Source: Burkholderiales bacterium (GTDB lineage Bacteria > Pseudomonadota > Gammaproteobacteria > Burkholderiales > SG8-39). From it: DNA of 64,000 nucleotides. Positions within the stretch are counted from its first letter, which is position 1. Every line of letters begins with the position of its first letter. The notes beneath the pieces are model-generated. The model was given only the letters and a program-made list of their open reading frames with translations. It made no database searches and was not told the DNA's origin. Where the stretch lies: the NCBI GenBank assembly GCA_035499735.1, contig DATJYC010000050.1:658-64657 (forward strand), in the 5' to 3' direction. A program made the translations under genes and the position numbers. Shown piece after piece: positions 1-64,000 of this stretch.

Positions 1-2
1 CA

Positions 3-1394
3 GCACCGGCCGCGGCCGCAGCCCCTGCGGCACCGGCAACGCCCAAGTGCGGCGACAAGGGCTTCGACTGCAACAAGGGCGACGTGTCGTGGATGATGAC
101 CTCCTCGGCGTTCGTGCTGCTGATGACGGTCCCCGGGCTGGCGTTGTTCTACGCCGGCATGGCCCGTACCCGCAACGCATTGTCGACGGTGATGCAGAGC
201 TTTTCGATCTTCTGCGTCGTCGCGGTGCTGTGGGTGATCTACGGATACAGCATCGCGTTCACCGCCGCTCACGAAGGCAGTTCGCTGTCCCCGTTCTTCG
301 GGTCGCTCGACAAGCTCTTCATGCTTGGCGAGGATCCGGCCACTGCGGTCGCCGCGACCTTCAGCAAGGGGCAGTACCTGCCGGACTTCGTGTACTGCAT
401 GTTCCAGCTGACCTTCGCCGCGATCACCGTGGCGCTGATCGCCGGGGGCTTCGCTGAGCGCTTCAAGTTCTCCGCGATGATCATCTTCTGCATCCTGTGG
501 TTCACCTTCGCATATCTGCCGGTCGCTCACATGGTGTGGTACTGGGACGGGCCTGATGCCTACACTACGCAGAAGGCCGCCGACATAGCCCAGAGCCATG
601 CGGGCTTCCTGTTCCAGAAAGGAGCTCTCGACTTCGCGGGTGGCACCGTGGTGCACGTGAATTCGGGTATCGCCGCGCTGGTCTGCGCGCTGATGCTCGG
701 CAAGCGCAACGGCTACGGCAAGATCCCCATGCCGCCGCACAGCGTGATGATGACGGCGATCGGCACCGGCATGCTGTGGATGGGCTGGTTCGGCTTCAAC
801 GCGGGTTCTGCACTTGAAGCCACCGGCGCCGCCGGCATCGCGTTCTTCAACACCTTGTTCGGAACCGCGACTGCGGGCGTGGCCTGGGCGCTCACCGAGT
901 GGATCGTCAAGGGCAAGCCGAGCCTGCTGGGTATCTGCTCCGGTATCGTGGCGGGCCTGGTGGCGATCACTCCGGCGGCCGGCTTCGTCGGCCCGATCGG
1001 CGCCTTCTTCACCTGCGCCATCGCCGGAGTCGTCTGCTTCTTCGCCGTCACCACGGTGAAGAAGATGCTGGGCTACGACGACGCCCTCGACACCTTCGGC
1101 GTGCACTGCATCGGAGGGATCATCGGCTCGCTCGGCACGGGCACCTTCGTCAACCCGAAGTTCGGCGGCACGGGCGTGTACGACTACGTCGCCAACAAGG
1201 TCGGCGATTTCGACGCCTGGGCGCAGATCGTCTCTCAGCTGTGGGACATCATCGTCACCTTGATCTGGTCGGGCGGCGTGGCCTTCGTGATCCTGCTGAT
1301 CCTGAAGTTCACGATCGGGATCCGCGCGAGCGATGAAGCGCAGGAAGAGGGTCTCGACCTCGCCGACCACGGCGAGAAGGCCTACAACTACTGA
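3..1394 (+). CDS. amtB: Ammonium transporter, Amt family; 5' end lies outside the window
   Basis: Translation has the Amt signature region GDVSWMMTSSAFVLLMTVPGLALFYAGM and about 11 hydrophobic helices. The frame stays open upstream to nt 3 (APAAAAAPAAPATPKCGDKGFDCNKGD), matching the mature N-terminus after a signal peptide, so the true start is off-window. Confidence 0.93.
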   Translation, partial: APAAAAAPAAPATPKCGDKGFDCNKGDVSWMMTSSAFVLLMTVPGLALFYAGMARTRNALSTVMQSFSIFCVVAVLWVIYGYSIAFTAAHEGSSLSPFFGSLDKLFMLGEDPATAVAATFSKGQYLPDFVYCMFQLTFAAITVALIAGGFAERFKFSAMIIFCILWFTFAYLPVAHMVWYWDGPDAYTTQKAADIAQSHAGFLFQKGALDFAGGTVVHVNSGIAALVCALMLGKRNGYGKIPMPPHSVMMTAIGTGMLWMGWFGFNAGSALEATGAAGIAFFNTLFGTATAGVAWALTEWIVKGKPSLLGICSGIVAGLVAITPAAGFVGPIGAFFTCAIAGVVCFFAVTTVKKMLGYDDALDTFGVHCIGGIIGSLGTGTFVNPKFGGTGVYDYVANKVGDFDAWAQIVSQLWDIIVTLIWSGGVAFVILLILKFTIGIRASDEAQEEGLDLADHGEKAYNY

Positions 1395-1431
1395 GCCGGA
1401 TGTAGAGCGAGCCCTGCGAGGCTCATTCCAA

Positions 1432-1459
1432 CGGGCACCTTCGGGTGCCCGTTTTTTTT
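1432..1459 (+). terminator. Rho-independent terminator after amtB
   Basis: Stem GGGCACC (1433-1439), loop TTCG, stem GGTGCCC (1444-1450), followed by a run of eight T (1452-1459). Confidence 0.85.
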
Positions 1460-1499
1460 GGTTGTGAGAAAATACGCGCCTTTTCGCGAGGACCCCGTC

Positions 1500-2210
1500 A
1501 TGAAAATGGAGTACGTCATCAGCAGCTGGGACATCCCCTCGCTCCCCATCGTCGGATCGAACGCGCGCTTTCCGGTGCGCCGCATCTTCTGCGTCGGCCG
1601 CAACTACGTCGAACACCAGAAGGAGATGGGAGGCGACGGCCGCGAGCAGCCGTTCTTCTTCACCAAATCGGCTCACGACCTCGTGGCACTCAACGCCGGC
1701 CAGGCCGGTGCGGTGCACTACCCGCCCATGACCAGCAACTATCACTGGGAAACGGAGATGGTCGCCGTGATAGGCACGGGCGGCTACAAGATCGCCGCGT
1801 CCAAGGCCAACGAGCACGTCTGGGGCTACGCGGTCGGCCTAGACATGACGCGCCGCGACCTCCAGCAAGTGGGCAAGGACAAGGGCCGGCCCTGGACTTT
1901 CGGCAAGGATTTCGACCAGGCCGCCCCCGCGGGCCCCATCACGCCCGCCTCGAAGGTCGGGCACCCGGCGAAAGGCAAACTGTGGCTCAAGGTCAACGGC
2001 GCGCTCCGCCAGAACTCGGATATCGACCAGATGATCTGGAGCGTGCCCGAGCAGATCGCCTTTCTCTCGCAGTACTACACCCTTGAAGCCGGCGATCTCA
2101 TCATGACGGGAACCCCTGCGGGGGTCGGCGCCGCGAAGCCCGGTGACGAGCTCCTCGCCGGGATAGACGGGCTCGGCGAGCTGAAAGTCAAGATTCTGGC
2201 GCCGCGCTAG
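1500..2210 (+). CDS. Fumarylacetoacetate hydrolase (FAH) family protein
   Basis: MKMEYVI...RIFCVGRNYVEHQKEMG...GTPAGVG is typical of FAH/2-keto-4-pentenoate hydratase-like enzymes. ATG at 1500 is preceded by GAGGA; the track ORF begins 14 codons earlier at GTG 1458. Confidence 0.85.
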   Translation: MKMEYVISSWDIPSLPIVGSNARFPVRRIFCVGRNYVEHQKEMGGDGREQPFFFTKSAHDLVALNAGQAGAVHYPPMTSNYHWETEMVAVIGTGGYKIAASKANEHVWGYAVGLDMTRRDLQQVGKDKGRPWTFGKDFDQAAPAGPITPASKVGHPAKGKLWLKVNGALRQNSDIDQMIWSVPEQIAFLSQYYTLEAGDLIMTGTPAGVGAAKPGDELLAGIDGLGELKVKILAPR

Positions 2211-2214
2211 CGCC

Positions 2215-2562
2215 GTGAGCATCAAGCGCCATCAGCACGGCAAGCTCTTCAGCGCAGCCGTGGAGCACGGCGGCGTGGTCTATGTTGCAGGTCAGGTCGC
2301 CGACGACCTCACCCAGGGGGTCCGAGGTCAGACGGAGCAAGTGCTGAAGAAGATCGACGCCATACTCGCCGCTGCAGGAACCAGCAAGTCGAAAATCCTC
2401 TCGGCAAACGTCTGGGTCACCGACATCCGCAACCGCGACGAGATGAACGCCGCGTGGGCCGCGTGGGTGGATCCCGCCAACCTGCCCGCGCGCGCCACGG
2501 TCGAGGCCAAGCTGGCCGACCCTCGCATGCTGGTCGAGATCATGGTGATCTGCGCAAAGTAG
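2215..2562 (+). CDS. RidA/YjgF family protein (reactive-intermediate deaminase fold)
   Basis: 115 aa, AVEHGGVVYVAGQVADD...NVWVTDIRNRDEMNAAW...PARATVEAKL pattern of the YjgF/RidA family; GTG start. Confidence 0.85.
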   Translation: MSIKRHQHGKLFSAAVEHGGVVYVAGQVADDLTQGVRGQTEQVLKKIDAILAAAGTSKSKILSANVWVTDIRNRDEMNAAWAAWVDPANLPARATVEAKLADPRMLVEIMVICAK

Positions 2563-2568
2563 GCCGGG

Positions 2569-4026
2569 CTAGCGCCGCCAGAACGCCGGCGTGATGACGA
2601 TGAACAGCGTGAACAGCTCTAGCCGGCCCACCAGCATCGCCACTGTGCACACCCAGGCCTGAAAATCGTTCAGCGAGGCATACGTCGTCGCAGGACCGAC
2701 CTGATTCAGACCCGGGCCGGTGTTGCAAAGGCAGGCGATCACCGCGGACAAGGCGGAAACGATGTCCAGGCCCGAGGCCGCGAGAAGCATGGTCATCGAG
2801 ATCACCGACCCGCCCCAGATCAGCATGTACGCCAGGACCGCGAAGATGATGTGGTTCTCGATGCGCTGACCGGCGAGCTTGAGTGGCAGGTACGCCCGGG
2901 GGTGGATGATCGACATGATCTCGCGCAGCGCCTGCCGGACCATCAGCTCGGCGCGGATCATCTTGATCCCGCCGCCTGTCGAGCCCGAGCAGGTCGCGAA
3001 GCAGCACAGGAACAGCATCCACACCGGCGCGAAAATCGGCCACCGACTGAAATCCGTGCTCGAGAAGCCGGCCGTCGTCGCGATCGACGCCACGTTGAAC
3101 GCGCTGTGGCGCAGCGCCGTCCAGAACGAAGGGTACACGTCGTTGGCGCGCAGGAAGTACGCGATACCCAGCACCGAAGCGGCCAGCACCCCGAGGTACA
3201 CGCGCGTCTCGGGGTCGCTGCGGTACGGCGCAAGGCTCAGCTTGCGGAATGCGAGGAAGTGCGTGCCGAAGTTGATGCCCCCCATGATCATGAACAGGAC
3301 CGCCATTGCTTCGATCGCCGGGGAATTGAAATACGCGAAATTCGCGTCGTGCGAGGAGAACCCGCCCAGGCTCAGCGTCGTGAACGCGTGCACGACCGCA
3401 TCGAACCAGCTCATCCCCACCGCCTTGAACCCGAGCACGCATGCGAGCGTCAAGCCGGCGTAGACCAGCCACAGTCCCTTGGCCGTCTCGGTGATCCGCG
3501 GAGTCAGCCGGGTGTCTTTCATGGGTCCCGGCGTCTCGGCTCTCATGATCTGGCTGCCGCCGATCCCCAGGAGCGGAAGGATCGCCACGGCGAGCACTAG
3601 GATCCCCATGCCGCCCAGCCATTGCAGCTCGCAGCGCCAGAAATTGATCGATGCAGGAAGCCGGTCCAGGCCAGACAGAACCGTTGCGCCGGTCGTGGTC
3701 AGCGCCGCGACTGCCTCGAAATAAGCGTCGGTGAATCCTAGCTCCGGAAGATGCATGAGCAGCGGCAAGGCGGCGAAGACCGGCAGGGCTGTCCACACGA
3801 GCGCGACCAGCAGCAGAGCGTCGCGCGGCTGCAGCTCTCCCCGGCCGAAGCGCGTGCCGCCCCACAGCAGCGCCCCGCTCGCCAGGGTGATCAGCGCCGC
3901 CTGGAAAAACGCCGCACCCGCGGCGTCGCCGTAGAGAAAAGAGACGCAGAAGGGCACCAGCATGAAGAGCGCGAAGAGCATCACCAGCACGCCCAGCACA
4001 TGGAGCACGGAAACCGGTCTGACCAC
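2569..4026 (-). CDS. trkH: Trk-type K+ uptake protein, membrane subunit
   Basis: 485 aa polytopic membrane protein with TrkH-like repeats (TTTGATVLSGL, GGFSSHD, STGGGIKMIR), immediately downstream of trkA. Confidence 0.93.
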   Translation of the reverse strand: MVRPVSVLHVLGVLVMLFALFMLVPFCVSFLYGDAAGAAFFQAALITLASGALLWGGTRFGRGELQPRDALLLVALVWTALPVFAALPLLMHLPELGFTDAYFEAVAALTTTGATVLSGLDRLPASINFWRCELQWLGGMGILVLAVAILPLLGIGGSQIMRAETPGPMKDTRLTPRITETAKGLWLVYAGLTLACVLGFKAVGMSWFDAVVHAFTTLSLGGFSSHDANFAYFNSPAIEAMAVLFMIMGGINFGTHFLAFRKLSLAPYRSDPETRVYLGVLAASVLGIAYFLRANDVYPSFWTALRHSAFNVASIATTAGFSSTDFSRWPIFAPVWMLFLCCFATCSGSTGGGIKMIRAELMVRQALREIMSIIHPRAYLPLKLAGQRIENHIIFAVLAYMLIWGGSVISMTMLLAASGLDIVSALSAVIACLCNTGPGLNQVGPATTYASLNDFQAWVCTVAMLVGRLELFTLFIVITPAFWRR

Positions 4027-4040
4027 GTGCGCCCGCCGCT

Positions 4041-5414
4041 CTAGACGAAGCCGACGCTGACTTCGAACAGCTTCTCCACCTTGGGCAGCTGGTTCTTGTC
4101 CGTGACGAATACGATTGCGTGATCCTCGGCCTGGACCACCGTGTCATGGTGGGCCATGACAACCTCGTCGCCGCGCACGATGGCCGCTAGGCTTGCGCCC
4201 CTGGGCAGGTCTATCTCCTCGATCCGCCGTCCGACGCAGCGAGAGGACTCGCGGTCCCCGTGGATCACCGCTTCGAGCGCCTCGGCCACGCCCCGCCGCA
4301 GGCTGTGCACCCGGGTAACGTGACCCCGGCGCACGTGGGCGAGCAGCGTGCCGATGGTAGCCTGGGCGGGAGAAATCGCGATGTCGATCTCGCCCGCATG
4401 CAGGAGGTCGACGTAGGAGCGACGGTTTATGAGGGACACGACGCGGCGTGCCCCCATGCGCTTCGCCAGCAGGCACGACATGATGTTGTTTTCGTCGTCG
4501 TTGGTCACCGCGACGAACAGGTCCATGTCGGAGACGTTCTCCGCCTCGAGCAGGGTCTCGTCGGTGACGTCCCCCTGCAGCACGAGAGCGCGATCCAGGC
4601 GCGTGGAGAGAACCTCGCAGCGTCGCTTGTCGTATTCGATGACCTTGACCGAGTACTCGCGCTCCAGAGCACGTGCGAGCCGCAGCCCGATGTTGCCGCC
4701 GCCGGCGATCATCACCCGGCTGACGGGCTTGTCCATGCGCCGCAGCTCGTGCATCACCCGGCGTATGTCCTTCGTTGCGGCGAGGCAGAACACCTCGTCG
4801 CCCGCCTGTACCAGCGTGTCGCCGTCGGGGGGAACCGGCGTATCGCCCCGGAAGATCGCCGCGATGCGCGCGTCCACCGAGGGAATGTGCTTCTTGAGGT
4901 CCTTGAGCGGATGGCCGACCAGCGGGCCGCCCTGAAAGGCCCGCACTGCCACCAGGCTCACCTTGCCGCTCGCAAACTCGAGCACCTGGAGCGCCTCGGG
5001 AAACTCGATGAGCTTCACGATGTAATCGGTCAGGACCTGCTCTGGGCAGATCGCCAAGTCCACGTCGAAGCCGTCCGGGCCCAATACCTTTTCGTTGGAG
5101 AGGTAATCGGTCGCACGCAACCGCACGATGCGGGTCGGCACGTTGAAGAGCTGCTGCGCGAGCTTGCACGCGACCAGGTTGGTTTCGTCGCTCTGCGTCA
5201 CCGCGATCACCATGTCGCAGTCTTCGATGCCGGATTCCGCAAGAACCGATGGATGCGCAGCGCTGCCCACCACAGTACGCACGTCGAGGTGATCCTGGAC
5301 GTTACGCAACCTCGCTACGTCGATGTCGACCAGCGTGATGTCGTTCGCCTCGGACACCAGGCTTTCGGCGACCGAAGAGCCGACCTGGCCCGCGCCGAGG
5401 ATGACGATCTTCAA
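4041..5414 (-). CDS. trkA: Trk system K+ uptake protein, NAD-binding subunit
   Basis: 457 aa with two Rossmann motifs (MKIVILGAGQVGSS and VMIAGGGNIGLRLA) plus RCK_C-like segments. Confidence 0.95.
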   Translation of the reverse strand: MKIVILGAGQVGSSVAESLVSEANDITLVDIDVARLRNVQDHLDVRTVVGSAAHPSVLAESGIEDCDMVIAVTQSDETNLVACKLAQQLFNVPTRIVRLRATDYLSNEKVLGPDGFDVDLAICPEQVLTDYIVKLIEFPEALQVLEFASGKVSLVAVRAFQGGPLVGHPLKDLKKHIPSVDARIAAIFRGDTPVPPDGDTLVQAGDEVFCLAATKDIRRVMHELRRMDKPVSRVMIAGGGNIGLRLARALEREYSVKVIEYDKRRCEVLSTRLDRALVLQGDVTDETLLEAENVSDMDLFVAVTNDDENNIMSCLLAKRMGARRVVSLINRRSYVDLLHAGEIDIAISPAQATIGTLLAHVRRGHVTRVHSLRRGVAEALEAVIHGDRESSRCVGRRIEEIDLPRGASLAAIVRGDEVVMAHHDTVVQAEDHAIVFVTDKNQLPKVEKLFEVSVGFV

Positions 5415-5480
5415 ATCGGAAGTCCGGGCGAAAAAGGACGCATTCTATGCCGAATCCCCAGGCCGCCCAAATCGGGGTAA

Positions 5481-5501
5481 TGGTCCCTTGAAAAGGGACC
5501 A
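5481..5501 (-). other. 9-bp stem hairpin between the ntrX-like gene and trkA (possible weak terminator or attenuator)
   Basis: TGGTCCCTT / AAGGGACCA inverted repeat with a 3-nt loop. No U-tract follows on the minus strand, so terminator function is uncertain. Confidence 0.3.
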
Positions 5502-5517
5502 CTACCCAAATCGGCCG

Positions 5518-6762
5518 TCACTCGTCCTTTCGCCGGGCGAGAATGCCGAGCGCCTTGAGCTTTCGGTATAGATGCGTTCGCTCGAGGCCGCTGCGCTCGG
5601 CCAGGCGCGCAATCGATCCGTTCGCCTGTGCCAGATGATGTTCGAAGTAAGTCCGCTCGAACGCCTCGCGAGCTTCGCGTAGGGGCAGGTCGAAGGAAAC
5701 CTCGGGCTCGGCTGCGCGTCGAGCGAACTGCGGCAGCACCCGCTCCGCGTCGCCCACTCCTATCTCCTCCTCCAGGCTCGTGAGCGCGAGCGTGCGCACC
5801 GCGGCGGCAAGATCCTCGAGATTGCCCGGCCAGGCGAAATAGCGCAGGACGTTCAAGGCGCCCGTCGAGAAGATCCGCGGCGGGCAGAAACGCGTTTCCA
5901 CGAGCTGGGCGAGCATAAGCGCCGCGATCTCCGGGATGTCCTCGGGATGCTCGCGCAGAGCGGGAAGGGCGATGACGATTCCCGAAAGCGACTGCATCAA
6001 CGCCGGGTCGAATCCCTCCACTTCCACGAGGCGCTTGGGCTCCTCGGCGGTGAACGAAACCAGGCGCACGTTGCTCTTCTCGGCACGCGCGACGACGAAC
6101 GCGAGGTGCTTCTGCTGGTTCTTCGAAAGCGCGGCGAGCTCGGCCATGAACAAGACTCCACTCGAGACCTGCTGCAGGAGATCCTGGGAGGCATCGTTGA
6201 GGGCGTGGGCGCCGTCGAACCAAGGGGTGCCGGGCTGCTGCAGGTAGCGCGCGTACAGTTCCGGCATCACGCCCTTTTCGCCGCGCATCAATACCGCGGC
6301 GGTTGCGGTGGAAATCTTCGACAGGCGCTTCTTCAGCTCCGTGATGACGACGGAGCGGCCGAAATTCGCGATGCTGAGCGGCATGGCCGCGCGCGACTCG
6401 CCGGCCCTCAGCGCGCGCTTCACGGTCGCGAGCAGCTTCTGCAGCGCGATCGGCTTCTCCAGGAAATCCATCGCGCCGATGCGTGTCGCTTCCACGGCTG
6501 TGTCGATCGTGCCGTGGCCCGACATCATGATGACCGGCATGTTGAGATGCCCTGCGGTCGCCCACTCCTTGAGGAGCGTGATGCCGTCTGCGTCGGGCAT
6601 CCAGATGTCGAGCAGAACCAGGTCCGGCCTTCCGCGAGCGCGCAGCGAGCGCGCAGCCGTGGCATTTTCGGCCAGCTGCACCGTGTGCCCCTCGTCGGAG
6701 AGGATTTCCGAGAGGAGCTCCCGGATCCCGACCTCGTCGTCCACTACGAGTATCTGGGCCAT
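5518..6762 (-). CDS. ntrX: NtrX-like response regulator: receiver, degenerate sigma54-activator-like AAA+ domain, Fis-type HTH
   Basis: REC domain (ILVVDDE...LLDIWMPDADG...KP). Central domain aligns to NtrC-type AAA+, but Walker A reads GEKGVMPE and Walker B reads LFMAE. C-terminal HTH is SIARLAERSGLERTHLYRKLKALGI. Confidence 0.85.
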   Translation of the reverse strand: MAQILVVDDEVGIRELLSEILSDEGHTVQLAENATAARSLRARGRPDLVLLDIWMPDADGITLLKEWATAGHLNMPVIMMSGHGTIDTAVEATRIGAMDFLEKPIALQKLLATVKRALRAGESRAAMPLSIANFGRSVVITELKKRLSKISTATAAVLMRGEKGVMPELYARYLQQPGTPWFDGAHALNDASQDLLQQVSSGVLFMAELAALSKNQQKHLAFVVARAEKSNVRLVSFTAEEPKRLVEVEGFDPALMQSLSGIVIALPALREHPEDIPEIAALMLAQLVETRFCPPRIFSTGALNVLRYFAWPGNLEDLAAAVRTLALTSLEEEIGVGDAERVLPQFARRAAEPEVSFDLPLREAREAFERTYFEHHLAQANGSIARLAERSGLERTHLYRKLKALGILARRKDE

Positions 6763-6768
6763 CGCAAT

Positions 6769-8880
6769 CTACGCGGCGAGCGGCAGCGAAATCTGCACTG
6801 CGGCGCCGCGCCCGCCGTCCTTGCTCCCCCGGTTCACTATGGTCACCGTTCCGTGATGCTCGTCGATGATCCGCTTGACGATGGCGAGTCCCAGGCCCGT
6901 TCCCTTGGGTTTGGTCGTGACGTAAGGCTCGAAGGCACCCTTGATTATCGCCTCGGGGAAGCCGCATCCGTTGTCGCTGATTCGCAGCCATATCTGTCCG
7001 CCGGCGAGCTCGGTCGTCACCTCGATTTTCGGATCGCTGTTCCCCGCCAGAGCGTCCTGGGCATTCTGGAGTAGGTTGTGAATGACCTGCCGGAGACGGT
7101 CCGGGTCGCCGCGCACCAGCGGCAGGTTCTTGCCGAGGCTCGCGTGTATGCGAGTCCCCGACTGCTCGTACAGGGCGAGAACCTCGGCCAGCAGCCTGTT
7201 CAAATCCAGCCCTCCGAGCTGGGGGGCCGGCGTGCGGGCGTAGTCGCGGAACTCGTCCACCATGTTCTTCATCGCCGTGACCTGCGCGACGATGGTCTCG
7301 GTGGCGTGATCCAGAGCGCGGGCGGCCTCCGGGGCGAGCTTGTCGATGAGTTTCGCCTGGAGCCTCTCGGCCGCCAGCTGGATCGGCGTGAGCGGATTCT
7401 TGATCTCGTGCGCGAGCCTGCGCGCAACTTCGCCCCAAGCCGTCGCGCGTTGCGCCGCGATCAACTGGGTTATGTCGTCGAACACGACGACATAACCCCC
7501 GCCTCCGGCGGCGGGTAGCGGCGAGCCCCTCACCAGGATCACCGCGCCCCGGTCGCGCATCTCGATCTGCTGCTGCCAGGGCACCTCCCTGTGCTCGGCG
7601 AGTTCCGAGCGCAGGGTCCGGGCGAACTCCGGGAGCACCGGCCAGTCGGCGAGCGTGAGGCCCGCAAGGGACGCCAGGTTCTCGTGCAGAATGCGCCCCG
7701 CGCCGCTGTTTGCGATCCGCAGCGCCAGTTCCTCGTCGAAGACCAGCACGCCCGCGGACAGATTGGCGAGAATGCTCTCCAGATAGGCCTTGGCGGTCTC
7801 CAGCTGCGCCTGATTGAGCTGAGCGGCACGCTGCGCCTCGCCGAGCTGCTCGGTCATGCTGTTGAACGAGCTTGTGAGTATGCCCAGCTCGTCCCGGCTC
7901 GTGACCTGCGCGCGACGCGAGAAGTCGCCCCGCGCGACAGCTTGAGTGCCCTCGGCAAGCACCGAGAGGGGACTGGACAAACGCCGCGAGAGGAGAAAGG
8001 CCAGCGCTATCGCCGACAGCAGCGCGAGGAGGAGCGTCAGCGTCAACGTGAGGATATAAATCTCCTTCAGGCCCTGACGCGACAGCGACAGCTCCTTGTA
8101 CGCGCGATACACGCTCTGCACCGATTCGCCCTGCTCCGCCAAAGCTTGCGGGACCCAGTGGGTCAGCTGCAGGAAGCGCGCGTCGCCTCGCCTGCTCGAG
8201 CCTTCGAGCGACACGATCACCCGAAGCAGAAGCCCCTTGTCGCCTACCGGCTCGACCGCGCCGTATCCCCGGACCTGGTGGGCGTCGCGCAGCGCCTGAG
8301 GTCCAGGAGCCGGCGCCTCCATCTTCAGCCCCTCGCGGTGGGCCACGGCCACGACGCCGCCCTGACCGTTCAGCAGCGCGGCCTCCTCGACATACGCCTG
8401 CTCGCGCACGCGCGCCAGCAGCGCGGGCTGCTCGCGCGCGGAAACTTCAGACAGGTCGAGCGCCATCACGTGCGCTTTGAGGAGAAGCTCGTTGAGCATG
8501 ACGTCCAGCGCCGCGCGCCCCAGGTTGAGCCCGCCCTCCAACGCCCGCTCGACGCGAACGTCGAACCAGGATTCGATGCTCTTTGAGAGAAACTGCAGTG
8601 AAACGGTGTAGACGAGCAGGCCGGGAACGACCCCCACCAGGGCGAACATGACCAGCACGCGGAACGTCAGGAGCGAGCCGAATACCTTGGCGCGGCGCTG
8701 GCGCGCGAGCTTGGAGAGCTGGAATACGACGAGCCCGAGCAGCGCCAGGGCGATGGCAGCATTCAACCCGAGGAGCAGCGGGTAGTGCTCCGCGAACAAG
8801 GGCGAGTTCGCGGTCGCGGCGGCAAGCAGGAAAAGCAATATGCCGCCGAGCGCCGCGCTTGCGATCAGCACATAGGTCAT
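6769..8880 (-). CDS. ntrY: NtrY-like sensor histidine kinase (TM-HAMP-PAS-HisKA-HATPase)
   Basis: H-box RRLAHEIKNPLTPI, N-box HNLLQNAQDA, G-boxes DNGCGF and GTGLGLAIV; N-terminal TM helices. Start taken at ATG 8880 (MTYVLIAS), which forms an ATGA overlap with the upstream stop; the track ORF extends to 8946. Confidence 0.9.
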   Translation of the reverse strand: MTYVLIASAALGGILLFLLAAATANSPLFAEHYPLLLGLNAAIALALLGLVVFQLSKLARQRRAKVFGSLLTFRVLVMFALVGVVPGLLVYTVSLQFLSKSIESWFDVRVERALEGGLNLGRAALDVMLNELLLKAHVMALDLSEVSAREQPALLARVREQAYVEEAALLNGQGGVVAVAHREGLKMEAPAPGPQALRDAHQVRGYGAVEPVGDKGLLLRVIVSLEGSSRRGDARFLQLTHWVPQALAEQGESVQSVYRAYKELSLSRQGLKEIYILTLTLTLLLALLSAIALAFLLSRRLSSPLSVLAEGTQAVARGDFSRRAQVTSRDELGILTSSFNSMTEQLGEAQRAAQLNQAQLETAKAYLESILANLSAGVLVFDEELALRIANSGAGRILHENLASLAGLTLADWPVLPEFARTLRSELAEHREVPWQQQIEMRDRGAVILVRGSPLPAAGGGGYVVVFDDITQLIAAQRATAWGEVARRLAHEIKNPLTPIQLAAERLQAKLIDKLAPEAARALDHATETIVAQVTAMKNMVDEFRDYARTPAPQLGGLDLNRLLAEVLALYEQSGTRIHASLGKNLPLVRGDPDRLRQVIHNLLQNAQDALAGNSDPKIEVTTELAGGQIWLRISDNGCGFPEAIIKGAFEPYVTTKPKGTGLGLAIVKRIIDEHHGTVTIVNRGSKDGGRGAAVQISLPLAA

Positions 8881-9446
8881 CGCGCCTCCCTCACCGGAGC
8901 GAGGGGAGTGAAGGGGAAGCGCTTCCACTCCGACGCGAGCGTCCATTCGCGATTGGTGACGCTGCTCACGCGGAACGGCGTCGGCAGTTGTGCGGGGTCG
9001 AGCCGCAACCGCACCGAGGCGACGTAGGTTCGACCGTTGTCAACCTGGTCCTGCCCCAAGACCGGCCAGCCGTGAACCCGGCCGAGCGCCTGTAGCGCCT
9101 CGGCGAGCGTGGGGAAGTTCTGATACAGCGTTCCGCTGGAAAGGCGGTATTGCTGCGCGAGTGGAAGATACGAAAGGCGCAGTTCGAGTTTCTCGGATGC
9201 CGTCTTCTCGTCGAACCAGTACCAGCGTGGACGCGTCAACTCGAACTCGATCAGAAAACCGAGCGAGACTCCGTTGTTCAGCGCCTCCAGTAGCGGGCCG
9301 GTAAGATCGAGGTGGAAATCCGCGTTCAGCACGTAGCGCGTCTCGGAGATCTCCATGCCCGCGTTGTTCACCTGGATGGGCTGCGCCTGTGCGGACGCGA
9401 AGCACAGCGCCAGGATTGCACCAACCAGACGGCAGCTTGCATTCAT
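8877..9446 (-). CDS. DUF4390-like secreted protein (conserved partner of rsmB/ntrYX in Betaproteobacteria)
   Basis: 189 aa with signal peptide MNASCRLVGAILALCFASAQAQ. The position between rsmB and ntrY matches the conserved arrangement. ATGA overlaps at both ends. Confidence 0.75.
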   Translation of the reverse strand: MNASCRLVGAILALCFASAQAQPIQVNNAGMEISETRYVLNADFHLDLTGPLLEALNNGVSLGFLIEFELTRPRWYWFDEKTASEKLELRLSYLPLAQQYRLSSGTLYQNFPTLAEALQALGRVHGWPVLGQDQVDNGRTYVASVRLRLDPAQLPTPFRVSSVTNREWTLASEWKRFPFTPLAPVREAR

Positions 9447-10801
9447 CTTTCGGCCCGGGGACCCGGTTTTCTCAGCAGGGCGTAGTAGAAACCGTCACTG
9501 GCGGCACTCGGCAGTATCTGGCCATCGGTGTCGTCGTCCCATCCGGGGAGCTTCGGGAGCGGCAATCGCTCCGCTTGAGGTTGCCGCACGCGGAATTCCC
9601 GCACCTGAGCACCGTTCTCCTCCGGGAAAACCGAGCACGTCGCGTACAGCAATTTACCACCCGGCGCGAGCACCCGCCACAGTGCGTCGAGCAGTTGGGC
9701 CTGCACGTTGCCGAACTCCGCCAAGTCGCTGCGACGCCGCAGCCACTTGATGTCGGGGTGGCGTCGCACGACGCCCGAAGCCGAGCAGGGTGCATCCAGC
9801 AGGATGCGGTCGAAGAGCATCCCGTCGGAAAACGATTCCGGCTCGCGGCAATCGGCCACGACGACCTTCGCCGACAGCCGCAGCCGGCTTAGATTCTCGG
9901 AGATGCGCCTCGCCCTCTCCGCATCCGCGTCGGCCGCCACGAGATCGAGGCGCGCGATCTCCAGAAGGTGGCCCGTCTTTCCCCCAGGCGCTGCGCACGC
10001 GTCGAGCACCCGCATACCGTCTCTTGCGTCGAGGAGAAACGCGGCGCGCTGTGCGCCGAGATCTTGTACCGAGACCTCGCCGTCTGCGAAGCCTGGCAGG
10101 CGCTCGATGCGACAGGGCCTTCCGAGAAGCACCGCTTCCCGTCCCAGCGCGCGGGCGGCGATGCCGGCTTGAGCGAGCCGCTCCAGATAGGACTCTGCGG
10201 AGTGACGGCGCCGGTTGACGCGCAGAATCATCGGCGGGTGCAGGTTCGACTCGAGGAGCATCGATTGCCACCGCCCCGGGTACGCTGCACGCACTTCGTC
10301 GATCCACCAATTCGGGTGACGGTAGCGCCCGGTCTCGGTGCCCTCGATCTCCGACAACAGCTCATCCCGCCGGCGCTGAAAGTTGCGCAGCACCGCGTTC
10401 ACCATGCCCTTGAGGCGTGCCTTCCCAAGCAGGGTCGCTGCTTCCACGGACTGGTGCACCACGGCGTGCGCCGACTGGGGTCGCGAAACGAGCTCTGCCA
10501 GCGCCGCGAGCAGCAAGCCGCGCACGGGAAGGTCGGTGAGCGGCTTCTGCACGAGCCGGTCCAGAGCCGCATCGATGAGGCCGTAGCCCCGCAGGGCGTT
10601 GTAGCAGAGGTCCTGCGCTGCTGCGGCTAGGTCCGGCTGTGCGGCTCGGTTCTTGAGATCGGCGAGCGCCTCGCTCAGGCTCCGTCCGGCCAGCACCCTT
10701 CCCAGCGCGCGCGCTGCGACGGCAAGTGCTTCCGCGAGGGAGTGTCGGGCGGCGACCGTGGACAAGGACGTGCTGCCGAAGGTGACGGGCGTTGCGCGCA
10801 T
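9443..10801 (-). CDS. rsmB: 16S rRNA (cytosine967-C5)-methyltransferase
   Basis: NusB-like N-terminus followed by SAM MTase motifs (VLDACAAPGGKT, DRILLDAPCSASGV, LLYATCS); downstream of fmt as in most proteobacteria. Confidence 0.93.
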   Translation of the reverse strand: MRATPVTFGSTSLSTVAARHSLAEALAVAARALGRVLAGRSLSEALADLKNRAAQPDLAAAAQDLCYNALRGYGLIDAALDRLVQKPLTDLPVRGLLLAALAELVSRPQSAHAVVHQSVEAATLLGKARLKGMVNAVLRNFQRRRDELLSEIEGTETGRYRHPNWWIDEVRAAYPGRWQSMLLESNLHPPMILRVNRRRHSAESYLERLAQAGIAARALGREAVLLGRPCRIERLPGFADGEVSVQDLGAQRAAFLLDARDGMRVLDACAAPGGKTGHLLEIARLDLVAADADAERARRISENLSRLRLSAKVVVADCREPESFSDGMLFDRILLDAPCSASGVVRRHPDIKWLRRRSDLAEFGNVQAQLLDALWRVLAPGGKLLYATCSVFPEENGAQVREFRVRQPQAERLPLPKLPGWDDDTDGQILPSAASDGFYYALLRKPGPRAER

Positions 10802-10834
10802 TATAGGCGCGACGCCGCCGGGCGCACCCCGCCC

Positions 10835-11761
10835 CTAGGCCTCGAAGCGTTCCCCCGGGGAGGCTGCAAACCCGCGCAGGAAGTCAGCCGCCTTCAGCCG
10901 CTTTCCCCCGGCGCGCTGCAACTCGGTGATGACGACCGCATTTTCTCCACAGGCGACGCGCAAGCCATCCTTGTCCGCGCTCAGCACCTCGCCGGGCTCT
11001 CCTTTGCCAGGAGCGATGTCGCAGCCCCAGATCTTGAAATCGACGCCGCGAAGACGCGCCCCGGCGCCCGGCGAGGGGTTGAACGCTCGCACCCGCCGAT
11101 TCACCTTGCTCGCGGCCTCCCGCCAGTCCACCCGGAATTCCGGCTTGCCAGGCTTCGGGGCATAAGTCACGCCCTCGGCCGCCTGGGGAAACGCGTGGAG
11201 CTCGCCCGCTTCGAGCGCGTCCAAGGCGTGAACAGCCAGCATGCCGCCGAGCGCCGCGAGCCGGTCCGTCAGCGTTCCCGCGGTGTCCTCTCGCGAGATC
11301 GGAATGGCTTCCTGTAGAAGCACAGGGCCCGTGTCCAGCCCGGCATCCATCAGCATGATCGACACGCCGGTCACCTCGTCCCCTGCGAGCAGCGCCCTCT
11401 GCACGGGCGCCGCTCCGCGCCAACGCGGCAGCAGTGAAGCGTGGACATTGAGTGCGCCCCGGGGCGCCACGTCGAGCACTTGCTGTGGAAGGAGCAACCC
11501 GAAGGCGGCAGTGACGAGGGCCTCGGGCCTGAGCTGCCTGATCTCATCTAGCGCGGCCGCGTCCCTGAGCGTCGGCGGCTGCAGGACGGGAATCCCGCGA
11601 CCGGCCGCGAGCTTCTTGACGGGCGGCGCCGCGGGTGCGAGCCCGCGACCGGCGGGACGATCGGGCTGCGTCATCACCCCGCACACATCGTGGCGCGACT
11701 CGAGGAGCGCCGCAAGGCAGCGCGCGGCGAATTCCGGGGTGCCGGCGAACAGGATTCTCAC
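10835..11761 (-). CDS. fmt: Methionyl-tRNA formyltransferase
   Basis: MRILFAGTPEFA...TQPDRPAGRG...HASLLPRWRGAAP motifs; def-fmt pairing. Confidence 0.96.
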   Translation of the reverse strand: MRILFAGTPEFAARCLAALLESRHDVCGVMTQPDRPAGRGLAPAAPPVKKLAAGRGIPVLQPPTLRDAAALDEIRQLRPEALVTAAFGLLLPQQVLDVAPRGALNVHASLLPRWRGAAPVQRALLAGDEVTGVSIMLMDAGLDTGPVLLQEAIPISREDTAGTLTDRLAALGGMLAVHALDALEAGELHAFPQAAEGVTYAPKPGKPEFRVDWREAASKVNRRVRAFNPSPGAGARLRGVDFKIWGCDIAPGKGEPGEVLSADKDGLRVACGENAVVITELQRAGGKRLKAADFLRGFAASPGERFEA

Positions 11762-11797
11762 AGTTCGCCCGCCCTTAGGGAGCCGCGACGTGAACCC

Positions 11798-12301
11798 TCA
11801 AGCCGTCTGGCGGAGCTGTTTTTGAAGTTTCGCCTTGATGCGCTGTTGCTTGAGCCGCGAGAGATACTCGACGAAGACCTTGCCTTCCAGATGATCCATC
11901 TCGTGCTGGATGCACACTGCGAGCAGCTTGTCCGCGGTCATCGTGAAAGGCTTGCCGTCCAGCCCCAGCGCGCGCACGGTCACGCGCTCGGCGCGCTCGA
12001 CCGCCTCGTAGATGCCGGGCACCGACAGGCACCCCTCCTCGCAATACTGTACGCCCTCGCGTAAGGCGATCTCCGGATTGATCAGAACGAGGAGCTTATC
12101 TCGCGTCTCCGACGCATCGATGACGATGACGCGCCTGTGTACGTCGACCTGCGTCGCCGCGAGCCCCATGCCGGGCGCCGCGTACATGGTCTGAGCCATG
12201 TCGCGGACAAGCGCGCGGACCGAATCGTCCACCTTGGAGACCGGCTCGGCCTTCCGGTAGAGCCTCGGATCGGGGTAGCGAAGGATATCAAGGGCCGTCA
12301 T
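11798..12301 (-). CDS. def: Peptide deformylase
   Basis: [17 protein letters not shown] and QHEMDHL metal-binding motifs. Start taken at ATG 12301 ([14 protein letters not shown]); the track ORF is 24 codons longer. Confidence 0.95.
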
Positions 12302-12411
12302 AAATACTTGCAAATTGAGAGCATTAGATGCAAAATTTAATGCAGACTGTAAAAAGCGAGCCGCAGCAGCCAATATGGGGACAGCGGCGCGCCAATCAAA
12401 ACGAGGCGGTC

Positions 12412-13500
12412 ATGCAAAAGTCTATCACAGCTCTCCTCGTGCTCAGCCTCGCAGGCACTGCCTGGGTCGCGCTCGCGCAGGGCGACCTGCAGGTGAAAGA
12501 CGTGAAGGACACCGCGCCCGACCGCTATGTCGTGCAGAAGGGTGACACGCTCTGGGGCATAGCGAGCAAGTTTCTCAACGACCAGTGGCGCTGGCCGCAG
12601 ATCTGGCGCATGAACCAGGAGCAGATTCGCAATCCACACCAGATCTCGCCGGGTGACGTGCTCGTGCTCGATCGCAGCGTGTCCCCTCCGCAGCTTCGCC
12701 TGGGAGGCGGCCCGGCGCGCGCCGGGGGTGAGAACACGGAATCGGTCAAACTCCTTCCGCGCATATACACCAGTCCGGTGGCGAGCGGGGCGATTCCCGC
12801 CATTCCGCCCCGGGCGATCGAGCCGTTCCTCTCGCAGCCGCTGCTGATCGAGGAAGGTGGGCTCGACCGCGCCCCGCGCATCATTGCCACCGAGGAGAAC
12901 CGGGTCAATCTCGGAGCGGGCAACGTGGCCTACGTCAGCGGGTTCGGCAAGGCCACGGACCCGGTGTGGCAGGTCTATCGCACCGGACAGCCCTTGGTCG
13001 ATCCCGAAAGCAACCTGACCCTGGGCTACGAAGCCGTGTTCCTCGGGACCGCGCGCGTCACGCGTTCGGGCGAGCCCGCGACCGTGCAGATCGTGAACTC
13101 CAAGAAAGAGATCTCAGCGGGCGACCGGCTCATCCCTGCGCCGCCCCCCGTCATCCCCCAATACGTTCCGCACGCGCCGGAGGCCAAGGTCAGCGGACGC
13201 ATCATCGGGCTCTACGACGCACTTTTCACGAGCAGCGGGGGACGCGATTCGATCATCTCGATCAACCGCGGCAGGCGACACGGGCTAGAGGCCGGAAACG
13301 TGCTTGCGATCTACCGCAACGTGGTGGTGTACGACCAAAAGGACTACCTCAGGTCGCGTGATCGTTCCCAAGCCATCCAGCTGCCTCCGGAACGCTACGG
13401 GGTCGTATACATTTTCCGCACATTCAATTCCGTCTCCTATGGTCTCGTGATGGAGAGTTCGAGGCCGGTTCAAGGCGGCGACATCGTTCAGAACCCCTGA
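12412..13500 (+). CDS. LysM peptidoglycan-binding domain protein (secreted)
   Basis: Signal peptide MQKSITALLVLSLAGTAWVALAQ, then LysM motif YVVQKGDTLWGIASKF...ISPGDVLVL. ATG 12412 is preceded by GAGG. Conserved position between def and dprA. Confidence 0.85.
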   Translation: MQKSITALLVLSLAGTAWVALAQGDLQVKDVKDTAPDRYVVQKGDTLWGIASKFLNDQWRWPQIWRMNQEQIRNPHQISPGDVLVLDRSVSPPQLRLGGGPARAGGENTESVKLLPRIYTSPVASGAIPAIPPRAIEPFLSQPLLIEEGGLDRAPRIIATEENRVNLGAGNVAYVSGFGKATDPVWQVYRTGQPLVDPESNLTLGYEAVFLGTARVTRSGEPATVQIVNSKKEISAGDRLIPAPPPVIPQYVPHAPEAKVSGRIIGLYDALFTSSGGRDSIISINRGRRHGLEAGNVLAIYRNVVVYDQKDYLRSRDRSQAIQLPPERYGVVYIFRTFNSVSYGLVMESSRPVQGGDIVQNP

Positions 13501-13532
13501 CACAGGCGGAAATCTTCCAGGAACGCTCCAAC

Positions 13533-14606
13533 ATGAACGATTCGGGCGATCTGGCCGCCTGGATCGAGCTGAGCCTGGTGCCGGGACTCGGTGGCGGGCG
13601 GTTCCGTTCACTCCTTTCCGTATTCGGCCTTCCTACCAACGTCCTGCGGGCGACGCGTCCCCAGCTGTGCCGCGTCGTTCCCGAGCAGCTCGCCGAGAGC
13701 ATCCTCGGGCACAAGCGCGGCGCCGAAGTCGACAAGGCGCTGAGATGGGCGGAGAAACCCGGGCATGCGGTGCTCACGCTCGCGGACGGCGCTTACCCCA
13801 AGCAGCTGCTGGAGATACCCGATCCGCCGGCGCTGCTCTACGTCGCGGGCGAGTTGCAGCTGCTGTCTTCCCAGGCGCTTGCTGTCGTAGGGAGCCGGAA
13901 TGCCACGCCCCAGGGCCTCAAGAACGCCCACGCCTTCGCGCGCGCTCTCAGCGACGCTGGGTTGGCGGTCGTGAGCGGTCTCGCGCTCGGTGTCGACAGC
14001 GAAGCGCACCGCGGCGGACTCGAGGGCCGCGGCTCGACGCTTGCCGTGCTCGGCACGGGCGTGGACGTTACGTATCCGCGGCGCAACACGCCGCTCGCGG
14101 ACGAAATCGCGTCACGGGGCGCGCTGGTGAGCGAATTTCCGCTGGGGACGGAACCCTACGCCGGCAACTTTCCCCGCCGCAACCGGCTGATCTCAGGTCT
14201 CGCCAAGGGCTGCCTCGTCGTCGAGGCCGCGTTGGATTCCGGATCGCTGATTACGGCGCGCTTGGCCGCCGACCAGGGCCGCGAGGTATTCGCCATTCCC
14301 GGATCCATCCACTCGCCTTTGTCGAAGGGCTGCCACGCGCTGATCAAGCAGGGCGCCAAGCTGGTCGAAAGCGCGCACGACGTGCTCGAGGAACTTGGTC
14401 TTGCGGTGCGCCCGCCGGAAGAAGCGCCGGACTCCGGCGCCGGCCACGATCTGCTGGACAAGATGGGCTACGACCCCTGCGACATCGACGAGATCGTCGC
14501 GCGCAGCGGCCTGCCCGTGGAAGCGGTTTCCGCGACGTTGCTCCAGCTGGAGCTGGACGGGAAGATAGCGGGCCTCCCCGGAGGCCTTTACCAACGCGTC
14601 CGCTGA
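13533..14606 (+). CDS. dprA: DNA-processing protein DprA/Smf
   Basis: Rossmann-like DprA core (AVVGSRNATPQG...GLALGVDSEAHRG...GTGVDVTYPRRN...FPRRNRLISGL). Confidence 0.93.
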   Translation: MNDSGDLAAWIELSLVPGLGGGRFRSLLSVFGLPTNVLRATRPQLCRVVPEQLAESILGHKRGAEVDKALRWAEKPGHAVLTLADGAYPKQLLEIPDPPALLYVAGELQLLSSQALAVVGSRNATPQGLKNAHAFARALSDAGLAVVSGLALGVDSEAHRGGLEGRGSTLAVLGTGVDVTYPRRNTPLADEIASRGALVSEFPLGTEPYAGNFPRRNRLISGLAKGCLVVEAALDSGSLITARLAADQGREVFAIPGSIHSPLSKGCHALIKQGAKLVESAHDVLEELGLAVRPPEEAPDSGAGHDLLDKMGYDPCDIDEIVARSGLPVEAVSATLLQLELDGKIAGLPGGLYQRVR

Positions 14607-14612
14607 GGAAAC

Positions 14613-15071
14613 ATGTTCGACATACTCGTATATCTGTTCGAGAACTACTATCAGGCGCAGGCCTATCCGGACTATGACACGCTGGAGCGGAAGCTCCACG
14701 CCGCAGGCTTTGAGAACGACGACATTCACGACGCGCTGGACTGGCTGAACAGCCTCACGCGCCACGCCGACGAAGGCATTCCGGAATCGCTGGACACGCG
14801 CACGTCTTTCCGGGGCTACACCACCGACGAATCCACCAAGCTGCCTCCGGAGAGCCGCGGCTTCATCGCCTTCCTGGAAAGCGCAAAGATCCTCACGCCG
14901 CTCCTGCGCGAGCTCATCATCGAGCGCGCGATGGGCCTCCCGAGCGAGACCGTAGGGCTCGACAAGCTCAAGGTCATCGTGCTGATGGTGCTCTGGACGC
15001 GGCGCGGCAACGTCGACGCGCTGGTGCTCGACGAGCTCATTCCGGACGACGAGAAGCGGCAGATGCATTGA
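14613..15071 (+). CDS. smg: Smg protein (DUF494)
   Basis: MFDILVYLFENY N-terminus typical of Smg; conserved dprA-smg-topoisomerase order. Confidence 0.9.
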   Translation: MFDILVYLFENYYQAQAYPDYDTLERKLHAAGFENDDIHDALDWLNSLTRHADEGIPESLDTRTSFRGYTTDESTKLPPESRGFIAFLESAKILTPLLRELIIERAMGLPSETVGLDKLKVIVLMVLWTRRGNVDALVLDELIPDDEKRQMH

Positions 15072-15111
15072 CGCGAGCGCGTCGCTCGCTCCGGGAAGCG
15101 GCGGCAGTTCC

Positions 15112-15140
15112 TTGCCTCGCTTTCCGATTCCACTTATGAT
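15112..15140 (+). promoter_or_regulatory. Candidate sigma70 promoter for topB
   Basis: TTGCCT (15112-15117), 17-nt spacer, TATGAT (15135-15140), 64 nt upstream of the GTG start. Confidence 0.4.
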
Positions 15141-15203
15141 TCTGCGCTTCGCGCAGCGCCGGCCGGACCGCGGCCTCCGGCTGCTTGCGGTCTTCGCTTC
15201 CCC

Positions 15204-17768
15204 GTGACCAAGAAACTCATCATCGCCGAAAAGCCTTCCGTGGCGAACGACATCGCCCGCACTCTGGGAGGCTTCACTCGCCACGGCGACTATTACGAAA
15301 GCCGCGACTACGTCCTCTCCTCAGCGATAGGCCATCTGCTCGAGCTTGTCCCGCCCGAAGGCGTCGAGGTGAAGCGGGGCAAGTGGTCGTTCGCGCACCT
15401 TCCGGTGATTCCTCCGCACTTCGATCTCAGGCCCATCGAACGCACCGAGGAGCGCCTCCGGCTCCTCGTGAAGCTGCTCAAGCGCAAGGACGTCTCCGGC
15501 GTCATCAACGCCTGCGATGCCGGCAGGGAAGGCGAGCTGATTTTCCGCTACATCGTGCGGCACGCGGAGAGCAAGAAGCCCGTCGAGCGCCTGTGGCTGC
15601 AGTCCATGACCCCGGGCTCGATCAAGGAGGGTTTCGAGCAGCTGCGCAAGGACCGGGAACTACTTCCCCTGGCCGACGCGGCCTTGTGCCGCTCCGAGTC
15701 GGATTGGCTCGTCGGTATCAACGGGACGCGCGCGATGACGGCGTTCAACTCCAAGGAAGGCGGCTTCTACAAGACCACGGTCGGTCGGGTGCAGACGCCG
15801 ACGCTCGCGATCCTGGTCGAGCGGGAGGAGCGCATACGCGCGTTCAAGCCGCGCGACTACTGGGAGCTCCATGCCACCTTCGCCGCGACGGCTGGAGAAT
15901 ACGTCGGCCGCTGGTTCGACGAAGGGTTCCAGAAGCCGAAGGAGGACGGCGAAGCGAGACCCGAGAGGCTCTGGGACAAGACGCGCGCCGACGCGATCCG
16001 CGAGAAATGCCTCGGAAAGACCGGCGTAGCGACCGAGGAGTCGAAGCCCGCTTCTCAGCTCTCGCCGATGCTCTACGACCTCACAAGCTTGCAGCGCGAG
16101 GCCAACGGGCGCTTTGGTTTCTCGGCGAGAACCACGCTCTCCCTCGCGCAGGCCCTGTACGAGAAGCACAAGGCACTCACCTATCCCCGCACCGATTCGC
16201 GCGCCCTGCCTGAGGACTATCTCGGCACGGTGAAGAAGACGCTCGAGGTTCTCGCCGGTCAGAAGGGCGCCGGCTACGGGCCCCACGCCGCGCGCATCCT
16301 GAAGCAGGGCTGGGTCCGGCCGAACAGGAGGATCTTCGACAACAAGAAGATCTCGGATCACTTCGCGATCATCCCCACGATGCAGCCGCCCCGCCATCTC
16401 TCCGAAGCGGAAGCGAAGCTCTACGACATGGTCGTCAGGCGCTTCCTTGCGGTGTTCTTCCCGGCGGCGGAGTACCTCGTCACCACGCGGATCACGCGCG
16501 TCGAAGGGGAGGCGTTCAAGACCGAGGGCCGCGTCATGACCGAGCCGGGCTGGCTCCAGGTCTATGGCAAGGACGTCGAGACCGCGGAGTCTCCCAGCCT
16601 GGTCTCGATCAAGAACGGCGAGAAGGTCGGCACGCGCGAGATCGAGGTGCGGGCCAGCCAGACGAAGCCGCCGGCGCGATTCACCGAGGCGACGCTCCTC
16701 TCGGCGATGGAGGGAGCGGGCAAGCTGGTCGAGGACGAGGAATTGCGCGAGGCGATGAGCGAAAAGGGCCTCGGGACCCCGGCCACGCGCGCGCAGATCA
16801 TCGAGGGGCTGATTTTCGAGGATTACGTGCACCGGGTCGGGCGCGACCTTCACCCCACGCCCAAGGCCTTCTCCCTCCTCTTCGCGCTTCGCCACTTCGG
16901 CGTGACCGAGCTGTGCTCTCCGGAGCTCACCGGGAATTGGGAATTCCAGCTCAAGCAGATGGAGCACGGCGCGCTGCCCCGCAGCGCGTTCATGGATCAC
17001 ATCGTCGATCTTACCCGCGAGATGGTCGCCCGAATCAAGCGCGGCGACATCCCTGACACCGCGTTTCTTACCCTCAAGGCTCCCTGTCCGAAGTGCGGGA
17101 GCGTCGTGCAAGAGAACTACCGCAAGTTCAAGTGCACCAAATGCGATTTTTCGATCTGGAAGGTGGTCTCCAGCCGCGAATTTGCCCCAGAGGAGATCGA
17201 GACGCTGATAGACAAGAAATCCGTCGGGCCGCTCACCGGGTTCCGCAGCCGGATGGGCAAGCCGTTTGCCGCGGTGGTGCGGCTCACGCCCGAGTTTCGC
17301 GCCGAGTTCGATTTCGGCAGGCCACCCGAAGGCGAGACCGCGGAAAAGGTGGACCTCACGGGTCTGACGCCTCTGGGTCCGTGCCCGAAATGCGGGGGTC
17401 GGGTGTTCGAGCAGCCCATGGCGTACGTCTGCGAGAACGGCATCAACGAGCCGCGCACCTGCGATTTCCGATCCGGCCGGGTAATTCTCCAGCGTCCGAT
17501 CGAGCGCGAGGAGATCCAGAAGCTCCTCGCGACGGGCAGGACCGACCTTCTGCATCGCTTCATTTCGCGCAAAGGCCGCCCGTTCTCCGCGTTTCTCGTG
17601 CGGGGCGCCGACGGCAAGGTGGGGTTCGAGTTCGCACCCCGCGCGGGCAAGGCGCGGCCGCAGAGGAAGGAGACCGCGGCCGAGCCGGCCAAGGCGAAGA
17701 CCGAGCAGGCCCGGCCCCGCGCGAAGCGCGGTGCGCGGACGAAACCGCGTACCCGGAAGGCCGCCTAG
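15204..17768 (+). CDS. topB: DNA topoisomerase III (type IA) with C-terminal Zn-ribbon repeats and a basic tail
   Basis: Toprim LIIAEKPS and CDAGREGELIF; SESDWLVGINGTRAMT; active-site region YEKHKALTYPRTDS. Two CPKCG Zn ribbons and a Lys/Arg-rich C-terminus. Confidence 0.9.
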   Translation: MTKKLIIAEKPSVANDIARTLGGFTRHGDYYESRDYVLSSAIGHLLELVPPEGVEVKRGKWSFAHLPVIPPHFDLRPIERTEERLRLLVKLLKRKDVSGVINACDAGREGELIFRYIVRHAESKKPVERLWLQSMTPGSIKEGFEQLRKDRELLPLADAALCRSESDWLVGINGTRAMTAFNSKEGGFYKTTVGRVQTPTLAILVEREERIRAFKPRDYWELHATFAATAGEYVGRWFDEGFQKPKEDGEARPERLWDKTRADAIREKCLGKTGVATEESKPASQLSPMLYDLTSLQREANGRFGFSARTTLSLAQALYEKHKALTYPRTDSRALPEDYLGTVKKTLEVLAGQKGAGYGPHAARILKQGWVRPNRRIFDNKKISDHFAIIPTMQPPRHLSEAEAKLYDMVVRRFLAVFFPAAEYLVTTRITRVEGEAFKTEGRVMTEPGWLQVYGKDVETAESPSLVSIKNGEKVGTREIEVRASQTKPPARFTEATLLSAMEGAGKLVEDEELREAMSEKGLGTPATRAQIIEGLIFEDYVHRVGRDLHPTPKAFSLLFALRHFGVTELCSPELTGNWEFQLKQMEHGALPRSAFMDHIVDLTREMVARIKRGDIPDTAFLTLKAPCPKCGSVVQENYRKFKCTKCDFSIWKVVSSREFAPEEIETLIDKKSVGPLTGFRSRMGKPFAAVVRLTPEFRAEFDFGRPPEGETAEKVDLTGLTPLGPCPKCGGRVFEQPMAYVCENGINEPRTCDFRSGRVILQRPIEREEIQKLLATGRTDLLHRFISRKGRPFSAFLVRGADGKVGFEFAPRAGKARPQRKETAAEPAKAKTEQARPRAKRGARTKPRTRKAA

Positions 17769-17769
17769 C

Positions 17770-21316
<3,547 letters not shown>

Positions 21317-21355
21317 TTTATTTTCCTTGATGATGATGATGACCGCGGCCTGTTG

Positions 21356-21364
21356 CGTGGATAA
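21356..21364 (-). promoter_or_regulatory. Near-consensus DnaA box in the dnaA-dnaN spacer
   Basis: Plus strand reads CGTGGATAA, one mismatch from TGTGGATAA (reverse complement TTATCCACG). Confidence 0.55.
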
Positions 21365-21516
21365 CACGCGCGGATGTAGCGTTCATGCGGCGAGCCGAAG
21401 CGGCAAAGGCTGTGAGTAACTGCGCGCACGATCTTGCGGAAAGACTGGACAAAATTGCACATCGAGTCGCTGGATGCGTTTGCTCACAAGTCGTCCACGG
21501 CTTTTGCGCAGCTTGA

Positions 21517-22860
21517 TCACCCTTTCAGAACCTGCTCGAGCACGTGGTAGTCACGGTTGATCTCATGGTTCTTCTCCCGCAGTGTCGCGATGGTGCGGCA
21601 CGCGTGGAGAACGGTCGTGTGGTCGCGGTTGCCGAAGGCGTCCCCGATATCCGGGAGACTCATCTGTGTCAGGTCCTTGGCGAGCGCCATGGCGAGCTGT
21701 CGCGGGCGGGCAACGCTCCGGCTGCGCTTTTTCGAGTGCATGTCCGAGACCTTGATCTTGTAGTACTCGGCGACCGTTTTCTGGATGTTGTCGACCGTGA
21801 TCTGGCGGTTCTGCGCGCTGAGCAGGTCCCTGAGGGCCTCTTTGGCTGTATCGAGCGTGATGTCGCGCCCGTTGAAGCGCGAATAGGCGACTACGCTCTT
21901 GAGGGCGCCCTCCAGCTCGCGCACGTTCGAGCGGATGTGCTTGGCGATGAAGAACGCGACCTCCTCCGAGAGCTTGAGCGACACGGCCTCGGCCTTCTTG
22001 AGGATGATTGCTACGCGCATCTCCTGCTCGGGCGGCTCGATGGCGACCGTCAGGCCCCACGAAAACCGCGACTTCAGCCGCTCGTCTATCCCCGCCAGGT
22101 CCTTTGGATAGGTGTCGCAGGTGATGATCAGCTGCTTGTGCGATTCGATAAGCGCGTTGAATGCGTAGAAGAATTCTTCCTGAGTGCGGTCCTTTCCGGT
22201 GAAGAATTGGATGTCGTCGATGAGCAGCAGGTCGAGCGAGTGGTAGTAGCGTTTGAACTCGTCGAAGGATTTCTGCTGATAGGCCCGGATCACGTCCGAG
22301 ATATATTGCGCTGCGTGGAGGTAGCGCACCCGGGCATTGGGATGCTGCTGCAGGACATGATTGCCCACGGCGTGGATCAGGTGGGTCTTGCCGAGGCCGA
22401 CCCCGCCATAGATGAACAGGGGGTTGTACGACGTGCCTGGGTGCTCGGCGACCTGAAGGGCCGCGGCGCGGGCGAGCTGGTTCGCCTTGCCGGCGACAAA
22501 CCCGTCGAAGTTGAATTCCTGGATGAGACTGGAGCGATCGTGAACCGGCTTGGGGGTAGGGCTCCTCGGGGCGCGCGCCGCAGGCGCGGCCGGCGACACA
22601 GGCTCAGAAGGCGCGGAGGACTCGAGGGTCAGGGATACGCGAATCGGCGAGGAGAAGAACTCGGCGCCCAGCGCTTCGAGTCGCGGCGTGAAGCGCTCTT
22701 TCACCCACTGGAGCACGAAGCGGTTGGGGGCGAGCAGCCGCAATTCCCCGGAGGGCGCCGCAGAAGTGTCCAATTTGAGCGGTCGAATCCAGGTATTAAA
22801 CTGCTGAGCCGGAAGCTCTTTTTCTAGTCGGCTCAGGCATGAAGCCCAGAAACCCTGCAT
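21517..22860 (-). CDS. dnaA: Chromosomal replication initiator protein DnaA
   Basis: Walker [11 protein letters not shown], Walker B LLIDDIQF, sensor and DnaA-signature helix ([29 protein letters not shown]). Confidence 0.98.
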
Positions 22861-22899
22861 GAACTTTTGTCGGCTGGATTCGAGGAAAACTGCGCTCGT

Positions 22900-22928
22900 A
22901 TTTTACTCGTTTCGGGAGGAGTTATCCA
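22900..22928 (-). promoter_or_regulatory. Candidate dnaA promoter (minus strand)
   Basis: Minus strand reads TGGATA (22928-22923), 17-nt spacer, TAAAAT (22905-22900), about 40 nt upstream of the dnaA ATG. The -35 is embedded in the DnaA box. Confidence 0.5.
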
Positions 22929-22930
22929 CA
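22922..22930 (+). promoter_or_regulatory. Perfect DnaA box (TTATCCACA)
   Basis: Exact 9-mer TTATCCACA at 22922-22930 in the rpmH-dnaA intergenic region, overlapping the putative dnaA -35. This is the classic autoregulatory arrangement. Confidence 0.8.
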
Positions 22931-22984
22931 GCCAAAACGCTCGTTTTCGCGAGCTGTCTCGCTCGCTTGTAGATGCGCGCGTCG

Positions 22985-23014
22985 TTGACAATCCCACTCC
23001 ATATCCAGTCTAAT
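22985..23014 (+). promoter_or_regulatory. Candidate sigma70 promoter for rpmH-rnpA
   Basis: TTGACA (22985-22990), 18-nt spacer, TCTAAT (23009-23014), 35 nt upstream of the rpmH ATG. Confidence 0.55.
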
Positions 23015-23048
23015 CGAGGGTTCTTTTCGCCATAGAAATCTCTCGTCG

Positions 23049-23183
23049 ATGAAGCGTACTTTCCACCCTTCCGTAGTCCGCAAGAAGCGCACTCACGGAT
23101 TTCTCGTACGTATGCGCACGCGCGGAGGCCGCGCCGTGATTCGGGCCCGCCGTGCCAAGGGCCGCGCCCGGTTGAGCGTTTGA
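23049..23183 (+). CDS. rpmH: 50S ribosomal protein L34 (absent from the supplied ORF track because it is only 44 aa)
   Basis: Hand translation: [44 protein letters not shown], the canonical L34 sequence, immediately upstream of rnpA. Confidence 0.97.
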
Positions 23184-23503
23184 GCGTTCGCGGTCGCTAC
23201 AGCCGAAGGCTGCGGCTCGGGACGACGGATATCGCTGCCCTGCTCGCTAGCGGGCGAGCGCTCAGGCGTCCAGGATTCAGCGTGCTTGTGCGTGCGAATG
23301 CCCTCGGTGCGCCCAGGCTAGGCCTAATTGTTCCGAAGCGCGTTTTTCCTCGCGCGGTTGACCGCAACCGGATGAAGCGCGTGCTCAGGGAGCTGTTTCG
23401 CACGCGGCAATCACGCCTCGGCAGCCGCGATATCCTGATTCGCGTGAGCTCGGGGAGGCTTTCGCTGGCCGAAGTCGAACAATGCCTAGTGGGACCCCAA
23501 TGA
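23180..23503 (+). CDS. rnpA: Ribonuclease P protein component
   Basis: Basic 107-aa protein with the RnpA motif ([25 protein letters not shown]). Position rpmH-rnpA-yidD-yidC. The start codon (TTG 23180, overlapping the rpmH stop) is uncertain. Confidence 0.88.
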
Positions 23504-23709
23504 GCCGGCTGCTGTCGCTTCTTGTGGCCGGCTACCGGTACGCGGTAAGCCCCTTGCTGGGGATGCACTGCCGCTTCCACCCGTCGTGCTCGGCGTACGC
23601 GCTCGAGGCGCTGGAGCGGCACGGCGCCGCCCGCGGCGGATGGCTGGCCCTCAGGCGGCTCGCGCGCTGCCACCCGTGGCACCCGGGCGGACACGACCCA
23701 GTCCCCTAG
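23500..23709 (+). CDS. yidD: Membrane protein insertion efficiency factor YidD
   Basis: [31 protein letters not shown]...[17 protein letters not shown] 23500 forms an ATGA overlap with the rnpA stop. Confidence 0.92.
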
Positions 23710-23721
23710 ATCGAAGCGCAA

Positions 23722-25359
23722 ATGGATACGCAGCGCCTCATTCTCTTCGTCGTATTCTCCTTCTCCCTGCTGCTTCTGTGGGAGGCCTGGCAGAAGGAGT
23801 CGAAGCCGCCGACCCAGGGCGCGTCGACGGGTCAGAGTGCGGTTCCGACGCCGAGCGCGCGCAGCGACGCGCCCGCGCCAGGCGCGCGGGCGGACGTTCC
23901 GTCGGCGGCGACATCCGCGGCCGGACCACGGGAGCGCATCCGGGTAGTGACCGACATGGTGGTCGCCGAGATCGACACGCTCGGCGGCGACATCAATTAC
24001 CTGGAGTTGCTGAAGCAGAAGGATTCCCGGGACGAGGCGAAAGACATCGTCCTTCTGGGTCCGGAGCACCGGTACGCCGCCCAGAGCGGCCTGATCGGTG
24101 CAGGGCTGCCCAATCACAGGACAGTATTTCGCGCGCAGGGCAAGGAGTTCGCGCTCGCGCCGGGTCAGGACAGGCTGGAAGTCAGGCTCGCGGCAGCAGG
24201 CCAGGGCGTGAAGGTCACAAAGATCGTCACGTTTCACCGTGGAAGCTATCGCATCGATGTCGCCGAGGAGATCGCGAACGGGACTTCGGCACCGCTGTCC
24301 ACGGACGCGTACTTTCAGCTGACCCGCGACGGCGAGTCGCCGGGCGGCGATCCGTACATGACGAAGACCTACACCGGCGCCGCCGTCTATACGGAGCGCG
24401 ACAAGTTCCAGAAGGTCACGTTCGATGACATCGCCAAGGGCAAGGTCGCGTACCCGAAGACCGCCGACAACGGCTGGATCGCGATGATCCAGCACTATTT
24501 CGTCGCGGCTCTGCTGCCGCCGGAGAAAGCGCAACGCGAGTACTACACGCGCAAGCTGGACGCTGATCTCTACTCGATCGGCGTAATCGTCCCGGTCGGC
24601 CCGATCGCGCCTGGCGCCACGGCCCGGGTCGACGTGCCGCTCTACGCCGGACCCCAGGACCAGGATCACCTGCAATCCGTCGCACCGGGCCTGCAATTGG
24701 TGGTCGACTACGGCTGGCTCACCGTGATCGCTGCCCCGCTGTTCTGGGTCCTCAAGCTCTTTCACGGCTGGCTCGCGAACTGGGGCCTCGCGATCATTCT
24801 GCTCACCGTCGTCATAAAGCTGATTTTCTTTCCCCTCTCGGCGGCGAGCTATCGCTCGATGGCGAAGATGAAACTCGTCACTCCGCGCCTCATGAAACTG
24901 CGCGAACAGTACGGCGACGACAAGGTCAAGATGAACCAGGCGATGATGGAGCTGTACAAGACCGAGAAGATCAATCCCCTCGGAGGATGCCTGCCGATTC
25001 TCGTGCAGATACCAGTGTTCATCTCGCTCTATTGGGTGCTGTTCGAGAGCGTCGAGCTCCGACACGCCCCATTCTACCTGTGGATCAGGGATCTCTCCGC
25101 GCCCGACCCTTGGTACGTGCTGCCGACCCTGATGATGGTCTCGATGATCGTTCAGACGAAGATGAATCCCACGCCGCCCGATCCGGTCCAGGCCAAGGTC
25201 ATGATGATCATGCCGCTGGTGTTCGGCGTGATGTTCTATTTCTTCCCGTCCGGCTTGGTGCTCTACTGGTTCGTCAACAACATCCTGTCGATCCTCCAGC
25301 AATGGCAGATCACGCGGATGATCGGGGGAGCCAAGGCCGCGGCGGGCGCCAAGCGCTGA
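23722..25359 (+). CDS. yidC: Membrane protein insertase YidC
   Basis: 545 aa with N-terminal TM, large periplasmic domain, and conserved C-terminal core ([20 protein letters not shown]...[18 protein letters not shown]...[19 protein letters not shown]). Confidence 0.97.
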
Positions 25360-25402
25360 GCCGCGGCCCGCGCGGGCCGAGAGGGGTGCCCGAGCAGCGA
25401 CC

Positions 25403-26752
25403 ATGGCAACACCGTCCGATACCGATGTCATCGCGGCGATCGCGACCGCCAGCGGCAGGGCGGGCATTGGAATCGTCCGCCTTTCGGGAAGGAACCTGAG
25501 ACCGCTCGCAGCGCAGCTCCTGGGCGCTGTGCCCGCGCCGCGCGTGGCTACGCGAGCCGCTTTCAGGGGGCCGGGTGGGGAACCGCTCGACGACGGCATC
25601 GCCCTTTTTTTCCCGGAGCCCACTTCGTATACAGGCGAGGACGTGCTGGAGCTTCAGGGGCACGGCGGTCCGGTCGTGCTTCAGCTCATCCTGCGCCGCT
25701 GTCTCGAGCTCGGCGCGCGGCTGGCCGAGCCCGGGGAATTCAGCCGGCGGGCGTTTCTGAACGACAAGCTCGACCTCGTCCAAGCCGAGGGGGTGGCGGA
25801 CCTCATCGACGCCGCGACCGAAGCCGCGGCGCGATGTGCGCTGCGGTCTCTGCGCGGGGAATTCTCCGAGTGCATCCGCGCCCTGGTGCGCCAGCTCGTC
25901 GAGCTGCGCGTCCTGGTCGAGGCGACGCTCGACTTCCCCGAGGAAGACCTGGATCCCATGGACCGCGAGGATGCGCGCTTGCGTCTTTCGCGGCTGCAGC
26001 AGGACCTGGAACGCGCGCTCGCGCTAGGGCGCCAGGGGAGCGTGCTGCGCAGCGGGCTCCAAGTGGTTCTCGCGGGCCAGCCCAACGTGGGCAAATCGTC
26101 GCTTCTGAATCGGCTGGCAGGGGAGGATCTGGCCATCGTCACCGAGATCCCGGGAACGACGCGGGACGCGGTACGCCAGACGATCCAGATCGAGGGTGTT
26201 CCCATGAGCATCATCGACACCGCCGGGCTGCGCGACACCCACGATCCCGTCGAAGCGATAGGGGTCGCGCGCGCATGGGAGACGATCGCGCAAGCGGATG
26301 CGATGCTGCTCATCGTCGACGCCCGCGAGGGAGTGACCGCGGCCGACGAAATGATCGCGCGGAAGCTTCCGGGCGGGCTCACGCCGGTGACGGTGTTCAA
26401 CAAGATCGATCTTTCCGGCGACGCACCCGGCACGCAGGTAGAGAACGACCGCCGGCGCGTCTATCTCTCGGCCAAGACCGGAGCCGGGATCGAAGGTTTG
26501 CGCGGTACGCTGCTCAGGCTCGCGGGGTGGCAATCGGAAGGCGGACATGTCTTCATGGCGCGCGAGCGGCATCTGGTCGCGCTGGAGCGCGCCGCGGCTG
26601 CGCTGCATCGAGCGGGGCACGGGTCCGGTCGCACCGAGCTGCTCGCGGAGGAGCTGCGGGTAGCGCAGCGCGAGCTCGGCGCAATCACCGGTGAAGTATC
26701 CGCCGACGACTTGCTCGGGGAGATCTTCGCGCGCTTTTGCATCGGAAAGTAG
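25403..26752 (+). CDS. mnmE: tRNA modification GTPase MnmE
   Basis: [22 protein letters not shown]; G-domain [23 protein letters not shown]; C-terminal CIGK tetrapeptide. Confidence 0.97.
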
Positions 26753-26760
26753 GCGAGCCG

Positions 26761-27798
26761 ATGAGATCCCGACCCGTGCTCGGTGCGCTCGCGCTTTGTG
26801 CCGCGAGCGGCGCGGCGTTCAGCTTGCTGCGCGCGCCGCTTCCGTGGATGCTCGGGCCCCTGTTCGCCATGGCGCTGGGCAGATTTGTCGGCGTGGGAAT
26901 CGCGGCTCCCCCCGGGGGGAGGGCGGCGGGTCAGTTGATCATCGCCTGCGCGCTGGGACTGTATTTCACCCCGGCGGTCGGGGTCCAGGTTGTCGCGCAT
27001 TGGTACCTCCTGCTGGCGGCCGCGCTGCTTGCCGTGCTGCTCGCCTGTGCGAGCGGGTGGTTTCTCACGCGCAGCGCGGGGCTGGACGGCACGACAGCGC
27101 TGTTCGCGAGCGTGCCGGGGGGCGCGGCGGAGATGACCATACTCGGGGAGCGGTTCGGCGCACGTCCCGACCGCGTGGTGGTTGCGCAGGCGCTTCGTGT
27201 GCTCATCGTCGTGCTCGTTGTGCCCTTCGGCTTCACGGCCCTCGGCCTGCATGGCGCCGATGTCTATCGGCCCGCGCAGTACGCGGTCGACGGTCTCGGC
27301 CTTGCGGCCCTGCTGGGCGCCGCTGCCGCAGGGGGCGCTGCGCTCGCGAGCCTGCGGGTCCCGAATGCTTGGATGCTCGGGCCCCTTGCAGTGACGGCGG
27401 CGCTCACCTTGGGCGAGGTCAGCCTGTCTGCGATTCCCACCTGGCTGTCGAACGCGGCCCAACTCCTCCTCGGTTGCGCGCTCGGATCGAGCTTCGAGCG
27501 CGAATCGCTCAGGACATCGCCACGCTTCATCGGCCTTGTCTTTGTCTCCGTGGGGTTCGCGATGGCGGCATCCGCCCTGGCCGCGTGGGGCCTGGCTTCG
27601 ACAGGAACGGTGCCCGTCGCAACCATGGTGCTCGCGACGGCGCCTGGTGGAATGGCGGAGATGTGCGTCACCGCCAAGGTCCTGCAGCTGGGTGTCCCCT
27701 TGGTCACGGCTGCACATGTGACGCGGGTCATCATCCTGGTAACGACCACGGCGCCCATGTTTCGGCTGGCTAACCGGCTGAGACGAGCCTGGCGTTGA
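26761..27798 (+). CDS. AbrB-duplication family membrane protein (often annotated 'AbrB family regulator' or 'putative ammonia monooxygenase')
   Basis: About 345 aa, polytopic, with an internal duplication bearing PGG..EM motifs (SVPGGAAEMTILGE and TAPGGMAEMCVTAK). Confidence 0.75.
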   Translation: MRSRPVLGALALCAASGAAFSLLRAPLPWMLGPLFAMALGRFVGVGIAAPPGGRAAGQLIIACALGLYFTPAVGVQVVAHWYLLLAAALLAVLLACASGWFLTRSAGLDGTTALFASVPGGAAEMTILGERFGARPDRVVVAQALRVLIVVLVVPFGFTALGLHGADVYRPAQYAVDGLGLAALLGAAAAGGAALASLRVPNAWMLGPLAVTAALTLGEVSLSAIPTWLSNAAQLLLGCALGSSFERESLRTSPRFIGLVFVSVGFAMAASALAAWGLASTGTVPVATMVLATAPGGMAEMCVTAKVLQLGVPLVTAAHVTRVIILVTTTAPMFRLANRLRRAWR

Positions 27799-27943
27799 TC
27801 GGATGGGAACATTGATTCTAGGTAATTGTTTAATATCGATTTTTTAATGTGGCCGCGGATCATGCTAGAGTTCGGTCCCTTACCAATTCTGTTCGGCCGA
27901 GGGTGTGGCGATCACCCGAAGCCGCTATCGCGAGGCCCCAGGG

Positions 27944-29776
27944 ATGAACCAGCCATACGTTGCCGCTATTGATATCGGCGCACCTGCCCACGTCCAGCAC
28001 GCTGGCGTCAAGGAATGGGTCGCGCGTATCGCAGCGCTGACGAAGCCGGACCGCATTCAGTGGTGTGACGGCTCCAAGCAGGAATACGACCGCCTGTGTG
28101 CGGAGATGGTGGAATCCGGCACGCTCAGGGCGCTCAATCCCAAGCTACGCCCTGGCTGCTTTCTCGCGCTCTCAGACCCGAATGACGTCGCGCGGACCGA
28201 AGACCGGACGTTCATCTGCTCCGAGCGCAAGGAAGATGCGGGGCCGACGAACAACTGGGTCGATCCGCGGGAGATGCGCGGAACGCTGGACAAGCTCTTC
28301 GATGGCTGCATGCGCGGCCGGACGTTGTACGTGGTTCCGTTCTCGATGGGACCCCTGGGTTCGCACATCGCCCACATCGGGATCGAGCTGACCGATTCTC
28401 CGTATGTGGTCGTCAGCATGCGCATCATGACGCGTATGTCCAAGAAAGTATGGGAGATTCTCGGAAAGAACGGCCAATTTGTTCCCTGCATTCATTCAGT
28501 CGGCGCCCCCCTCGCCCCTGGTCAGAAGGACGTGCAGTGGCCGTGCAGCAAGGAGCACCGATACATCGTCCATTACCCCGAAAGGAAGGAGATCTGGTCG
28601 TTCGGATCGGGGTATGGGGGAAACGCGCTCCTCGGCAAGAAATGTTTTTCGCTGCGCATCGCGTCGGTCATGGGACGGGAACAAGGCTGGCTCGCCGAGC
28701 ACATGCTGATCCTCGGTGTGACGCCGCCGTCTGGCGAGAAGATCTATGTGAGCGCGGCTTTTCCTTCGGCCTGCGGAAAGACCAATTTCGCGATGCTGAT
28801 CCCGCCCGAGGCGTTCCGCGGCTGGCAGGTTTCTACGGTTGGGGAAGACATCGCGTGGATCAAGCCCGGCAAGGATGGTCGCTTCTATGCGATCAACCCG
28901 GAGTCCGGCGTATTTGGAGTGGCGCCCGGAACCTCGGCGAAGACCAACCCTAACTGCATGAAGATGATCGAGAAGGATACGATCTTCACCAACGTCGCAT
29001 TGACGCCCGATGGCGATGTCTGGTGGGAAGGGATGACCGAGACACCCCCTGCGCGCTTGATCGACTGGCAGGGCAAGGAGTGGACGCCTGATTGCGGCCG
29101 TAAGGCGGCGCACCCCAACGCGCGCTTCACCGTGCTGGCGTCGCAGTGCCCATCGATCGATTCTGCCTGGGAAGATCCCCAAGGCGTGCCGATCTCGGCT
29201 TTCGTGTTCGGGGGCCGCCGCTCGGACACTGTTCCGCTCGTAGCCGAGACCTTCGACTGGGATTCGGGGGTCTACGCGGCCGCGACCATGGGCTCGGAAA
29301 CCACCGCTGCCGCGACCGGCAAGGTCGGGGTGGTGCGCCGTGACCCCATGGCGATGATCCCCTTCGTGGGATACAACATGGGCGATTACTTCAACCACTG
29401 GCTCAAGCTCGGGCGCAGCGTACCCAGGCGTCCGCGCATCTTTTGCGTCAACTGGTTCCGCACCGACGCATCGGGCAAGTTCGTGTGGCCGGGGTTCCGC
29501 GAGAACATGCGCGTGCTGAAGTGGATCGTCGAGCGCTGCCAGGGCAAGGCGGGCGGCGTGAAGACTCCGATCGGGCACGTCCCGGCGTTTGCCGACCTCG
29601 AGTGGAAGGGACTCGAGGCCTTCACCGGGGACAAGTACCAGCGCGTCAGCTCCGTGGATGCGCGCGAGTGGAAGCGCGAGCTGAAGCTGCACGACGAGCT
29701 GCTGAAAATGCTGGGCAACCGGCTGCCTGAGGAGCTGGCTTCGCGTCGTTCGGAGCTCGAGCGCTCCCTAAACTGA
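27944..29776 (+). CDS. pckG: Phosphoenolpyruvate carboxykinase (GTP)
   Basis: GTP-PEPCK motifs: [56 protein letters not shown]. Start at ATG 27944, preceded by GAGG. Confidence 0.95.
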
Positions 29777-29797
29777 GCCTGCTCCAGGCGCCCGAAA

Positions 29798-29826
29798 AAG
29801 CCGTCTCCGCGACGGCTTCTTTCTTG
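29798..29826 (+). terminator. Rho-independent terminator after pckG
   Basis: AAGCCGTC (29798-29805), loop TCCGC, GACGGCTT (29811-29818), followed by CTTTCTT. Confidence 0.8.
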
Positions 29827-29876
29827 CGTGGAGAAACTCTGGGCTCCCTGTGCACAGCCGGTGGATGAGCTGTGGA

Positions 29877-29892
29877 TGTTCCACGTGAAACA
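29877..29892. promoter_or_regulatory. parS: parS centromere-like site (ParB binding)
   Basis: TGTTCCACGTGAAACA is an exact match to the chromosomal parS consensus TGTTNCACGTGAAACA. It lies 88 nt upstream of the mnmG-rsmG-parA-parB array. Confidence 0.88.
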
Positions 29893-29979
29893 ACGCGTTC
29901 CGCGGCGGGGGCTGGGTTTCTGTCCTTCGAAACTGCTATTTTCCCGCAGCGTTTGGCCTTAGAATTCGTCCGTTCTCCG

Positions 29980-31875
29980 ATGCGATTCCCCAATCATTTT
30001 GATGTGATCATCGTCGGCGGGGGCCATGCCGGCACCGAAGCCGCCCTTGCGTCCGCGCGCAGCGGGTGCAGCACGCTGCTCGTGACGCATAACCTTGAAA
30101 CTTTGGGACAAATGTCCTGTAACCCCTCGATTGGGGGTATCGGGAAGGGCCACCTCGTCAAGGAAATAGACGCGCTGGGCGGGGCGATGGCGATCGCGAC
30201 CGACGAGGCTGGGATCCAGTTCCGCATCCTCAACTCGTCGAAGGGGCCAGCCGTACGCGCGACACGGGCCCAGGCCGACCGGCTCCTTTACAAGCGCGCG
30301 ATCCGCTCGCGCCTCGAGAGCCAGCCGAACCTCACTCTGTTCCAGCAGGCTGTGGACGATCTGGTGCTCGAAGGCGACCGGGTGGGCGGAGTCGTGACGC
30401 AATTGGGTGCGCGATTCAGTGCGCGCTGCGTAGTCCTCACCACGGGCACTTTTCTGTCCGGCCTCGTGCATATTGGCCTGACCAACTACCAAGCGGGCCG
30501 CGCGGGCGATCCGCCCTCGCTCAGCCTTGCAGGGCGCCTGCGTGAGCTCAAGCTTCCGGTAGGCCGACTGAAGACAGGGACGCCGCCGAGGCTCGACGGC
30601 AGGACAATCGATTTCTCGGTGATGAAGCCGCAGCCCGGCGACGAACCTGTGCCGATATTCTCGTTCCTCGGCACGCGGGAGATGCATCCCGGCCAGCTGC
30701 CCTGCTGGATCACGCACACGAATCCGCGAACGCACGAGATCATCCGGGGCGGGCTCGACCGCTCGCCGATGTATACCGGCGTGATCGAGGGGATCGGTCC
30801 GCGCTACTGCCCGTCGATCGAGGACAAGATCCATCGCTTTGCCGAGAAGTCCAGCCATCAGATTTTCCTCGAGCCCGAGGGTCTCACGACCAACGAGTTC
30901 TACCCAAACGGGATCTCGACGAGCCTCCCGTTCGACGTGCAGATCGAGCTGGTGCGGAGCATTCGCGGATTGGAAAGTGCTCACCTGCTGCGGCCGGGAT
31001 ACGCGATCGAGTACGACTACTACGATCCGCGCCACCTGAAGTCGTCGCTCGAGACCAAGCCGATCTCCGGTCTGTTCTTCGCCGGGCAGATCAACGGCAC
31101 GACGGGCTACGAGGAGGCCGCGGCACAGGGCGTTCTCGCCGGGATCAACGCTGCGCGCCTTGCAAAGGGCGAGGCGGCTTGGTGTCCGAGGCGAGACGAG
31201 GCATACCTGGGCGTTCTTGTCGACGACCTGATCACCCGCGGAGTCAGCGAGCCCTACCGCATGTTCACTAGCCGTGCCGAATACCGTCTGATGCTCCGCG
31301 AGGACAACGCGGACCTGCGTCTCACCGAGACCGGCCGCAGGCTCGGAGTCGTAGATGACGAGCGCTGGGACGCCTTCAGCCGCAAGCGCGACGCCATCTC
31401 GCGCGAGCAGGAACGGCTGAAGTCCACGTGGGTTGGCCCGAAGACGGTGGCACCCGGCGTCGCGGAGCGCGTGCTCGGCTGCGCACTCGAGCGCGAATAC
31501 TCGCTGATGGATCTGCTCAAGCGGCCCGAAGCGAGCTATGCATCCCTTGGCGAACTCTCGGGAGCTGCGGGTGCGGTGGAAGATGCCGTGGTCGCGGCGC
31601 AGGTGGAGATCCAAGCCAAGTACCAGGGCTACGTGGCGCGCCAGCGCGAGGAGATCGAGCGTCACGAGCGCTACGAGTCGCTCACGCTTCCTTGCGATCT
31701 CGATTACGACCAAGTGCGCGGGCTCTCAACCGAAGCGCGGCAGAAGCTGAAGCAGCATCGGCCGGAGACGATAGGGCAGGCTTCGCGGATCTCTGGAATC
31801 ACCCCGGCCGCGATCTCTCTGCTGCTGGTGCACCTGAAGCGGCGTGCCGGGATGCAGGAAAGAACCGCGGCATGA
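29980..31875 (+). CDS. mnmG: tRNA uridine 5-carboxymethylaminomethyl modification enzyme MnmG (GidA)
   Basis: [22 protein letters not shown]...[23 protein letters not shown]...[11 protein letters not shown]. Start at ATG 29980; the track ORF starts 36 codons upstream. Confidence 0.97.
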
Positions 31876-32522
31876 TGGCTCTCGCCGCGGTGTCGCAGGA
31901 CGTGCTGGGCAAGCAGCTTGAGCACGGCATGCGAGCTCTGGGGCTCGAGACGAGCAACGAGGTCCGGCAACGGCTGCTACAGCACCTCGAATTGCTCGAC
32001 AAATGGAATCGGGTCCACAACCTGACCTCCATACGGGACAGGGCAAAAGCGGTGAGTGTGCACATACTTGACAGCCTGACCATCGTCCCGTACCTGCAGG
32101 GCAAGCGGCTGCTGGACGCGGGCAGCGGCGCGGGGTACCCGGGGATTCCCATCGCTCTGGTCAAACCGGACATCGAGGTGGATCTTCTCGACAGCAATCA
32201 TAAGAAGTGCGCCTTTCTCAGGCAGGCGGTCGCCGAGCTGGGATTGAAAAACGTCCAGATCGTCTGCGAACGGCTCGAGTCGTGGCGCCCCTCGGAGCGT
32301 TTCGACTGCGTGGTCTCGCGCGCCGTTGCCGAGATCGCTGAGGTCATCGGCCTCGTCCACCATCTGCTCGCGCCCGGGGGCGTGATCGCGGCGATGAAGG
32401 GCCTGCATCCCTTCGAGGAGATTGAGCGGATTCCGCCCGGGTATCGCGTGCGCCAAGTCCATGCGCTTACCGTGCCAGGCCTCGACGCCAAACGGCACCT
32501 GGTGTTGATCGAGCGCGCATGA
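31872..32522 (+). CDS. rsmG: 16S rRNA (guanine527-N7)-methyltransferase RsmG (GidB)
   Basis: [16 protein letters not shown]...[17 protein letters not shown]...SRAVA; ATGA overlap with the mnmG stop. Confidence 0.95.
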
Positions 32523-33301
32523 CGCGGATCCTGGCCGTCACGAATCAGAAGGGCGGGGTCGGAAAGACCACGACCAGCGTCAACCTCGCGGCGGGACTGG
32601 CGCAGTCCGGAAAGCGCGTACTGCTCGTGGACCTCGATCCCCAGGGGAACGCCACGATGGGAAGCGGCGTCGACAAGCGGGCGCTCAAGACGTCCGTCTA
32701 CCAGGTGTTGCTGGGACTGGCGACTGCGGAGTCGGCGCGCCAGCGGTCCGAGGCCGGGGGCTACGACCTGATTCCCGCCAACCGCGATCTCGCCGGCGCG
32801 GAGGTCGAGCTCGTCGACCTCGAGCACCGCGAGTCCCGACTCAAGGGCGCGCTCCGCTCGATCGTGGACCAGTACGATTTCATTCTGCTCGACTGTCCCC
32901 CGTCGCTCAGCATGCTCACGGTGAACGCGCTCGTCGCCGCCCACGCCGTGATGATCCCCATGCAATGCGAGTACTACGCCCTCGAGGGATTGTCGGACCT
33001 GGTCAACACCATCAAGAAGGTGCGCCAGGGCCTGAATCCGAAGCTCGAAATCGAGGGGCTGCTGCGAACGATGTTCGACCCGCGCAACACGCTCGCGCAG
33101 CAGGTATCGGCGCAGCTCCAAGAGCATTTCGGCGACAAGGTGTACGCGACCGTAATCCCGCGCAACGTCCGCCTTGCCGAGGCGCCGAGCTTCGGCGCGC
33201 CCGCCGTCAAGCTCGACCGCGAATGCAAGGGCTCGCAGGCGTATGTCGAGTTGGTCGGCGAGATACTGTCACGCAATGGGCTCGAGGCGGCGGCGCAATG
33301 A
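32519..33301 (+). CDS. parA: Chromosome partitioning ATPase ParA (Soj)
   Basis: Deviant Walker A NQKGGVGKTTTSVNLA and DLDPQGNAT; ATGA overlaps on both sides. Confidence 0.96.
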   Translation: MTRILAVTNQKGGVGKTTTSVNLAAGLAQSGKRVLLVDLDPQGNATMGSGVDKRALKTSVYQVLLGLATAESARQRSEAGGYDLIPANRDLAGAEVELVDLEHRESRLKGALRSIVDQYDFILLDCPPSLSMLTVNALVAAHAVMIPMQCEYYALEGLSDLVNTIKKVRQGLNPKLEIEGLLRTMFDPRNTLAQQVSAQLQEHFGDKVYATVIPRNVRLAEAPSFGAPAVKLDRECKGSQAYVELVGEILSRNGLEAAAQ

Positions 33302-34158
33302 AGCTGAAGGGGCTGGGCAGGGGCCTCGACGCGCTGCTCGACCGCGACTCCGACGGCGCGCCCCTGGCCGAGCACCAGGCGACGCTCCGCGTCGAGCAGC
33401 TGCAGCGCGGCCGCTATCAGCCGCGCACGAAGATGGACGATGCCTCGCTGCAGGAACTCGCCGCTTCCATCAGGAAGCAAGGCCTGATGCAGCCGATCTT
33501 GGTGCGGCCCGTCAGCGGCGATCGTTACGAGATCATCGCAGGGGAGCGGCGCTGGCGCGCGGCGAAGATCGCTGGACTGGGCGAGGTGCCAGTGCTCGTG
33601 CGAGAAGTGCCGGACTCGGCCGCGCTCGCCATGGCGCTGGTCGAAAACATCCAGCGGGAGGACCTCAACCCGCTCGAGGAAGCGAATGGCGTGCAGCGGC
33701 TGATCGACGAGTTCAAGCTCACGCATCAGGAGGCCGCGGAGGCAATCGGCCGCTCCCGCACGGCGACGACCAATCTGCTGCGGCTCCGCAACCTCCAGAA
33801 GCCGGTGCAGGCGATGGTGTTCGACGGCAAGCTCGAAATGGGGCACGCACGCGCGCTGCTCGCGCTCGAAGGGCGCAGGCAGGAGTCGGTCGCGCGCCGT
33901 GTCGCCTCGCGCGCGCTCTCGGTGAGGCAGACGGAGGAACTGGTGAACGCGATCCTACACCCGGAGCCCAAGATGCGACGAAGGGTCGGCACGGATCGCG
34001 ATATCGCCCGCCTCGAGGAAGAGCTGTCCGAGGAGATCGGAACCACCATCCACATCAAACCGGCGAAAAAAGGCGGGGGCAAGCTGATCATCACATATTC
34101 GAGCCCGGAGCATCTGGACGATCTCCTGTCCGGATTCCGCCGCCGGCGGCCGTCCTGA
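33298..34158 (+). CDS. parB: Chromosome partitioning protein ParB (Spo0J)
   Basis: [10 protein letters not shown], ParB box [37 protein letters not shown]. Confidence 0.96.
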
Positions 34159-34168
34159 GGCGCACGCC

Positions 34169-35389
34169 ATGGATGCGCGGCGCGCGTGGCCGAAGGAAGG
34201 CATTACCCGCATCCCGTACTGGATCTACTCCGACCCGGAGATCTACGCGCGCGAGCAGGAGCGCGTGTTCTGCGGCGCTTACTGGAGCTATGTCGCACTG
34301 GAGGCCGAGCTTCCCGAGCCGGGCGATTTCAAGCGGACCTTCATCGGCGAAAAGCCGGTCGTGGTGGTGCGCGACAAGGACGGCTCGATCAACGCCGTGG
34401 AGAATCGCTGCGCGCATCGCGGCGTGCAATTCTGCCAGCGCCACCTCGGCAACGCCTCCGAGTTCATGTGCCCCTACCACCAGTGGACCTACGATCTGAA
34501 GGGCAATCTGATCGGCGTCCCGTTCCGCCGGGGAGTGAAGAAGCAGGGAGGCATGCCAGCCGACTTCAATCCGGAGGATCACGGGCTGCGAAAGCTCTCC
34601 GTGGCGCGCCGCCACGGGGTGATCTTCGCGTCGTTCGCATCCGAGCTGCAGCCGCTCGAGGAGTACTTCGGGCCCGCGATGCTCGCCCTGTTCGACCGGG
34701 TCTTCGACGGGCGCGAGCTCAGGCTCCTCGGCTACTCGCGCCAGCTGATTCCCGCGAACTGGAAGCTGATGTTCGAGAACATCAAGGATCCCTACCACGC
34801 GAGCCTCCTTCACGTGTTCCTCGTGAGTTTCGGCCTGTTCCGCGCCGACCAGCCTTCCCGGGTGGAGATGGATTCCACCGGACGGCACGGCGCCCTCATC
34901 TCCTCGCGCGGCGAGCAGAAGAGGACCGACGACAACGCGGACATGAAGTCGCTGCTTGCCAACTTCCGCCTTCAGGACCCGGCGCTGCTCGATCCGGTCC
35001 GCGAATTTCCTGACCACACCGTGGTGATGACCACGCTCTGGCCCAACCTCATCATCCAGCAGCAATCGAACACCCTGGCGATGCGTCAGCTCGTCACCCG
35101 GGGCCCTGGCGAGTTCGAGCTGGCCTGGACCTTCTTCGGCTACGCTGACGACGACGAGGCAATGACCCGGCGGCGGCTGCGGCAGGCCAACCTGATGGGG
35201 CCGGCCGGTTTCGTCTCGATCGACGACAGCGAGGTCATGAAGTTCTCCCAGGCAGGGGTCGGACCCTATCCCGATTCGGCCGGCGTGATGGAGATGGGTG
35301 GACGCGACTGGAAGGATGAGTCGCACATGGTTACCGAGTCCGTGATACGGGCCTTCTACGACTACTATCGACAGGTCATGGAGATCTAG
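34169..35389 (+). CDS. Rieske non-haem-iron ring-hydroxylating oxygenase, alpha subunit (TphA2/NagG/anthranilate-dioxygenase-like clade)
   Basis: Rieske CAHRG...CPYHQW motif; catalytic-domain motif NWKLMFENIKDPYHASLLH. About 406 aa, collinear by eye with terephthalate dioxygenase and salicylate-5-hydroxylase large subunits as recalled from memory. Confidence 0.88.
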   Translation: MDARRAWPKEGITRIPYWIYSDPEIYAREQERVFCGAYWSYVALEAELPEPGDFKRTFIGEKPVVVVRDKDGSINAVENRCAHRGVQFCQRHLGNASEFMCPYHQWTYDLKGNLIGVPFRRGVKKQGGMPADFNPEDHGLRKLSVARRHGVIFASFASELQPLEEYFGPAMLALFDRVFDGRELRLLGYSRQLIPANWKLMFENIKDPYHASLLHVFLVSFGLFRADQPSRVEMDSTGRHGALISSRGEQKRTDDNADMKSLLANFRLQDPALLDPVREFPDHTVVMTTLWPNLIIQQQSNTLAMRQLVTRGPGEFELAWTFFGYADDDEAMTRRRLRQANLMGPAGFVSIDDSEVMKFSQAGVGPYPDSAGVMEMGGRDWKDESHMVTESVIRAFYDYYRQVMEI

Positions 35390-35439
35390 CTTTATGTTTA
35401 AGATGGAGAATATTGTGGCAATCGAACGTTCGTTCTATT

Positions 35440-35940
35440 ATGAGCGCAGCTGAGCGCTACCTGGCTCTAAGCGCCGGAGACTTGCGCCTGGCGGTCGAGG
35501 AGCTCTACGCCGACTACGCGGCCTGCCTCGACGAAGAGCGCTTCGAGGACTGGCCGGAGTTCTTCACCGACCCCTGCCTCTACAAGATCGTGCCGCGCGA
35601 GAATTTCGAGCGCGGCCTGCCGCTGGCGACTTGGCTGTGCGAGAGCAAGGGCTTTCTCGCCGACCGGGTGACCGCGATCCGCAAGACCGCGGTGTACGCG
35701 CCGCGCTACCTTCGCCGCATGGTGAGCGGGATACGCGTGCTCGGCTGGACCGACGCGGTGCTCGAAGTCCGCGCGAGCTACCTGGCGGTTGAAACCCTGC
35801 AGGACGAGCTCACCCGCGTCTTCAACGCCGGCCAGTATCGCGACAAGCTGGTCGTCGACGGCGGCAAGCTGAGGTTTCGTGAAAAGCTCTGCATCTTCGA
35901 CAGCATTCTCGTTCCCAACAGCCTGATCTATCCCCTCTAG
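35440..35940 (+). CDS. Ring-hydroxylating oxygenase beta subunit (SnoaL/NTF2-like)
   Basis: 166 aa, LYADYAACLDEERFEDWPEFFTD...YKIVPRENF pattern of small subunits; directly follows the alpha subunit. Start taken at ATG 35440. Confidence 0.85.
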   Translation: MSAAERYLALSAGDLRLAVEELYADYAACLDEERFEDWPEFFTDPCLYKIVPRENFERGLPLATWLCESKGFLADRVTAIRKTAVYAPRYLRRMVSGIRVLGWTDAVLEVRASYLAVETLQDELTRVFNAGQYRDKLVVDGGKLRFREKLCIFDSILVPNSLIYPL

Positions 35941-35943
35941 CGA

Positions 35944-36255
35944 ATGAAAGAAAACTGGATCAAAGTCGCAGCGGCCGCCGATGTTCCCGCGGACGGAACC
36001 CTGCTCGTCAACCTCGGCGCCGAACCCGTCTGTCTCTACAACCTCGCCGGCAGGATCTTCGCGACCCACGACACCTGCACCCACGGTCAGGCGAGCCTCG
36101 CCGACGGTTTCATCGAGGGCGAGGAAATCGAATGCCCGCTGCATCAGGGCCGGTTCCACATCGCCACCGGCAGGGCGACGGCCGTGCCGTGCACCGAGGA
36201 CATCCGCTGCTACGGGGTAAAGGTCGAGAACGGCGCGGTGTTCCTGAAGGAGTAG
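35944..36255 (+). CDS. Rieske-type [2Fe-2S] ferredoxin component
   Basis: 103 aa with CTHGQ...CPLHQGRF Rieske ligand motifs. Confidence 0.88.
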   Translation: MKENWIKVAAAADVPADGTLLVNLGAEPVCLYNLAGRIFATHDTCTHGQASLADGFIEGEEIECPLHQGRFHIATGRATAVPCTEDIRCYGVKVENGAVFLKE

Positions 36256-36257
36256 CG

Positions 36258-37238
36258 ATGGACAAAGTGGCGCTGACGCTCGCCATCGGCGACTACGAGC
36301 ACACGCGCGATCTGGCGAGCGGACGCGTGCAGGTCCAGGGGGTGACCCTCAACGTGCTGACGCTGTCGCCGGAAGAGACCTTCTTTCGCTTCACCCGATT
36401 CCGCGAGTGGGAAGTATCCGAGATGTCGATGGGCAAGTACGTCGCCCTGCGCTCGCAGGACGACGACAGCATCGCGGCGATCCCCGTCTTCCCCTCGCGT
36501 GTGTTCCGCCACTCGATGATCTACGTGCGCGACGGAGGCGGGATCGAGCGGCCGGAGCAGCTGAAGGGCGCCCGTATCGGCGTGCCCGAATGGGCGCAGA
36601 CCGCCGTCGTCTACGCGCGCGGTTACCTCGTGCACCAGGTCGGCGTGCCGCTCGATTCGCCCGACTGGGTACAGGCAGGCGTGAACGAGTTCGGCCGCGT
36701 CGAGAAGGTGAAGCTCAGGCTGCCGGGCGGGGTGCGGCTTAAGCCCGAGCCCGGCCGCTGCCTCAACGACATGCTGCTCGCAGGCGACCTCGACGCGGTG
36801 CTGTCGGCGCGCCCCCCGATCGGCCTCGGCAGGGGAATCCGTCGGCTGTTTCCCGATTACGAAGCCGCGGAGGAGGCCTATTTCAGGCAGACGGGCATTT
36901 TCCCCATCATGCACGTGATCGCGATCAAGGCCGACGTGCTCGCGCGCCATCCCTGGCTCGCGATGAACCTGTACAAATCCTTCGACGAGGCGAAGCGCCG
37001 CTCGCTCGAGCGTCTGTCCGACATCACCGCCTCGCACGCGCCCCTCGCCTGGATCGCGCCGTACGCCGAGCGCATGAAGGCGCTGTTCGGCGAGGACTTC
37101 TGGCCCTACGGCCTGGAGCGGAATCGCAAGACCCTCCAGGCCTTCGTCGACTATGCTTTCGAGCAGGGCGTCTGCCACCGCAGGCTCGCGCTCGAAGAGC
37201 TGTTTCCCAGGCAGGTGCTGACTTCGTTCAAGGTGTGA
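36258..37238 (+). CDS. 4,5-dihydroxyphthalate decarboxylase-like protein (periplasmic-binding-protein-fold, cytoplasmic)
   Basis: MDKVALTLAIGDYEHTRDL..G.V...GV.LNVL.LSPEETFFRF.RF.EWEVSEMSMG...AIPVFPSRVFRHS.IYV...FPDY...YF..TGIFPIMHVIAIK...FWPYGLE.NRK.L. This matches my recollection of the PhtD/Pht5 family pattern. Confidence 0.7.
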   Translation: MDKVALTLAIGDYEHTRDLASGRVQVQGVTLNVLTLSPEETFFRFTRFREWEVSEMSMGKYVALRSQDDDSIAAIPVFPSRVFRHSMIYVRDGGGIERPEQLKGARIGVPEWAQTAVVYARGYLVHQVGVPLDSPDWVQAGVNEFGRVEKVKLRLPGGVRLKPEPGRCLNDMLLAGDLDAVLSARPPIGLGRGIRRLFPDYEAAEEAYFRQTGIFPIMHVIAIKADVLARHPWLAMNLYKSFDEAKRRSLERLSDITASHAPLAWIAPYAERMKALFGEDFWPYGLERNRKTLQAFVDYAFEQGVCHRRLALEELFPRQVLTSFKV

Positions 37239-37239
37239 C

Positions 37240-38235
37240 ATGAGCGACGCGATCTGGATCACGGAAAGCGAAGTCGTCCAACTGATGGATCTCAAGGAGG
37301 CCATCGCGGCGCTCGAGGCTGCGCTGCGCGAGGAGGCGCGCGGCGAGGCGCAGAATATGACCAAGACGCTCCTCCAGTACGGTAGGAACAACCTGCACGC
37401 GATCGGCGCGAAGCTGGGGCCCCTCGTCGGCACCAAGACCTGGACTCATACCCAAGGCGGCACCTGTCCCCTGCTCCTCCTGTGGAGCGCCGAGGACGGC
37501 TCGCTCGCCGCGGTGATCGAGGCCTTCGCGCTCGGCAACCTGCGCACGGGCGGCATCTCGGGCGTCGCGGCCGACTGGATGGCAGGAAAAGACGCCAAGG
37601 TCATGGCGCTCGCCGGAACGGGCAAGCAGGCGCTCGCGCAGGTCGGAGCGATGGTCGCCGTGCGGCCGATCGAGCGGCTGCAGATCTACAGCCCGCGCGC
37701 CGAATCGCGCGAGGAATTCGCGGGAAAGGCGCGCGAGGAGTTCGGCGTCGAGACGAAACCCTGCGCCTCAGCGGAAGAGGCGTGCAGGGGCGCCCAGATC
37801 GTGACGCTGGTGACCCGGGCCTCGCGGCCTTTCGTGAGGGCGGACATGCTCGAGCGGGGGGCGCACTTGAACGCGGTGGGCGCCATCGCTCCGGACCGGG
37901 AGGAGTTCTCCCAGGACGTCTTCGACCGGGCGACGCGGGTCGCCGTCGACAACCTCGCTGCCGTGCGGCAGCTCTCGCGCGAATTCATGACGCGCTACGC
38001 ATCGAGCGGCTGGGAGGGGGTCCTGCCCTTGTCGGAGCTTGTCGCGCAGGGGAAAAGGCGGGCGGACTCGGACGATATCTCGCTCTTCAAGGCGATGGGG
38101 ATGGGCATCTCGGACCTTGCGCTCGGCGTCGAGCTGGTTCGGCGGGCGCGCGAGCGCGGGCTCGGCCGCCCCATCCCGCAGCCGAAGAAAGCCAAGGCCC
38201 GGCTCGCGGCGGGACGAGCCAAGAGCCCCGTCTAG
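37240..38235 (+). CDS. Ornithine cyclodeaminase / mu-crystallin family NAD(P)-dependent protein
   Basis: OCD_Mu_crystall pattern: LRTGGISGVAADWMA, Rossmann ALAGTGKQALAQV, VTLVTRASRPF, LNAVGA. Confidence 0.82.
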   Translation: MSDAIWITESEVVQLMDLKEAIAALEAALREEARGEAQNMTKTLLQYGRNNLHAIGAKLGPLVGTKTWTHTQGGTCPLLLLWSAEDGSLAAVIEAFALGNLRTGGISGVAADWMAGKDAKVMALAGTGKQALAQVGAMVAVRPIERLQIYSPRAESREEFAGKAREEFGVETKPCASAEEACRGAQIVTLVTRASRPFVRADMLERGAHLNAVGAIAPDREEFSQDVFDRATRVAVDNLAAVRQLSREFMTRYASSGWEGVLPLSELVAQGKRRADSDDISLFKAMGMGISDLALGVELVRRARERGLGRPIPQPKKAKARLAAGRAKSPV

Positions 38236-38269
38236 GGAGTACGATCCGTTCTCGAGCGCAGGAGGCGGC

Positions 38270-39394
38270 ATGAACGACTTCAGGAAGCACTTTCAGCGGC
38301 TGCAGGGCCGCTTCGTCGACCGTACCGGTCACGAAGCGGCAGACGAGAACAGCTACTGGGCCCCGATCGTGGTCGCCCGGGCGGAGATCGACGCCGAGGT
38401 CGAGCGCCTCGCGAGCCTGCCGCTGCCCGCGAACGGCAGGCGAGAATCGCTGATCGTCCATCCTCAGGCGGAGGGGTACGCGCCCGGGTTCGCGCCCGGC
38501 ATCCAAGTGAAGCTCTCCGTGCTCAAGCCGGGCGAGAGGTCCGCGGCTTTCCGCCACAACGCAACCGAGGTGAACTTCTGCATCCGCGGCTCGGGCGCGA
38601 CGCTCGTCGCCGGGAAGCGCATCGCTTTTGAGCAATACGACGTGTGGAATCACCCTTCATATGCAGTCTATCGCCACACGAACGACGGCAAGGATGTCCA
38701 GGTCAGGCTCACGTATTCGAACGTTCCCTTGTTGCAGCATATGCAGGTGTATCTCCCGGAAGACGAGCCGGAGGTGGAGCTCCGCTCGGTGGAGGAAGCG
38801 GAGGCGGGCGCGAGCGACCCGCGCCGCAAGAGCCCGTACGGAATGATCCGCATCGGCGCAGACGGCGGCATGCTGATGCCCTATGAGATCCTCATCAACC
38901 CGGAAGCGGTCGTGTCCAAGCCGCTGCATTTCCCCTGGAAGGACGTGAAGCGCGAGCTCGACAAGCTCGAGGCGCTCGGCAAGGACTACGTCGGGCGGCG
39001 CCTCTATATGATGTACAACCCGGTCACCGGGCGTACGAACGGAATCACTCCGAATTTCTTCGCGACCATGACCATCCGGCCGCCGAAGATCGTCGACCGC
39101 CCGCACCGGCACGTGTCGGCGGCGATCAACTACTACTTCCACGGCACAGGCTATTCGACAGTCGCGGGCAACCGGTACGAATGGGGGCCGGGCGACCTGA
39201 TGCTCTCGGCGCCGGGCTGGGCGGTGCACAACCACGCGTCCAACGACGACTACGTCTACGAGCTGACCGTGCAGGACCAGCCGCTCAACATCTACATGGA
39301 ATCGCTGCTGTGGCAGGAGAACCTGAAGAAGCCCGCTGCGCTGCTCGGCAGCGAGCCGGGTTTCGAGACCAACCGCGACAAGGCCGCCGCGTAG
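38270..39394 (+). CDS. Bicupin protein, gentisate-1,2-dioxygenase-like
   Basis: 374 aa with two cupin barrels. The C-terminal barrel carries HRH...H...H (PHRHVSAAINYYFHG...WAVHNH); the N-terminal barrel has only FRHN. AGGAGG precedes ATG 38270. Confidence 0.72.
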   Translation: MNDFRKHFQRLQGRFVDRTGHEAADENSYWAPIVVARAEIDAEVERLASLPLPANGRRESLIVHPQAEGYAPGFAPGIQVKLSVLKPGERSAAFRHNATEVNFCIRGSGATLVAGKRIAFEQYDVWNHPSYAVYRHTNDGKDVQVRLTYSNVPLLQHMQVYLPEDEPEVELRSVEEAEAGASDPRRKSPYGMIRIGADGGMLMPYEILINPEAVVSKPLHFPWKDVKRELDKLEALGKDYVGRRLYMMYNPVTGRTNGITPNFFATMTIRPPKIVDRPHRHVSAAINYYFHGTGYSTVAGNRYEWGPGDLMLSAPGWAVHNHASNDDYVYELTVQDQPLNIYMESLLWQENLKKPAALLGSEPGFETNRDKAAA

Positions 39395-39402
39395 CCTGAG
39401 GT

Positions 39403-40365
39403 CTACTCCGGCTTGATGTTGGCGTCGCGCGCGAGCTTGGTGTACATCGCCAGCTCCGTCTTCATCGTCTCGAGGAGCTGCTCGGGCGTGGTTCCCACGG
39501 CTTCGAGGCCGACGCTATTCAGGCGCTCCTTGACCACCTGCGGATCGCGCACGATCTTGTTGATCTCGGCATTCAGGCGATCGATGATGGGCCGCGGCGT
39601 GCCCGCGGGTGCCATCACGCCCAGCCACACGGTGACCGCGTAGCCGGGCAGCGGCCCGGCCTCCGCGATCGTCGGGATATCGGGAAGAATCGCCGTTCGC
39701 GTGGGAGCGGCGATCGCGATCGGCCGTAGCTTTCCGGATTTGTAGTGCGGCAGCAGCGAGTTCTCGGCGGCGATGGTGAAATCGATCTCTCCCGACAAGA
39801 GCGCGGGGATGATTCCGGCCGAGCCCTTGTAGGGTACGTGCACGACGTTGATGCCGGTCATCGAGCGCAGCAGCTCGACGGCGAGATGGTGCGGCGAGCC
39901 GACTCCCGCGGTGCCATAGGTCAGCGGCTTCGGCGATTTCTTGGCGTATTCGATGAACTCCTTCAGCGAGTGCACCGGCATGGCGGAATTGACGGTCAGA
40001 CCGAACGGAATCGTCGCGGCGAGCGAGATCGGCTCGAAGTCCTTGATCGGGTCGTAGGGGAGCTTCGCTACGACTGCGGCGCTCATGACGTGCGCCGACT
40101 CCGACATCAGTATCGTGTAGCCGTCTGCCGGCGCCTTGGCCACGAAGTCGCGCGCGATGTTCCCGGCCGCCCCGGGCTTGTTCTCGACCACGAATGGCTG
40201 GCCGAGCACTGGCTGCAGGTGCTCGGAAAGCAGCCTCGCCAGATAGTCGGGCGAGCCGCCCGGCGGAAGCGGGACGACGAAGCGGATGGAGTGGTTCGGC
40301 CATGGCTGCGCGAGCGCGGCCGCCGGGAGCGCGAACAGCGCGCATAGAAGGATTCGCGGAGTCAT
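39403..40365 (-). CDS. Tripartite tricarboxylate transporter substrate-binding protein (Bug/TctC family)
   Basis: Signal peptide, then IRFVVPLPPGGSPDYLARLL...ENKPGAAGNIA...YGTAGVGSPHHL, the Bug family pattern. Confidence 0.9.
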   Translation of the reverse strand: MTPRILLCALFALPAAALAQPWPNHSIRFVVPLPPGGSPDYLARLLSEHLQPVLGQPFVVENKPGAAGNIARDFVAKAPADGYTILMSESAHVMSAAVVAKLPYDPIKDFEPISLAATIPFGLTVNSAMPVHSLKEFIEYAKKSPKPLTYGTAGVGSPHHLAVELLRSMTGINVVHVPYKGSAGIIPALLSGEIDFTIAAENSLLPHYKSGKLRPIAIAAPTRTAILPDIPTIAEAGPLPGYAVTVWLGVMAPAGTPRPIIDRLNAEINKIVRDPQVVKERLNSVGLEAVGTTPEQLLETMKTELAMYTKLARDANIKPE

Positions 40366-40382
40366 GTCGTTCTCCTCGCTGG

Positions 40383-42173
40383 TCAGCGTTTCTGGCTCGC
40401 GCCCGAGCCGCTCATGTTGGTGTCATAGCCCGGGGCCACGCGCACGTCGACAACGCACACCGCCCCGTCCCGCGCCAGGCGCAGCCCCTTCTCGATCGCC
40501 GGCGCGAGACCGGAGACCTCGGTCACCGGGCCGATGCCTTCGGCGCCCTGCGCGCGGGCCATCATCGCGAGGTCGATGTCGGGCCCGCTGATGCGCTGCC
40601 CGATCCAGCGGTTCTCGAGGGGCCGGGAGCGCTCCTTCGCGACCCGCTCCTGATGCAGCTCGTCGTTGAAGAACGAACGGTTGTTGGCGACAAGGACGAG
40701 GCACGGTATGCCGTAATGCGTCGCGGTCCACAGCGCGGTGTTGCCCATGAGGAAGTCGCCGTCGCCCATGATCGCAACCGGAAGCCTGCCGCTCCCTTTG
40801 AGCGCGAGCGCCGCGCCCACGGTGATGCCGGGGCCCGCGCCGACGCCGCCTCCCCCCTCGGAGCCGATGTAATCGAGTGGATGCCGGAAGTGGCGGTACG
40901 CGCCGTGCCAGCCGAGCGGCAGGCGCGTCATGCAGACGTCCGTGCCTTGGGTCGCGGCGTTCAAGGCGTCGGCGAGCGTGCGTAGGGTCACCTTGTCCGA
41001 AGCAGCCGGGAGAGGCTGCGGCTGGGCCGCGACTGCAGCCGGGCGGCCCTTCACCGCGTCGAGAAGCAGCGGCACCACCGCGTCCGGCTCGCACATCATG
41101 TAGACATCCACGGGCGGCAGGCCCTGGTAGTCCATGCTCCAACCGCGGTGCAGGTGCGCGTCGGGAGAGACGTGGATCACCTTCGCGCCGACCGGCTCTC
41201 CGCCCCACGCCTGCTTCAGCACGCCCGCGAGGTCGACCCAGTCGAGCGCGAGCACCACGTCGGCTTCGCGCAGCAGCTTCGCCGTGTCCGGAGAGAGAAA
41301 GGTCGCGGGCGGCGCGGCGTGCAGCGGGTGGTCGGTGGGAAACGCCGCGCCGAGCTTGATGTCCGTAAGAACGCGCGCCTGCAGCTTCTCGGCGAGCGCG
41401 ACGCGGTCCTTCCACGCCGGCTCGCTCCTGCCGACGCGGCCGGCGAGGATCGCCGGGTGCTTCGCACCCGAGAGCAGCTTCACCGCGGCCTCGATCGACG
41501 CAGCCTGGGGCCGCACCGGGTCTGCGGGGCGAAAGCGCTTCACGTCGGGAAGCGCGGGCAGCGGGCCGACCTTCGCTTCCTGCAGGCCGGCGTCCAGGTT
41601 GACGTAGGTCGGCCCTCGGGGCGCGGTGCTCGCGATCTGCGCGGCACGCAGGATCGCCTCGTACGCCGCCGCGACGGAAGCCGGCTGGTTGTCCCACTTC
41701 GTGTAGTCGCGCACGAGCGCGCCCTGGTCGGAGGCGGTGTGGATCCAGTCGATCCAGGGCCTGCGCTTCGCCGCATCCCAGGGGCCGGTCGCGCCGAGGA
41801 CGAGCATCGGCACGCGGTCGCACCAGGCGTTGAAGATCGCCATGCTCGCGTGCATCAGTCCGACGTTCGAATGCACCACCGCGCCCATCATGCGCTCCGA
41901 GACCTTGGCGTACCCCTGAGCGATCGCCACCGCCGACTCCTCGTGCAGGCACAGCAGCATCTGCGGGCGCGTGTTGCCGAGGTAATTGACGATGGAGTCG
42001 TGCAGCCCGCGGTAGCTCGCTCCAGGGTTGAGCGCAAGATAGGGGATGTCTACGGCGCGCAGCACCGCGGCGATCGCGTCACTGCCCCAGACTTCCTTCT
42101 GCTCGGGGCTCGCGACAGGCGCCTCAGCGCGGACTCCCGAGATGTTTTCCTTGGCGTTCATGGCGGCGATCAT
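40383..42173 (-). CDS. Thiamine-diphosphate-dependent enzyme (acetolactate synthase / benzoylformate decarboxylase superfamily)
   Basis: N-terminal Pyr domain (ALNPGASYRGLHDS...HEESAVAIAQGYAK) and C-terminal ThDP motif GDGDFLMGNTALWTA...NN. Start at ATG 42173 (ATGA overlap); the track ORF is 91 codons longer. Confidence 0.85.
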   Translation of the reverse strand: MIAAMNAKENISGVRAEAPVASPEQKEVWGSDAIAAVLRAVDIPYLALNPGASYRGLHDSIVNYLGNTRPQMLLCLHEESAVAIAQGYAKVSERMMGAVVHSNVGLMHASMAIFNAWCDRVPMLVLGATGPWDAAKRRPWIDWIHTASDQGALVRDYTKWDNQPASVAAAYEAILRAAQIASTAPRGPTYVNLDAGLQEAKVGPLPALPDVKRFRPADPVRPQAASIEAAVKLLSGAKHPAILAGRVGRSEPAWKDRVALAEKLQARVLTDIKLGAAFPTDHPLHAAPPATFLSPDTAKLLREADVVLALDWVDLAGVLKQAWGGEPVGAKVIHVSPDAHLHRGWSMDYQGLPPVDVYMMCEPDAVVPLLLDAVKGRPAAVAAQPQPLPAASDKVTLRTLADALNAATQGTDVCMTRLPLGWHGAYRHFRHPLDYIGSEGGGGVGAGPGITVGAALALKGSGRLPVAIMGDGDFLMGNTALWTATHYGIPCLVLVANNRSFFNDELHQERVAKERSRPLENRWIGQRISGPDIDLAMMARAQGAEGIGPVTEVSGLAPAIEKGLRLARDGAVCVVDVRVAPGYDTNMSGSGASQKR

Positions 42174-43813
42174 AGCAGGTGTCCAACGACCCGAGCGAGG
42201 AGCGCGTCGGCGTCCGCCGCCGGCGCGTTTCCCCGCCACGCGACGTGGTGATCGGGGCGGATGAGCGCGAGATCGCGCGCATACAGGTCCCGCGCCTCGT
42301 CGCTCGCGACGTCGACTACGGACAACGGCAGGCCGCGGCGGCGCGCCGCCGCCTCGATCGAGCCGACGTCGATCCCGGGGTCGAAGCGCAACAGCGTGAA
42401 ATCGCGGCCGAAGCGGTCGAAGATCGAGACGCCGTCCTCGAGCCACAGGTGGGGCGCGCGCGCTCCCGGCACGGCGCTCGGCGCGTACCGGTGCCAGTCG
42501 TCGGGCGGCGGCGCCGAGCCGTCGGTGACGACGATAGGGGAGCCCCCGTAGAACACTCCCAGATGGATTCCCGGGATTTCGAACTCGGTCGCGGCGTGGC
42601 GCAGGAGCCGCTCGCCGAGCGCTGCGCGGGCCGCATCGCCCGCCGCGCCCGGGTCTTCCAGCTCGGGCGCGAGCGCTATCCTCCCGATGGAATCGGCCAT
42701 CGCGCGCGCGAAGCGGGTGTTGCGCTGGGCGATCGGCCTGCGCTCGCGCTCATAGCTCGCGAGGAGCCCCGTCCCGCCCCAGCCCTGGCAGGCGGCGGCG
42801 AGCTTCCAGCCGAGGTTCGACGCATCGTCGACCGAGGTGTTGTAGCCCTGGCCGCCGGTCGGCGTGAAAAGGTGCGCCGCGTCGCCCGCGATGAAGACGC
42901 GCCCGGCGGCGAAGCGCTCCGCGACGAGCGTGAAGCCCGCGGTCCACTCCGCGATGCCCAGGATCTCGAAGGCGAACTCGCGCCCGGCCGCGCGCAGCAG
43001 CGACTCGCGCGCATAGCTCTCGGGATAAGCGCCCTCGCGCGGGAGCTGGACGTGCAGCACCCACAGCTCGCGGCCGTCGATGGCGTTCATGAGCGCGCGC
43101 TGCTCTCGGTTCATCGCCCAGTACTGCCAGGCGCGCGGCGCGCGCACGGCGTCGTAGAACGCGCTCGAGCGCACGTAAACGGCGAGCATCCTGCCGCCCA
43201 TGAAATCGCGCTCTTCGCGCGAGAGTCCCTCGTAGCCCGCGCCGAGCGCCGCGCGCACCAGGCTCCTCGGGCCGTCGCAGCCGACCGCATAGTCGGCCGT
43301 GATGCGCTCGCTTCTGCCGGTTGCGACCTCCTCGACGCTGACCCTTACGCCGCTTTCGCGCTGCTCCATGGCGACCGCGCGCCAGCCGAAGCGCACGTCC
43401 ACCGCGGGCCACCTTTCCGCGTGCTTCTTGAGGATGGCCTCGATGTACATCTGCTGCACGCGGTGCAGGGGCTCGGGCGTCGGCCAGCGCGAAGCCGCGC
43501 CTTCGCGCGCCTCGACGGCCTCGCGCCGGCTTCGACCCTTGAGGCGCGCAAGCTCGTGCCCCGTGTAGCGGGTGAAGTAGGCGATGTCCTGCGGGTAGTC
43601 CTCGGGAAGGCCGAGCGCGCGCATCTCGGCGGCGAAGCCGAGCCGCCGGTAGTGCTCCATCGTGCGCGAGGTGGTGGCGTTTGCCTTGGGGAGAGTGGGA
43701 GGGCCCGGGTCCTCCTCGAGGAGAACGCAGGGCACGCCGCGGCGGCCGAGCTCGATCGCGAGGATCAGGCCCGAGGGACCGCCTCCGACGATCGCGACGC
43801 GGGTGCGCGTCAT
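42170..43813 (-). CDS. FAD-dependent aromatic-ring monooxygenase (PHBH fold, PheA/TfdB/MhpA-like, with C-terminal thioredoxin-like domain)
   Basis: VAIVGGGPSGLILAIELGRRGV dinucleotide motif; DG..S.VR; GRVFIAGDAAHLFTPTGGQGYNT; 547 aa. Confidence 0.88.
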   Translation of the reverse strand: MTRTRVAIVGGGPSGLILAIELGRRGVPCVLLEEDPGPPTLPKANATTSRTMEHYRRLGFAAEMRALGLPEDYPQDIAYFTRYTGHELARLKGRSRREAVEAREGAASRWPTPEPLHRVQQMYIEAILKKHAERWPAVDVRFGWRAVAMEQRESGVRVSVEEVATGRSERITADYAVGCDGPRSLVRAALGAGYEGLSREERDFMGGRMLAVYVRSSAFYDAVRAPRAWQYWAMNREQRALMNAIDGRELWVLHVQLPREGAYPESYARESLLRAAGREFAFEILGIAEWTAGFTLVAERFAAGRVFIAGDAAHLFTPTGGQGYNTSVDDASNLGWKLAAACQGWGGTGLLASYERERRPIAQRNTRFARAMADSIGRIALAPELEDPGAAGDAARAALGERLLRHAATEFEIPGIHLGVFYGGSPIVVTDGSAPPPDDWHRYAPSAVPGARAPHLWLEDGVSIFDRFGRDFTLLRFDPGIDVGSIEAAARRRGLPLSVVDVASDEARDLYARDLALIRPDHHVAWRGNAPAADADALLARVVGHLL

Positions 43814-43819
43814 CGCGCT

Positions 43820-44874
<1,055 letters not shown>

Positions 44875-44875
<1 letters not shown>

Positions 44876-46119
44876 CAAACGGTCATCTCGAGGACGTATA
44901 GCCCGCCTGCGAAACGGTCGACGGTATACACGAGCCGCCGGTCGTCGACGTAGACGTCGTTCAGCTGGATCGAGCCGGCCTTCGAGAGCTTCGGCGCCGG
45001 GGGAACGTAGTAGGCGATCTCCTCGGGCCGGTAGGGGTTGCTCACGTCGAAGGCGCGCACGCCGCCGCCGAAGAAGGTGCCGACGATGATGCTCTCGGAG
45101 CGCCACGAGCCCGGCACCGGCAGGTTCTCGTGCAGGTTGTGCGCGCCGAAGCGCCCTCCGTTCTTCGCGAAGGTCGCGACGGGCGGCAGCGGGCAGGTGC
45201 TGATCGGGACGAGGTTCGTCTCCATGCGCGCGTCGACCACCCACACGAGCTTCGGCCAGTCCTTGCCGTCGGTGTAGGTGCACTCGTCGCTGACGATGAG
45301 CAGCTCGGGTCCGAATAGCGGGAGCACCGTGTGGGTGAAGCCGGTGTAGGGCGGCGAGTAATGCCAGCGCGAAACGAGCTTGGGGTGAGCCTTGTCCGCG
45401 ATGTCGAGGATGACCGCGCCGCCGGAGATGTAGCCGATGTAGGCGCGGTCGGGCCTCTGCGGAAAGACGTTGGTGTTGTGCGCGCGGTAGCCCGAGTCGA
45501 ACTTCGGGTGGCGCGCGAGCGGCGGCACCGCGTCGCCGACGCGCGTGCCGGGCAGCCACCAGCGCCCGATCTCCTCGGGCTTTGCGGGTTTGCGCACATC
45601 GACGATGCGGTAGAACTGGTCATCGGACGGATGCGTCGGCTCGAAGTCCGCCGCGCCCGAGGCCATGTGGACGTACTCGCCGTCGACGAACCACACGGCG
45701 TGCACGCCGCGCGAGTGCGGACCCGAGGCGTCGAAGTGCGAGATCAGCTTCGGCTGCTCGGGCTTCGCGATATCGAACAGGTCAAAGCCCGCGGGCTTCG
45801 TGTTCACCGCGCTCGTCTGGTAGGCGACCGCCATCACGTCGCCGACCACGTCGAGGGAATTCGAGCGCACCTTCGCATGCGGCAGCTCGGTCTGCACCAC
45901 CAGCTTCGGGTTCTTCGGGTCGGTGACGTCGACCGCGGTGAAGTTCTTGGGCGCGGATTCGTGCGCCATCCACAGGATCCGGCGGCCGTCCTTGGCGAGC
46001 TGCATGCCCATGCCCTCGCCGATCCCGCCGAAGCCCGCAAGCTCATGGTGCGACAGGAGCTTCATGTTGAGCGAGAGCGCCCGGTCGGGGCGAGCGGTTC
46101 CGGAGAGCGTGGAGGCCAT
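44875..46119 (-). CDS. LVIVD-repeat beta-propeller protein of unknown function (no signal peptide)
   Basis: At least five repeats of the h-D-h-x-(D/K/N)-P-x-x-P-(K/E)-h blade motif (FTAVDVTDPKNPKLV, FDLFDIAKPEQPKLI, YRIVDVRKPAKPEEI, VILDIADKAHPKLV, VRAFDVSNPYRPEEI). Start taken at ATG 46119; its stop overlaps the cobW-like start by 1 nt. Confidence 0.7.
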
Positions 46120-46210
46120 CTTGTGTCCTGTGGAATGGAGGGAGCGCTGCGAAGGCGTAATACTAACGCCTCGGGTACACTTTTTAGAAAACGACTCGAA
46201 GGAGGGGACC

Positions 46211-47194
46211 ATGAAGAGGCTGCTCGTCTTCGTCTTCGGATTGACCGGGGCGCTGCTCGCCGGCTCATTCGCGACTGAGGCGCTCGCTCAGGCGTATCCC
46301 AGCAAGCCGGTGAAGCTCATCGTGACTTATCCGCCCGGGGGAAGCTCGGACCTGATGGCCCGGGTGTTCGGCCAGAAGCTCGGGGAAATCTGGGGTCAGA
46401 CGGTGATCATCGAGAGCAAGCCCGGCGCGGCGGGCTCGATCGGCATGGAATACGCGGCGCGCCAGCCGAACGACGGCTACAGCTTCGTCGTCGGCAACAT
46501 CGGGCCCGCGGCGGTCAACCCTCTTCTTTCCAAGGTACCCTACGACGTCGAGCGCGACTTCGTCGCGATCTCGCTCATCGCGACCGGCCCGAACGTGCTC
46601 ATCGTCCATCCCGGCGTGCCGGCAAGGTCCCTGCGCGAGCTGACCGACTACGCGAAGTCCGCCGGCGCAGGCAAGCTCAATTACGGCACCAGCGGACCGG
46701 GCAGCATCTCGCACCTGGCCGGCGCCATGTATCTGAACCTGACGGGCGTCAAGGCCACCGAAGTGCCCTACAAGGGCGGGATCCTCGGCGTGCAGGATCT
46801 CGTCGCGGGACACATCCAGTACATCTTCTCCGATTCGCTGCCGGCGATGCAGTTCATCAAGGCGGGGCGCGCCCGCGCGCTGTGCCTGACCGGCGCCGAG
46901 CGCAGCCCGATCATGCCGGACCTGCCGCCCTGCGCGGAGGCGGTGCCGGGACTGGTGGCCGTCAACTGGTGGGGCGTGTACATGCCGGCCGGCGTGCCGA
47001 AGGCGATCACCGACAAGTTCCACGCGGACCTCGTCCGGGTGATGCGGGACGAGGAGGTGAAGCGGAAGTTCGCCGACCTCGGGGTCGAGGCCGTCTACAG
47101 CACGCCCGAGCAGTTGGTCTCGTTCATGAAGTCCGAGACGGCGAAGTACGCGAAGCTGATCAAGGACGCGGGGATCAAGGTCGAGGGCCAGTAG
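46211..47194 (+). CDS. Tripartite tricarboxylate transporter substrate-binding protein (Bug/TctC family)
   Basis: Signal peptide MKRLLVFVFGLTGALLAGSFATEALA, then PVKLIVTYPPGGSSDLMARV...ESKPGAAGSIG...YGTSGPGSISHL. GGAGG precedes ATG 46211. Confidence 0.9.
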   Translation: MKRLLVFVFGLTGALLAGSFATEALAQAYPSKPVKLIVTYPPGGSSDLMARVFGQKLGEIWGQTVIIESKPGAAGSIGMEYAARQPNDGYSFVVGNIGPAAVNPLLSKVPYDVERDFVAISLIATGPNVLIVHPGVPARSLRELTDYAKSAGAGKLNYGTSGPGSISHLAGAMYLNLTGVKATEVPYKGGILGVQDLVAGHIQYIFSDSLPAMQFIKAGRARALCLTGAERSPIMPDLPPCAEAVPGLVAVNWWGVYMPAGVPKAITDKFHADLVRVMRDEEVKRKFADLGVEAVYSTPEQLVSFMKSETAKYAKLIKDAGIKVEGQ

Positions 47195-47720
47195 GGCCGC
47201 TCTCCAGCGCCGTTCTGAGCCGCGCTACCGCCTCGGCCGATTCCGCCGCGACGCGCTCGCGCACGCCGAAGTCGTCGAGGATCGCCGCGAGCAGATTGGG
47301 CATGTGGTAGGTGAGGACGCGCGTGAAGCGCGTGCCCCCGCCCTCGGGAGCGAGCGTGTAGGTCACCGTTCCGCCGCCGCGCGAGCCGACGTTCCTGCCT
47401 TCGATCGACCAGCGCACCGGCGCCTCGCGCGCCGTCACCGTCCAGGTCACCGTGCCGCGGTTGCCCGCGACGATGAAATCCTCGACGACGCTCTCGCCCA
47501 CCGCAAGCGGGTGGTCGGTCGCGCCGCGCACCGCGAGCGACGACGGATGCCAGCGCGGCCAGTTCGCCGGCGTGGTGACGTAGTCGAAGACCTGCTGCGG
47601 GGATCGCGCGATGATGATCTTGTTCTCGATGCGCGTATCGGGCGAAAGGGGCGGGGCGAACCACAGCGCAGCCGCGATTGCGACGATCGCCGCCGCCGCG
47701 ATGGCCAGGGCTCGTTTCAT
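47175..47720 (-). CDS. SRPBCC (START/Bet v1-like, polyketide-cyclase-type) protein with N-terminal membrane anchor
   Basis: 181 aa: hydrophobic N-terminus, then IIIARSPQQVFDYVTTPANWPRWHP, typical of SRPBCC ligand-binding proteins. ATGA overlap with the upstream gene. Confidence 0.7.
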   Translation of the reverse strand: MKRALAIAAAAIVAIAAALWFAPPLSPDTRIENKIIIARSPQQVFDYVTTPANWPRWHPSSLAVRGATDHPLAVGESVVEDFIVAGNRGTVTWTVTAREAPVRWSIEGRNVGSRGGGTVTYTLAPEGGGTRFTRVLTYHMPNLLAAILDDFGVRERVAAESAEAVARLRTALESGPTGPRP

Positions 47721-48616
47721 GAGCGCCTGCGCTTCCCGCGCGGTTTGCCCGCCATCTCCTCGAGCACCTTGCACACCGCGCCGGTGTCCTGCTTTCCGAG
47801 GCCCATCGCCATGGCGGCGTTGTAGATGGGAGCGCTCGCCGCGAAGAGCGGCGTCGGGCAGTCGAGACCGCGGGCGAAGTCACCGATGATGGTCATGTCC
47901 TTCTGCCACACCTCGTTCTTCATCGTCGCCTCGGAGTAGTCGCCCTTCACCATCATCGGCCCACGCACCTGGAACATGCGCGAGCCGCCCGCGCCGCCCG
48001 CGACGACCTTCAGGATCATCGCGGGGTCGAGCCCGGCTTTCATGCCGAGCACCATCGCCTCCGCCGCGGCGACGTTGTGGATCGCGACGAGCAGGTTAGC
48101 GACGAACTTCATCTTCGAGCCGGCGCCGAAGGGCCCGACGTAGAAGGCGGCGCTGGTGAAGCCCGGCAGCACCGCTGCGATCTTCCGGTATGCCGAACGC
48201 TCGCCGCTCACGTAGATGAGGAGGTCCTTCGCGCGCGCCTGGGCGCCGGTGCCGCTCAAGGGGCAGTCGAGGAGGATCACGCCGCGCCTTGCGAGCGCGT
48301 CGCGCGCGGCTGCCTTCGCCTCGATCGGCAGGGTGCTCGTCTCCACCACTACGGTGTGGCGCTTCGCCGATCTTGCGAGCTCGGCGGCGACCTCGGCGAG
48401 GGCGCGCGCCGAAGGTAGCGACGTGACGACGATGCCGGCGCGCCTCGCAACCTCGCGCACGGACTTCACGGGGACGCCCCCGGCGCGCTTATGGGCCCGG
48501 CGCGCCCCGGGGGCCACGTCGTAGCCGACGACGCGTATTCCCGCGCGCAGGAGGTTGTACGACATCGCCGAGCCCATGATGCCGAGGCCGATCATTCCGA
48601 CGGTCTGCTGCGCCAT
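47717..48616 (-). CDS. NAD(P)-dependent beta-hydroxyacid dehydrogenase (3-hydroxyisobutyrate / tartronate-semialdehyde reductase family)
   Basis: VGMIGLGIMGSAMSYNL Rossmann motif; DCPLSGT; GAGSKMKFVANLL. Confidence 0.85.
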   Translation of the reverse strand: MAQQTVGMIGLGIMGSAMSYNLLRAGIRVVGYDVAPGARRAHKRAGGVPVKSVREVARRAGIVVTSLPSARALAEVAAELARSAKRHTVVVETSTLPIEAKAAARDALARRGVILLDCPLSGTGAQARAKDLLIYVSGERSAYRKIAAVLPGFTSAAFYVGPFGAGSKMKFVANLLVAIHNVAAAEAMVLGMKAGLDPAMILKVVAGGAGGSRMFQVRGPMMVKGDYSEATMKNEVWQKDMTIIGDFARGLDCPTPLFAASAPIYNAAMAMGLGKQDTGAVCKVLEEMAGKPRGKRRRS

Positions 48617-48642
48617 CCTCGTTTGCTCCTTCTCCATTCTAT

Positions 48643-49119
48643 CTACGCCCGGCACTTGAGCGGCAGCCAGCCCGGCGGAAGGCTGGTCCGGTTCTCGCCC
48701 TTGACGGTCATCTTGTCCGGGGGCGTCGCGAAGCCGCACACCCAGGTCACGGGCACGATGGGCGCGTCGGTGACCACGGCCGGCCGCAGCGTGAGGACCT
48801 TGCCGAGGATGGCGCGGTTCGCGTGGTTGCCGAACGTGATGTGGATGGCGCCGGCCTCGATCGCCACCGAGCTGATGTAGTTGTTGACGATCTTGTCGGC
48901 GACCGGCAATCCGGCGGCCGCGTTGTCCGACGGGAAGGTCTGCAGCAGGGCCCATTGCAGGGCGACCGGCGGCTTGGCGATGTCGGCGAGCGGCAGGGCC
49001 TCGGCGATCTGGTCGCGGATAGCCTTGTCCTGGTAGGTGGGGATCGCGAGCAGCGCCAGGATGGCGACGATCCCGACCACCACCATCAATTCGAGGAGAG
49101 TGAACCCGCGGTGTCTCAA
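48643..49119 (-). CDS. Type IV (PilA/PilE-like) pilin precursor
   Basis: Class III signal M-R-H-R-G | FTLLELMVVVGIVAILALLAIPTYQD with Glu5. C-terminal Cys...Cys loop (WVCGF...27 aa...LKCRA). The only plausible start is TTG 49119-49117, overlapping the upstream TGA (TTGA). Confidence 0.8.
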   Translation of the reverse strand: MRHRGFTLLELMVVVGIVAILALLAIPTYQDKAIRDQIAEALPLADIAKPPVALQWALLQTFPSDNAAAGLPVADKIVNNYISSVAIEAGAIHITFGNHANRAILGKVLTLRPAVVTDAPIVPVTWVCGFATPPDKMTVKGENRTSLPPGWLPLKCRA

Positions 49120-49988
49120 AAGCCGTACAGCCGCGCCGGGTTGTCGACCAGGATCTTCCTGCGGATCGCGGCGTCGGGCGCCCACACCGGCAGCTGGTTG
49201 AGCAGCCGCCCGTCGTCGATCCGGAAGAGCGGCGTCACCTGCGTCGCCGGCGCGCCGGAGGAGGAGTTCGGGTGCGGCCAGTCGCTGCCCCACACGATGC
49301 GGTCGGCGTTCGTGGCGATCAGCGCCCTGGCGAGCGGCGCGGTGTCGGGGTAGTCGGGCGCCAATTTCGATGCGCGGTAGGCGCCGGAGATCTTCACGTA
49401 GGCCTTGCCCGAGGAGACGAGCTCGACGAGGTCCTTGAATCCGGGCTGCTCGACGCCGAGGGCGCCTTGAGCGCCGCCGAAATGATCGAACACCGCAGGA
49501 ACGGGCGAAGCGAGCACGAGATCCTTGATCGAGGAGATCACCGCGAGGCTCGCGTACATCTGCACGTGCCACCTGCGCTTCTGCACGCGCTCGACCGCCG
49601 CCTCGAAGCGCTTGCGCGCGATCGAGGGGTCGTTGACGCCGCCGGTGGCGAGATTCAAGCGTATGCCGCGCACGCCCGCCTGGTGCATGGCGTCGAGCGT
49701 GGATTCCTGAGTCTTCTCGTCGATCACGGCGACCCCGCGCGCGTCCTTGCCGCGGACCTTCATCCCGTAGAGCGTGGCCGAGTTGTCCGTGCCATAGACG
49801 CTCGGCGTGACGATCACGACGCGCCGGATATGAAGAGCCTCGTGCAGCGCGGCCATTTCTTCCGGGAGCGCGGTTTCGGGCGTGTACGCGCGTCCCGGGA
49901 AGAAAGGAAAGGTCTCCGGGTCGCCGTGGATGTGAGTGTGACAATCGCAGGCGCCGGCGGGGACGTCGAAATTCACCGGCGTTCTCAT
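49116..49988 (-). CDS. Amidohydrolase_2 family metal-dependent hydrolase (LigI / lactonase-like TIM barrel)
   Basis: DCHTHIHG N-terminal metal motif, VIVTPSVYG, DHFG, GSDWPHP, the COG3618/LigI-like pattern. Start at ATG 49988. Confidence 0.8.
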   Translation of the reverse strand: MRTPVNFDVPAGACDCHTHIHGDPETFPFFPGRAYTPETALPEEMAALHEALHIRRVVIVTPSVYGTDNSATLYGMKVRGKDARGVAVIDEKTQESTLDAMHQAGVRGIRLNLATGGVNDPSIARKRFEAAVERVQKRRWHVQMYASLAVISSIKDLVLASPVPAVFDHFGGAQGALGVEQPGFKDLVELVSSGKAYVKISGAYRASKLAPDYPDTAPLARALIATNADRIVWGSDWPHPNSSSGAPATQVTPLFRIDDGRLLNQLPVWAPDAAIRRKILVDNPARLYGF

Positions 49989-50083
49989 GAGCAGACCGGG
50001 AGTGTACGCCACGTCCGTTTCGGATGCCGCTCGAAAATACGCTACCATCCCGCCCTCGGCACGCACAGGCAGGCAGAACAACA

Positions 50084-52189
50084 GTGGCACGGTTCCTGGT
50101 CGGGGTAGACATCGGCGGCACCTTCACCGACTGCGTGGTGCTCGACCGCCGGGGGCGAATCACCGCCACCAAGGCTTCCTCGACGCCGCGCGATTTTGCC
50201 GAAGGCATGCTCGCCGCCATGCGCGTCGCCGCCGAGCGCCTGGGTTTGTCCTTCGAGCAGTTCTGCCGCGAGGTCGACGTTCTTACCCACGGAACGACCG
50301 TCGGCACGAACGCGCTGATCCAGCGGAAGGGCGCGAAGGTCGGCCTCATCACCACGCGCGGGCACGAGGACGCCATCCACATCATGCGCGGCTCGCGCGG
50401 CGTTTCCTCGCGCGACATCGCCAAGGTCGTGCACTTCCCCTCGAGCCAGAAGCCTTCGCCGATCGTCCCCAAGCGGCTGATCGAGGGCGTGTCCGAGCGC
50501 GTCGACTGCTTCGGCGAGATCGTGGTGCCGCTGAACGAGGACGAGGCCGAGGCCGCGATCCGGCGCCTCGTGTCCCAGGGCGTGGAGGCGATCGCGGTCT
50601 GCTTCCTGTGGTCGTTCAAGAATCCGGCGCACGAGCGGCGCGTGAAGGCGATGATCCGCAACCTCGCGCCGCAGCTCTTCGTGTCGTGCTCGGTCGACAT
50701 CGCGCCCAAGTGGGGCGAGTACGAGCGCACCACGGCCACGGCGCTGAACGCCTACATCGGGCCGGTGATGGCGAAGTACCTCGGCAACCTCGACCGCCAG
50801 TTGAAGGCCTCGGGCTACGCCCAGCCGCTGCAGATCACGCAGTGCGGCGGGGGCTCGATCTCGGTCGATCACGCGATGGAGTCGCCTCTCCTCACGCTCG
50901 ACTCGGGTCCGGTGTCGGGCGTCACCGGGTCGCTGTACCTGGGCAAGCTGATGGGCGTGCCGAATATCATCACCACCGACATGGGCGGGACCTCGTTCGA
51001 CGTCGGCATCATCCACGGCGGGCAACCGGAATATTCGTTTGTCTCGAACGTGGTGCAGTACGAATACTTCCTGCCCAAGGTCGACATCCAGGCGATCGGC
51101 TCGGGCGGGGGCTCGCTCGCCCGCGTCGACGCCGCATCCAGGTCGCTGAGCGTAGGCCCGGAGTCCGCCGGTGCGGACCCGGGACCGGCCTGCTACGGCA
51201 AGGGCGGGACGGTCGCCACCGTCACCGATGCCGACGTGGTACTCGGTTATATCAATCCCGATAATTTCCTCGGCGGCCGCATCACGCTCGACAAGAAGAA
51301 GTCGGTCGAGACCGTGCAGCGCGTCGCGGACGGCCTCGGGCTGTCGCTCTTCCAGGCGGCGGCGGGGATCGCGCAGATCGCCGAGTTCAAGATGGCCGAC
51401 ATCATCCGCAAGATGACCGTCGAGAAGGGATTCGATCCGCGCGACTTCGTGCTCTTCGCCTTCGGCGGCGCCGGGCCGGCCCACGCCGGTGTGTTCGCCA
51501 AAGAACTCGGCGTGCAGAAGGTCGTGATCCCGCAGAAGGAGATCGCCTCGACCTGGTGCGCGTTCGGCGCGGCCTCGGCCGACATTCTGCACGTCTACGA
51601 GCAGGTCGACATCCAGACGAGCCCCTTCGATGCCGATCGCATCAACACGATGCTCGCGGGGCTCGAAGCGAAAGCGAACGCCCAGATGGACAGGGACGGC
51701 ATCGACCGATCGCGGCGGCGCTTCGCGTTTTCCCTGGACATGCGCCACCGCGGGCAGATCAACGAGGTCGAGGTGATGCTTCCCGAGAAGCGCGTGAAGG
51801 AAGCATTCTTCGTGCCGCTGCGCCGGCGATTCACCGAACGCTACGAGCAGCTCTACGGCCGCGGCTCCGCCTACGCGGACGCGCGCCTGGAGATCGTGAC
51901 GCTGCGCCTGCGGGCGACCGCGGCGACGCCGCGCCCCAGGCTCTCCGCGTCGAGGAAGCTGAGCGCGAAGATCGATGCGAAGGCGAGGCACGGAAAGCGC
52001 AGCGTATACTGGGCCGAGCCGAGGAAAAGCGTCGCGACGCCCATCTACGACGGCGCGCACCTCGTGCCCGGGAATGCGATCAAGGGGCCGGCGGTGGTCG
52101 AGACGACCGACACGACGGTGGTCGTGCACCCCGGGCGCACGCTCAAGGTCGACAAGTTCGGCAATTTCGAAATCGTGTTCGGAAAGTAA
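50084..52189 (+). CDS. Hydantoinase/oxoprolinase A-type subunit (HyuA; acetone-carboxylase beta-like, ATP-binding)
   Basis: FLVGVDIGGTFTDCVVLD, GTTVGTNALIQRKG, TTDMGGTSFDVG. Start is uncertain: GTG 50084 gives a canonical N-terminus, and ATG 50024 is the alternative. Confidence 0.88.
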   Translation: MARFLVGVDIGGTFTDCVVLDRRGRITATKASSTPRDFAEGMLAAMRVAAERLGLSFEQFCREVDVLTHGTTVGTNALIQRKGAKVGLITTRGHEDAIHIMRGSRGVSSRDIAKVVHFPSSQKPSPIVPKRLIEGVSERVDCFGEIVVPLNEDEAEAAIRRLVSQGVEAIAVCFLWSFKNPAHERRVKAMIRNLAPQLFVSCSVDIAPKWGEYERTTATALNAYIGPVMAKYLGNLDRQLKASGYAQPLQITQCGGGSISVDHAMESPLLTLDSGPVSGVTGSLYLGKLMGVPNIITTDMGGTSFDVGIIHGGQPEYSFVSNVVQYEYFLPKVDIQAIGSGGGSLARVDAASRSLSVGPESAGADPGPACYGKGGTVATVTDADVVLGYINPDNFLGGRITLDKKKSVETVQRVADGLGLSLFQAAAGIAQIAEFKMADIIRKMTVEKGFDPRDFVLFAFGGAGPAHAGVFAKELGVQKVVIPQKEIASTWCAFGAASADILHVYEQVDIQTSPFDADRINTMLAGLEAKANAQMDRDGIDRSRRRFAFSLDMRHRGQINEVEVMLPEKRVKEAFFVPLRRRFTERYEQLYGRGSAYADARLEIVTLRLRATAATPRPRLSASRKLSAKIDAKARHGKRSVYWAEPRKSVATPIYDGAHLVPGNAIKGPAVVETTDTTVVVHPGRTLKVDKFGNFEIVFGK

Positions 52190-52193
52190 GCCC

Positions 52194-54470
52194 ATGCCCA
52201 AAGTCAGCGAGATGAAGGACGCAGTCTTCGACGGCCGCAAGATGGGCTACGTGCCGCCGAAGCATCTGAACATTTCGCCGAAGCTCAAGCTGCATCGCAA
52301 GAGCGCGAAGAAGATCGACCCGATCACGTATGAAGTGATCCGCCACAGCCTGTGGCACGTGAACGAGGAGCACGGGGCCACGATCCAGCGCCTGTCCGGG
52401 TCGCCGGTCGCGATGTACGCGCTCGACTTGAATCCCTCGATCCTCACCGAGGACGGCGAGTTCATCTACTTCGGCCCGTACATGCAGTACATGTCCGGGG
52501 TCACCGACACCCAGGTGAAGTGGGCGCTCGAGTACCGCAGCGACAATCCCGGCATCCGCGACGGCGACATGTTCCTCGCCAACGACCCCTGGGTGGGCGC
52601 GGCGCACCAGCAGGACGTGATGCTGATCTGCCCGGTGTTCTGGAAGGGCGAGCTGTTCTGCTGGGTCACGAACTGCCTGCACCAGTACGACCTGGGCGGC
52701 ATCACGCCCTCGTCCTTCTGCGGCGGCGCCCGGGACGCGTTCGACGAGGGCATGTGCATCCCGCCGGTGAAGATCGTCGAGGGCAACGAGATCCGCCGCG
52801 ACATTGAGGAGCTTTATCTGCGCTCCTCGCGCAAGCCCGAGGCGGTGGCGCTCGACTTCCGCGCCCAGCTTGCCGGCAACATCACCGCCCGCGACCGGGT
52901 GCTGGCGCTCGTGCGCCGCTACGGCCCCGAGGTCGTGAAGGGCGTGATGCGGAGAATCCTCGACAACGGGGAGCAGGCGTTCCTCGCGAAGCTCAAGCGC
53001 CTGCCCGACGGAGTGTGGCGCGAGCGCACCTACGTCGAGTGCTGCCGGCCGGGCGACCGGCGCACGCACCGCGTGATGCTGACGCTGAGGAAGAAAGGCA
53101 CGAAGCTCGTGTTCGAGAACGAGGGCAGCGCGCCCCAGGACGGCGCGATGAACGCGACCTACTCCGGCTGGCGCGGCTCGATCATGGTCGCCTTGAACCA
53201 GCTCCTCTGCTGGGACCAGTACTTCTCGATCGGCGGCGCGCTGCGCCACGTCGAGTTCGACCCGACGCCGGGCACCTTCAACTGCGCCAACTTCCCCGCC
53301 TCGGTGTCGACCGCGCCGGTGCAGGCGATGGAGATCTCGCTCTACCCGGCGTACAACGTGCTCTCGAAGATGATCCACAGCGACCCCGCGATGCGCCGCG
53401 ACATCATGTGCATCGGCGGCACCAGCCAGTGGCCGGCGACCATCTTCCGCGGAACCGACCAGTGGGGCGAGCGCTACGGCTACCTTCTCGTCGATCCGAT
53501 CGGCGGGGCGATCGGCGCCTTTGCGACGGGCGACGGGATCTCGACCGGCGGGCAGTCGCGGACGCCGATCTGCAAGCTCCCGAACGTGGAGCACACCGAG
53601 CAGACCTTCCCGCTGCTCTTTCTCTACCGTAAGGAAGTGGTCGATTCGGGCGGCGCGGGCCGCAACCGCGGCGGGCTGTCCGCGGAGTCCTGCTTCATCC
53701 CGCACCACACCGACGCGATCACTCAGGACACGCTGTCCTCGGGCAACGCCATGCCGACCTCGCCCGGGATGATGGGAGGCTACCCGGGCTCGGTGAACGT
53801 CTACAAGTTCAGGCGCGCGACCGACATCTTCGAGCGCCTCGCGAAGCGCGAGATTCCCACCGACATCGCGCAGGTGAAGGGCGAGGACGTGACCCTGCAG
53901 CTGCGCCAGGAGAACTTCGTGCAGAAGCCCGAGGACGTGTACGCGGTGATCTGGTCGGCGGCCGGCGGCTTCGGCGACCCGCTCGAGCGCGATCCCGAGA
54001 AAGTGCGCGACGACGTGGTCGACCAGCGCTCGGTGTCGGCCGCGGCCGCGCGCTCCATCTACGGCGTCGTGATCGACCGCGAGCACCTCGATCCCGTCGC
54101 GACGAGGATGCTCCGCGCCGAGATGCGCGCGGCGAACGCGAAAGAGGGCGCGGCAAAGCTCTCGGGCAAGGTGGTCGCCCGCATCACCGACAACCTCGAG
54201 GTGCGCCGCGAAAGCGCCGTCCTGCGCTGCGCGTGCGCGAAATGCGCGGCCGACCTGGGGCCCGTGCGCGACAACTATAAGGACCACTGCGTCAGGCGCG
54301 AGTCCGACATCAGCGCGGCCAACCCCAACATCGGGGACTACAGGCGCTACATCGACGACCGCCCGGTGTTCCGCCAGTTCTACTGCCCGGGGTGCGGTGC
54401 GCTCGTCGAGAACGAGATCGCGCGCGCCGACGACGAGGTGCTGCGCGACATAGAGCTCGACCTGCGATGA
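52194..54470 (+). CDS. Hydantoinase B-type subunit (HyuB; acetone-carboxylase alpha-like) with a fused C-terminal AcxC (gamma)-like Cys4 zinc domain
   Basis: DPITYEVIRHSLWHVNEEHG...ANDPWVGAAHQQD is the HyuB core. The last ~100 aa (LRCACAKCAADLGPVRDNYK...FRQFYCPGCGALVENE) align by eye to the acetone carboxylase gamma-subunit motif (RCECGHDFC...NWK...REYFCPECGT). Confidence 0.85.
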   Translation: MPKVSEMKDAVFDGRKMGYVPPKHLNISPKLKLHRKSAKKIDPITYEVIRHSLWHVNEEHGATIQRLSGSPVAMYALDLNPSILTEDGEFIYFGPYMQYMSGVTDTQVKWALEYRSDNPGIRDGDMFLANDPWVGAAHQQDVMLICPVFWKGELFCWVTNCLHQYDLGGITPSSFCGGARDAFDEGMCIPPVKIVEGNEIRRDIEELYLRSSRKPEAVALDFRAQLAGNITARDRVLALVRRYGPEVVKGVMRRILDNGEQAFLAKLKRLPDGVWRERTYVECCRPGDRRTHRVMLTLRKKGTKLVFENEGSAPQDGAMNATYSGWRGSIMVALNQLLCWDQYFSIGGALRHVEFDPTPGTFNCANFPASVSTAPVQAMEISLYPAYNVLSKMIHSDPAMRRDIMCIGGTSQWPATIFRGTDQWGERYGYLLVDPIGGAIGAFATGDGISTGGQSRTPICKLPNVEHTEQTFPLLFLYRKEVVDSGGAGRNRGGLSAESCFIPHHTDAITQDTLSSGNAMPTSPGMMGGYPGSVNVYKFRRATDIFERLAKREIPTDIAQVKGEDVTLQLRQENFVQKPEDVYAVIWSAAGGFGDPLERDPEKVRDDVVDQRSVSAAAARSIYGVVIDREHLDPVATRMLRAEMRAANAKEGAAKLSGKVVARITDNLEVRRESAVLRCACAKCAADLGPVRDNYKDHCVRRESDISAANPNIGDYRRYIDDRPVFRQFYCPGCGALVENEIARADDEVLRDIELDLR

Positions 54471-56182
54471 CGGCTTCGGCGATCGCGCTCCCGCGCGCGT
54501 TCGACTGGAAGTGGATCATGATCGGCGTGTGCGTGGCCCTGACCGCGTATATCGCGGTGGTGCCGCTCGCGTTCCTCCTGTGGCAGAGCTTCTTCACGCC
54601 GCAGACCGCCGCGAAGGCGGCGCGCTTCACGCTGGACAACTACGCCCAGGCCTACGGCTCGGCCGACACGGCGAGGCTCTTCTGGACCTCGCTCCAGTTC
54701 GCGTTCGGCGCCTCGCTGTTCTCGTTCTCCCTGGGCACCGCGCTCGCCTGGATGAACGAGCGCACCAACACGCCGTTCAAGACGCTGTTCTTCGCGCTGT
54801 CGATCATCCCGCTGGTGATCCCCGGGATCCTGTTCACGGTCGCGTGGATTCTCCTCGGCAGCCCCAAGATCGGCATCCTCAACCTCGCGCTCCGGGACTG
54901 GCTGGGCCTCGAGAAGCCGCTCTTCAACGTCTACTCGATCTGGGGAATGATGTGGGTCGACGGCCTGCACTATTCGCCGATGGCCTTCCTGCTGATGACC
55001 GCGGCCTTCCGCTCGATGGACCCGTCCCTCGAGGAGTCCGCGACCATGTGCGGAGCGGGCATTCTCCAGACGGCGCGGCGCATCACGCTCAGGCTCGCCT
55101 GGCCGGCGATCCTCGCGACGCTGCTCGTTCTCTTCGTGCGCGCGATCGAGTCCTTCGAGGTGCCGGCGCTGCTCGGGCTGCCGGTCGGCATCCACGTGTT
55201 CACCTCGGCGATCTACCAGGCGGTGCAGCGCTACCCGAGCCAGATCGGCCTTGCATCGGCCTACGGGATGACGCTCCTCGTGATCACCTCGATCGGCGTG
55301 TACTTCGTGTCGCGGCTCTCGAGCCGCGGCAGCCGCTACGCGACGGTGACGGGCAAGGGCTTCCGCCCCCGCACGCTCGACCTCGGCCACTGGCGCTGGG
55401 TCTGCGCGGGCGCGTTCGTCCTGTACTTCCTGATGATCGTGGTGCTGCCCTTCGCGGTGCTGCTCTGGTCCTCGTTCCAGAAGTTCTATTCGGTACCGTC
55501 CTGGCAGGCGCTGCACAACCTCACCCTCGATCCGTACCGCTTCATCTTCAGCTATCCGAACCTGCCGGGCACGGTGTGGAACACGCTCGTGCTCTCTTTC
55601 GGCAGCGCGACGCTCATCATGCTGGTCACCTCGGTCATTTGCTGGATGGTGGTCAAGACGAAGGTCCCCGGGCGCTGGCTGCTCGACAACGTCGCCTCGC
55701 TGCCCCTGGTCTTTCCGGGCCTCGTCCTGGGGCTCTCGATCATGATCTTCTATCTCAACGTCGACGTCGGCGTCTACGGCACGATGTGGATCATGTTCAT
55801 CGCCTACGTGACGCGCTTCATGCCCTACGGGCTGCGCTACAACACCGCGTCCATGCTGCAGATCCACAAGGAGCTCGAGGAATCCGCGGCGATGAGCGGC
55901 GCGTCCTGGGGCACGACCTTCGTGCGCGTGGTCCTTCCGCTGCTCAAGCCGGGGCTGGTCGCCGGCTGGATCTACGTGATGATCGTCTCGATCCGCGAGC
56001 TCTCCAGCTCCATCCTCCTCTACAGCCCGGGCACCGAAGTGCTTTCGATCACGATCTGGGAGCTGTGGGAGAACGGCCAGTACGTCGAGCTGTCGGCGCT
56101 GGGCGTTCTCTTCATCGCGGCGCTCTTCGTCCTCGTGATGGCGGCCCAGTGGCTGGGCGGCAAGTTCGGCTTGAAGGAATAG
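54467..56182 (+). CDS. ABC transporter permease, fused two-domain type (FbpB/ThiP/PotBC-like)
   Basis: 571 aa with about 12 TM helices and two EAA-like loops (LEESATMCGAG and LEESAAMSGAS). ATGA overlap with the hyuB stop. Confidence 0.88.
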   Translation: MTASAIALPRAFDWKWIMIGVCVALTAYIAVVPLAFLLWQSFFTPQTAAKAARFTLDNYAQAYGSADTARLFWTSLQFAFGASLFSFSLGTALAWMNERTNTPFKTLFFALSIIPLVIPGILFTVAWILLGSPKIGILNLALRDWLGLEKPLFNVYSIWGMMWVDGLHYSPMAFLLMTAAFRSMDPSLEESATMCGAGILQTARRITLRLAWPAILATLLVLFVRAIESFEVPALLGLPVGIHVFTSAIYQAVQRYPSQIGLASAYGMTLLVITSIGVYFVSRLSSRGSRYATVTGKGFRPRTLDLGHWRWVCAGAFVLYFLMIVVLPFAVLLWSSFQKFYSVPSWQALHNLTLDPYRFIFSYPNLPGTVWNTLVLSFGSATLIMLVTSVICWMVVKTKVPGRWLLDNVASLPLVFPGLVLGLSIMIFYLNVDVGVYGTMWIMFIAYVTRFMPYGLRYNTASMLQIHKELEESAAMSGASWGTTFVRVVLPLLKPGLVAGWIYVMIVSIRELSSSILLYSPGTEVLSITIWELWENGQYVELSALGVLFIAALFVLVMAAQWLGGKFGLKE

Positions 56183-56186
56183 GCGC

Positions 56187-57263
56187 GTGCTCAAGGTCGA
56201 GGGCCTCAACACCGAGTATCCGAACGAGCGCGGCGAGGTCGTGCGCGCCGCGCAGGACGTGAGCTTCGAGGTGCCGCAGGGGCAGCTCTTCACGCTGCTC
56301 GGTCCCAGCGGCTGCGGGAAGACCACGACGCTGCGCTCGATCGCGGGGCTCGAGCGGCCGCGCTCGGGGGAGATCAGCGTCGGCGGCCGGGTCGTCTACT
56401 CGGGCAGCCGCAACGTCTTCGTCGCCCCCAACCGGCGCGGCTTCGGCATGGTGTTCCAGTCCTACGCCATCTGGCCGCACATGAGCGTGTTCCAGAACGC
56501 GGCCTTCCCCCTCCAGGTCGGCGCGCGGCGGCTGAGGCGCACGGAGATCCGCGACAAGGTCATGCGCGTGCTCGCCGCGGTGCAGCTCGAGGCCCTTGCC
56601 GAGCGCGAGGCGACGAAGCTCTCGGGCGGCCAGCAGCAGCGGTTGGCCCTCGCGCGCGCCCTCGCCATGGAGCCGCAGCTCCTTCTCCTCGACGAGCCGC
56701 TCTCCAACCTCGACGCAAAGCTGCGCGAGCGCATGCGCTTCGAGCTGAAGCGCCTTCAGCGCGACCTGAAGATCACGACCGTGTACGTCACCCACGACCA
56801 GAGCGAAGCGCTCGCGCTCTCGCATTCCATCGCGGTGATGAACGAGGGACGAATCGAGCAGATCGGCACGCCGCGCGACATCTACGAGAAGCCGGGCAGC
56901 CGCTTCGTCGCGGACTTCGTCGGCACGACGAACTTCATCGAAGGGGAGATGCTCGCAGGCGGGAGGGCGCGCACCGCGATCGGCGACATCGAGACCGGCG
57001 CCGGGGAGCTGCGCGAGGGCGACCGCGTGCTGCTGTCGGTGCGGCCCGAGGACGTCGACCTGTCCGAGATCCGCCCCGAGGGCGCCAACGTGTGGGAGGG
57101 GAAGGTCGACCAGAAGGTGTTCCTCGGCGAGTTCGTCGACTTCCAGGTCAGGGTCGGCGGCCGCATCCTGCTCTCGCGCCGGCATCCGTCGCTGCGCACG
57201 CCCATTGGCGGGGCGATCTTCGTAAGGCTCCATCCCGAGAAGTGCGTGGCGCTAAAGGCCTAG
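56187..57263 (+). CDS. ABC transporter ATP-binding protein (FbpC/PotA-like)
   Basis: Walker A GPSGCGKTT, signature LSGGQQQRLALARA, Walker B LLLLDEPLS, plus a C-terminal TOBE-like domain. Confidence 0.93.
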   Translation: MLKVEGLNTEYPNERGEVVRAAQDVSFEVPQGQLFTLLGPSGCGKTTTLRSIAGLERPRSGEISVGGRVVYSGSRNVFVAPNRRGFGMVFQSYAIWPHMSVFQNAAFPLQVGARRLRRTEIRDKVMRVLAAVQLEALAEREATKLSGGQQQRLALARALAMEPQLLLLDEPLSNLDAKLRERMRFELKRLQRDLKITTVYVTHDQSEALALSHSIAVMNEGRIEQIGTPRDIYEKPGSRFVADFVGTTNFIEGEMLAGGRARTAIGDIETGAGELREGDRVLLSVRPEDVDLSEIRPEGANVWEGKVDQKVFLGEFVDFQVRVGGRILLSRRHPSLRTPIGGAIFVRLHPEKCVALKA

Positions 57264-57313
57264 CCCACGGCCTCGTTGACAGGGCGGCGGCCGCGGCGTA
57301 GAAGTCCCGCCTC

Positions 57314-58354
57314 ATGAAGCCCTTTCTCGCCCTGGCGCTCCTGGCCGCCGCGATTTCCGCGCACGCCCAGGTCGAGCCGAACGCCACCGCCGCCGTCGCC
57401 CTCTACGCCGGCCCCGATCGGCTGCAGAGGCTGATCGAAGGCGCGAAGAAGGAGGGCGAGCTCAACCTGTATACCTCGGCGCAGGCCGACGACATCGGCG
57501 CCGTCGGCGCGGCGTATGAGAAGAAGTACGGGGTGCGCGTGAACATGTGGCGCTCGAGCTCGGAGAAGGTGCTGCAGCGCGCCCTCGCCGAGGCGCGCGC
57601 CAATCGGCACACCATGGACGTCGCCGAGACCAACGGTCCCGAGATGGAGTCGATGCACCGGGAGAAGATCCTCCAGCTCGTGAAGTCGCCCTATCTCGCC
57701 GACCTGATCGCGCCGGCGCTGTTCCCTCACGGCGAATGGGTCAGCACGCGCATGAACGTGTTCGTGCAGGCGTACAACACCAAGGCCGTGAGGAAGCAGG
57801 ATCTCCCGAGGTCCTGGGAGGACCTGTTCGATCCGAAATGGAAAGGCAAGCTCGGCATCGAGCAGGAGGACGCCGACTGGCTCGCGGGCATGATGGGCGA
57901 GCTGGGCGAGGCCCGCGGCACGAAGGTCTTCAGGGACATCGTCGCGAGGAACGGCATGTCGATGCGCAAGGGCCACACCCTGCTCGCGCAGCTGGTGGTG
58001 TCGGGCGAGGTGCCGCTCGCGCTCACCGTCTACAACTACAAGGCCGAGCAGCTCAAGCGCAAGGGCGCGCCGATCGACTGGTTCGCCATCGGCACGGCGA
58101 TCGCGCGGCCGAACGGCGTCGGCGTCGCGCGCGCTGCGCCTCATCCCCATGCCGCGGTGCTCTTCTACGACTTCGAGATCAGCGAGGAGGGCCAGAAGAT
58201 CCTCGCGCAGCGCGATTTCGTGCCCACGAACCGGAAGGTCGACAGCCCGCTCAACAAGCTGCCGCTCAGGTTCGTCGACCCGAGCGTCACGCTCGACCAG
58301 TACGACAAGTGGGTGAATCTCTACCAGGACATCTTCGGAGCCGGCGCGCGCTGA
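57314..58354 (+). CDS. ABC transporter periplasmic substrate-binding protein (Fe3+/polyamine-type, family 1), copy 1
   Basis: Signal peptide MKPFLALALLAAAISAHA; KKEGELNLYTS...WKGKLGIE...GEVPLALTVYNY pattern. Confidence 0.85.
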   Translation: MKPFLALALLAAAISAHAQVEPNATAAVALYAGPDRLQRLIEGAKKEGELNLYTSAQADDIGAVGAAYEKKYGVRVNMWRSSSEKVLQRALAEARANRHTMDVAETNGPEMESMHREKILQLVKSPYLADLIAPALFPHGEWVSTRMNVFVQAYNTKAVRKQDLPRSWEDLFDPKWKGKLGIEQEDADWLAGMMGELGEARGTKVFRDIVARNGMSMRKGHTLLAQLVVSGEVPLALTVYNYKAEQLKRKGAPIDWFAIGTAIARPNGVGVARAAPHPHAAVLFYDFEISEEGQKILAQRDFVPTNRKVDSPLNKLPLRFVDPSVTLDQYDKWVNLYQDIFGAGAR

Positions 58355-59379
58355 TGCTTCGCTGGATTCCGCTGCTCGCTCTCGCGTCCGCCCAATGCGC
58401 GGCGGCGCAGGCCCTCTTCGACTACGCCGGCCCCGACCGCATGGAGCGGATCGCGGCGGCGGCGAAGAAGGAAGGCACGCTCACGATCTACACCACCTTC
58501 GCCGAGAAGGACCAGCCGGCCCTGTTCGGTCCCTTCGAGGCGAAATACGGGGTGAAGGTGGTCGTGTGGCGCGCGGGAACCGACAAGGTCCTGCAGCGCA
58601 CGGTCGCCGAGGCCAGGGCGAGAAGATACAGCGTCGACGTGATCCACTTCGGCGCGCCGGAGATGGAAGCCCTGTCGCGCGAGAAGATCCTCCAGGCGGT
58701 GAATTCCCCCGTGCACAAGGACCTACATCCGGGGTCGGTGCCCGCCCATCGCGAGTGGGCGGCGACGCTGCTCTCGGTCTGGGTGCAGGCGTACAACACC
58801 AACCTCGTCCGCAGGCAGGACCTGCCGAGGACCTATGCCGACCTCCTCGACCCGCGCTGGAAGGGCAAGCTCGGCATCGAGGCGAAGAACGAGGACTGGT
58901 TCGCGTCCGTGGTCGACGTCATGGGCGGCGGCGAGAAGGGGCTGAAGTTCTTCCGCGACCTCGTGGCGGGGAACGGCCTCTCGCCGCGCACCGGGCACAC
59001 GCTCCTCAACAACATGGTGATCGCGGGCGAGGTGCCGCTCGCGCTCGACATCTACAATTACATGCCCGAGCAGGCGAGGCGCAAAGGCGCGCCGATCGGC
59101 TGGTTCGCGCTCGAGCCGGCGATCGCACGCTCGAACGCGATCGGCATCGCGCGCCGCGCCCCGCATCCGAACGCGGCGCTGCTCTTCTACGAGTACATGC
59201 TGGGCGTGGAGGGGCAGCGGATCCTCGCGAAGATGGACTACGTTCCCTCCAACACGAAGGTCGCCTCGCCCCTGACGGGAGTGAAGATCCTGCAGACCGA
59301 TCCGATCCGCACGCTCGACGAGAGCGACAAGTGGAAGGACCTTTTCGAGAAGATCGTCCTGAATCCATCGAGGAATTGA
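58354..59379 (+). CDS. ABC transporter periplasmic substrate-binding protein, copy 2 (tandem paralogue)
   Basis: Signal peptide MLRWIPLLALASAQCAAA. Collinear with copy 1 over its whole length, with roughly half the positions identical by eye. TGATG 1-nt overlap with copy 1. Confidence 0.85.
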   Translation: MLRWIPLLALASAQCAAAQALFDYAGPDRMERIAAAAKKEGTLTIYTTFAEKDQPALFGPFEAKYGVKVVVWRAGTDKVLQRTVAEARARRYSVDVIHFGAPEMEALSREKILQAVNSPVHKDLHPGSVPAHREWAATLLSVWVQAYNTNLVRRQDLPRTYADLLDPRWKGKLGIEAKNEDWFASVVDVMGGGEKGLKFFRDLVAGNGLSPRTGHTLLNNMVIAGEVPLALDIYNYMPEQARRKGAPIGWFALEPAIARSNAIGIARRAPHPNAALLFYEYMLGVEGQRILAKMDYVPSNTKVASPLTGVKILQTDPIRTLDESDKWKDLFEKIVLNPSRN

Positions 59380-59408
59380 GCCGGGTCTGGTAACATTGCG
59401 CGCTTGTC

Positions 59409-60629
59409 ATGAGCGTCGCCGTCGCCGTTCCCGAAACTCCGCGCGGATCCTTCCGCGAAATGTGGCTGATCACCCTCGGCCACGCGCTCACGCACTGGTA
59501 TCCCGCGACCTTCTACCTGCTGCTGCCCATCATCGGCAGGGAGCTGGGCCTCTCGTACAGCCAGATCGGCCTCGTCATGACCTGCCAGTACATCGCGGGC
59601 GCGGTGGCGAACGTCCCGGGAGGCGTGCTCGTCGACACCGTGGGCAGGAAGGGCGTCCTCATGGCGACCTCGCTCTTCTGGGTCGGCTTCCCGTACCTGC
59701 TGATGGGCTTCGCGCACAGCTACCTGATGCTGCTCGGGTGCGTCGCCCTTGTGGGATTCGGCAACAGCCTGTGGCACCCGACCGCGATCCCCACGCTCGC
59801 GCGGCGCTTCCCGGACCGCAAGGGCCTGGTGCTCTCGCTGCACAGCATGGGCGGGAACGTCGGCGACGCGATCGCGCCGCTCGCGGTGGGCGCGCTGCTC
59901 TCGGTGCTCACGTGGCGCCAGGCGGTGGTGCTCAACGTGGCGCCGGGGATACTGCTCGCGCTCCTCATCTTCGTGTTCCTGGGAACGATGCGGCTGGGCG
60001 CGAAGAAGGCCGCGCCGCCGGGCGGCCAGTCGCTGCGCGACTATTTCCGCGGGCTTCCCGAGCTGTTCTCCAACCGCGGGCTCGTCGTCCTCGCCTCGAG
60101 CTCCGCGTTCCGCTCGATGACCCAGAACGCGCTCCTCACGTTCCTCCCGGTCTACCTCGCCTACGAGCTCGGCTACCCGCCGTTCTGGGTGGGCGCGTGC
60201 ATGTTCGCGCTGCAGGCAGCGGGCTTCGCCGCGGCGCCCGTCGCCGGGCACCTGTCCGACCGCATGGGCCGCAGGAGCGTGATGATGACCAGCATGGCGA
60301 TGACCGCCGTGGTGCTGCTGTTCATGGCGCTCGCCGGGAAGTCCGCCGCGTTCGTGTTCTTCGTCACCATCCTCGGATTCTTCCTCTACGCGATCCGCCC
60401 GGTGCTGCAGGCCTGGCTGCTCGAGACGACGCCGAAGAACATGGGCGGAACGAGCATCGGCGTGCTCTTCGGCGCGCAGGCGCTCGGCTCCTCCGTGGGG
60501 CCGGTCCTCGGCGGGATGGTCGCGGACCGCTACGGCCTCTCGTCGGCGTTCACCTTCCTCGCGGTCACGATCGTGATCGCGAACCTCTTCATCTTCTTCA
60601 TGCCGAAGGACGCGACGCGCGGTCCTTGA
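59409..60629 (+). CDS. MFS transporter
   Basis: 406 aa, 12 predicted TM helices, MFS loop motif LVDTVGRKG and second-half GHLSDRMGRRS. Confidence 0.88.
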   Translation: MSVAVAVPETPRGSFREMWLITLGHALTHWYPATFYLLLPIIGRELGLSYSQIGLVMTCQYIAGAVANVPGGVLVDTVGRKGVLMATSLFWVGFPYLLMGFAHSYLMLLGCVALVGFGNSLWHPTAIPTLARRFPDRKGLVLSLHSMGGNVGDAIAPLAVGALLSVLTWRQAVVLNVAPGILLALLIFVFLGTMRLGAKKAAPPGGQSLRDYFRGLPELFSNRGLVVLASSSAFRSMTQNALLTFLPVYLAYELGYPPFWVGACMFALQAAGFAAAPVAGHLSDRMGRRSVMMTSMAMTAVVLLFMALAGKSAAFVFFVTILGFFLYAIRPVLQAWLLETTPKNMGGTSIGVLFGAQALGSSVGPVLGGMVADRYGLSSAFTFLAVTIVIANLFIFFMPKDATRGP

Positions 60630-60680
60630 CCGCCGGCATGCGGCAAGTCTGGCAGGGTGGGCAGTGGGCTGGGGTTCGGC

Positions 60681-60709
60681 TTGACAAATCGCGCCTTGCT
60701 TTCATAATC
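60681..60709 (+). promoter_or_regulatory. Candidate sigma70 promoter for the liv-type ABC operon
   Basis: TTGACA (60681-60686), 16-nt spacer, CATAAT (60703-60708), about 80 nt upstream of ATG 60788, which is preceded by AGGAGGAG. Confidence 0.55.
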
Positions 60710-60787
60710 GCCGCTCAGGCCCACGGGAGGGCCGCGAGGCGGAGACGATCGCCTCAGCACATTCGGCAGTCCAATCTAGGAGGAGAC

Positions 60788-62062
60788 ATGAGAGGCAATT
60801 CTGTTCTGACCACTCTGGCGCGCTGGCTGGGGGCCTTTGCGGCCGCGCTCGCCCTCGCCGGCTCATTCGCGACCGAGGCGCTCGCGCAGCAGCCGCTGCG
60901 AATCGGATTCGGCATGAGCCTCACCGGGCCGCTCGCCGGCAACGGCAAGGCCGCGCTGATCGCCATGGAGATCTGGAAGGACGACGTCAACGCCAAGGGC
61001 GGCATCCTCGGGCGCAAGGTCGAGTTCGTCTACTACGACGACCAGACCAACCCCGCGACCGTTCCCGGCCTGTACACGAAGCTGCTCGACGTCGACAAGG
61101 TCGACCTGGTGGTCTCCGGCTACGGCACCGCGGTGATCGCGCCGGCGATGCCGCTGATGATGCAGCGCAACCTCATGTTCATGACGCTGTTCGGGCTGAA
61201 CGTGAACTCGAAGTTCAACTACGACCGCTACTTCCAGATCATGCCCGCCGGACCCGAGCCCGCTATCGGCTGGACGCGCGGCTTCTTCGAGGCGGCGATG
61301 GGCCTGAACCCGAAGCCGAAGACGATCGCGCTGGTGGGCGCCGACGCGGAATACCCGCACCTCGCCCTCGAGGGCGCGCGCGTGCACGTGAAGCGCCTCG
61401 GCCTCAAGGTCGTCTACGACAAGAGCTACCCGCCCAACACGACCGACTACTCGCCAATCGTACGCGCGATCCAGGCGACCAACCCGGACCTCGTCTACCT
61501 CGCCTCGTACCCGCCGGATTCGGCCGGCATGGTGCGCGCGGTGAACGAAGTCGGCCTGAAGACCCGCATGTTCGGCGGCGGCCTGGTCGGAACGCAGTTC
61601 GCGGCGCTGAAGACGGCGCTCGGGCCGCTCCTCAACGGCGTGGTGAACTACGAGCTTTATACGCCCGAGCTGTCGGGCAAGTTCCCCTTCCTCGATGCCT
61701 TCCTGAAGAAGTACCAGGAGCGCGCGGCGAAGGAGGGCGTGGACCCGCTCGGCTTCTACCTGCCGCCGTACGCCTACGCGATGATGCAGGTCCTCGACCA
61801 GGCGATCACCGCGACCAAGGGCCTCGACAGCGGCAAGCTCGCCGAATACATCCACACGCACACCTTCGACACCTTCGTCGGCAAGGTGGGCTTCGCCAAG
61901 AACGGCGAATGGTCCGAGCCCCGCGTGATGATGGTGCAGTACAACGGCATCAAGGGGAACACCATCGACCAGTGGAAGCAGCCCGGCGTTGTGACGGTGC
62001 TCGAGCCCGGGCCGTACAAGACCGGTGTGGTCAAGGCGCCCTACCAGGACGCAAAACACTGA
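60788..62062 (+). CDS. Branched-chain amino acid-type ABC transporter substrate-binding protein (LivK/type I PBP)
   Basis: Signal peptide, then LRIGFGMSLTGPLAGNGKAALIAMEIWKDDVNAKGGILGRKVEFVYYDDQ, the LivK-family pattern. Confidence 0.9.
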   Translation: MRGNSVLTTLARWLGAFAAALALAGSFATEALAQQPLRIGFGMSLTGPLAGNGKAALIAMEIWKDDVNAKGGILGRKVEFVYYDDQTNPATVPGLYTKLLDVDKVDLVVSGYGTAVIAPAMPLMMQRNLMFMTLFGLNVNSKFNYDRYFQIMPAGPEPAIGWTRGFFEAAMGLNPKPKTIALVGADAEYPHLALEGARVHVKRLGLKVVYDKSYPPNTTDYSPIVRAIQATNPDLVYLASYPPDSAGMVRAVNEVGLKTRMFGGGLVGTQFAALKTALGPLLNGVVNYELYTPELSGKFPFLDAFLKKYQERAAKEGVDPLGFYLPPYAYAMMQVLDQAITATKGLDSGKLAEYIHTHTFDTFVGKVGFAKNGEWSEPRVMMVQYNGIKGNTIDQWKQPGVVTVLEPGPYKTGVVKAPYQDAKH

Positions 62063-62083
62063 AGGGCGAAAGGTAACAGGACG

Positions 62084-62116
62084 AAACCGGCGGGCGACCC
62101 CCGCCGGTTTTGCTTT
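62084..62116 (+). terminator. Hairpin / attenuator-like terminator between livK-like and livH-like genes
   Basis: ACCGGCGGG (62086-62094), loop CGACC, CCCGCCGGT (62100-62108), then TTTGCTTTG. It lies within 15 nt of the next start, so it probably attenuates only partially. Confidence 0.6.
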
Positions 62117-62121
62117 GCTCC

Positions 62122-62997
62122 ATGGAAGCATCCACGGCGCTGGTCGTCAACGCCATCATCGCAGGCCTCCTGCTCGGAGGCTTCTACGCCGCCGTCAGCC
62201 TGGGCATATCGATCTCCTTCGGCATGCTCGACGTGGTCAACATCGCGCACCCGGCGTTCATCATCCTCGGCTCCTACGTCGCCTACATCGTCAACGACCG
62301 CCTGGGTTTCGATCCGATCCTCGTGTCGGTCGTGCTCTCGCCCCTGTTCTTCGCGCTCGGCATGGCCCTGTACAGGATCTACTACCTCTGTTTCGAGAAG
62401 CGCGGCCAGGAATCGCTGCGCGGGCTCGCGTTCTTCTTCGGCATCCTGTTCATCACCGAGGTCACGCTGGTGCTCATCTTCGGGGTGGACTACCGCCTGG
62501 TGACCACCGCCTACAGCGAGGTGACCTGGCGAGCGGGCGACATCGACCTGCCGATGCGCCTTTTCGTGCCGTTCCTCGTGTCGATCGCGATGGTGGTCGC
62601 GCTGCAGCTCTTCCTTACCCACACCTTCTTCGGCCGCGCGGTGCTCGCCGTCGCGCAGGACCAGCTCGCGCTGCGCCTCATGGGCGTGAACCCGGTGCGC
62701 GTGAAGGAGCGGGCCTTCGCCCTGTCGATCGCGACCGCGGGCGTGGCGGGCGCCTTTCTCATCGTCATCCAGCCGGTGCAGCCGTCGATCGGCCGCGAGT
62801 ACATCGGCCTAGTGTTCGCGGTGTGCGTGCTCGGCGGGATGGGCTCGATCTGGGGAACGCTGATCGGGGCGCTGGTGCTCGGCATCGCCGAGTCCTTCAC
62901 CTCGACCTTCTTCGGGCCCTCGTGGGCGCCGGCGGTGTCGTTCGGGCTGCTGCTCGCGACGCTCGCGTTCCGCCCCTCCGGAATCCTGGGGCGATGA
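62122..62997 (+). CDS. Branched-chain amino acid-type ABC transporter permease (LivH-like)
   Basis: Polytopic membrane protein: NAIIAGLLLGGFYAAVSLGISISFGMLDVVNIAHPAF...GGMGSIWGTLIGALVLG. Confidence 0.88.
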   Translation: MEASTALVVNAIIAGLLLGGFYAAVSLGISISFGMLDVVNIAHPAFIILGSYVAYIVNDRLGFDPILVSVVLSPLFFALGMALYRIYYLCFEKRGQESLRGLAFFFGILFITEVTLVLIFGVDYRLVTTAYSEVTWRAGDIDLPMRLFVPFLVSIAMVVALQLFLTHTFFGRAVLAVAQDQLALRLMGVNPVRVKERAFALSIATAGVAGAFLIVIQPVQPSIGREYIGLVFAVCVLGGMGSIWGTLIGALVLGIAESFTSTFFGPSWAPAVSFGLLLATLAFRPSGILGR

Positions 62998-63944
62998 GCA
63001 ACCGCAACTTCGCCATCGTCGCGTTCGCGGTCGCGATCGCCTTCGCGGCGGCGAGCCAGCTCGTTCCCAACGAGTACTTCTTCACCGCGGCCTATGTGGT
63101 GCTGCAGTTCGTAATCCTCGCGACCGCCTGGAACATCCTCGGCGGCTACACCGGCTACGTGAATTTCGGCTCGGCCGCCTTCTTCGCGATCGGCGCCTAC
63201 TCGACCGTGATGCTCTACAACGCCTTCAAGGCGCCGCTCCTCGTGATGATCGTCGCCGGGACGCTGGTCGCCGGGCTGCTGGGCCTCGGCCTGGGCTACC
63301 TGACGCTGCGCCTGCGCGGGGTGTTCTTCGCAATCGCCTCGCTCGCCCTCGCCGTCGTCCTCTATACTTTCGTCGTCAACTGGGACTACGTCGGCGGCGC
63401 GCGCGGCGCCTACGTGCTGCAGCCGCGCGAGGTGCCCTTCGGCCTGCCGCGCTACATCCACCTGCTGTACATCGTCCTCGTGCTGGAGGCCGCGGTGGCG
63501 CTCGTGGTCGCGCGCACGATCGAGAAATCCACGATCGGCCGCGGGCTCGCGGCGATCCGCGACGACGAGCTCGCGGCGGAGTGCTCGGGCGTGCCCACGC
63601 TGCGCCTAAAGATCTTCTCCGCGACGGTGAGCGGAGCGCTGATGGGCATGGCGGGAACCACGTTTCCGTTCTACCTCTCCTACATCGAGCCGTCCTCCGC
63701 CTTCGGCCTGTCGTACGCGGTGAACAGCATCGCGATGCCGCTCATCGGAGGCATGATGAGCTGGATCGGCCCGCTGATCGGGGCGGTGCTGCTGGGGACG
63801 GTGCAGCAGCTGGTGCAGGTGACGATCTCCTCGGCGTGGAACCTGCTCATCGTCGGCGTGCTGCTGGTGCTCTTCGTCACCCTCGCGCCGAACGGGATCA
63901 TGGGCTGGGTCGAGGCCTGGCGCAAGCGCAGGAGCCGGCGGTGA
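62994..63944 (+). CDS. Branched-chain amino acid-type ABC transporter permease (LivM-like)
   Basis: ATAWNILGGYTGYVNFGSAAFFAIGAYS...LRLRGVFFAIASLAL...RDDELAAE; ATGA overlap with the LivH-like stop. Confidence 0.88.
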   Translation: MSNRNFAIVAFAVAIAFAAASQLVPNEYFFTAAYVVLQFVILATAWNILGGYTGYVNFGSAAFFAIGAYSTVMLYNAFKAPLLVMIVAGTLVAGLLGLGLGYLTLRLRGVFFAIASLALAVVLYTFVVNWDYVGGARGAYVLQPREVPFGLPRYIHLLYIVLVLEAAVALVVARTIEKSTIGRGLAAIRDDELAAECSGVPTLRLKIFSATVSGALMGMAGTTFPFYLSYIEPSSAFGLSYAVNSIAMPLIGGMMSWIGPLIGAVLLGTVQQLVQVTISSAWNLLIVGVLLVLFVTLAPNGIMGWVEAWRKRRSRR

Positions 63945-64000
63945 GCGCGGCGATACTGGAGGTCTCCGGCGTGGTGAAGCGCTTCGGCGGATTCACGGCG
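63941..64000 (+). CDS. ABC transporter ATP-binding protein (LivG-like), 3' end outside the window
   Basis: GTG 63941 (GTGA overlap) opens VSAAILEVSGVVKRFGGFTA, the typical LivG N-terminus. Only 20 codons are visible. Confidence 0.7.
   Translation, partial: MSAAILEVSGVVKRFGGFTA

Follow-up and report, generated by a model that had tools for sequence, protein, structure and literature searches.

The window, a stretch of 64,000 nucleotides from a Burkholderiales genome, contains six tightly packed genes on the plus strand between positions 34169 and 39394 (Table 1), encoding the alpha subunit, beta subunit and ferredoxin of a Rieske oxygenase, a PhtD-like protein, an OCD/mu-crystallin family enzyme and a bicupin. 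The sequence-only reading of this locus had described the same six closely packed genes; their coordinates are confirmed, with gaps of 1–34 nt (23, 3, 2, 1 and 34 nt in order). The beta subunit gene starts with TTG, 5 nt 3' of a GGAG, while the true start of the PhtD-like gene is the ATG at 36258, not 36132, and that of the bicupin gene the ATG at 38270. These genes constitute one real catabolic operon for an aromatic carboxylic acid. That they are chance neighbours or decaying remnants without joint function is hardly credible: the operon does abut parB (10-nt gap after its stop codon) with no recognisable promoter in between, and lacks a reductase, a regulator and an aldolase of its own, but the six frames are all undisrupted and high in GC3, a ten-gene synteny is shared with 16 related genomes at protein identities of 75–91%, and the core pair of OCD and bicupin is conserved across phyla and also occurs as a fusion.

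Table 1. Genes of the operon and of the convergent strand, in window coordinates.
Feature	Position	Strand	Basis
Rieske oxygenase alpha subunit, NagG/AndAc/TphA2 clade	34169-35389	+	Pfam Rieske + Ring_hydroxyl_A
Rieske oxygenase beta subunit	35413-35940	+	Pfam Ring_hydroxyl_B/SnoaL_4
Rieske-type [2Fe-2S] ferredoxin	35944-36255	+	Pfam Rieske/Rieske_2
PhtD-like (4,5-dihydroxyphthalate decarboxylase homologue)	36258-37238	+	PDB 9jp7 match
OCD/mu-crystallin family NAD(P)-dependent enzyme, bicupin partner	37240-38235	+	Pfam OCD_Mu_crystall, 154 bits
Permuted gentisate/salicylate-dioxygenase-like bicupin, putative ring-cleaving Fe(II) dioxygenase	38270-39394	+	HMMER matches
TctC/Bug-family solute-binding protein, convergent	39403-40365	-	Pfam TctC, 213 bits
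Thiamine-diphosphate enzyme, 2-oxo-acid decarboxylase type, convergent operon	40383-42446	-	BLAST cluster shared with L053:15359-17149

The alpha subunit keeps CxH...CxxH and H210/H215/D353 and matches NagG (7c8z, 499 bits) and TphA2 (352 bits) in the PDB; against the NCBIfam model AndAc it reaches 447 bits, under the cut-off of 750. The beta subunit likewise stays under the cut-off of AndAd (139 bits), and the ferredoxin, a homologue of which is present at 32 of 83 related loci, matches AndAb (97.5 bits) and an HcaC-like model (90 bits). R306 is the carboxylate-binding arginine, equivalent to R309 of TphA2, and the TPADO-specific residues N224, S243 and R390 are replaced by Phe, Leu and Met, as in NagG. 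The earlier assignment to a NagG/TphA2-type aryl-carboxylate oxygenase therefore stands, in a clade of NagG, TphA2 and AndAc. It had also been noted that the window lacks a ferredoxin reductase, and whole-genome searches for Reductase_C, NAD_binding_1 and Pyr_redox_2 agree: the only match on this contig is the FAD motif of mnmG, and a partial ferredoxin reductase is located on contig C16 of the same genome. Two further absences are upheld. Among the six genes, Pfam and NCBIfam detect no member of the SDR, Gfo or PdxA families that could act as diol dehydrogenase, and none of the six encodes an FAH-family hydrolase, the only FAH-family gene of the window (1395-2210) being about 32 kb upstream.

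HMMER aligns the bicupin with 3bu7, 2d40, 8ch4 and 2phd in a crossed manner, its C-terminal barrel with the N-terminal catalytic barrel of solved gentisate/salicylate dioxygenases and its N-terminal barrel with their C-terminal one. This crossing indicates that the reversed arrangement is real and confirms the proposal that the metal site occupies the barrel opposite to that of classical gentisate dioxygenases. The top Foldseek matches of the AlphaFold model (pLDDT 78.7) are GDO/SDO structures, with a TM-score of about 0.65. Conservation of the cupin ligands had been named as a decisive check, and H279, H281, H320 and H322 of the C-terminal barrel are indeed invariant in 82 family members. The complete HxH...H...H ligand set postulated for this barrel is not supported: the barrel contains an invariant three-His site and a second-sphere His, and the histidine of ‘FHG’, H291, varies (H 31, S 22, K 10, Q 9) and is thus no ligand. 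In the N-terminal barrel, the first His is lost (F94), and H128 and H136 vary.

The best NCBIfam and PDB relatives of the bicupin are 5-aminosalicylate, gentisate and 5-nitrosalicylate dioxygenases, yet it scores only 64 bits against TIGR02272, with a cut-off of 442. Equivalents of Arg83 and His162 are retained, whereas Arg127 and Gln108 of GDO are replaced by Asn287 and Thr268. According to the literature, these two residues are strictly conserved across all known gentisate dioxygenases, so the bicupin is not a canonical member. It resembles the salicylate 1,2-dioxygenase of Pseudaminobacter salicylatoxidans (SDO; 2phd, 3njz) and the 5-nitrosalicylate dioxygenase NaaB (8ch4), cupin Fe(II) enzymes with a three-His site that open ortho-hydroxybenzoate rings bearing no second hydroxyl group; the Arg127 position is lost in NaaB (Tyr) as well. 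With these enzymes it shares only about 20–30% identity over one barrel; its domains stand in the opposite order to those of SDO, and NaaB is a monocupin. The protein thus has a GDO/SDO-type fold and is a candidate Fe(II) dioxygenase for ring cleavage.

The bicupin has more than 2400 homologues, and proteins with 62–91% identity occur at 80 genome loci of beta-, alpha- and gammaproteobacteria. The locus is thus not the singular local oddity it was taken for; the operon represents the form that a widespread and conserved module takes in Burkholderiales. In a tally of 83 loci, covering 7 kb around the bicupin, the OCD gene adjoins the bicupin gene at 60, and the association persists in C. necator N-1 and Rhodococcus, where the bicupins are only 46% and 41% identical, respectively. 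The pair, carried by many soil, freshwater and marine bacteria, is usually accompanied by a CMD-family protein or a PhtD-like decarboxylase. We found no paper on the OCD-bicupin module and no characterised pathway with this gene set, in agreement with the earlier view that it matches no textbook pathway.

The PhtD-like protein matches no Pfam or NCBIfam model, but its label proves correct, since it aligns end to end with 4,5-dihydroxyphthalate decarboxylase (9jp7; E 1.6e-78, residues 1-320 against 21-343). Its gene lies immediately 5' of OCD at 32 of the 83 loci, all of them in a part of the bicupin tree where Burkholderiales predominate. Elsewhere, this slot is filled by a CMD protein or by an FAH-family protein with HpaG-C as second-best model; the three families are unrelated, and each includes decarboxylases. 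PhtD-like and CMD-like genes occur together at 5 loci and are both missing at 4 RHO-OCD-bicupin loci, indicating that one does not simply substitute for the other. In the bicupin tree, loci of the PhtD type and of the CMD type are intermingled, which argues for the same bicupin substrate in both.

The OCD protein reaches no NCBIfam equivalog cut-off; the models that it matches best are those of archaeal alanine dehydrogenase and of pyrroline/piperideine-2-carboxylate reductases. K42, K66, R102-T103 and the GxGxQA fold motif are invariant in 56 orthologues, and the Lys/Lys/Arg set probably corresponds to the carboxylate-binding positions of the family, as in PDB 1X7D. The segment ‘NAVGAIAPD’ is of the reductase type, not the cyclodeaminase type. 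The OCD/mu-crystallin enzymes characterised so far are all known for reactions at C=N or amino groups beside a carboxylate, with imines and amino acids as substrates, and we know of no member that reduces a C=C bond. The link to the bicupin extends to gene fusion: 26 protein clusters are single OCD::bicupin polypeptides of 659–713 aa. One of these, P0134 from a Thermoanaerobaculia host, consists of OCD (residues 1-325, 45% identity) and bicupin (331-680, 56% identity) and is encoded between CMD-like and DHDPS genes.

The sequence-only reading had placed the OCD protein in the slot of a cis-diol dehydrogenase. The corresponding phthalate-type pathway is improbable; it would lead from a cis-dihydrodiol formed by the Rieske enzyme through re-aromatisation by OCD and decarboxylation by the PhtD-like enzyme to cleavage of a dihydroxybenzoate by the bicupin. 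The gene order does parallel oxygenase, dehydrogenase, decarboxylase and ring cleavage, and the full-length PhtD-like homologue recalls the pht/oph pathway of phthalate 4,5-dioxygenase, dihydrodiol dehydrogenase and 4,5-dihydroxyphthalate decarboxylase. From that pathway the operon differs in that the oxygenase belongs to the NagG clade rather than to the phthalate dioxygenase type, a dihydrodiol dehydrogenase is absent and the ring-cleavage enzyme is no protocatechuate dioxygenase. Against OCD as diol dehydrogenase counts that its natural fusions are with the bicupin and never with an oxygenase in the clusters found, and that it accompanies the bicupin where no Rieske oxygenase is near, as in Achromobacter sp. 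HZ34, whose genome contains no NagG-family oxygenase at E <= 1e-40, and in Novosphingobium sp. MD-1, whose genome has only a 40%-identical partial match to the NagG-family alpha subunit. Hence OCD is unlikely to be a stand-in diol dehydrogenase. In R. solanacearum, the neighbouring oxygenase is a two-component flavin monooxygenase, an enzyme type that forms no diol. At 23 of the 83 loci, about ten of them with full flanks, no OCD gene lies within 7 kb of the bicupin, and a flavin reductase takes its place at 8 of the 23; the reduction may therefore be non-obligatory or carried out otherwise.

Genes for a lower pathway follow the bicupin gene in other genomes, either a DapA-like aldolase, with ‘HpaI-NOT-DapA’ (TIGR02313) as best model, or HpaH, HpaI and succinate-semialdehyde dehydrogenase (SSADH). 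HpaH and HpaI directly after the bicupin exceed the NCBIfam equivalog cut-offs in sphingomonads (359 and 394 bits) and in C. necator N-1 (446 and 402 bits), and an annotated SSADH follows them in R. solanacearum. The genome analysed here encodes HpaH-like (349.5 bits, cut-off 351.5) and HpaI-like (356.7 bits, cut-off 368.8) proteins on contig C49.

The reading that we favour, albeit tentatively, is that a salicylate-type ring is cleaved, reduced by OCD and converted to pyruvate and a C4 aldehyde. The acid would be taken up, perhaps via a TTT system, and hydroxylated by the NagG-family three-component oxygenase, with its flavoprotein reductase encoded elsewhere in the genome. A second carboxyl group, if present, might be removed by the PhtD-like enzyme, leaving an ortho-hydroxybenzoate (salicylate-type) ring, which the bicupin would open to a 2-oxohepta-3,5-dienedioate-type compound. 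With NAD(P)H, the OCD-family enzyme could then deliver a hydride to the carbon beside the new terminal carboxylate, giving a product at the oxidation level of 2-hydroxyhepta-2,4-dienedioate/2-oxohept-3-ene-1,7-dioate. Hydration and splitting of this C7 compound, here possibly by the HpaH/HpaI-like pair on another contig and in other genomes by the adjacent DapA-like aldolase or HpaH/HpaI with SSADH, would produce pyruvate and succinate semialdehyde or a close C4 analogue. Salicylate plus O2 corresponds to C7H6O5 and the HpaH substrate to C7H8O5, from which we infer a gap of exactly one two-electron reduction; as the module contains one NAD(P) enzyme, this supports OCD as the reductase. The route draws further on the conserved and in places fused OCD-bicupin pair, the three-His site of the bicupin, the reductase-type segment of OCD, the decarboxylase-containing families that occupy the slot 5' of OCD and the lower-pathway genes described above. 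A substituted benzoate or benzenedicarboxylate, as originally proposed, is still the most likely substrate type, with salicylate, a carboxysalicylate (hydroxy-iso-, -tere- or -ortho-phthalate) and 2,3-dihydroxybenzoate as candidates. Against this main reading counts that the oxygenase is closest to salicylate 5-hydroxylase, which would yield gentisate, not a mono-hydroxy ring. Also counted against it were the loci that lack OCD, the absence of a known C=C reduction in the OCD family, the loci with both or neither of the PhtD-like and CMD-like genes, the mixing of the two locus types in the bicupin tree, the slightly better acylpyruvate-type score of the FAH protein of C. necator N-1 and the missing aldolase gene in the window's operon.

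In the nag pathway of Ralstonia sp. U2, the salicylate 5-hydroxylase NagGH-NagAaAb is followed by the gentisate dioxygenase NagI, the isomerase NagL and the hydrolase NagK. Both systems combine a three-component Rieske hydroxylase from one clade, the NagG match being full-length, with a subsequent GDO-fold cupin. A variant gentisate pathway would accordingly comprise a salicylate or substituted-salicylate 5-hydroxylase, the bicupin as divergent gentisate 1,2-dioxygenase, OCD reducing maleylpyruvate (4-oxo group or C5=C6 bond) in place of isomerase and hydrolase, and an aldolase releasing pyruvate and maleate/fumarate semialdehyde or succinate semialdehyde. NagG as best solved relative, with the same three hydrophobic positions, the closest relatives of the bicupin and the lack of an adjacent maleylpyruvate isomerase or hydrolase in any common architecture are consistent with this route, which we nevertheless consider rather unlikely. 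The bicupin lacks Arg127 and Gln108 and falls far below the TIGR02272 cut-off, and two reductions would separate maleylpyruvate from the HpaI substrate, leaving HpaH without a role despite its equivalog score. Unlike the nag system, the operon has no reductase, glutathione-dependent isomerase or FAH-type hydrolase and contains OCD and PhtD-like enzymes instead, and the barrels of its bicupin are in reverse order.

The known chemistry of the OCD family and the best OCD models would suit a nitrogen-containing substrate (for example an aminosalicylate, a hydroxyanthranilate or an N-heteroaromatic carboxylate). Ring fission would then yield an enamine or alpha-imino acid, OCD as imine reductase an amino acid, and a DapA-like enzyme in reverse pyruvate and aspartate semialdehyde. 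In line with this, the module aldolase scores 255 bits against a dapA cut-off of 206, anthranilate dioxygenase AndAc/Ad/Ab provides the best models for all three oxygenase components, and molybdenum hydroxylase genes lie near the module at some loci. This option also appears unlikely, because HpaH, HpaI and SSADH, which act on nitrogen-free C7/C4 acids, replace the DapA-like enzyme with equivalog scores in sphingomonads, Ralstonia, Colwellia and C. necator N-1, the neighbourhood tally contains no recurring deaminase, amidase or aminotransferase, and it is doubtful how abundant the required 3-aminosalicylate-type ring is in nature.

The favoured salicylate-type route has parallels in two known systems. 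The lower phenanthrene pathway of Nocardioides sp. KP7 employs the 1-hydroxy-2-naphthoate dioxygenase PhdI, PhdJ and the aldehyde dehydrogenase PhdK. PhdJ is a trans-2'-carboxybenzalpyruvate hydratase-aldolase of the DHDPS/NAL family (PMC5380162). The wider module would share with KP7 the cleavage of an ortho-hydroxy-carboxylate ring by a GDO-family enzyme, the splitting of a 2-oxo-3-enoate into pyruvate and an aldehyde by a DHDPS-family enzyme, and oxidation of the aldehyde by an ALDH. Here, however, a monocyclic ring is probable, proteins of the OCD and CMD types come in addition, and the module aldolase, absent from the window itself, resembles DapA or ‘HpaI-NOT-DapA’ and no known hydratase-aldolase. 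The lower homoprotocatechuate pathway, which consists of the decarboxylase/isomerase HpaG, the hydratase HpaH, the aldolase HpaI and SSADH, is mirrored by HpaH, HpaI and SSADH after the bicupin in sphingomonads, R. solanacearum and C. necator N-1, and by the FAH-family protein 5' of OCD in the latter, although the score of this protein is slightly higher for an acylpyruvate-type hydrolase than for HpaG. Unlike that pathway, the module has no extradiol dioxygenase (HpaD), CHMS dehydrogenase or HpaF; the C7 diacid pool would be entered by GDO-type cleavage and reduction, an entry that is, to our knowledge, without precedent.

Two convergent genes lie downstream of the operon. Uptake systems for phthalate isomers use TTT-type binding proteins, and similar proteins are encoded near the operon; by association, the TctC/Bug protein, whose gene occurs within 7 kb of the bicupin at 37 of the 83 loci, is a possible uptake component. 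The thiamine-diphosphate enzyme, whose cluster mate at L053 carries TPP_enzyme_N/M/C, is found within 7 kb at 30 of the 83 loci, including non-syntenic ones of Achromobacter, Bordetella, Variovorax and Casimicrobiaceae, and is by association a recurrent neighbour of the module.

The operon represents, in this genome, a putative ring-cleavage module of wide distribution, in which an ornithine cyclodeaminase/mu-crystallin family (OCD) protein and a bicupin are accompanied by neighbours that recur in other genomes. Its six closely packed genes occupy positions 34169-39394 of the forward strand with intact frames, and the intergenic gaps measure, in order, 23, 3, 2, 1 and 34 nt. The sequence-only reading had described these genes correctly save for the start codons of the PhtD-like and bicupin genes (see the table). 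Upstream lie mnmG, rsmG, parA and parB, with the start of the Rieske alpha subunit 10 nt past the parB stop, and the bicupin gene is followed, after a gap of 8 nt, by a convergent TctC-family gene. Promoter and terminator scans of window positions 33000-40500 gave nothing above shuffled expectation, and the parB/operon junction (32519-34169) contains neither a promoter-like nor a terminator-like site. Sixteen related Burkholderiales MAGs (loci L005-L021 and L026) share one gene order, parA, parB, Rieske alpha, beta, ferredoxin, PhtD-like, OCD and bicupin, with protein identities of 75-91% in this group. Throughout one lineage, a catabolic operon seems to have become a stable appendage of the origin-proximal mnmG-rsmG-parAB unit.

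Genes of the operon in the window, with corrected start codons
Feature	Coordinates	Strand	Remark
Rieske oxygenase alpha subunit	34169-35389	+	
Rieske oxygenase beta subunit	35413-35940	+	TTG start, 5 nt 3' of GGAG
Rieske-type ferredoxin	35944-36255	+	
PhtD-like gene	start 36258	+	real start ATG, matches 9jp7
OCD/mu-crystallin protein	37240-38235	+	
Bicupin	38270-39394	+	real start ATG

The cluster is non-canonical, as had been held, and the earlier interpretation is partly supported overall. Genome searches with Reductase_C, NAD_binding_1 and Pyr_redox_2 returned no true match on the window's contig, which agrees with the noted absence of a ferredoxin reductase; a partial ferredoxin reductase is located at the edge of contig C16 of the same genome. 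The six genes also lack matches to SDR, Gfo, PdxA, GST and FAH models (Pfam, NCBIfam), in line with the noted absence of a diol dehydrogenase, isomerase and hydrolase, and the single FAH-family gene of the window lies 32 kb from the operon.

The bicupin has more than 2400 homologues, the best 120 of which share at least 74% identity, and a genome scan detected 80 loci (62-91% identity) in Burkholderiales, Sphingomonadales, Rhodospirillales, marine alphaproteobacteria and several gammaproteobacteria. When all surrounding ORFs of 83 bicupin loci were clustered, OCD proved adjacent to the bicupin in 60 of them. The other recurring neighbours are a TctC gene (37 loci), a CMD-family protein of 198 aa (36), a DHDPS-family gene just 3' of the bicupin (35) or, instead of it, HpaH-like, HpaI-like and ALDH genes (about 9), the PhtD-like gene and a Rieske ferredoxin (32 each), and Rieske alpha and a thiamine-diphosphate enzyme (30 each). 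The association is still present on C. necator N-1 pBB1, where the bicupin is 46% identical and the gene order is ferredoxin reductase (L093 1727-3034), SnoaL-like, HpaH, HpaI, LysR, ferredoxin, FAH-family, OCD, bicupin, Rieske beta and Rieske alpha. In Rhodococcus koreensis (bicupin 41% identical), OCD and DHDPS homologues are found at a distance of 7 kb. Full-text literature searches found no paper describing the OCD-bicupin gene set.

The strongest single result is the existence of OCD::bicupin fusions. The longer relatives of the bicupin form 26 protein clusters of 659-713 residues, all with OCD and cupin Pfam domains. In the fusion protein P0134, residues 1-325 correspond to OCD (45% identical to the window's protein) and residues 331-680 to the bicupin (56% identical); its operon on a Thermoanaerobaculia contig consists of CMD-like, fusion, DHDPS and carboxylate transporter genes. 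The fusions indicate that the OCD and bicupin genes of the window are parts of one functional unit. The module also occurs apart from a Rieske oxygenase of this type: the genome of Achromobacter sp. HZ34 contains the module and no NagG-family alpha subunit at E <= 1e-40, the sole NagG-family alpha match in Novosphingobium sp. MD-1 is partial and 40% identical, and, near the module in R. solanacearum, the place of the Rieske oxygenase is taken by a flavin-type monooxygenase. Together with the fusions, these cases remove the view that OCD substitutes for a cis-diol dehydrogenase; by adjacency and fusion, it is the partner of the bicupin. OCD occurs without a flavin reductase in 59 loci, a flavin reductase without OCD in 8, both in 1 and neither in 15. 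This pattern is suggestive of a replacement of OCD by the flavin reductase in some loci, but the flavin-reductase loci stem from few lineages and the enzyme could instead serve an oxygenase.

The alpha subunit of the Rieske oxygenase (RHO) can be aligned over its whole length with salicylate 5-hydroxylase NagG (7c8z) and terephthalate dioxygenase TphA2, the respective scores being 499 and 352 bits. Full-length alignments to 7c8z, 7vju and 7q04 identify the Rieske CxH...CxxH motif (CAHRG...CPYHQW), the 2-His-1-Asp iron site (H210, H215, D353) and R306, at the position of TphA2 R309 / NagG R323, which binds the substrate carboxylate throughout the clade (PMC9060491). The second (para) carboxylate in TphA2 contacts N224, S243 and R390 (PMC9060491); at these three positions, which the pocket comparison covers, the alpha subunit has F224, L243 and a Met, and NagG has W, M and M. 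The retention of R306 together with F, L and M at the para-carboxylate positions identifies the enzyme, at the level of its sequence, as a NagG-type aryl-carboxylate oxygenase and excludes terephthalate dioxygenase proper. All three components also stay under the NCBIfam equivalog cut-offs for anthranilate 1,2-dioxygenase AndAcAdAb (alpha, 447 versus 750 bits; beta, 139 versus 230 bits; ferredoxin, 97.5 versus 150 bits). The window's genome encodes a second NagG-clade Rieske alpha/beta pair with 46% identity (contig C62, 121486-123244).

The bicupin follows the plan of gentisate 1,2-dioxygenase (GDO), yet its sequence places it outside the characterised GDO family. In HMMER alignments, its C-terminal, ligand-bearing barrel (residues ~215-335, aligned over ~213-333) matches residues 48-183 of 3bu7, 2d40 and 2phd, which constitute the N-terminal catalytic barrel, while its N-terminal barrel (residues ~74-160) matches the C-terminal barrel of solved GDO and salicylate 1,2-dioxygenase (SDO) structures. 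These crossed alignments indicate a swapped domain order and bear out the reversed arrangement noticed earlier. The best 17 Foldseek matches of an AlphaFold2 model (pLDDT 78.7) are all GDO/SDO chains (probability 1.0, TM about 0.6-0.69). H279, H281 and H320 correspond to the 3-His Fe(II) ligands His119, His121 and His160 of SDO and are, like H322 (GDO His162) and R243 (GDO Arg83), invariant in 82 family sequences; the loss of metal ligands that had been named as a refutation did not occur. The proposed C-terminal ligand set stands for the three ligand His but not for the 'FHG' His (H291), which is not conserved in the 82 sequences, and the N-terminal barrel has no complete metal site. The positions of GDO Arg127 and Gln108 are taken by Asn287 and Thr268, both invariant in the family. 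Arg127, Gln108 and His162 are conserved among all GDOs, Arg83 is a substrate contact and Arg127 is the proposed proton shuttle (PMC11264262). The bicupin stays far below the cut-offs of TIGR02272 (gentisate_1_2; 64 versus 442 bits) and NF049978 (MabB; 83 versus 650 bits).

The OCD protein matches Pfam PF02423 with 154 bits (gathering score 24) and contains the Rossmann motif GTGKQA, in which both Gly and the Gln are invariant among orthologues. K42, K66 and R102, which we take to be the Lys/Arg positions of the family that bind the substrate carboxylate, are invariant in 56 orthologues. In OCD-family enzymes, this set holds the substrate carboxylate and hydride goes to the adjacent carbon. The cyclodeaminase 'GGD' reads GAI in the segment NAVGAIAPDRE, and I216, invariant in an 18-sequence alignment, presumably occupies the place of the catalytic Asp228 of P. 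putida OCD (PDB 1X7D). Ile at this position speaks against an ornithine or lysine cyclodeaminase proper.

The role of the unit is best judged from the genes that come after the bicupin. In sphingomonads, they encode HpaH (359 bits) and HpaI (394 bits) above the NCBIfam equivalog cut-offs of 351.5 and 369 bits, C. necator N-1 has HpaH (446 bits) and HpaI (402 bits) clearly over these cut-offs, and in R. solanacearum a gene annotated as succinate-semialdehyde dehydrogenase comes next. In other loci, this position is held by the DHDPS-family gene, whose best model, TIGR02313, is a DapA-like form of the HpaI aldolase. HpaH and HpaI convert 2-oxohept-3/4-ene-1,7-dioate to pyruvate and succinate semialdehyde. 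The CMD-like gene and the adjacent aldolase are both absent from the 16-MAG group, and orthologues of either are also absent from the window's genome (3.74 Mb, 86 contigs, 96% complete). Its contig C49 carries two genes that could complete the pathway in trans, one HpaH-like (349.5 bits) and one HpaI-like (356.7 bits). In locus L091 (1073-7103), these two genes (4871-7103) adjoin another Rieske alpha subunit (1073-2404), with a stretch of doubtful coding content (2400-4870) in between.

In the proposed mechanism, the bicupin would cleave a salicylate-type ring in GDO fashion to 2-oxohepta-3,5-dienedioate. Exactly two hydrogens separate this compound from the HpaH substrate, and the module has a single NAD(P)-dependent enzyme. 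OCD would reduce the fission product at the carbon beside the new terminal carboxylate, a site suggested by the carboxylate-holding Lys/Arg set and the electrophilic dienone end next to that carboxylate, and HpaH/HpaI or the DapA-like aldolase would then give pyruvate and succinate semialdehyde. This mechanism is testable and tentative, with somewhat less than an even chance of being right. The broader claim that the OCD-bicupin pair represents a new two-step ring-opening unit, combining ortho-hydroxybenzoate cleavage by a permuted SDO/GDO relative that lacks Arg127 with C=C reduction of the dienoate by OCD at the carbon beside the carboxylate, is doubtful. If true, it would mean that salicylate-type acids enter the HpaH/HpaI pathway, and with it pyruvate and succinate semialdehyde, by a widespread route that has not been described, and add a new reaction type to the OCD family, acting on C=C instead of an imine.

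A variant gentisate pathway would suit the NagG likeness of the oxygenase, but it is improbable, as the bicupin lacks conserved GDO residues and HpaH would be left idle. A nitrogen-containing substrate would agree with the known activities of OCD enzymes and with the dapA score of the module's aldolase (255 bits, cut-off 206); HpaH, HpaI and SSADH, however, stand in for the DapA-like aldolase in some loci, and this explanation is unlikely, too. Dipicolinate catabolism by the Alcaligenes faecalis dip cluster, considered for the pair of OCD and DapA-like proteins, appears unrelated and was dropped; its DipD is reportedly not a Rieske protein. A paper on this cluster gives no gene families (PMC11472048). 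Picolinate, homarine and hydroxyproline-type substrates, suggested by the co-occurrence of OCD, DHDPS and TauD, were discarded, since the presence of HpaH, HpaI and SSADH at equivalog scores favours a C7 diacid free of nitrogen.

The slot 5' of OCD bears on the original substrate. It is filled by three unrelated families, each including decarboxylases: PhtD-like, CMD and, in C. necator N-1, a FAH-family protein, whose best model is an acylpyruvate-type hydrolase (195 bits), followed by HpaG-C (182 bits). The PhtD-like protein aligns end to end with 4,5-dihydroxyphthalate decarboxylase 9jp7 (E 1.6e-78, residues 1-320 against 21-343) and matches no Pfam or NCBIfam model. The CMD-like protein was placed in its family by an Atlas search alone, and its profile had no significant match among PDB sequences. 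Five loci contain PhtD-like and CMD-like genes together, 4 RHO-OCD-bicupin loci contain neither, and a quick bicupin tree nests PhtD-type among CMD-type loci in a Burkholderiales-dominated branch. These observations weaken the idea of freely interchangeable decarboxylases, and the interleaved tree suggests that the bicupins of both types act on one and the same substrate. The decarboxylase-family slot and the carboxylate transporters, of the TTT, TRAP and DASS types near the module, give a weak hint that the original substrate has a second carboxyl group, which would be lost before ring cleavage (PhtD-like, the window's type) or after it.

Five further PhtD-like paralogues with 27-46% identity are present in the window's genome (C62 139513-140487, C24, C39, C43 and C36), an unusual expansion of a poorly known decarboxylase family in 3.7 Mb; given these paralogues, homology does not tell the specificity of the PhtD-like protein. 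The Thermoanaerobaculia locus L095 encodes a class III CoA-transferase and a UbiD-family decarboxylase on the same strand (16665-19390), about 5.6 kb 3' of the fusion and past DHDPS, transporter, NicO and two cupin genes. Such pairs are known from anaerobic phthalate degradation, and by analogy this one hints at benzenedicarboxylates.

Genome pipelines label the pair 'gentisate 1,2-dioxygenase' and 'ornithine cyclodeaminase', neither of which is probably right in detail. Its carriers range from soil Burkholderiales, plant-associated Ralstonia, Variovorax and Paraburkholderia, and sphingomonads to marine Rhodospirillales and Acidobacteriota. Once the substrate is identified, models of the carbon cycle and of bioremediation would gain a central aromatic pathway, especially for compounds of the phthalate-isomer or salicylate type. 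The OCD/mu-crystallin family could also gain a non-imine reaction, and it could become clear how a bicupin dioxygenase manages without the Arg proposed as its proton shuttle. The matter can be tested directly, since natural fusion proteins exist and several carriers can be cultured, among them C. necator N-1 (pBB1), Variovorax defluvii, Paraburkholderia caribensis and Novosphingobium naphthalenivorans.

Several variants surround the module. The convergent operon of the window encodes a thiamine-diphosphate enzyme (40383-42446, reverse strand) of the 2-oxo-acid decarboxylase type, which recurs within 7 kb of the bicupin in 30 of the 83 loci. An aldehyde dehydrogenase often accompanies it, as in Achromobacter, Bordetella, Variovorax and Casimicrobiaceae, and the enzyme may be part of this pathway, perhaps for another fate of a 2-oxo acid. 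In marine alphaproteobacteria, a Rieske-type ferredoxin is located directly 5' of the bicupin (L054 9526-9930, L069 8142-8543, and L084, upstream of 2452), and these three loci have no Rieske oxygenase within 9 kb. XylT re-reduces the iron of XylE, and by analogy this ferredoxin might serve the bicupin itself, e.g. by iron re-reduction, rather than an oxygenase. Proteins that join an N-terminal HTH_17 domain to a citrate-synthase-like domain ('CitS') are divergent from the module in about 20 loci (e.g. L001 8007-9320 and 5135-6424), with none in the window, and look like ligand-sensing regulators that use a citrate synthase fold. Directly after the bicupin-aldolase pair, Steroidobacter has a dienelactone hydrolase (L070 12070-12780) and Micropepsaceae a creatininase-family amidohydrolase and a RibD_C-type reductase (L056 12065-13653), which suggests that some variants involve lactones or amides as intermediates and make use of other reductases.

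Follow-up and report, generated by a model that had tools for sequence, protein, structure and literature searches.

To our knowledge, acetone carboxylase (Acx) and acetophenone carboxylase (Apc) are the only gamma-containing members of their family to have been characterized, and both are multi-subunit enzymes. The Burkholderiales DNA analyzed here (the window, 64 kb) holds an open reading frame that a sequence-only reading had described as a HyuB-like subunit ending in a fused, AcxC-like gamma domain. We asked whether this fusion is genuine, and what kind of enzyme it would form with its HyuA-like neighbor.

Domain organization of the beta-gamma fusion protein

The open reading frame at 52194..54470 (forward strand) translates without an internal stop into 758 aa plus the stop codon, and its N-terminus, MPKVSEMK, is the consensus start of 54 orthologues. 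The Pfam search suggested with the earlier reading returned both expected domains: Hydantoinase_B covers aa 42-596 (52317..53981, +; 330 bits, 2.1e-98), and aa 679-757 match Acetone_carb_G (PF08882) with 39.6 bits (7.1e-10; gathering score 21). The protein also matched the ApcD-like (203 bits, cut-off 1500) and ApcB-like (29-35 bits, cut-off 250) models of NCBIfam, both far under their equivalog cut-offs, and the beta core scored 143 bits on CapB (cut-off 1000). Among solved structures, the core was closest to 5l9w_A (177 bits, 2.8e-51, C-terminal arm included), against 108 bits for 6yra_B. The tail, whose likeness to the gamma family was one of the points on which the proposed fusion stood or fell, matched the Apc gamma chain 5l9w_C with E=1.7e-5 and the Acx chain 5m45_C with E=0.19 (phmmer).

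The phmmer alignment to 5l9w_A ends at aa 652 of the query, and aa ~640-665 are variable in the orthologue consensus. Together with the alignment of a split Haloterrigena homologue, this places the C-terminal arm of beta (corresponding to Apc-beta residues ~580-646) and a variable linker of ~18 aa (aa ~646-663) at 53982..54182 (+). The gamma domain follows at aa 664-758 (54183..54467, +), as supported by PF08882, 5l9w_C, cysteine conservation and the fold of the predicted model. The motifs CACAKC (54228-54245) and CPGC (54384-54395) and the terminal ATGA (54467-54470) lie exactly where they had been placed.

Metal sites

Four cysteines of the gamma domain, C681 (54234-54236), C684 (54243-54245), C731 (54384-54386) and C734 (54393-54395, all on the forward strand), are predicted as zinc ligands from alignment and conservation. 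They are invariant in 120/120 orthologues, reach 91-98% conservation among 102 representatives of divergent clusters and align to C22/C25/C75/C78 of Apc-gamma. C679 is variable (L/I/A/T in orthologues), indicating that the site is CxxC...CPxC; the four-cysteine site proposed earlier stands, but its first half is not CxCxxC. K696, R727, E741 and D752 are conserved alongside the cysteines. The gamma hallmarks of the Apc/Acx-like branch (PF08882 and four conserved Cys) are thus found here in a fused domain instead of a separate subunit, and this part of the protein probably forms a Cys4 zinc ribbon.

The beta core carries the metal site of the hydantoinase/ketone-carboxylase superfamily. D78 (52425-52427), H138 (52605-52607), D141 (52614-52616) and H163 (52680-52682, all +) map onto D65/H123/D126/H148 of Apc-beta in the alignment to 5l9w_A, and none of the four varies among 55 sequences. 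This metal site is documented for the family in the literature (PMC5214803, PMC8453981).

Predicted structure

The full-length AlphaFold2 model, built from a 55-sequence alignment, had a mean pLDDT of 50 and a pTM of 0.36, and was usable only over aa ~540-750. Block mean pLDDT was 85-94 over aa 621-700 and dropped to 49-73 at aa 701-730; the C-terminal domain is modeled with confidence and has an all-beta fold. For this domain, Foldseek returned two gamma chains, 5m45_C (1.1e-4) and 5l9w_C (1.3e-2, TM 0.55), as the only significant non-HyuB matches, and no fold other than gamma with E<0.1. For the core, the Foldseek ranking still returned HyuB chains, with TM-scores that are meaningless because the full-length model is poor. 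Pfam, NCBIfam, phmmer and Foldseek thus agree on a HyuB-like subunit with a C-terminally fused gamma domain.

Distribution and probable origin of the fusion

Relatives of this orthologue group were found in 415 stretches of a species-level genome scan. The 80 loci kept from the scan mostly encode full-length fusions (residues 1-3 to 753-758), and the few contig-end fragments among them start later yet cross the beta-gamma junction and reach aa 758. Both Pfam domains are present in 120/120 of the best database clusters. Divergent fused lineages occur in Actinobacteria, Alphaproteobacteria and Archaea, and the fused form lies on finished plasmids of cultured Mycobacterium, Rhodococcus, Niveispirillum and the haloarchaeon Halorientalis. 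The rarity implied by the earlier reading was therefore overstated: the architecture is abundant and phylogenetically wide. A search for gamma-domain representatives gave at least 53 fused proteins or fused fragments and some 30 proteins of 93-105 aa that clearly stand alone, the rest being ambiguous; these counts are approximate, since many matches are metagenomic fragments. One candidate gamma relative (P0268) was discarded as a spurious repeat-protein match, and the only contig carrying the standalone gamma P0173 is 527 bp long and so shows none of its neighbors. In the full-text literature we found no description of a beta-gamma fusion or of a characterized member of this clade, and a 2026 Arctic acxB preprint is silent on fusions.

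The closest cultured relatives found are haloarchaeal clusters, Haloterrigena alkaliphila J0X25_RS37850-60 and Haladaptatus pallidirubidus LIX15_RS31555-45, whose beta subunits are 44-48% identical to the window protein. The gene order is as in the window, but beta and gamma are separate genes, and the context is one of acyl-CoA and ketone metabolism instead of an importer and an amidohydrolase. In Haloterrigena, the split beta (659 aa) shares 47% identity over aa 18-645, a gamma protein of 99 aa aligns to aa 664-757, and the two genes are 1 nt apart. Haladaptatus has the same layout, and the spacing in these clusters is 1-2 nt. Since these relatives keep beta and gamma adjoining, the fusion looks like a simple joining of neighboring genes, of an ordinary kind that is already represented in domain databases.

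With split genes as little as 1 nt apart, one sequencing error could be enough to make two genes look fused. It is nevertheless hardly conceivable that the fusion arose in assembly, through a lost stop or a frameshift, or that the gamma-like tail is a functionless, decaying remnant. The end-to-end coverage in most of the 80 independently assembled loci, the two domains in every best cluster, the recurrence on finished plasmids from four genera and the invariance of the zinc ligands and of other gamma residues all speak against this. We consider the assembly artefact ruled out by these conservation data.

The HyuA partner

A HyuA-like, ATP-binding alpha subunit of 701 aa is encoded at 50084..52189 (+), with an alternative ATG start at 50024 and Pfam matches to Hydant_A_N, Hydantoinase_A and Hydant_A_C. 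It had been named as the partner of the fusion protein, and its position supports this assignment: the gene ends 4 nt upstream of the fusion gene, and of 77 related loci with enough flank, 63 have HyuA as the immediate upstream neighbor of the fusion. Adjoining genes for an ASKHA-type HyuA and a HyuB, the arrangement of the superfamily, are thus present, with Pfam matches to both. The alpha subunit scored 613 bits on CapA (cut-off 1000) and 488 bits on ApcC, both under the cut-off. Among PDB chains it matched 5l9w_B (448 bits), 6yra_A (436), 7hk5_A (433) and 5m45_B (365). Its SERVDCFG at aa 136-143 resembles the interface motif R/KERiDsxG known from Apc-alpha.

The 64 kb contain no further HyuA or HyuB. 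The earlier statement that a separate gamma gene is missing was also borne out for the window, where a tblastn search with the fused gamma domain and seven standalone gamma proteins as queries gave no other gamma-like sequence.

Comparison with known systems

To place the pair, we built a neighbor-joining tree of 17 sequences and 449 core columns, in which four sequences were reconstructed from printed alignments. CapB and N-methylhydantoinase (NMHase) split from all gamma-bearing proteins with 99% bootstrap. The window clade lies in a group with fused actinobacterial and metagenomic proteins and the split haloarchaeal ones (bootstrap 100%), the support for the fused-plus-split clade being only 69%, and split and fused forms interleave. 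The fused pair sits in a large uncharacterized clade that falls on the side of Apc and Acx, away from the lactamases and hydantoinases that have no gamma. The position of this gamma-bearing clade beside Apc and Acx and apart from the lactamases appears likely from the tree but is provisional, because the sampling is small.

Among solved structures, the beta core, gamma and alpha all match best to Apc of Aromatoleum aromaticum (PDB 5L9W; subunits alpha, alpha', beta, gamma and epsilon), whose Cys4 and Asp-His-Asp-His sites align with those of the fusion protein. However, core identity is only ~25%, and the NCBIfam scores are far under the equivalog cut-offs. Apc has alpha' and epsilon, whereas the 64 kb of the window hold neither, with one HyuA only. 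Its gamma is a separate upstream gene (apcB), while gamma is fused here and the order is alpha, then beta-gamma. The features of Apc proper (a second ATP-binding alpha', epsilon, the apcABCDE order and equivalog scores) are accordingly lacking.

Acx (AcxABC; PDB 5M45, 5SVB) shares with the window the gene order of ATPase subunit, HyuB-like subunit and gamma, and has just one ATP-binding subunit; the DNxK and F/YCPxCG motifs of its gamma are collinear with those of the window. Core identity is ~24%, and the gamma match is weak, as given above. Acx-gamma is 168 aa long with ~50 extra N-terminal residues, in contrast to the fused ~95 aa of the window, and the Acx HyuB-like subunit has 776 aa excluding gamma. 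Acetone needs no importer. The pair thus differs from Acx proper, with its HyuB-like subunit of ~776 aa, its separate gamma of ~168 aa and its close AcxABC likeness.

CapAB, N-methylhydantoinase and oxoprolinase (PDB 6YRA, 7HK5) have the two-gene alpha/beta layout and the folds seen in the window, and the window alpha is about equally like CapA and Apc-alpha. Enzymes of this Hyd branch have no gamma, and their beta subunit, ~570-590 aa long, has no C-terminal arm; the window protein has both. A Hyd-type lactamase would be expected to show no gamma, a short beta and equivalog scores on CapA and CapB, none of which was found.

Possible roles of the gamma domain

In Apc, gamma wraps around beta, is clasped in turn by the C-terminal arm of beta and lies far from the active sites, and the authors think its direct participation unlikely (PMC5214803). 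In Acx, most contacts of gamma are with the HyuB-like subunit, but it also touches the ATP-binding subunit (PMC5543143). By analogy with this packing in the solved Apc and Acx structures, the zinc of the fused domain would have a structural role. The fusion would then simply fix beta and gamma at a 1:1 stoichiometry.

We think it improbable that gamma is instead regulatory or catalytic, for instance by delivering metal, gating the substrate or touching the importer, and that its fusion alters how the enzyme works. The contact of Acx-gamma with the ATP-binding subunit and the conservation of K696, R727, E741 and D752 with the cysteines would fit such a role, and no gamma role has been experimentally established in any family member. 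On the other hand, gamma is distant from both Apc active sites, and the interleaving of split and fused forms in the tree suggests that they are functionally equivalent.

Gene neighborhood

In the ATGA following the gamma domain, the TGA of the fusion gene overlaps the ATG of a fused two-domain ABC permease (54467..56182, +; two stretches of BPD_transp_1 in Pfam), as had been read. Next come an ABC ATPase with a TOBE_2 domain (56187..57263, +; Pfam) and a periplasmic solute-binding protein of the SBP_bac_6/8 type (57314..58354, +; Pfam), which is weakly like 2-aminoethylphosphonate binding proteins (PhnS; 56 bits against an NCBIfam cut-off of 393). This gene is followed at 58354..59379 (+) by a tandem paralogue, which has a signal peptide and matches Pfam SBP families and whose start overlaps the preceding stop (TGATG). 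With the second solute-binding protein of a related locus (L006) as tblastn query, we found 80% identity at 58417-59376 and 51% to the first paralogue. The description of this system as a dedicated importer holds for the ~15 closest loci, the only ones that keep the permease downstream; elsewhere orthologues adjoin LivJ-type or TctC-type uptake genes, so that three different uptake systems accompany them.

Upstream, on the reverse strand, lies a divergent gene for a lactone-hydrolase-like Amidohydro_2 protein (49116..50090; PF04909, 170 bits), the true start of which is probably downstream of 50090. Its best NCBIfam match is 4-sulfomuconolactone hydrolase (186 bits, cut-off 500). Beyond it, also on the reverse strand, a beta-hydroxyacid dehydrogenase resembling HIBADH, tartronate-semialdehyde reductase and L-threonate dehydrogenase is encoded at 47717..48955 (Pfam NAD_binding_2 and NAD_binding_11; NCBIfam L-threonate dehydrogenase, 192 bits, cut-off 350). 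A dehydrogenase of this kind is near the pair in 22 loci, and is the most recurrent enzymatic neighbor common to the window and related loci. Further Amidohydro_2 genes stand beside orthologues, and a PuuE-allantoinase-like deacetylase lies directly downstream in 28 orthologous loci. Genes for both, together with CoxLMS-like Mo-hydroxylase and flavin monooxygenase genes, are found in the flanks of the closest orthologues. No CoA ligase, CoA transferase or thiolase gene was found near the pair in the window or in the closest orthologues. The contexts of further relatives include acetoacetate-decarboxylase-like genes, CoA ligases and transferases, SDRs, enoyl-CoA hydratases and butanediol dehydrogenase, as well as a 2,4'-dihydroxyacetophenone-dioxygenase-like gene and a sigma54 activator. 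We rejected a pathway assignment from 4-sulfomuconolactone hydrolase, L-threonate dehydrogenase, PhnS and PuuE, since all of these matches are far below the cut-offs and form no coherent pathway.

Predicted reaction

Weidenweber et al. reported that no sequence signature separates carboxylases from hydrolases, and we agree with the earlier reading that neither substrate nor reaction can be read from the sequence. Homology and the contexts of relatives nevertheless favor one assignment, and we consider it likely that the pair is a two-gene enzyme of the ketone-carboxylase type (alpha; beta-gamma) with a structural zinc domain. For the reaction itself, carboxylation is somewhat more probable than not, and ATP-dependent ring hydrolysis is the less likely choice. 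In such an enzyme, alpha would use ATP to phosphorylate the substrate carbonyl, giving an enol-phosphate, and, as the only ATPase subunit present, would activate bicarbonate as well, in a sequential manner like that of Acx. A beta-keto acid would result from the reaction of these intermediates at the metal site of beta. The substrate class is deduced indirectly: the enzyme probably acts on a polar or charged carbonyl compound that is imported, and not on a ketone that diffuses freely.

Several observations speak against a carboxylase. The alpha subunit prefers the CapA model to that of ApcC and is Hyd-like in length, genes that would process a beta-keto acid through CoA or thiolase steps are missing, and the neighbors are typical of heterocycle catabolism. 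The pair could be an ATP-dependent lactamase, hydantoinase or other cyclic-amide hydrolase with a gamma-like zinc domain, in which alpha would phosphorylate the amide carbonyl and beta would hydrolyze the ring of an imported N-heterocycle or lactam. We regard such a hydrolase as a tentative but serious possibility. Besides the properties of alpha and the absence of CoA-activating genes nearby, it would suit the link of the operon to polar-solute importers and its PuuE-like, Amidohydro_2, Mo-hydroxylase and flavin monooxygenase neighbors. However, gamma is reported to be absent from all Hyd complexes (PMC5214803), the beta core prefers ApcD over CapB and 5l9w_A over 6yra_B, and CapB and NMHase branch away from every gamma-bearing protein. 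Moreover, relatives with ~50% identity occur in ketone and acyl-CoA contexts.

Implications for the family

The automated labels "N-methylhydantoinase B" and "hydantoinase B/oxoprolinase family protein" probably misstate the chemistry of this clade. A natural two-polypeptide version would also be easier to express, and could help to test the role of the zinc subunit. A bolder proposal, which we hold to be possible but rather doubtful, is that the clade represents a third, minimal two-polypeptide branch of the biotin-independent ATP-dependent carboxylases, which in this Burkholderiales lineage would act on a polar or charged carbonyl compound taken up from outside, perhaps a product of aromatic or heterocyclic catabolism, and not on a volatile ketone. 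If true, this would extend the carboxylation chemistry of the family to a new substrate class.

Architecture of the fusion protein

We found that the gene at 52194-54470 (+) is stop-free over 758 residues and encodes both Hydantoinase_B (aa 42-596, 330 bits) and Acetone_carb_G (PF08882; aa 679-757, E=7.1e-10, 39.6 bits against a gathering score of 21). A sequence-only reading had expected exactly these Pfam domains, and its coordinates for CACAKC (54228-54245), CPGC (54384-54395) and ATGA (54467-54470) were all exact. It had also held that there is no separate gamma gene; indeed, no further gamma-like sequence was found in the 64-kb window, nor was a second HyuA or HyuB. The gene for HyuA, the ATP-binding alpha subunit (50084-52189), stops 4 nt ahead of the fused gene. 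The beta-gamma architecture of 52194-54470 is certain.

Among solved structures, the core best matched the beta subunit of acetophenone carboxylase, Apc (5l9w_A, 2.8e-51) and also matched acetone carboxylase, Acx (5m45_A), N-methylhydantoinase (7hk5_A) and caprolactamase (6yra_B). The tail alone matched Apc gamma (5l9w_C, 1.7e-5) and Acx gamma (5m45_C, 0.19). The NCBIfam models ApcD (203 bits), CapB (143 bits) and ApcB (29-35 bits, on the tail) all scored far under their equivalog cut-offs.

The window enzyme fits none of three known types. Apc was rejected since its scores are far under the cut-offs and the window enzyme lacks the alpha' and epsilon subunits that Apc has. Acx was rejected on identity (~24%), a shorter gamma and a different subunit length. 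A lactamase of the hydantoinase (Hyd) type was rejected because the window protein, unlike that branch, has gamma and a C-terminal arm.

Metal sites and structure of the gamma domain

In the tail alignment, C681/C684 and C731/C734 correspond to C22/C25 and C75/C78 of Apc gamma, a Cys4 site that is the probable Zn site of that enzyme (Weidenweber et al., PMC5214803). These four cysteines are invariant in 120 orthologue clusters and 91-98% conserved in 102 divergent 50%-cluster representatives. The sequence-only reading was thus right about these four, but C679, the first Cys of its CxCxxC, varies across orthologues, and the site is therefore CxxC...CPxC. The beta metal ligands D78, H138, D141 and H163 align to D65/H123/D126/H148 of Apc beta and are invariant.

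Overall, AlphaFold modelled the full-length protein poorly (mean pLDDT 50); it was confident over most of aa ~620-750 (block means 85-94 at aa 621-700, with a dip to 49-73 at 701-730), a region predicted to be an all-beta domain. Besides HyuB-like chains, its sole significant Foldseek matches in the PDB were the gamma chains 5m45_C (1.1e-4) and 5l9w_C (1.3e-2, TM 0.55). In published structures, gamma is wrapped on the HyuB-like subunit and gripped by its C-terminal arm, distant from the active sites. From this placement we infer that gamma would have a structural role in the window protein and that the fusion would be mechanistically neutral.

Origin and distribution of the fusion

Among cultured organisms, haloarchaea carry the closest relatives (44-48% identity). 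In both Haloterrigena alkaliphila and Haladaptatus pallidirubidus, hyuA is followed by hyuB (659-661 aa) and a gene for a 99-aa protein with the annotation 'acetone carboxylase subunit gamma'. Aligned to the window protein, the Haloterrigena beta covers aa 18-645 and its gamma aa 664-757; the two genes lie 1 nt apart. Thus, the fusion equals two neighbouring genes merged via a variable ~18-residue linker. These split genes, 1-2 nt apart on plasmids (L085, Haloterrigena, 6950-9230; L091, Haladaptatus, 5971-8258), adjoin acetoacetate-decarboxylase-family, acyl-CoA and 2,3-butanediol/acetoin genes.

A neighbour-joining tree (449 core columns) separated CapB and N-methylhydantoinase from all gamma-bearing proteins (99% bootstrap) and clustered Apc with Acx (100%). 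The window protein shared a 100%-bootstrap group with fused proteins from actinobacteria and metagenomes and with split haloarchaeal ones; fused and split forms were interleaved. The tree is provisional because it is small and four sequences were rebuilt from printed alignments. A Rhodococcus pseudokoreensis plasmid (L090, 5974-8151) encodes a 725-aa HyuB-like protein whose C-terminal extension can be aligned with the window protein as far as aa 742 and falls below the PF08882 threshold; the extension may thus represent a degenerate or very divergent gamma domain. Genes beside it encode CoA transferase, enoyl-CoA hydratase, HMG-CoA lyase and HMG-CoA reductase.

The beta-gamma fusion is common. 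The best 120 90%-identity clusters, which share 80-89% identity with the window protein, all have both PF02538 and PF08882 by precomputed annotation. When one genome per GTDB species was scanned, 415 of the 461 stretches that matched contained relatives. Most of the best 80 loci are full-length fusions (72-94% identity); almost all of these loci belong to MAGs of uncultured Burkholderiales/Casimicrobiaceae, and a few are alphaproteobacterial. The gamma domain by itself, used in an exhaustive search, hit 476 50%-identity clusters (E<=1e-3); among the best 150, at least 53 continue upstream into HyuB sequence and ~30 stand alone as complete proteins of 93-105 aa. The divergent full-length fusions P0189, P0197 and P0264 exceeded both Pfam thresholds, as did fusions encoded on finished plasmids from Mycobacterium branderi, Rhodococcus opacus, Niveispirillum cyanobacteriorum and the archaeon Halorientalis marina. 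Domain databases already hold this architecture. A full-text literature search found neither a description of the fusion nor a characterised member of its clade, and a 2017 family survey lists separate gamma genes only.

Genomic context

Downstream of HyuA and the fusion gene, the window operon encodes a fused ABC permease (54467-56182; its start and the fusion's stop overlap), an ABC ATPase (56187-57263), a tandem pair of solute-binding proteins (57314-58354 and 58354-59379) and an MFS transporter. The solute-binding proteins are paralogues sharing ~51% identity, as judged from the L006 homologue. The second carries a separate signal peptide, and its ATG overlaps the first's stop (TGATG); it escapes a simple ORF listing because the longest in-frame start gives a 610-aa ORF (57547-59379).

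Divergent genes upstream encode a lactone-hydrolase-like Amidohydro_2 protein, a beta-hydroxyacid dehydrogenase, an SRPBCC protein, a TctC receptor, an LVIVD protein, an FAD aromatic-ring hydroxylase and a ThDP enzyme. The last two (FAD_binding_3 plus Rng_hyd_C; TPP_enzyme_N/M/C) lie at 40383-43813 (-). Several window-type loci (L008, L011, L014, L016, L029, L034 and L036) also have a related ThDP enzyme close to the fusion gene, a hint that the region is an aromatic or heteroaromatic catabolic island. The LVIVD-repeat and TctC-family genes (44875-46212 (-) and 45923-47194 (+)) are divergent with overlapping maximal ORFs, and several window-type loci (L006, L007, L011, L036) keep the pair upstream of the cluster.

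Across 77 related loci, HyuA is the sole constant neighbour. The window-type ABC importer follows the fusion in ~15 of the closest loci, a PuuE-allantoinase-like deacetylase (Polysacc_deac_1) lies directly downstream in 28, and the beta-hydroxyacid dehydrogenase is nearby in 22. LivJ-type ABC systems, other Amidohydro_2 genes, CoxLMS-like Mo-hydroxylases and flavin monooxygenases occur elsewhere. In 11 orthologous loci other than the 28 with the deacetylase (including L013, L033, L038, L039, L044, L047, L049 and L051), the gene immediately 3' of the fusion encodes a 108-aa NIPSNAP-domain protein, which is absent from the window. Three different uptake systems accompany the orthologues, suggesting a polar or charged substrate.

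More distant fused and split relatives occur in ketone/acyl-CoA contexts, with genes for CoA ligases and transferases, SDRs, enoyl-CoA hydratases, an acetoacetate-decarboxylase-like protein, butanediol dehydrogenase, a B12 mutase with sigma54 activator, and a 2,4'-dihydroxyacetophenone-dioxygenase-like protein. In L083 (5891-17385, metagenome) and L084 (GCA_021786555.1), the divergent 759-aa fusion P0197 is clustered with a B12-binding subunit and a methylmalonyl-CoA-mutase-like large subunit, as well as a CoA ligase, an SDR, a sigma54 activator and two MaoC dehydratases. The cluster resembles a ketone-to-acyl-CoA route including carbon-skeleton rearrangement. On the M. branderi plasmid pJCM12687 (L086, 3563-11409), the fused gene precedes hyuA, opposite to the usual order. 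A 2,4'-dihydroxyacetophenone-dioxygenase-family gene and five cytochrome P450 genes surround the pair and suggest a role in aromatic-ketone metabolism.

Predicted reaction type and implications

As a prediction from sequence, we favour carboxylase-type chemistry, because gamma is present and because of where the beta core falls in the tree and the ketone-type contexts of ~50%-identical relatives. ATP-dependent ring hydrolysis by the alpha and beta-gamma pair is a serious rival that we hold to be possible but rather doubtful: the alpha subunit is CapA-like by score and length, CoA-activating genes were not found nearby, and the neighbours resemble heterocycle catabolism. Under the favoured carboxylase reading, the pair has a single ATPase subunit, so it would carboxylate via a sequential Acx-like scheme rather than the Apc scheme.

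The fusion is widespread and, as such, not surprising. It flags a large, probably mis-annotated clade, for which the organisms of L085 and L091 would be good cultured models, and the fused enzyme offers a simpler model for study.
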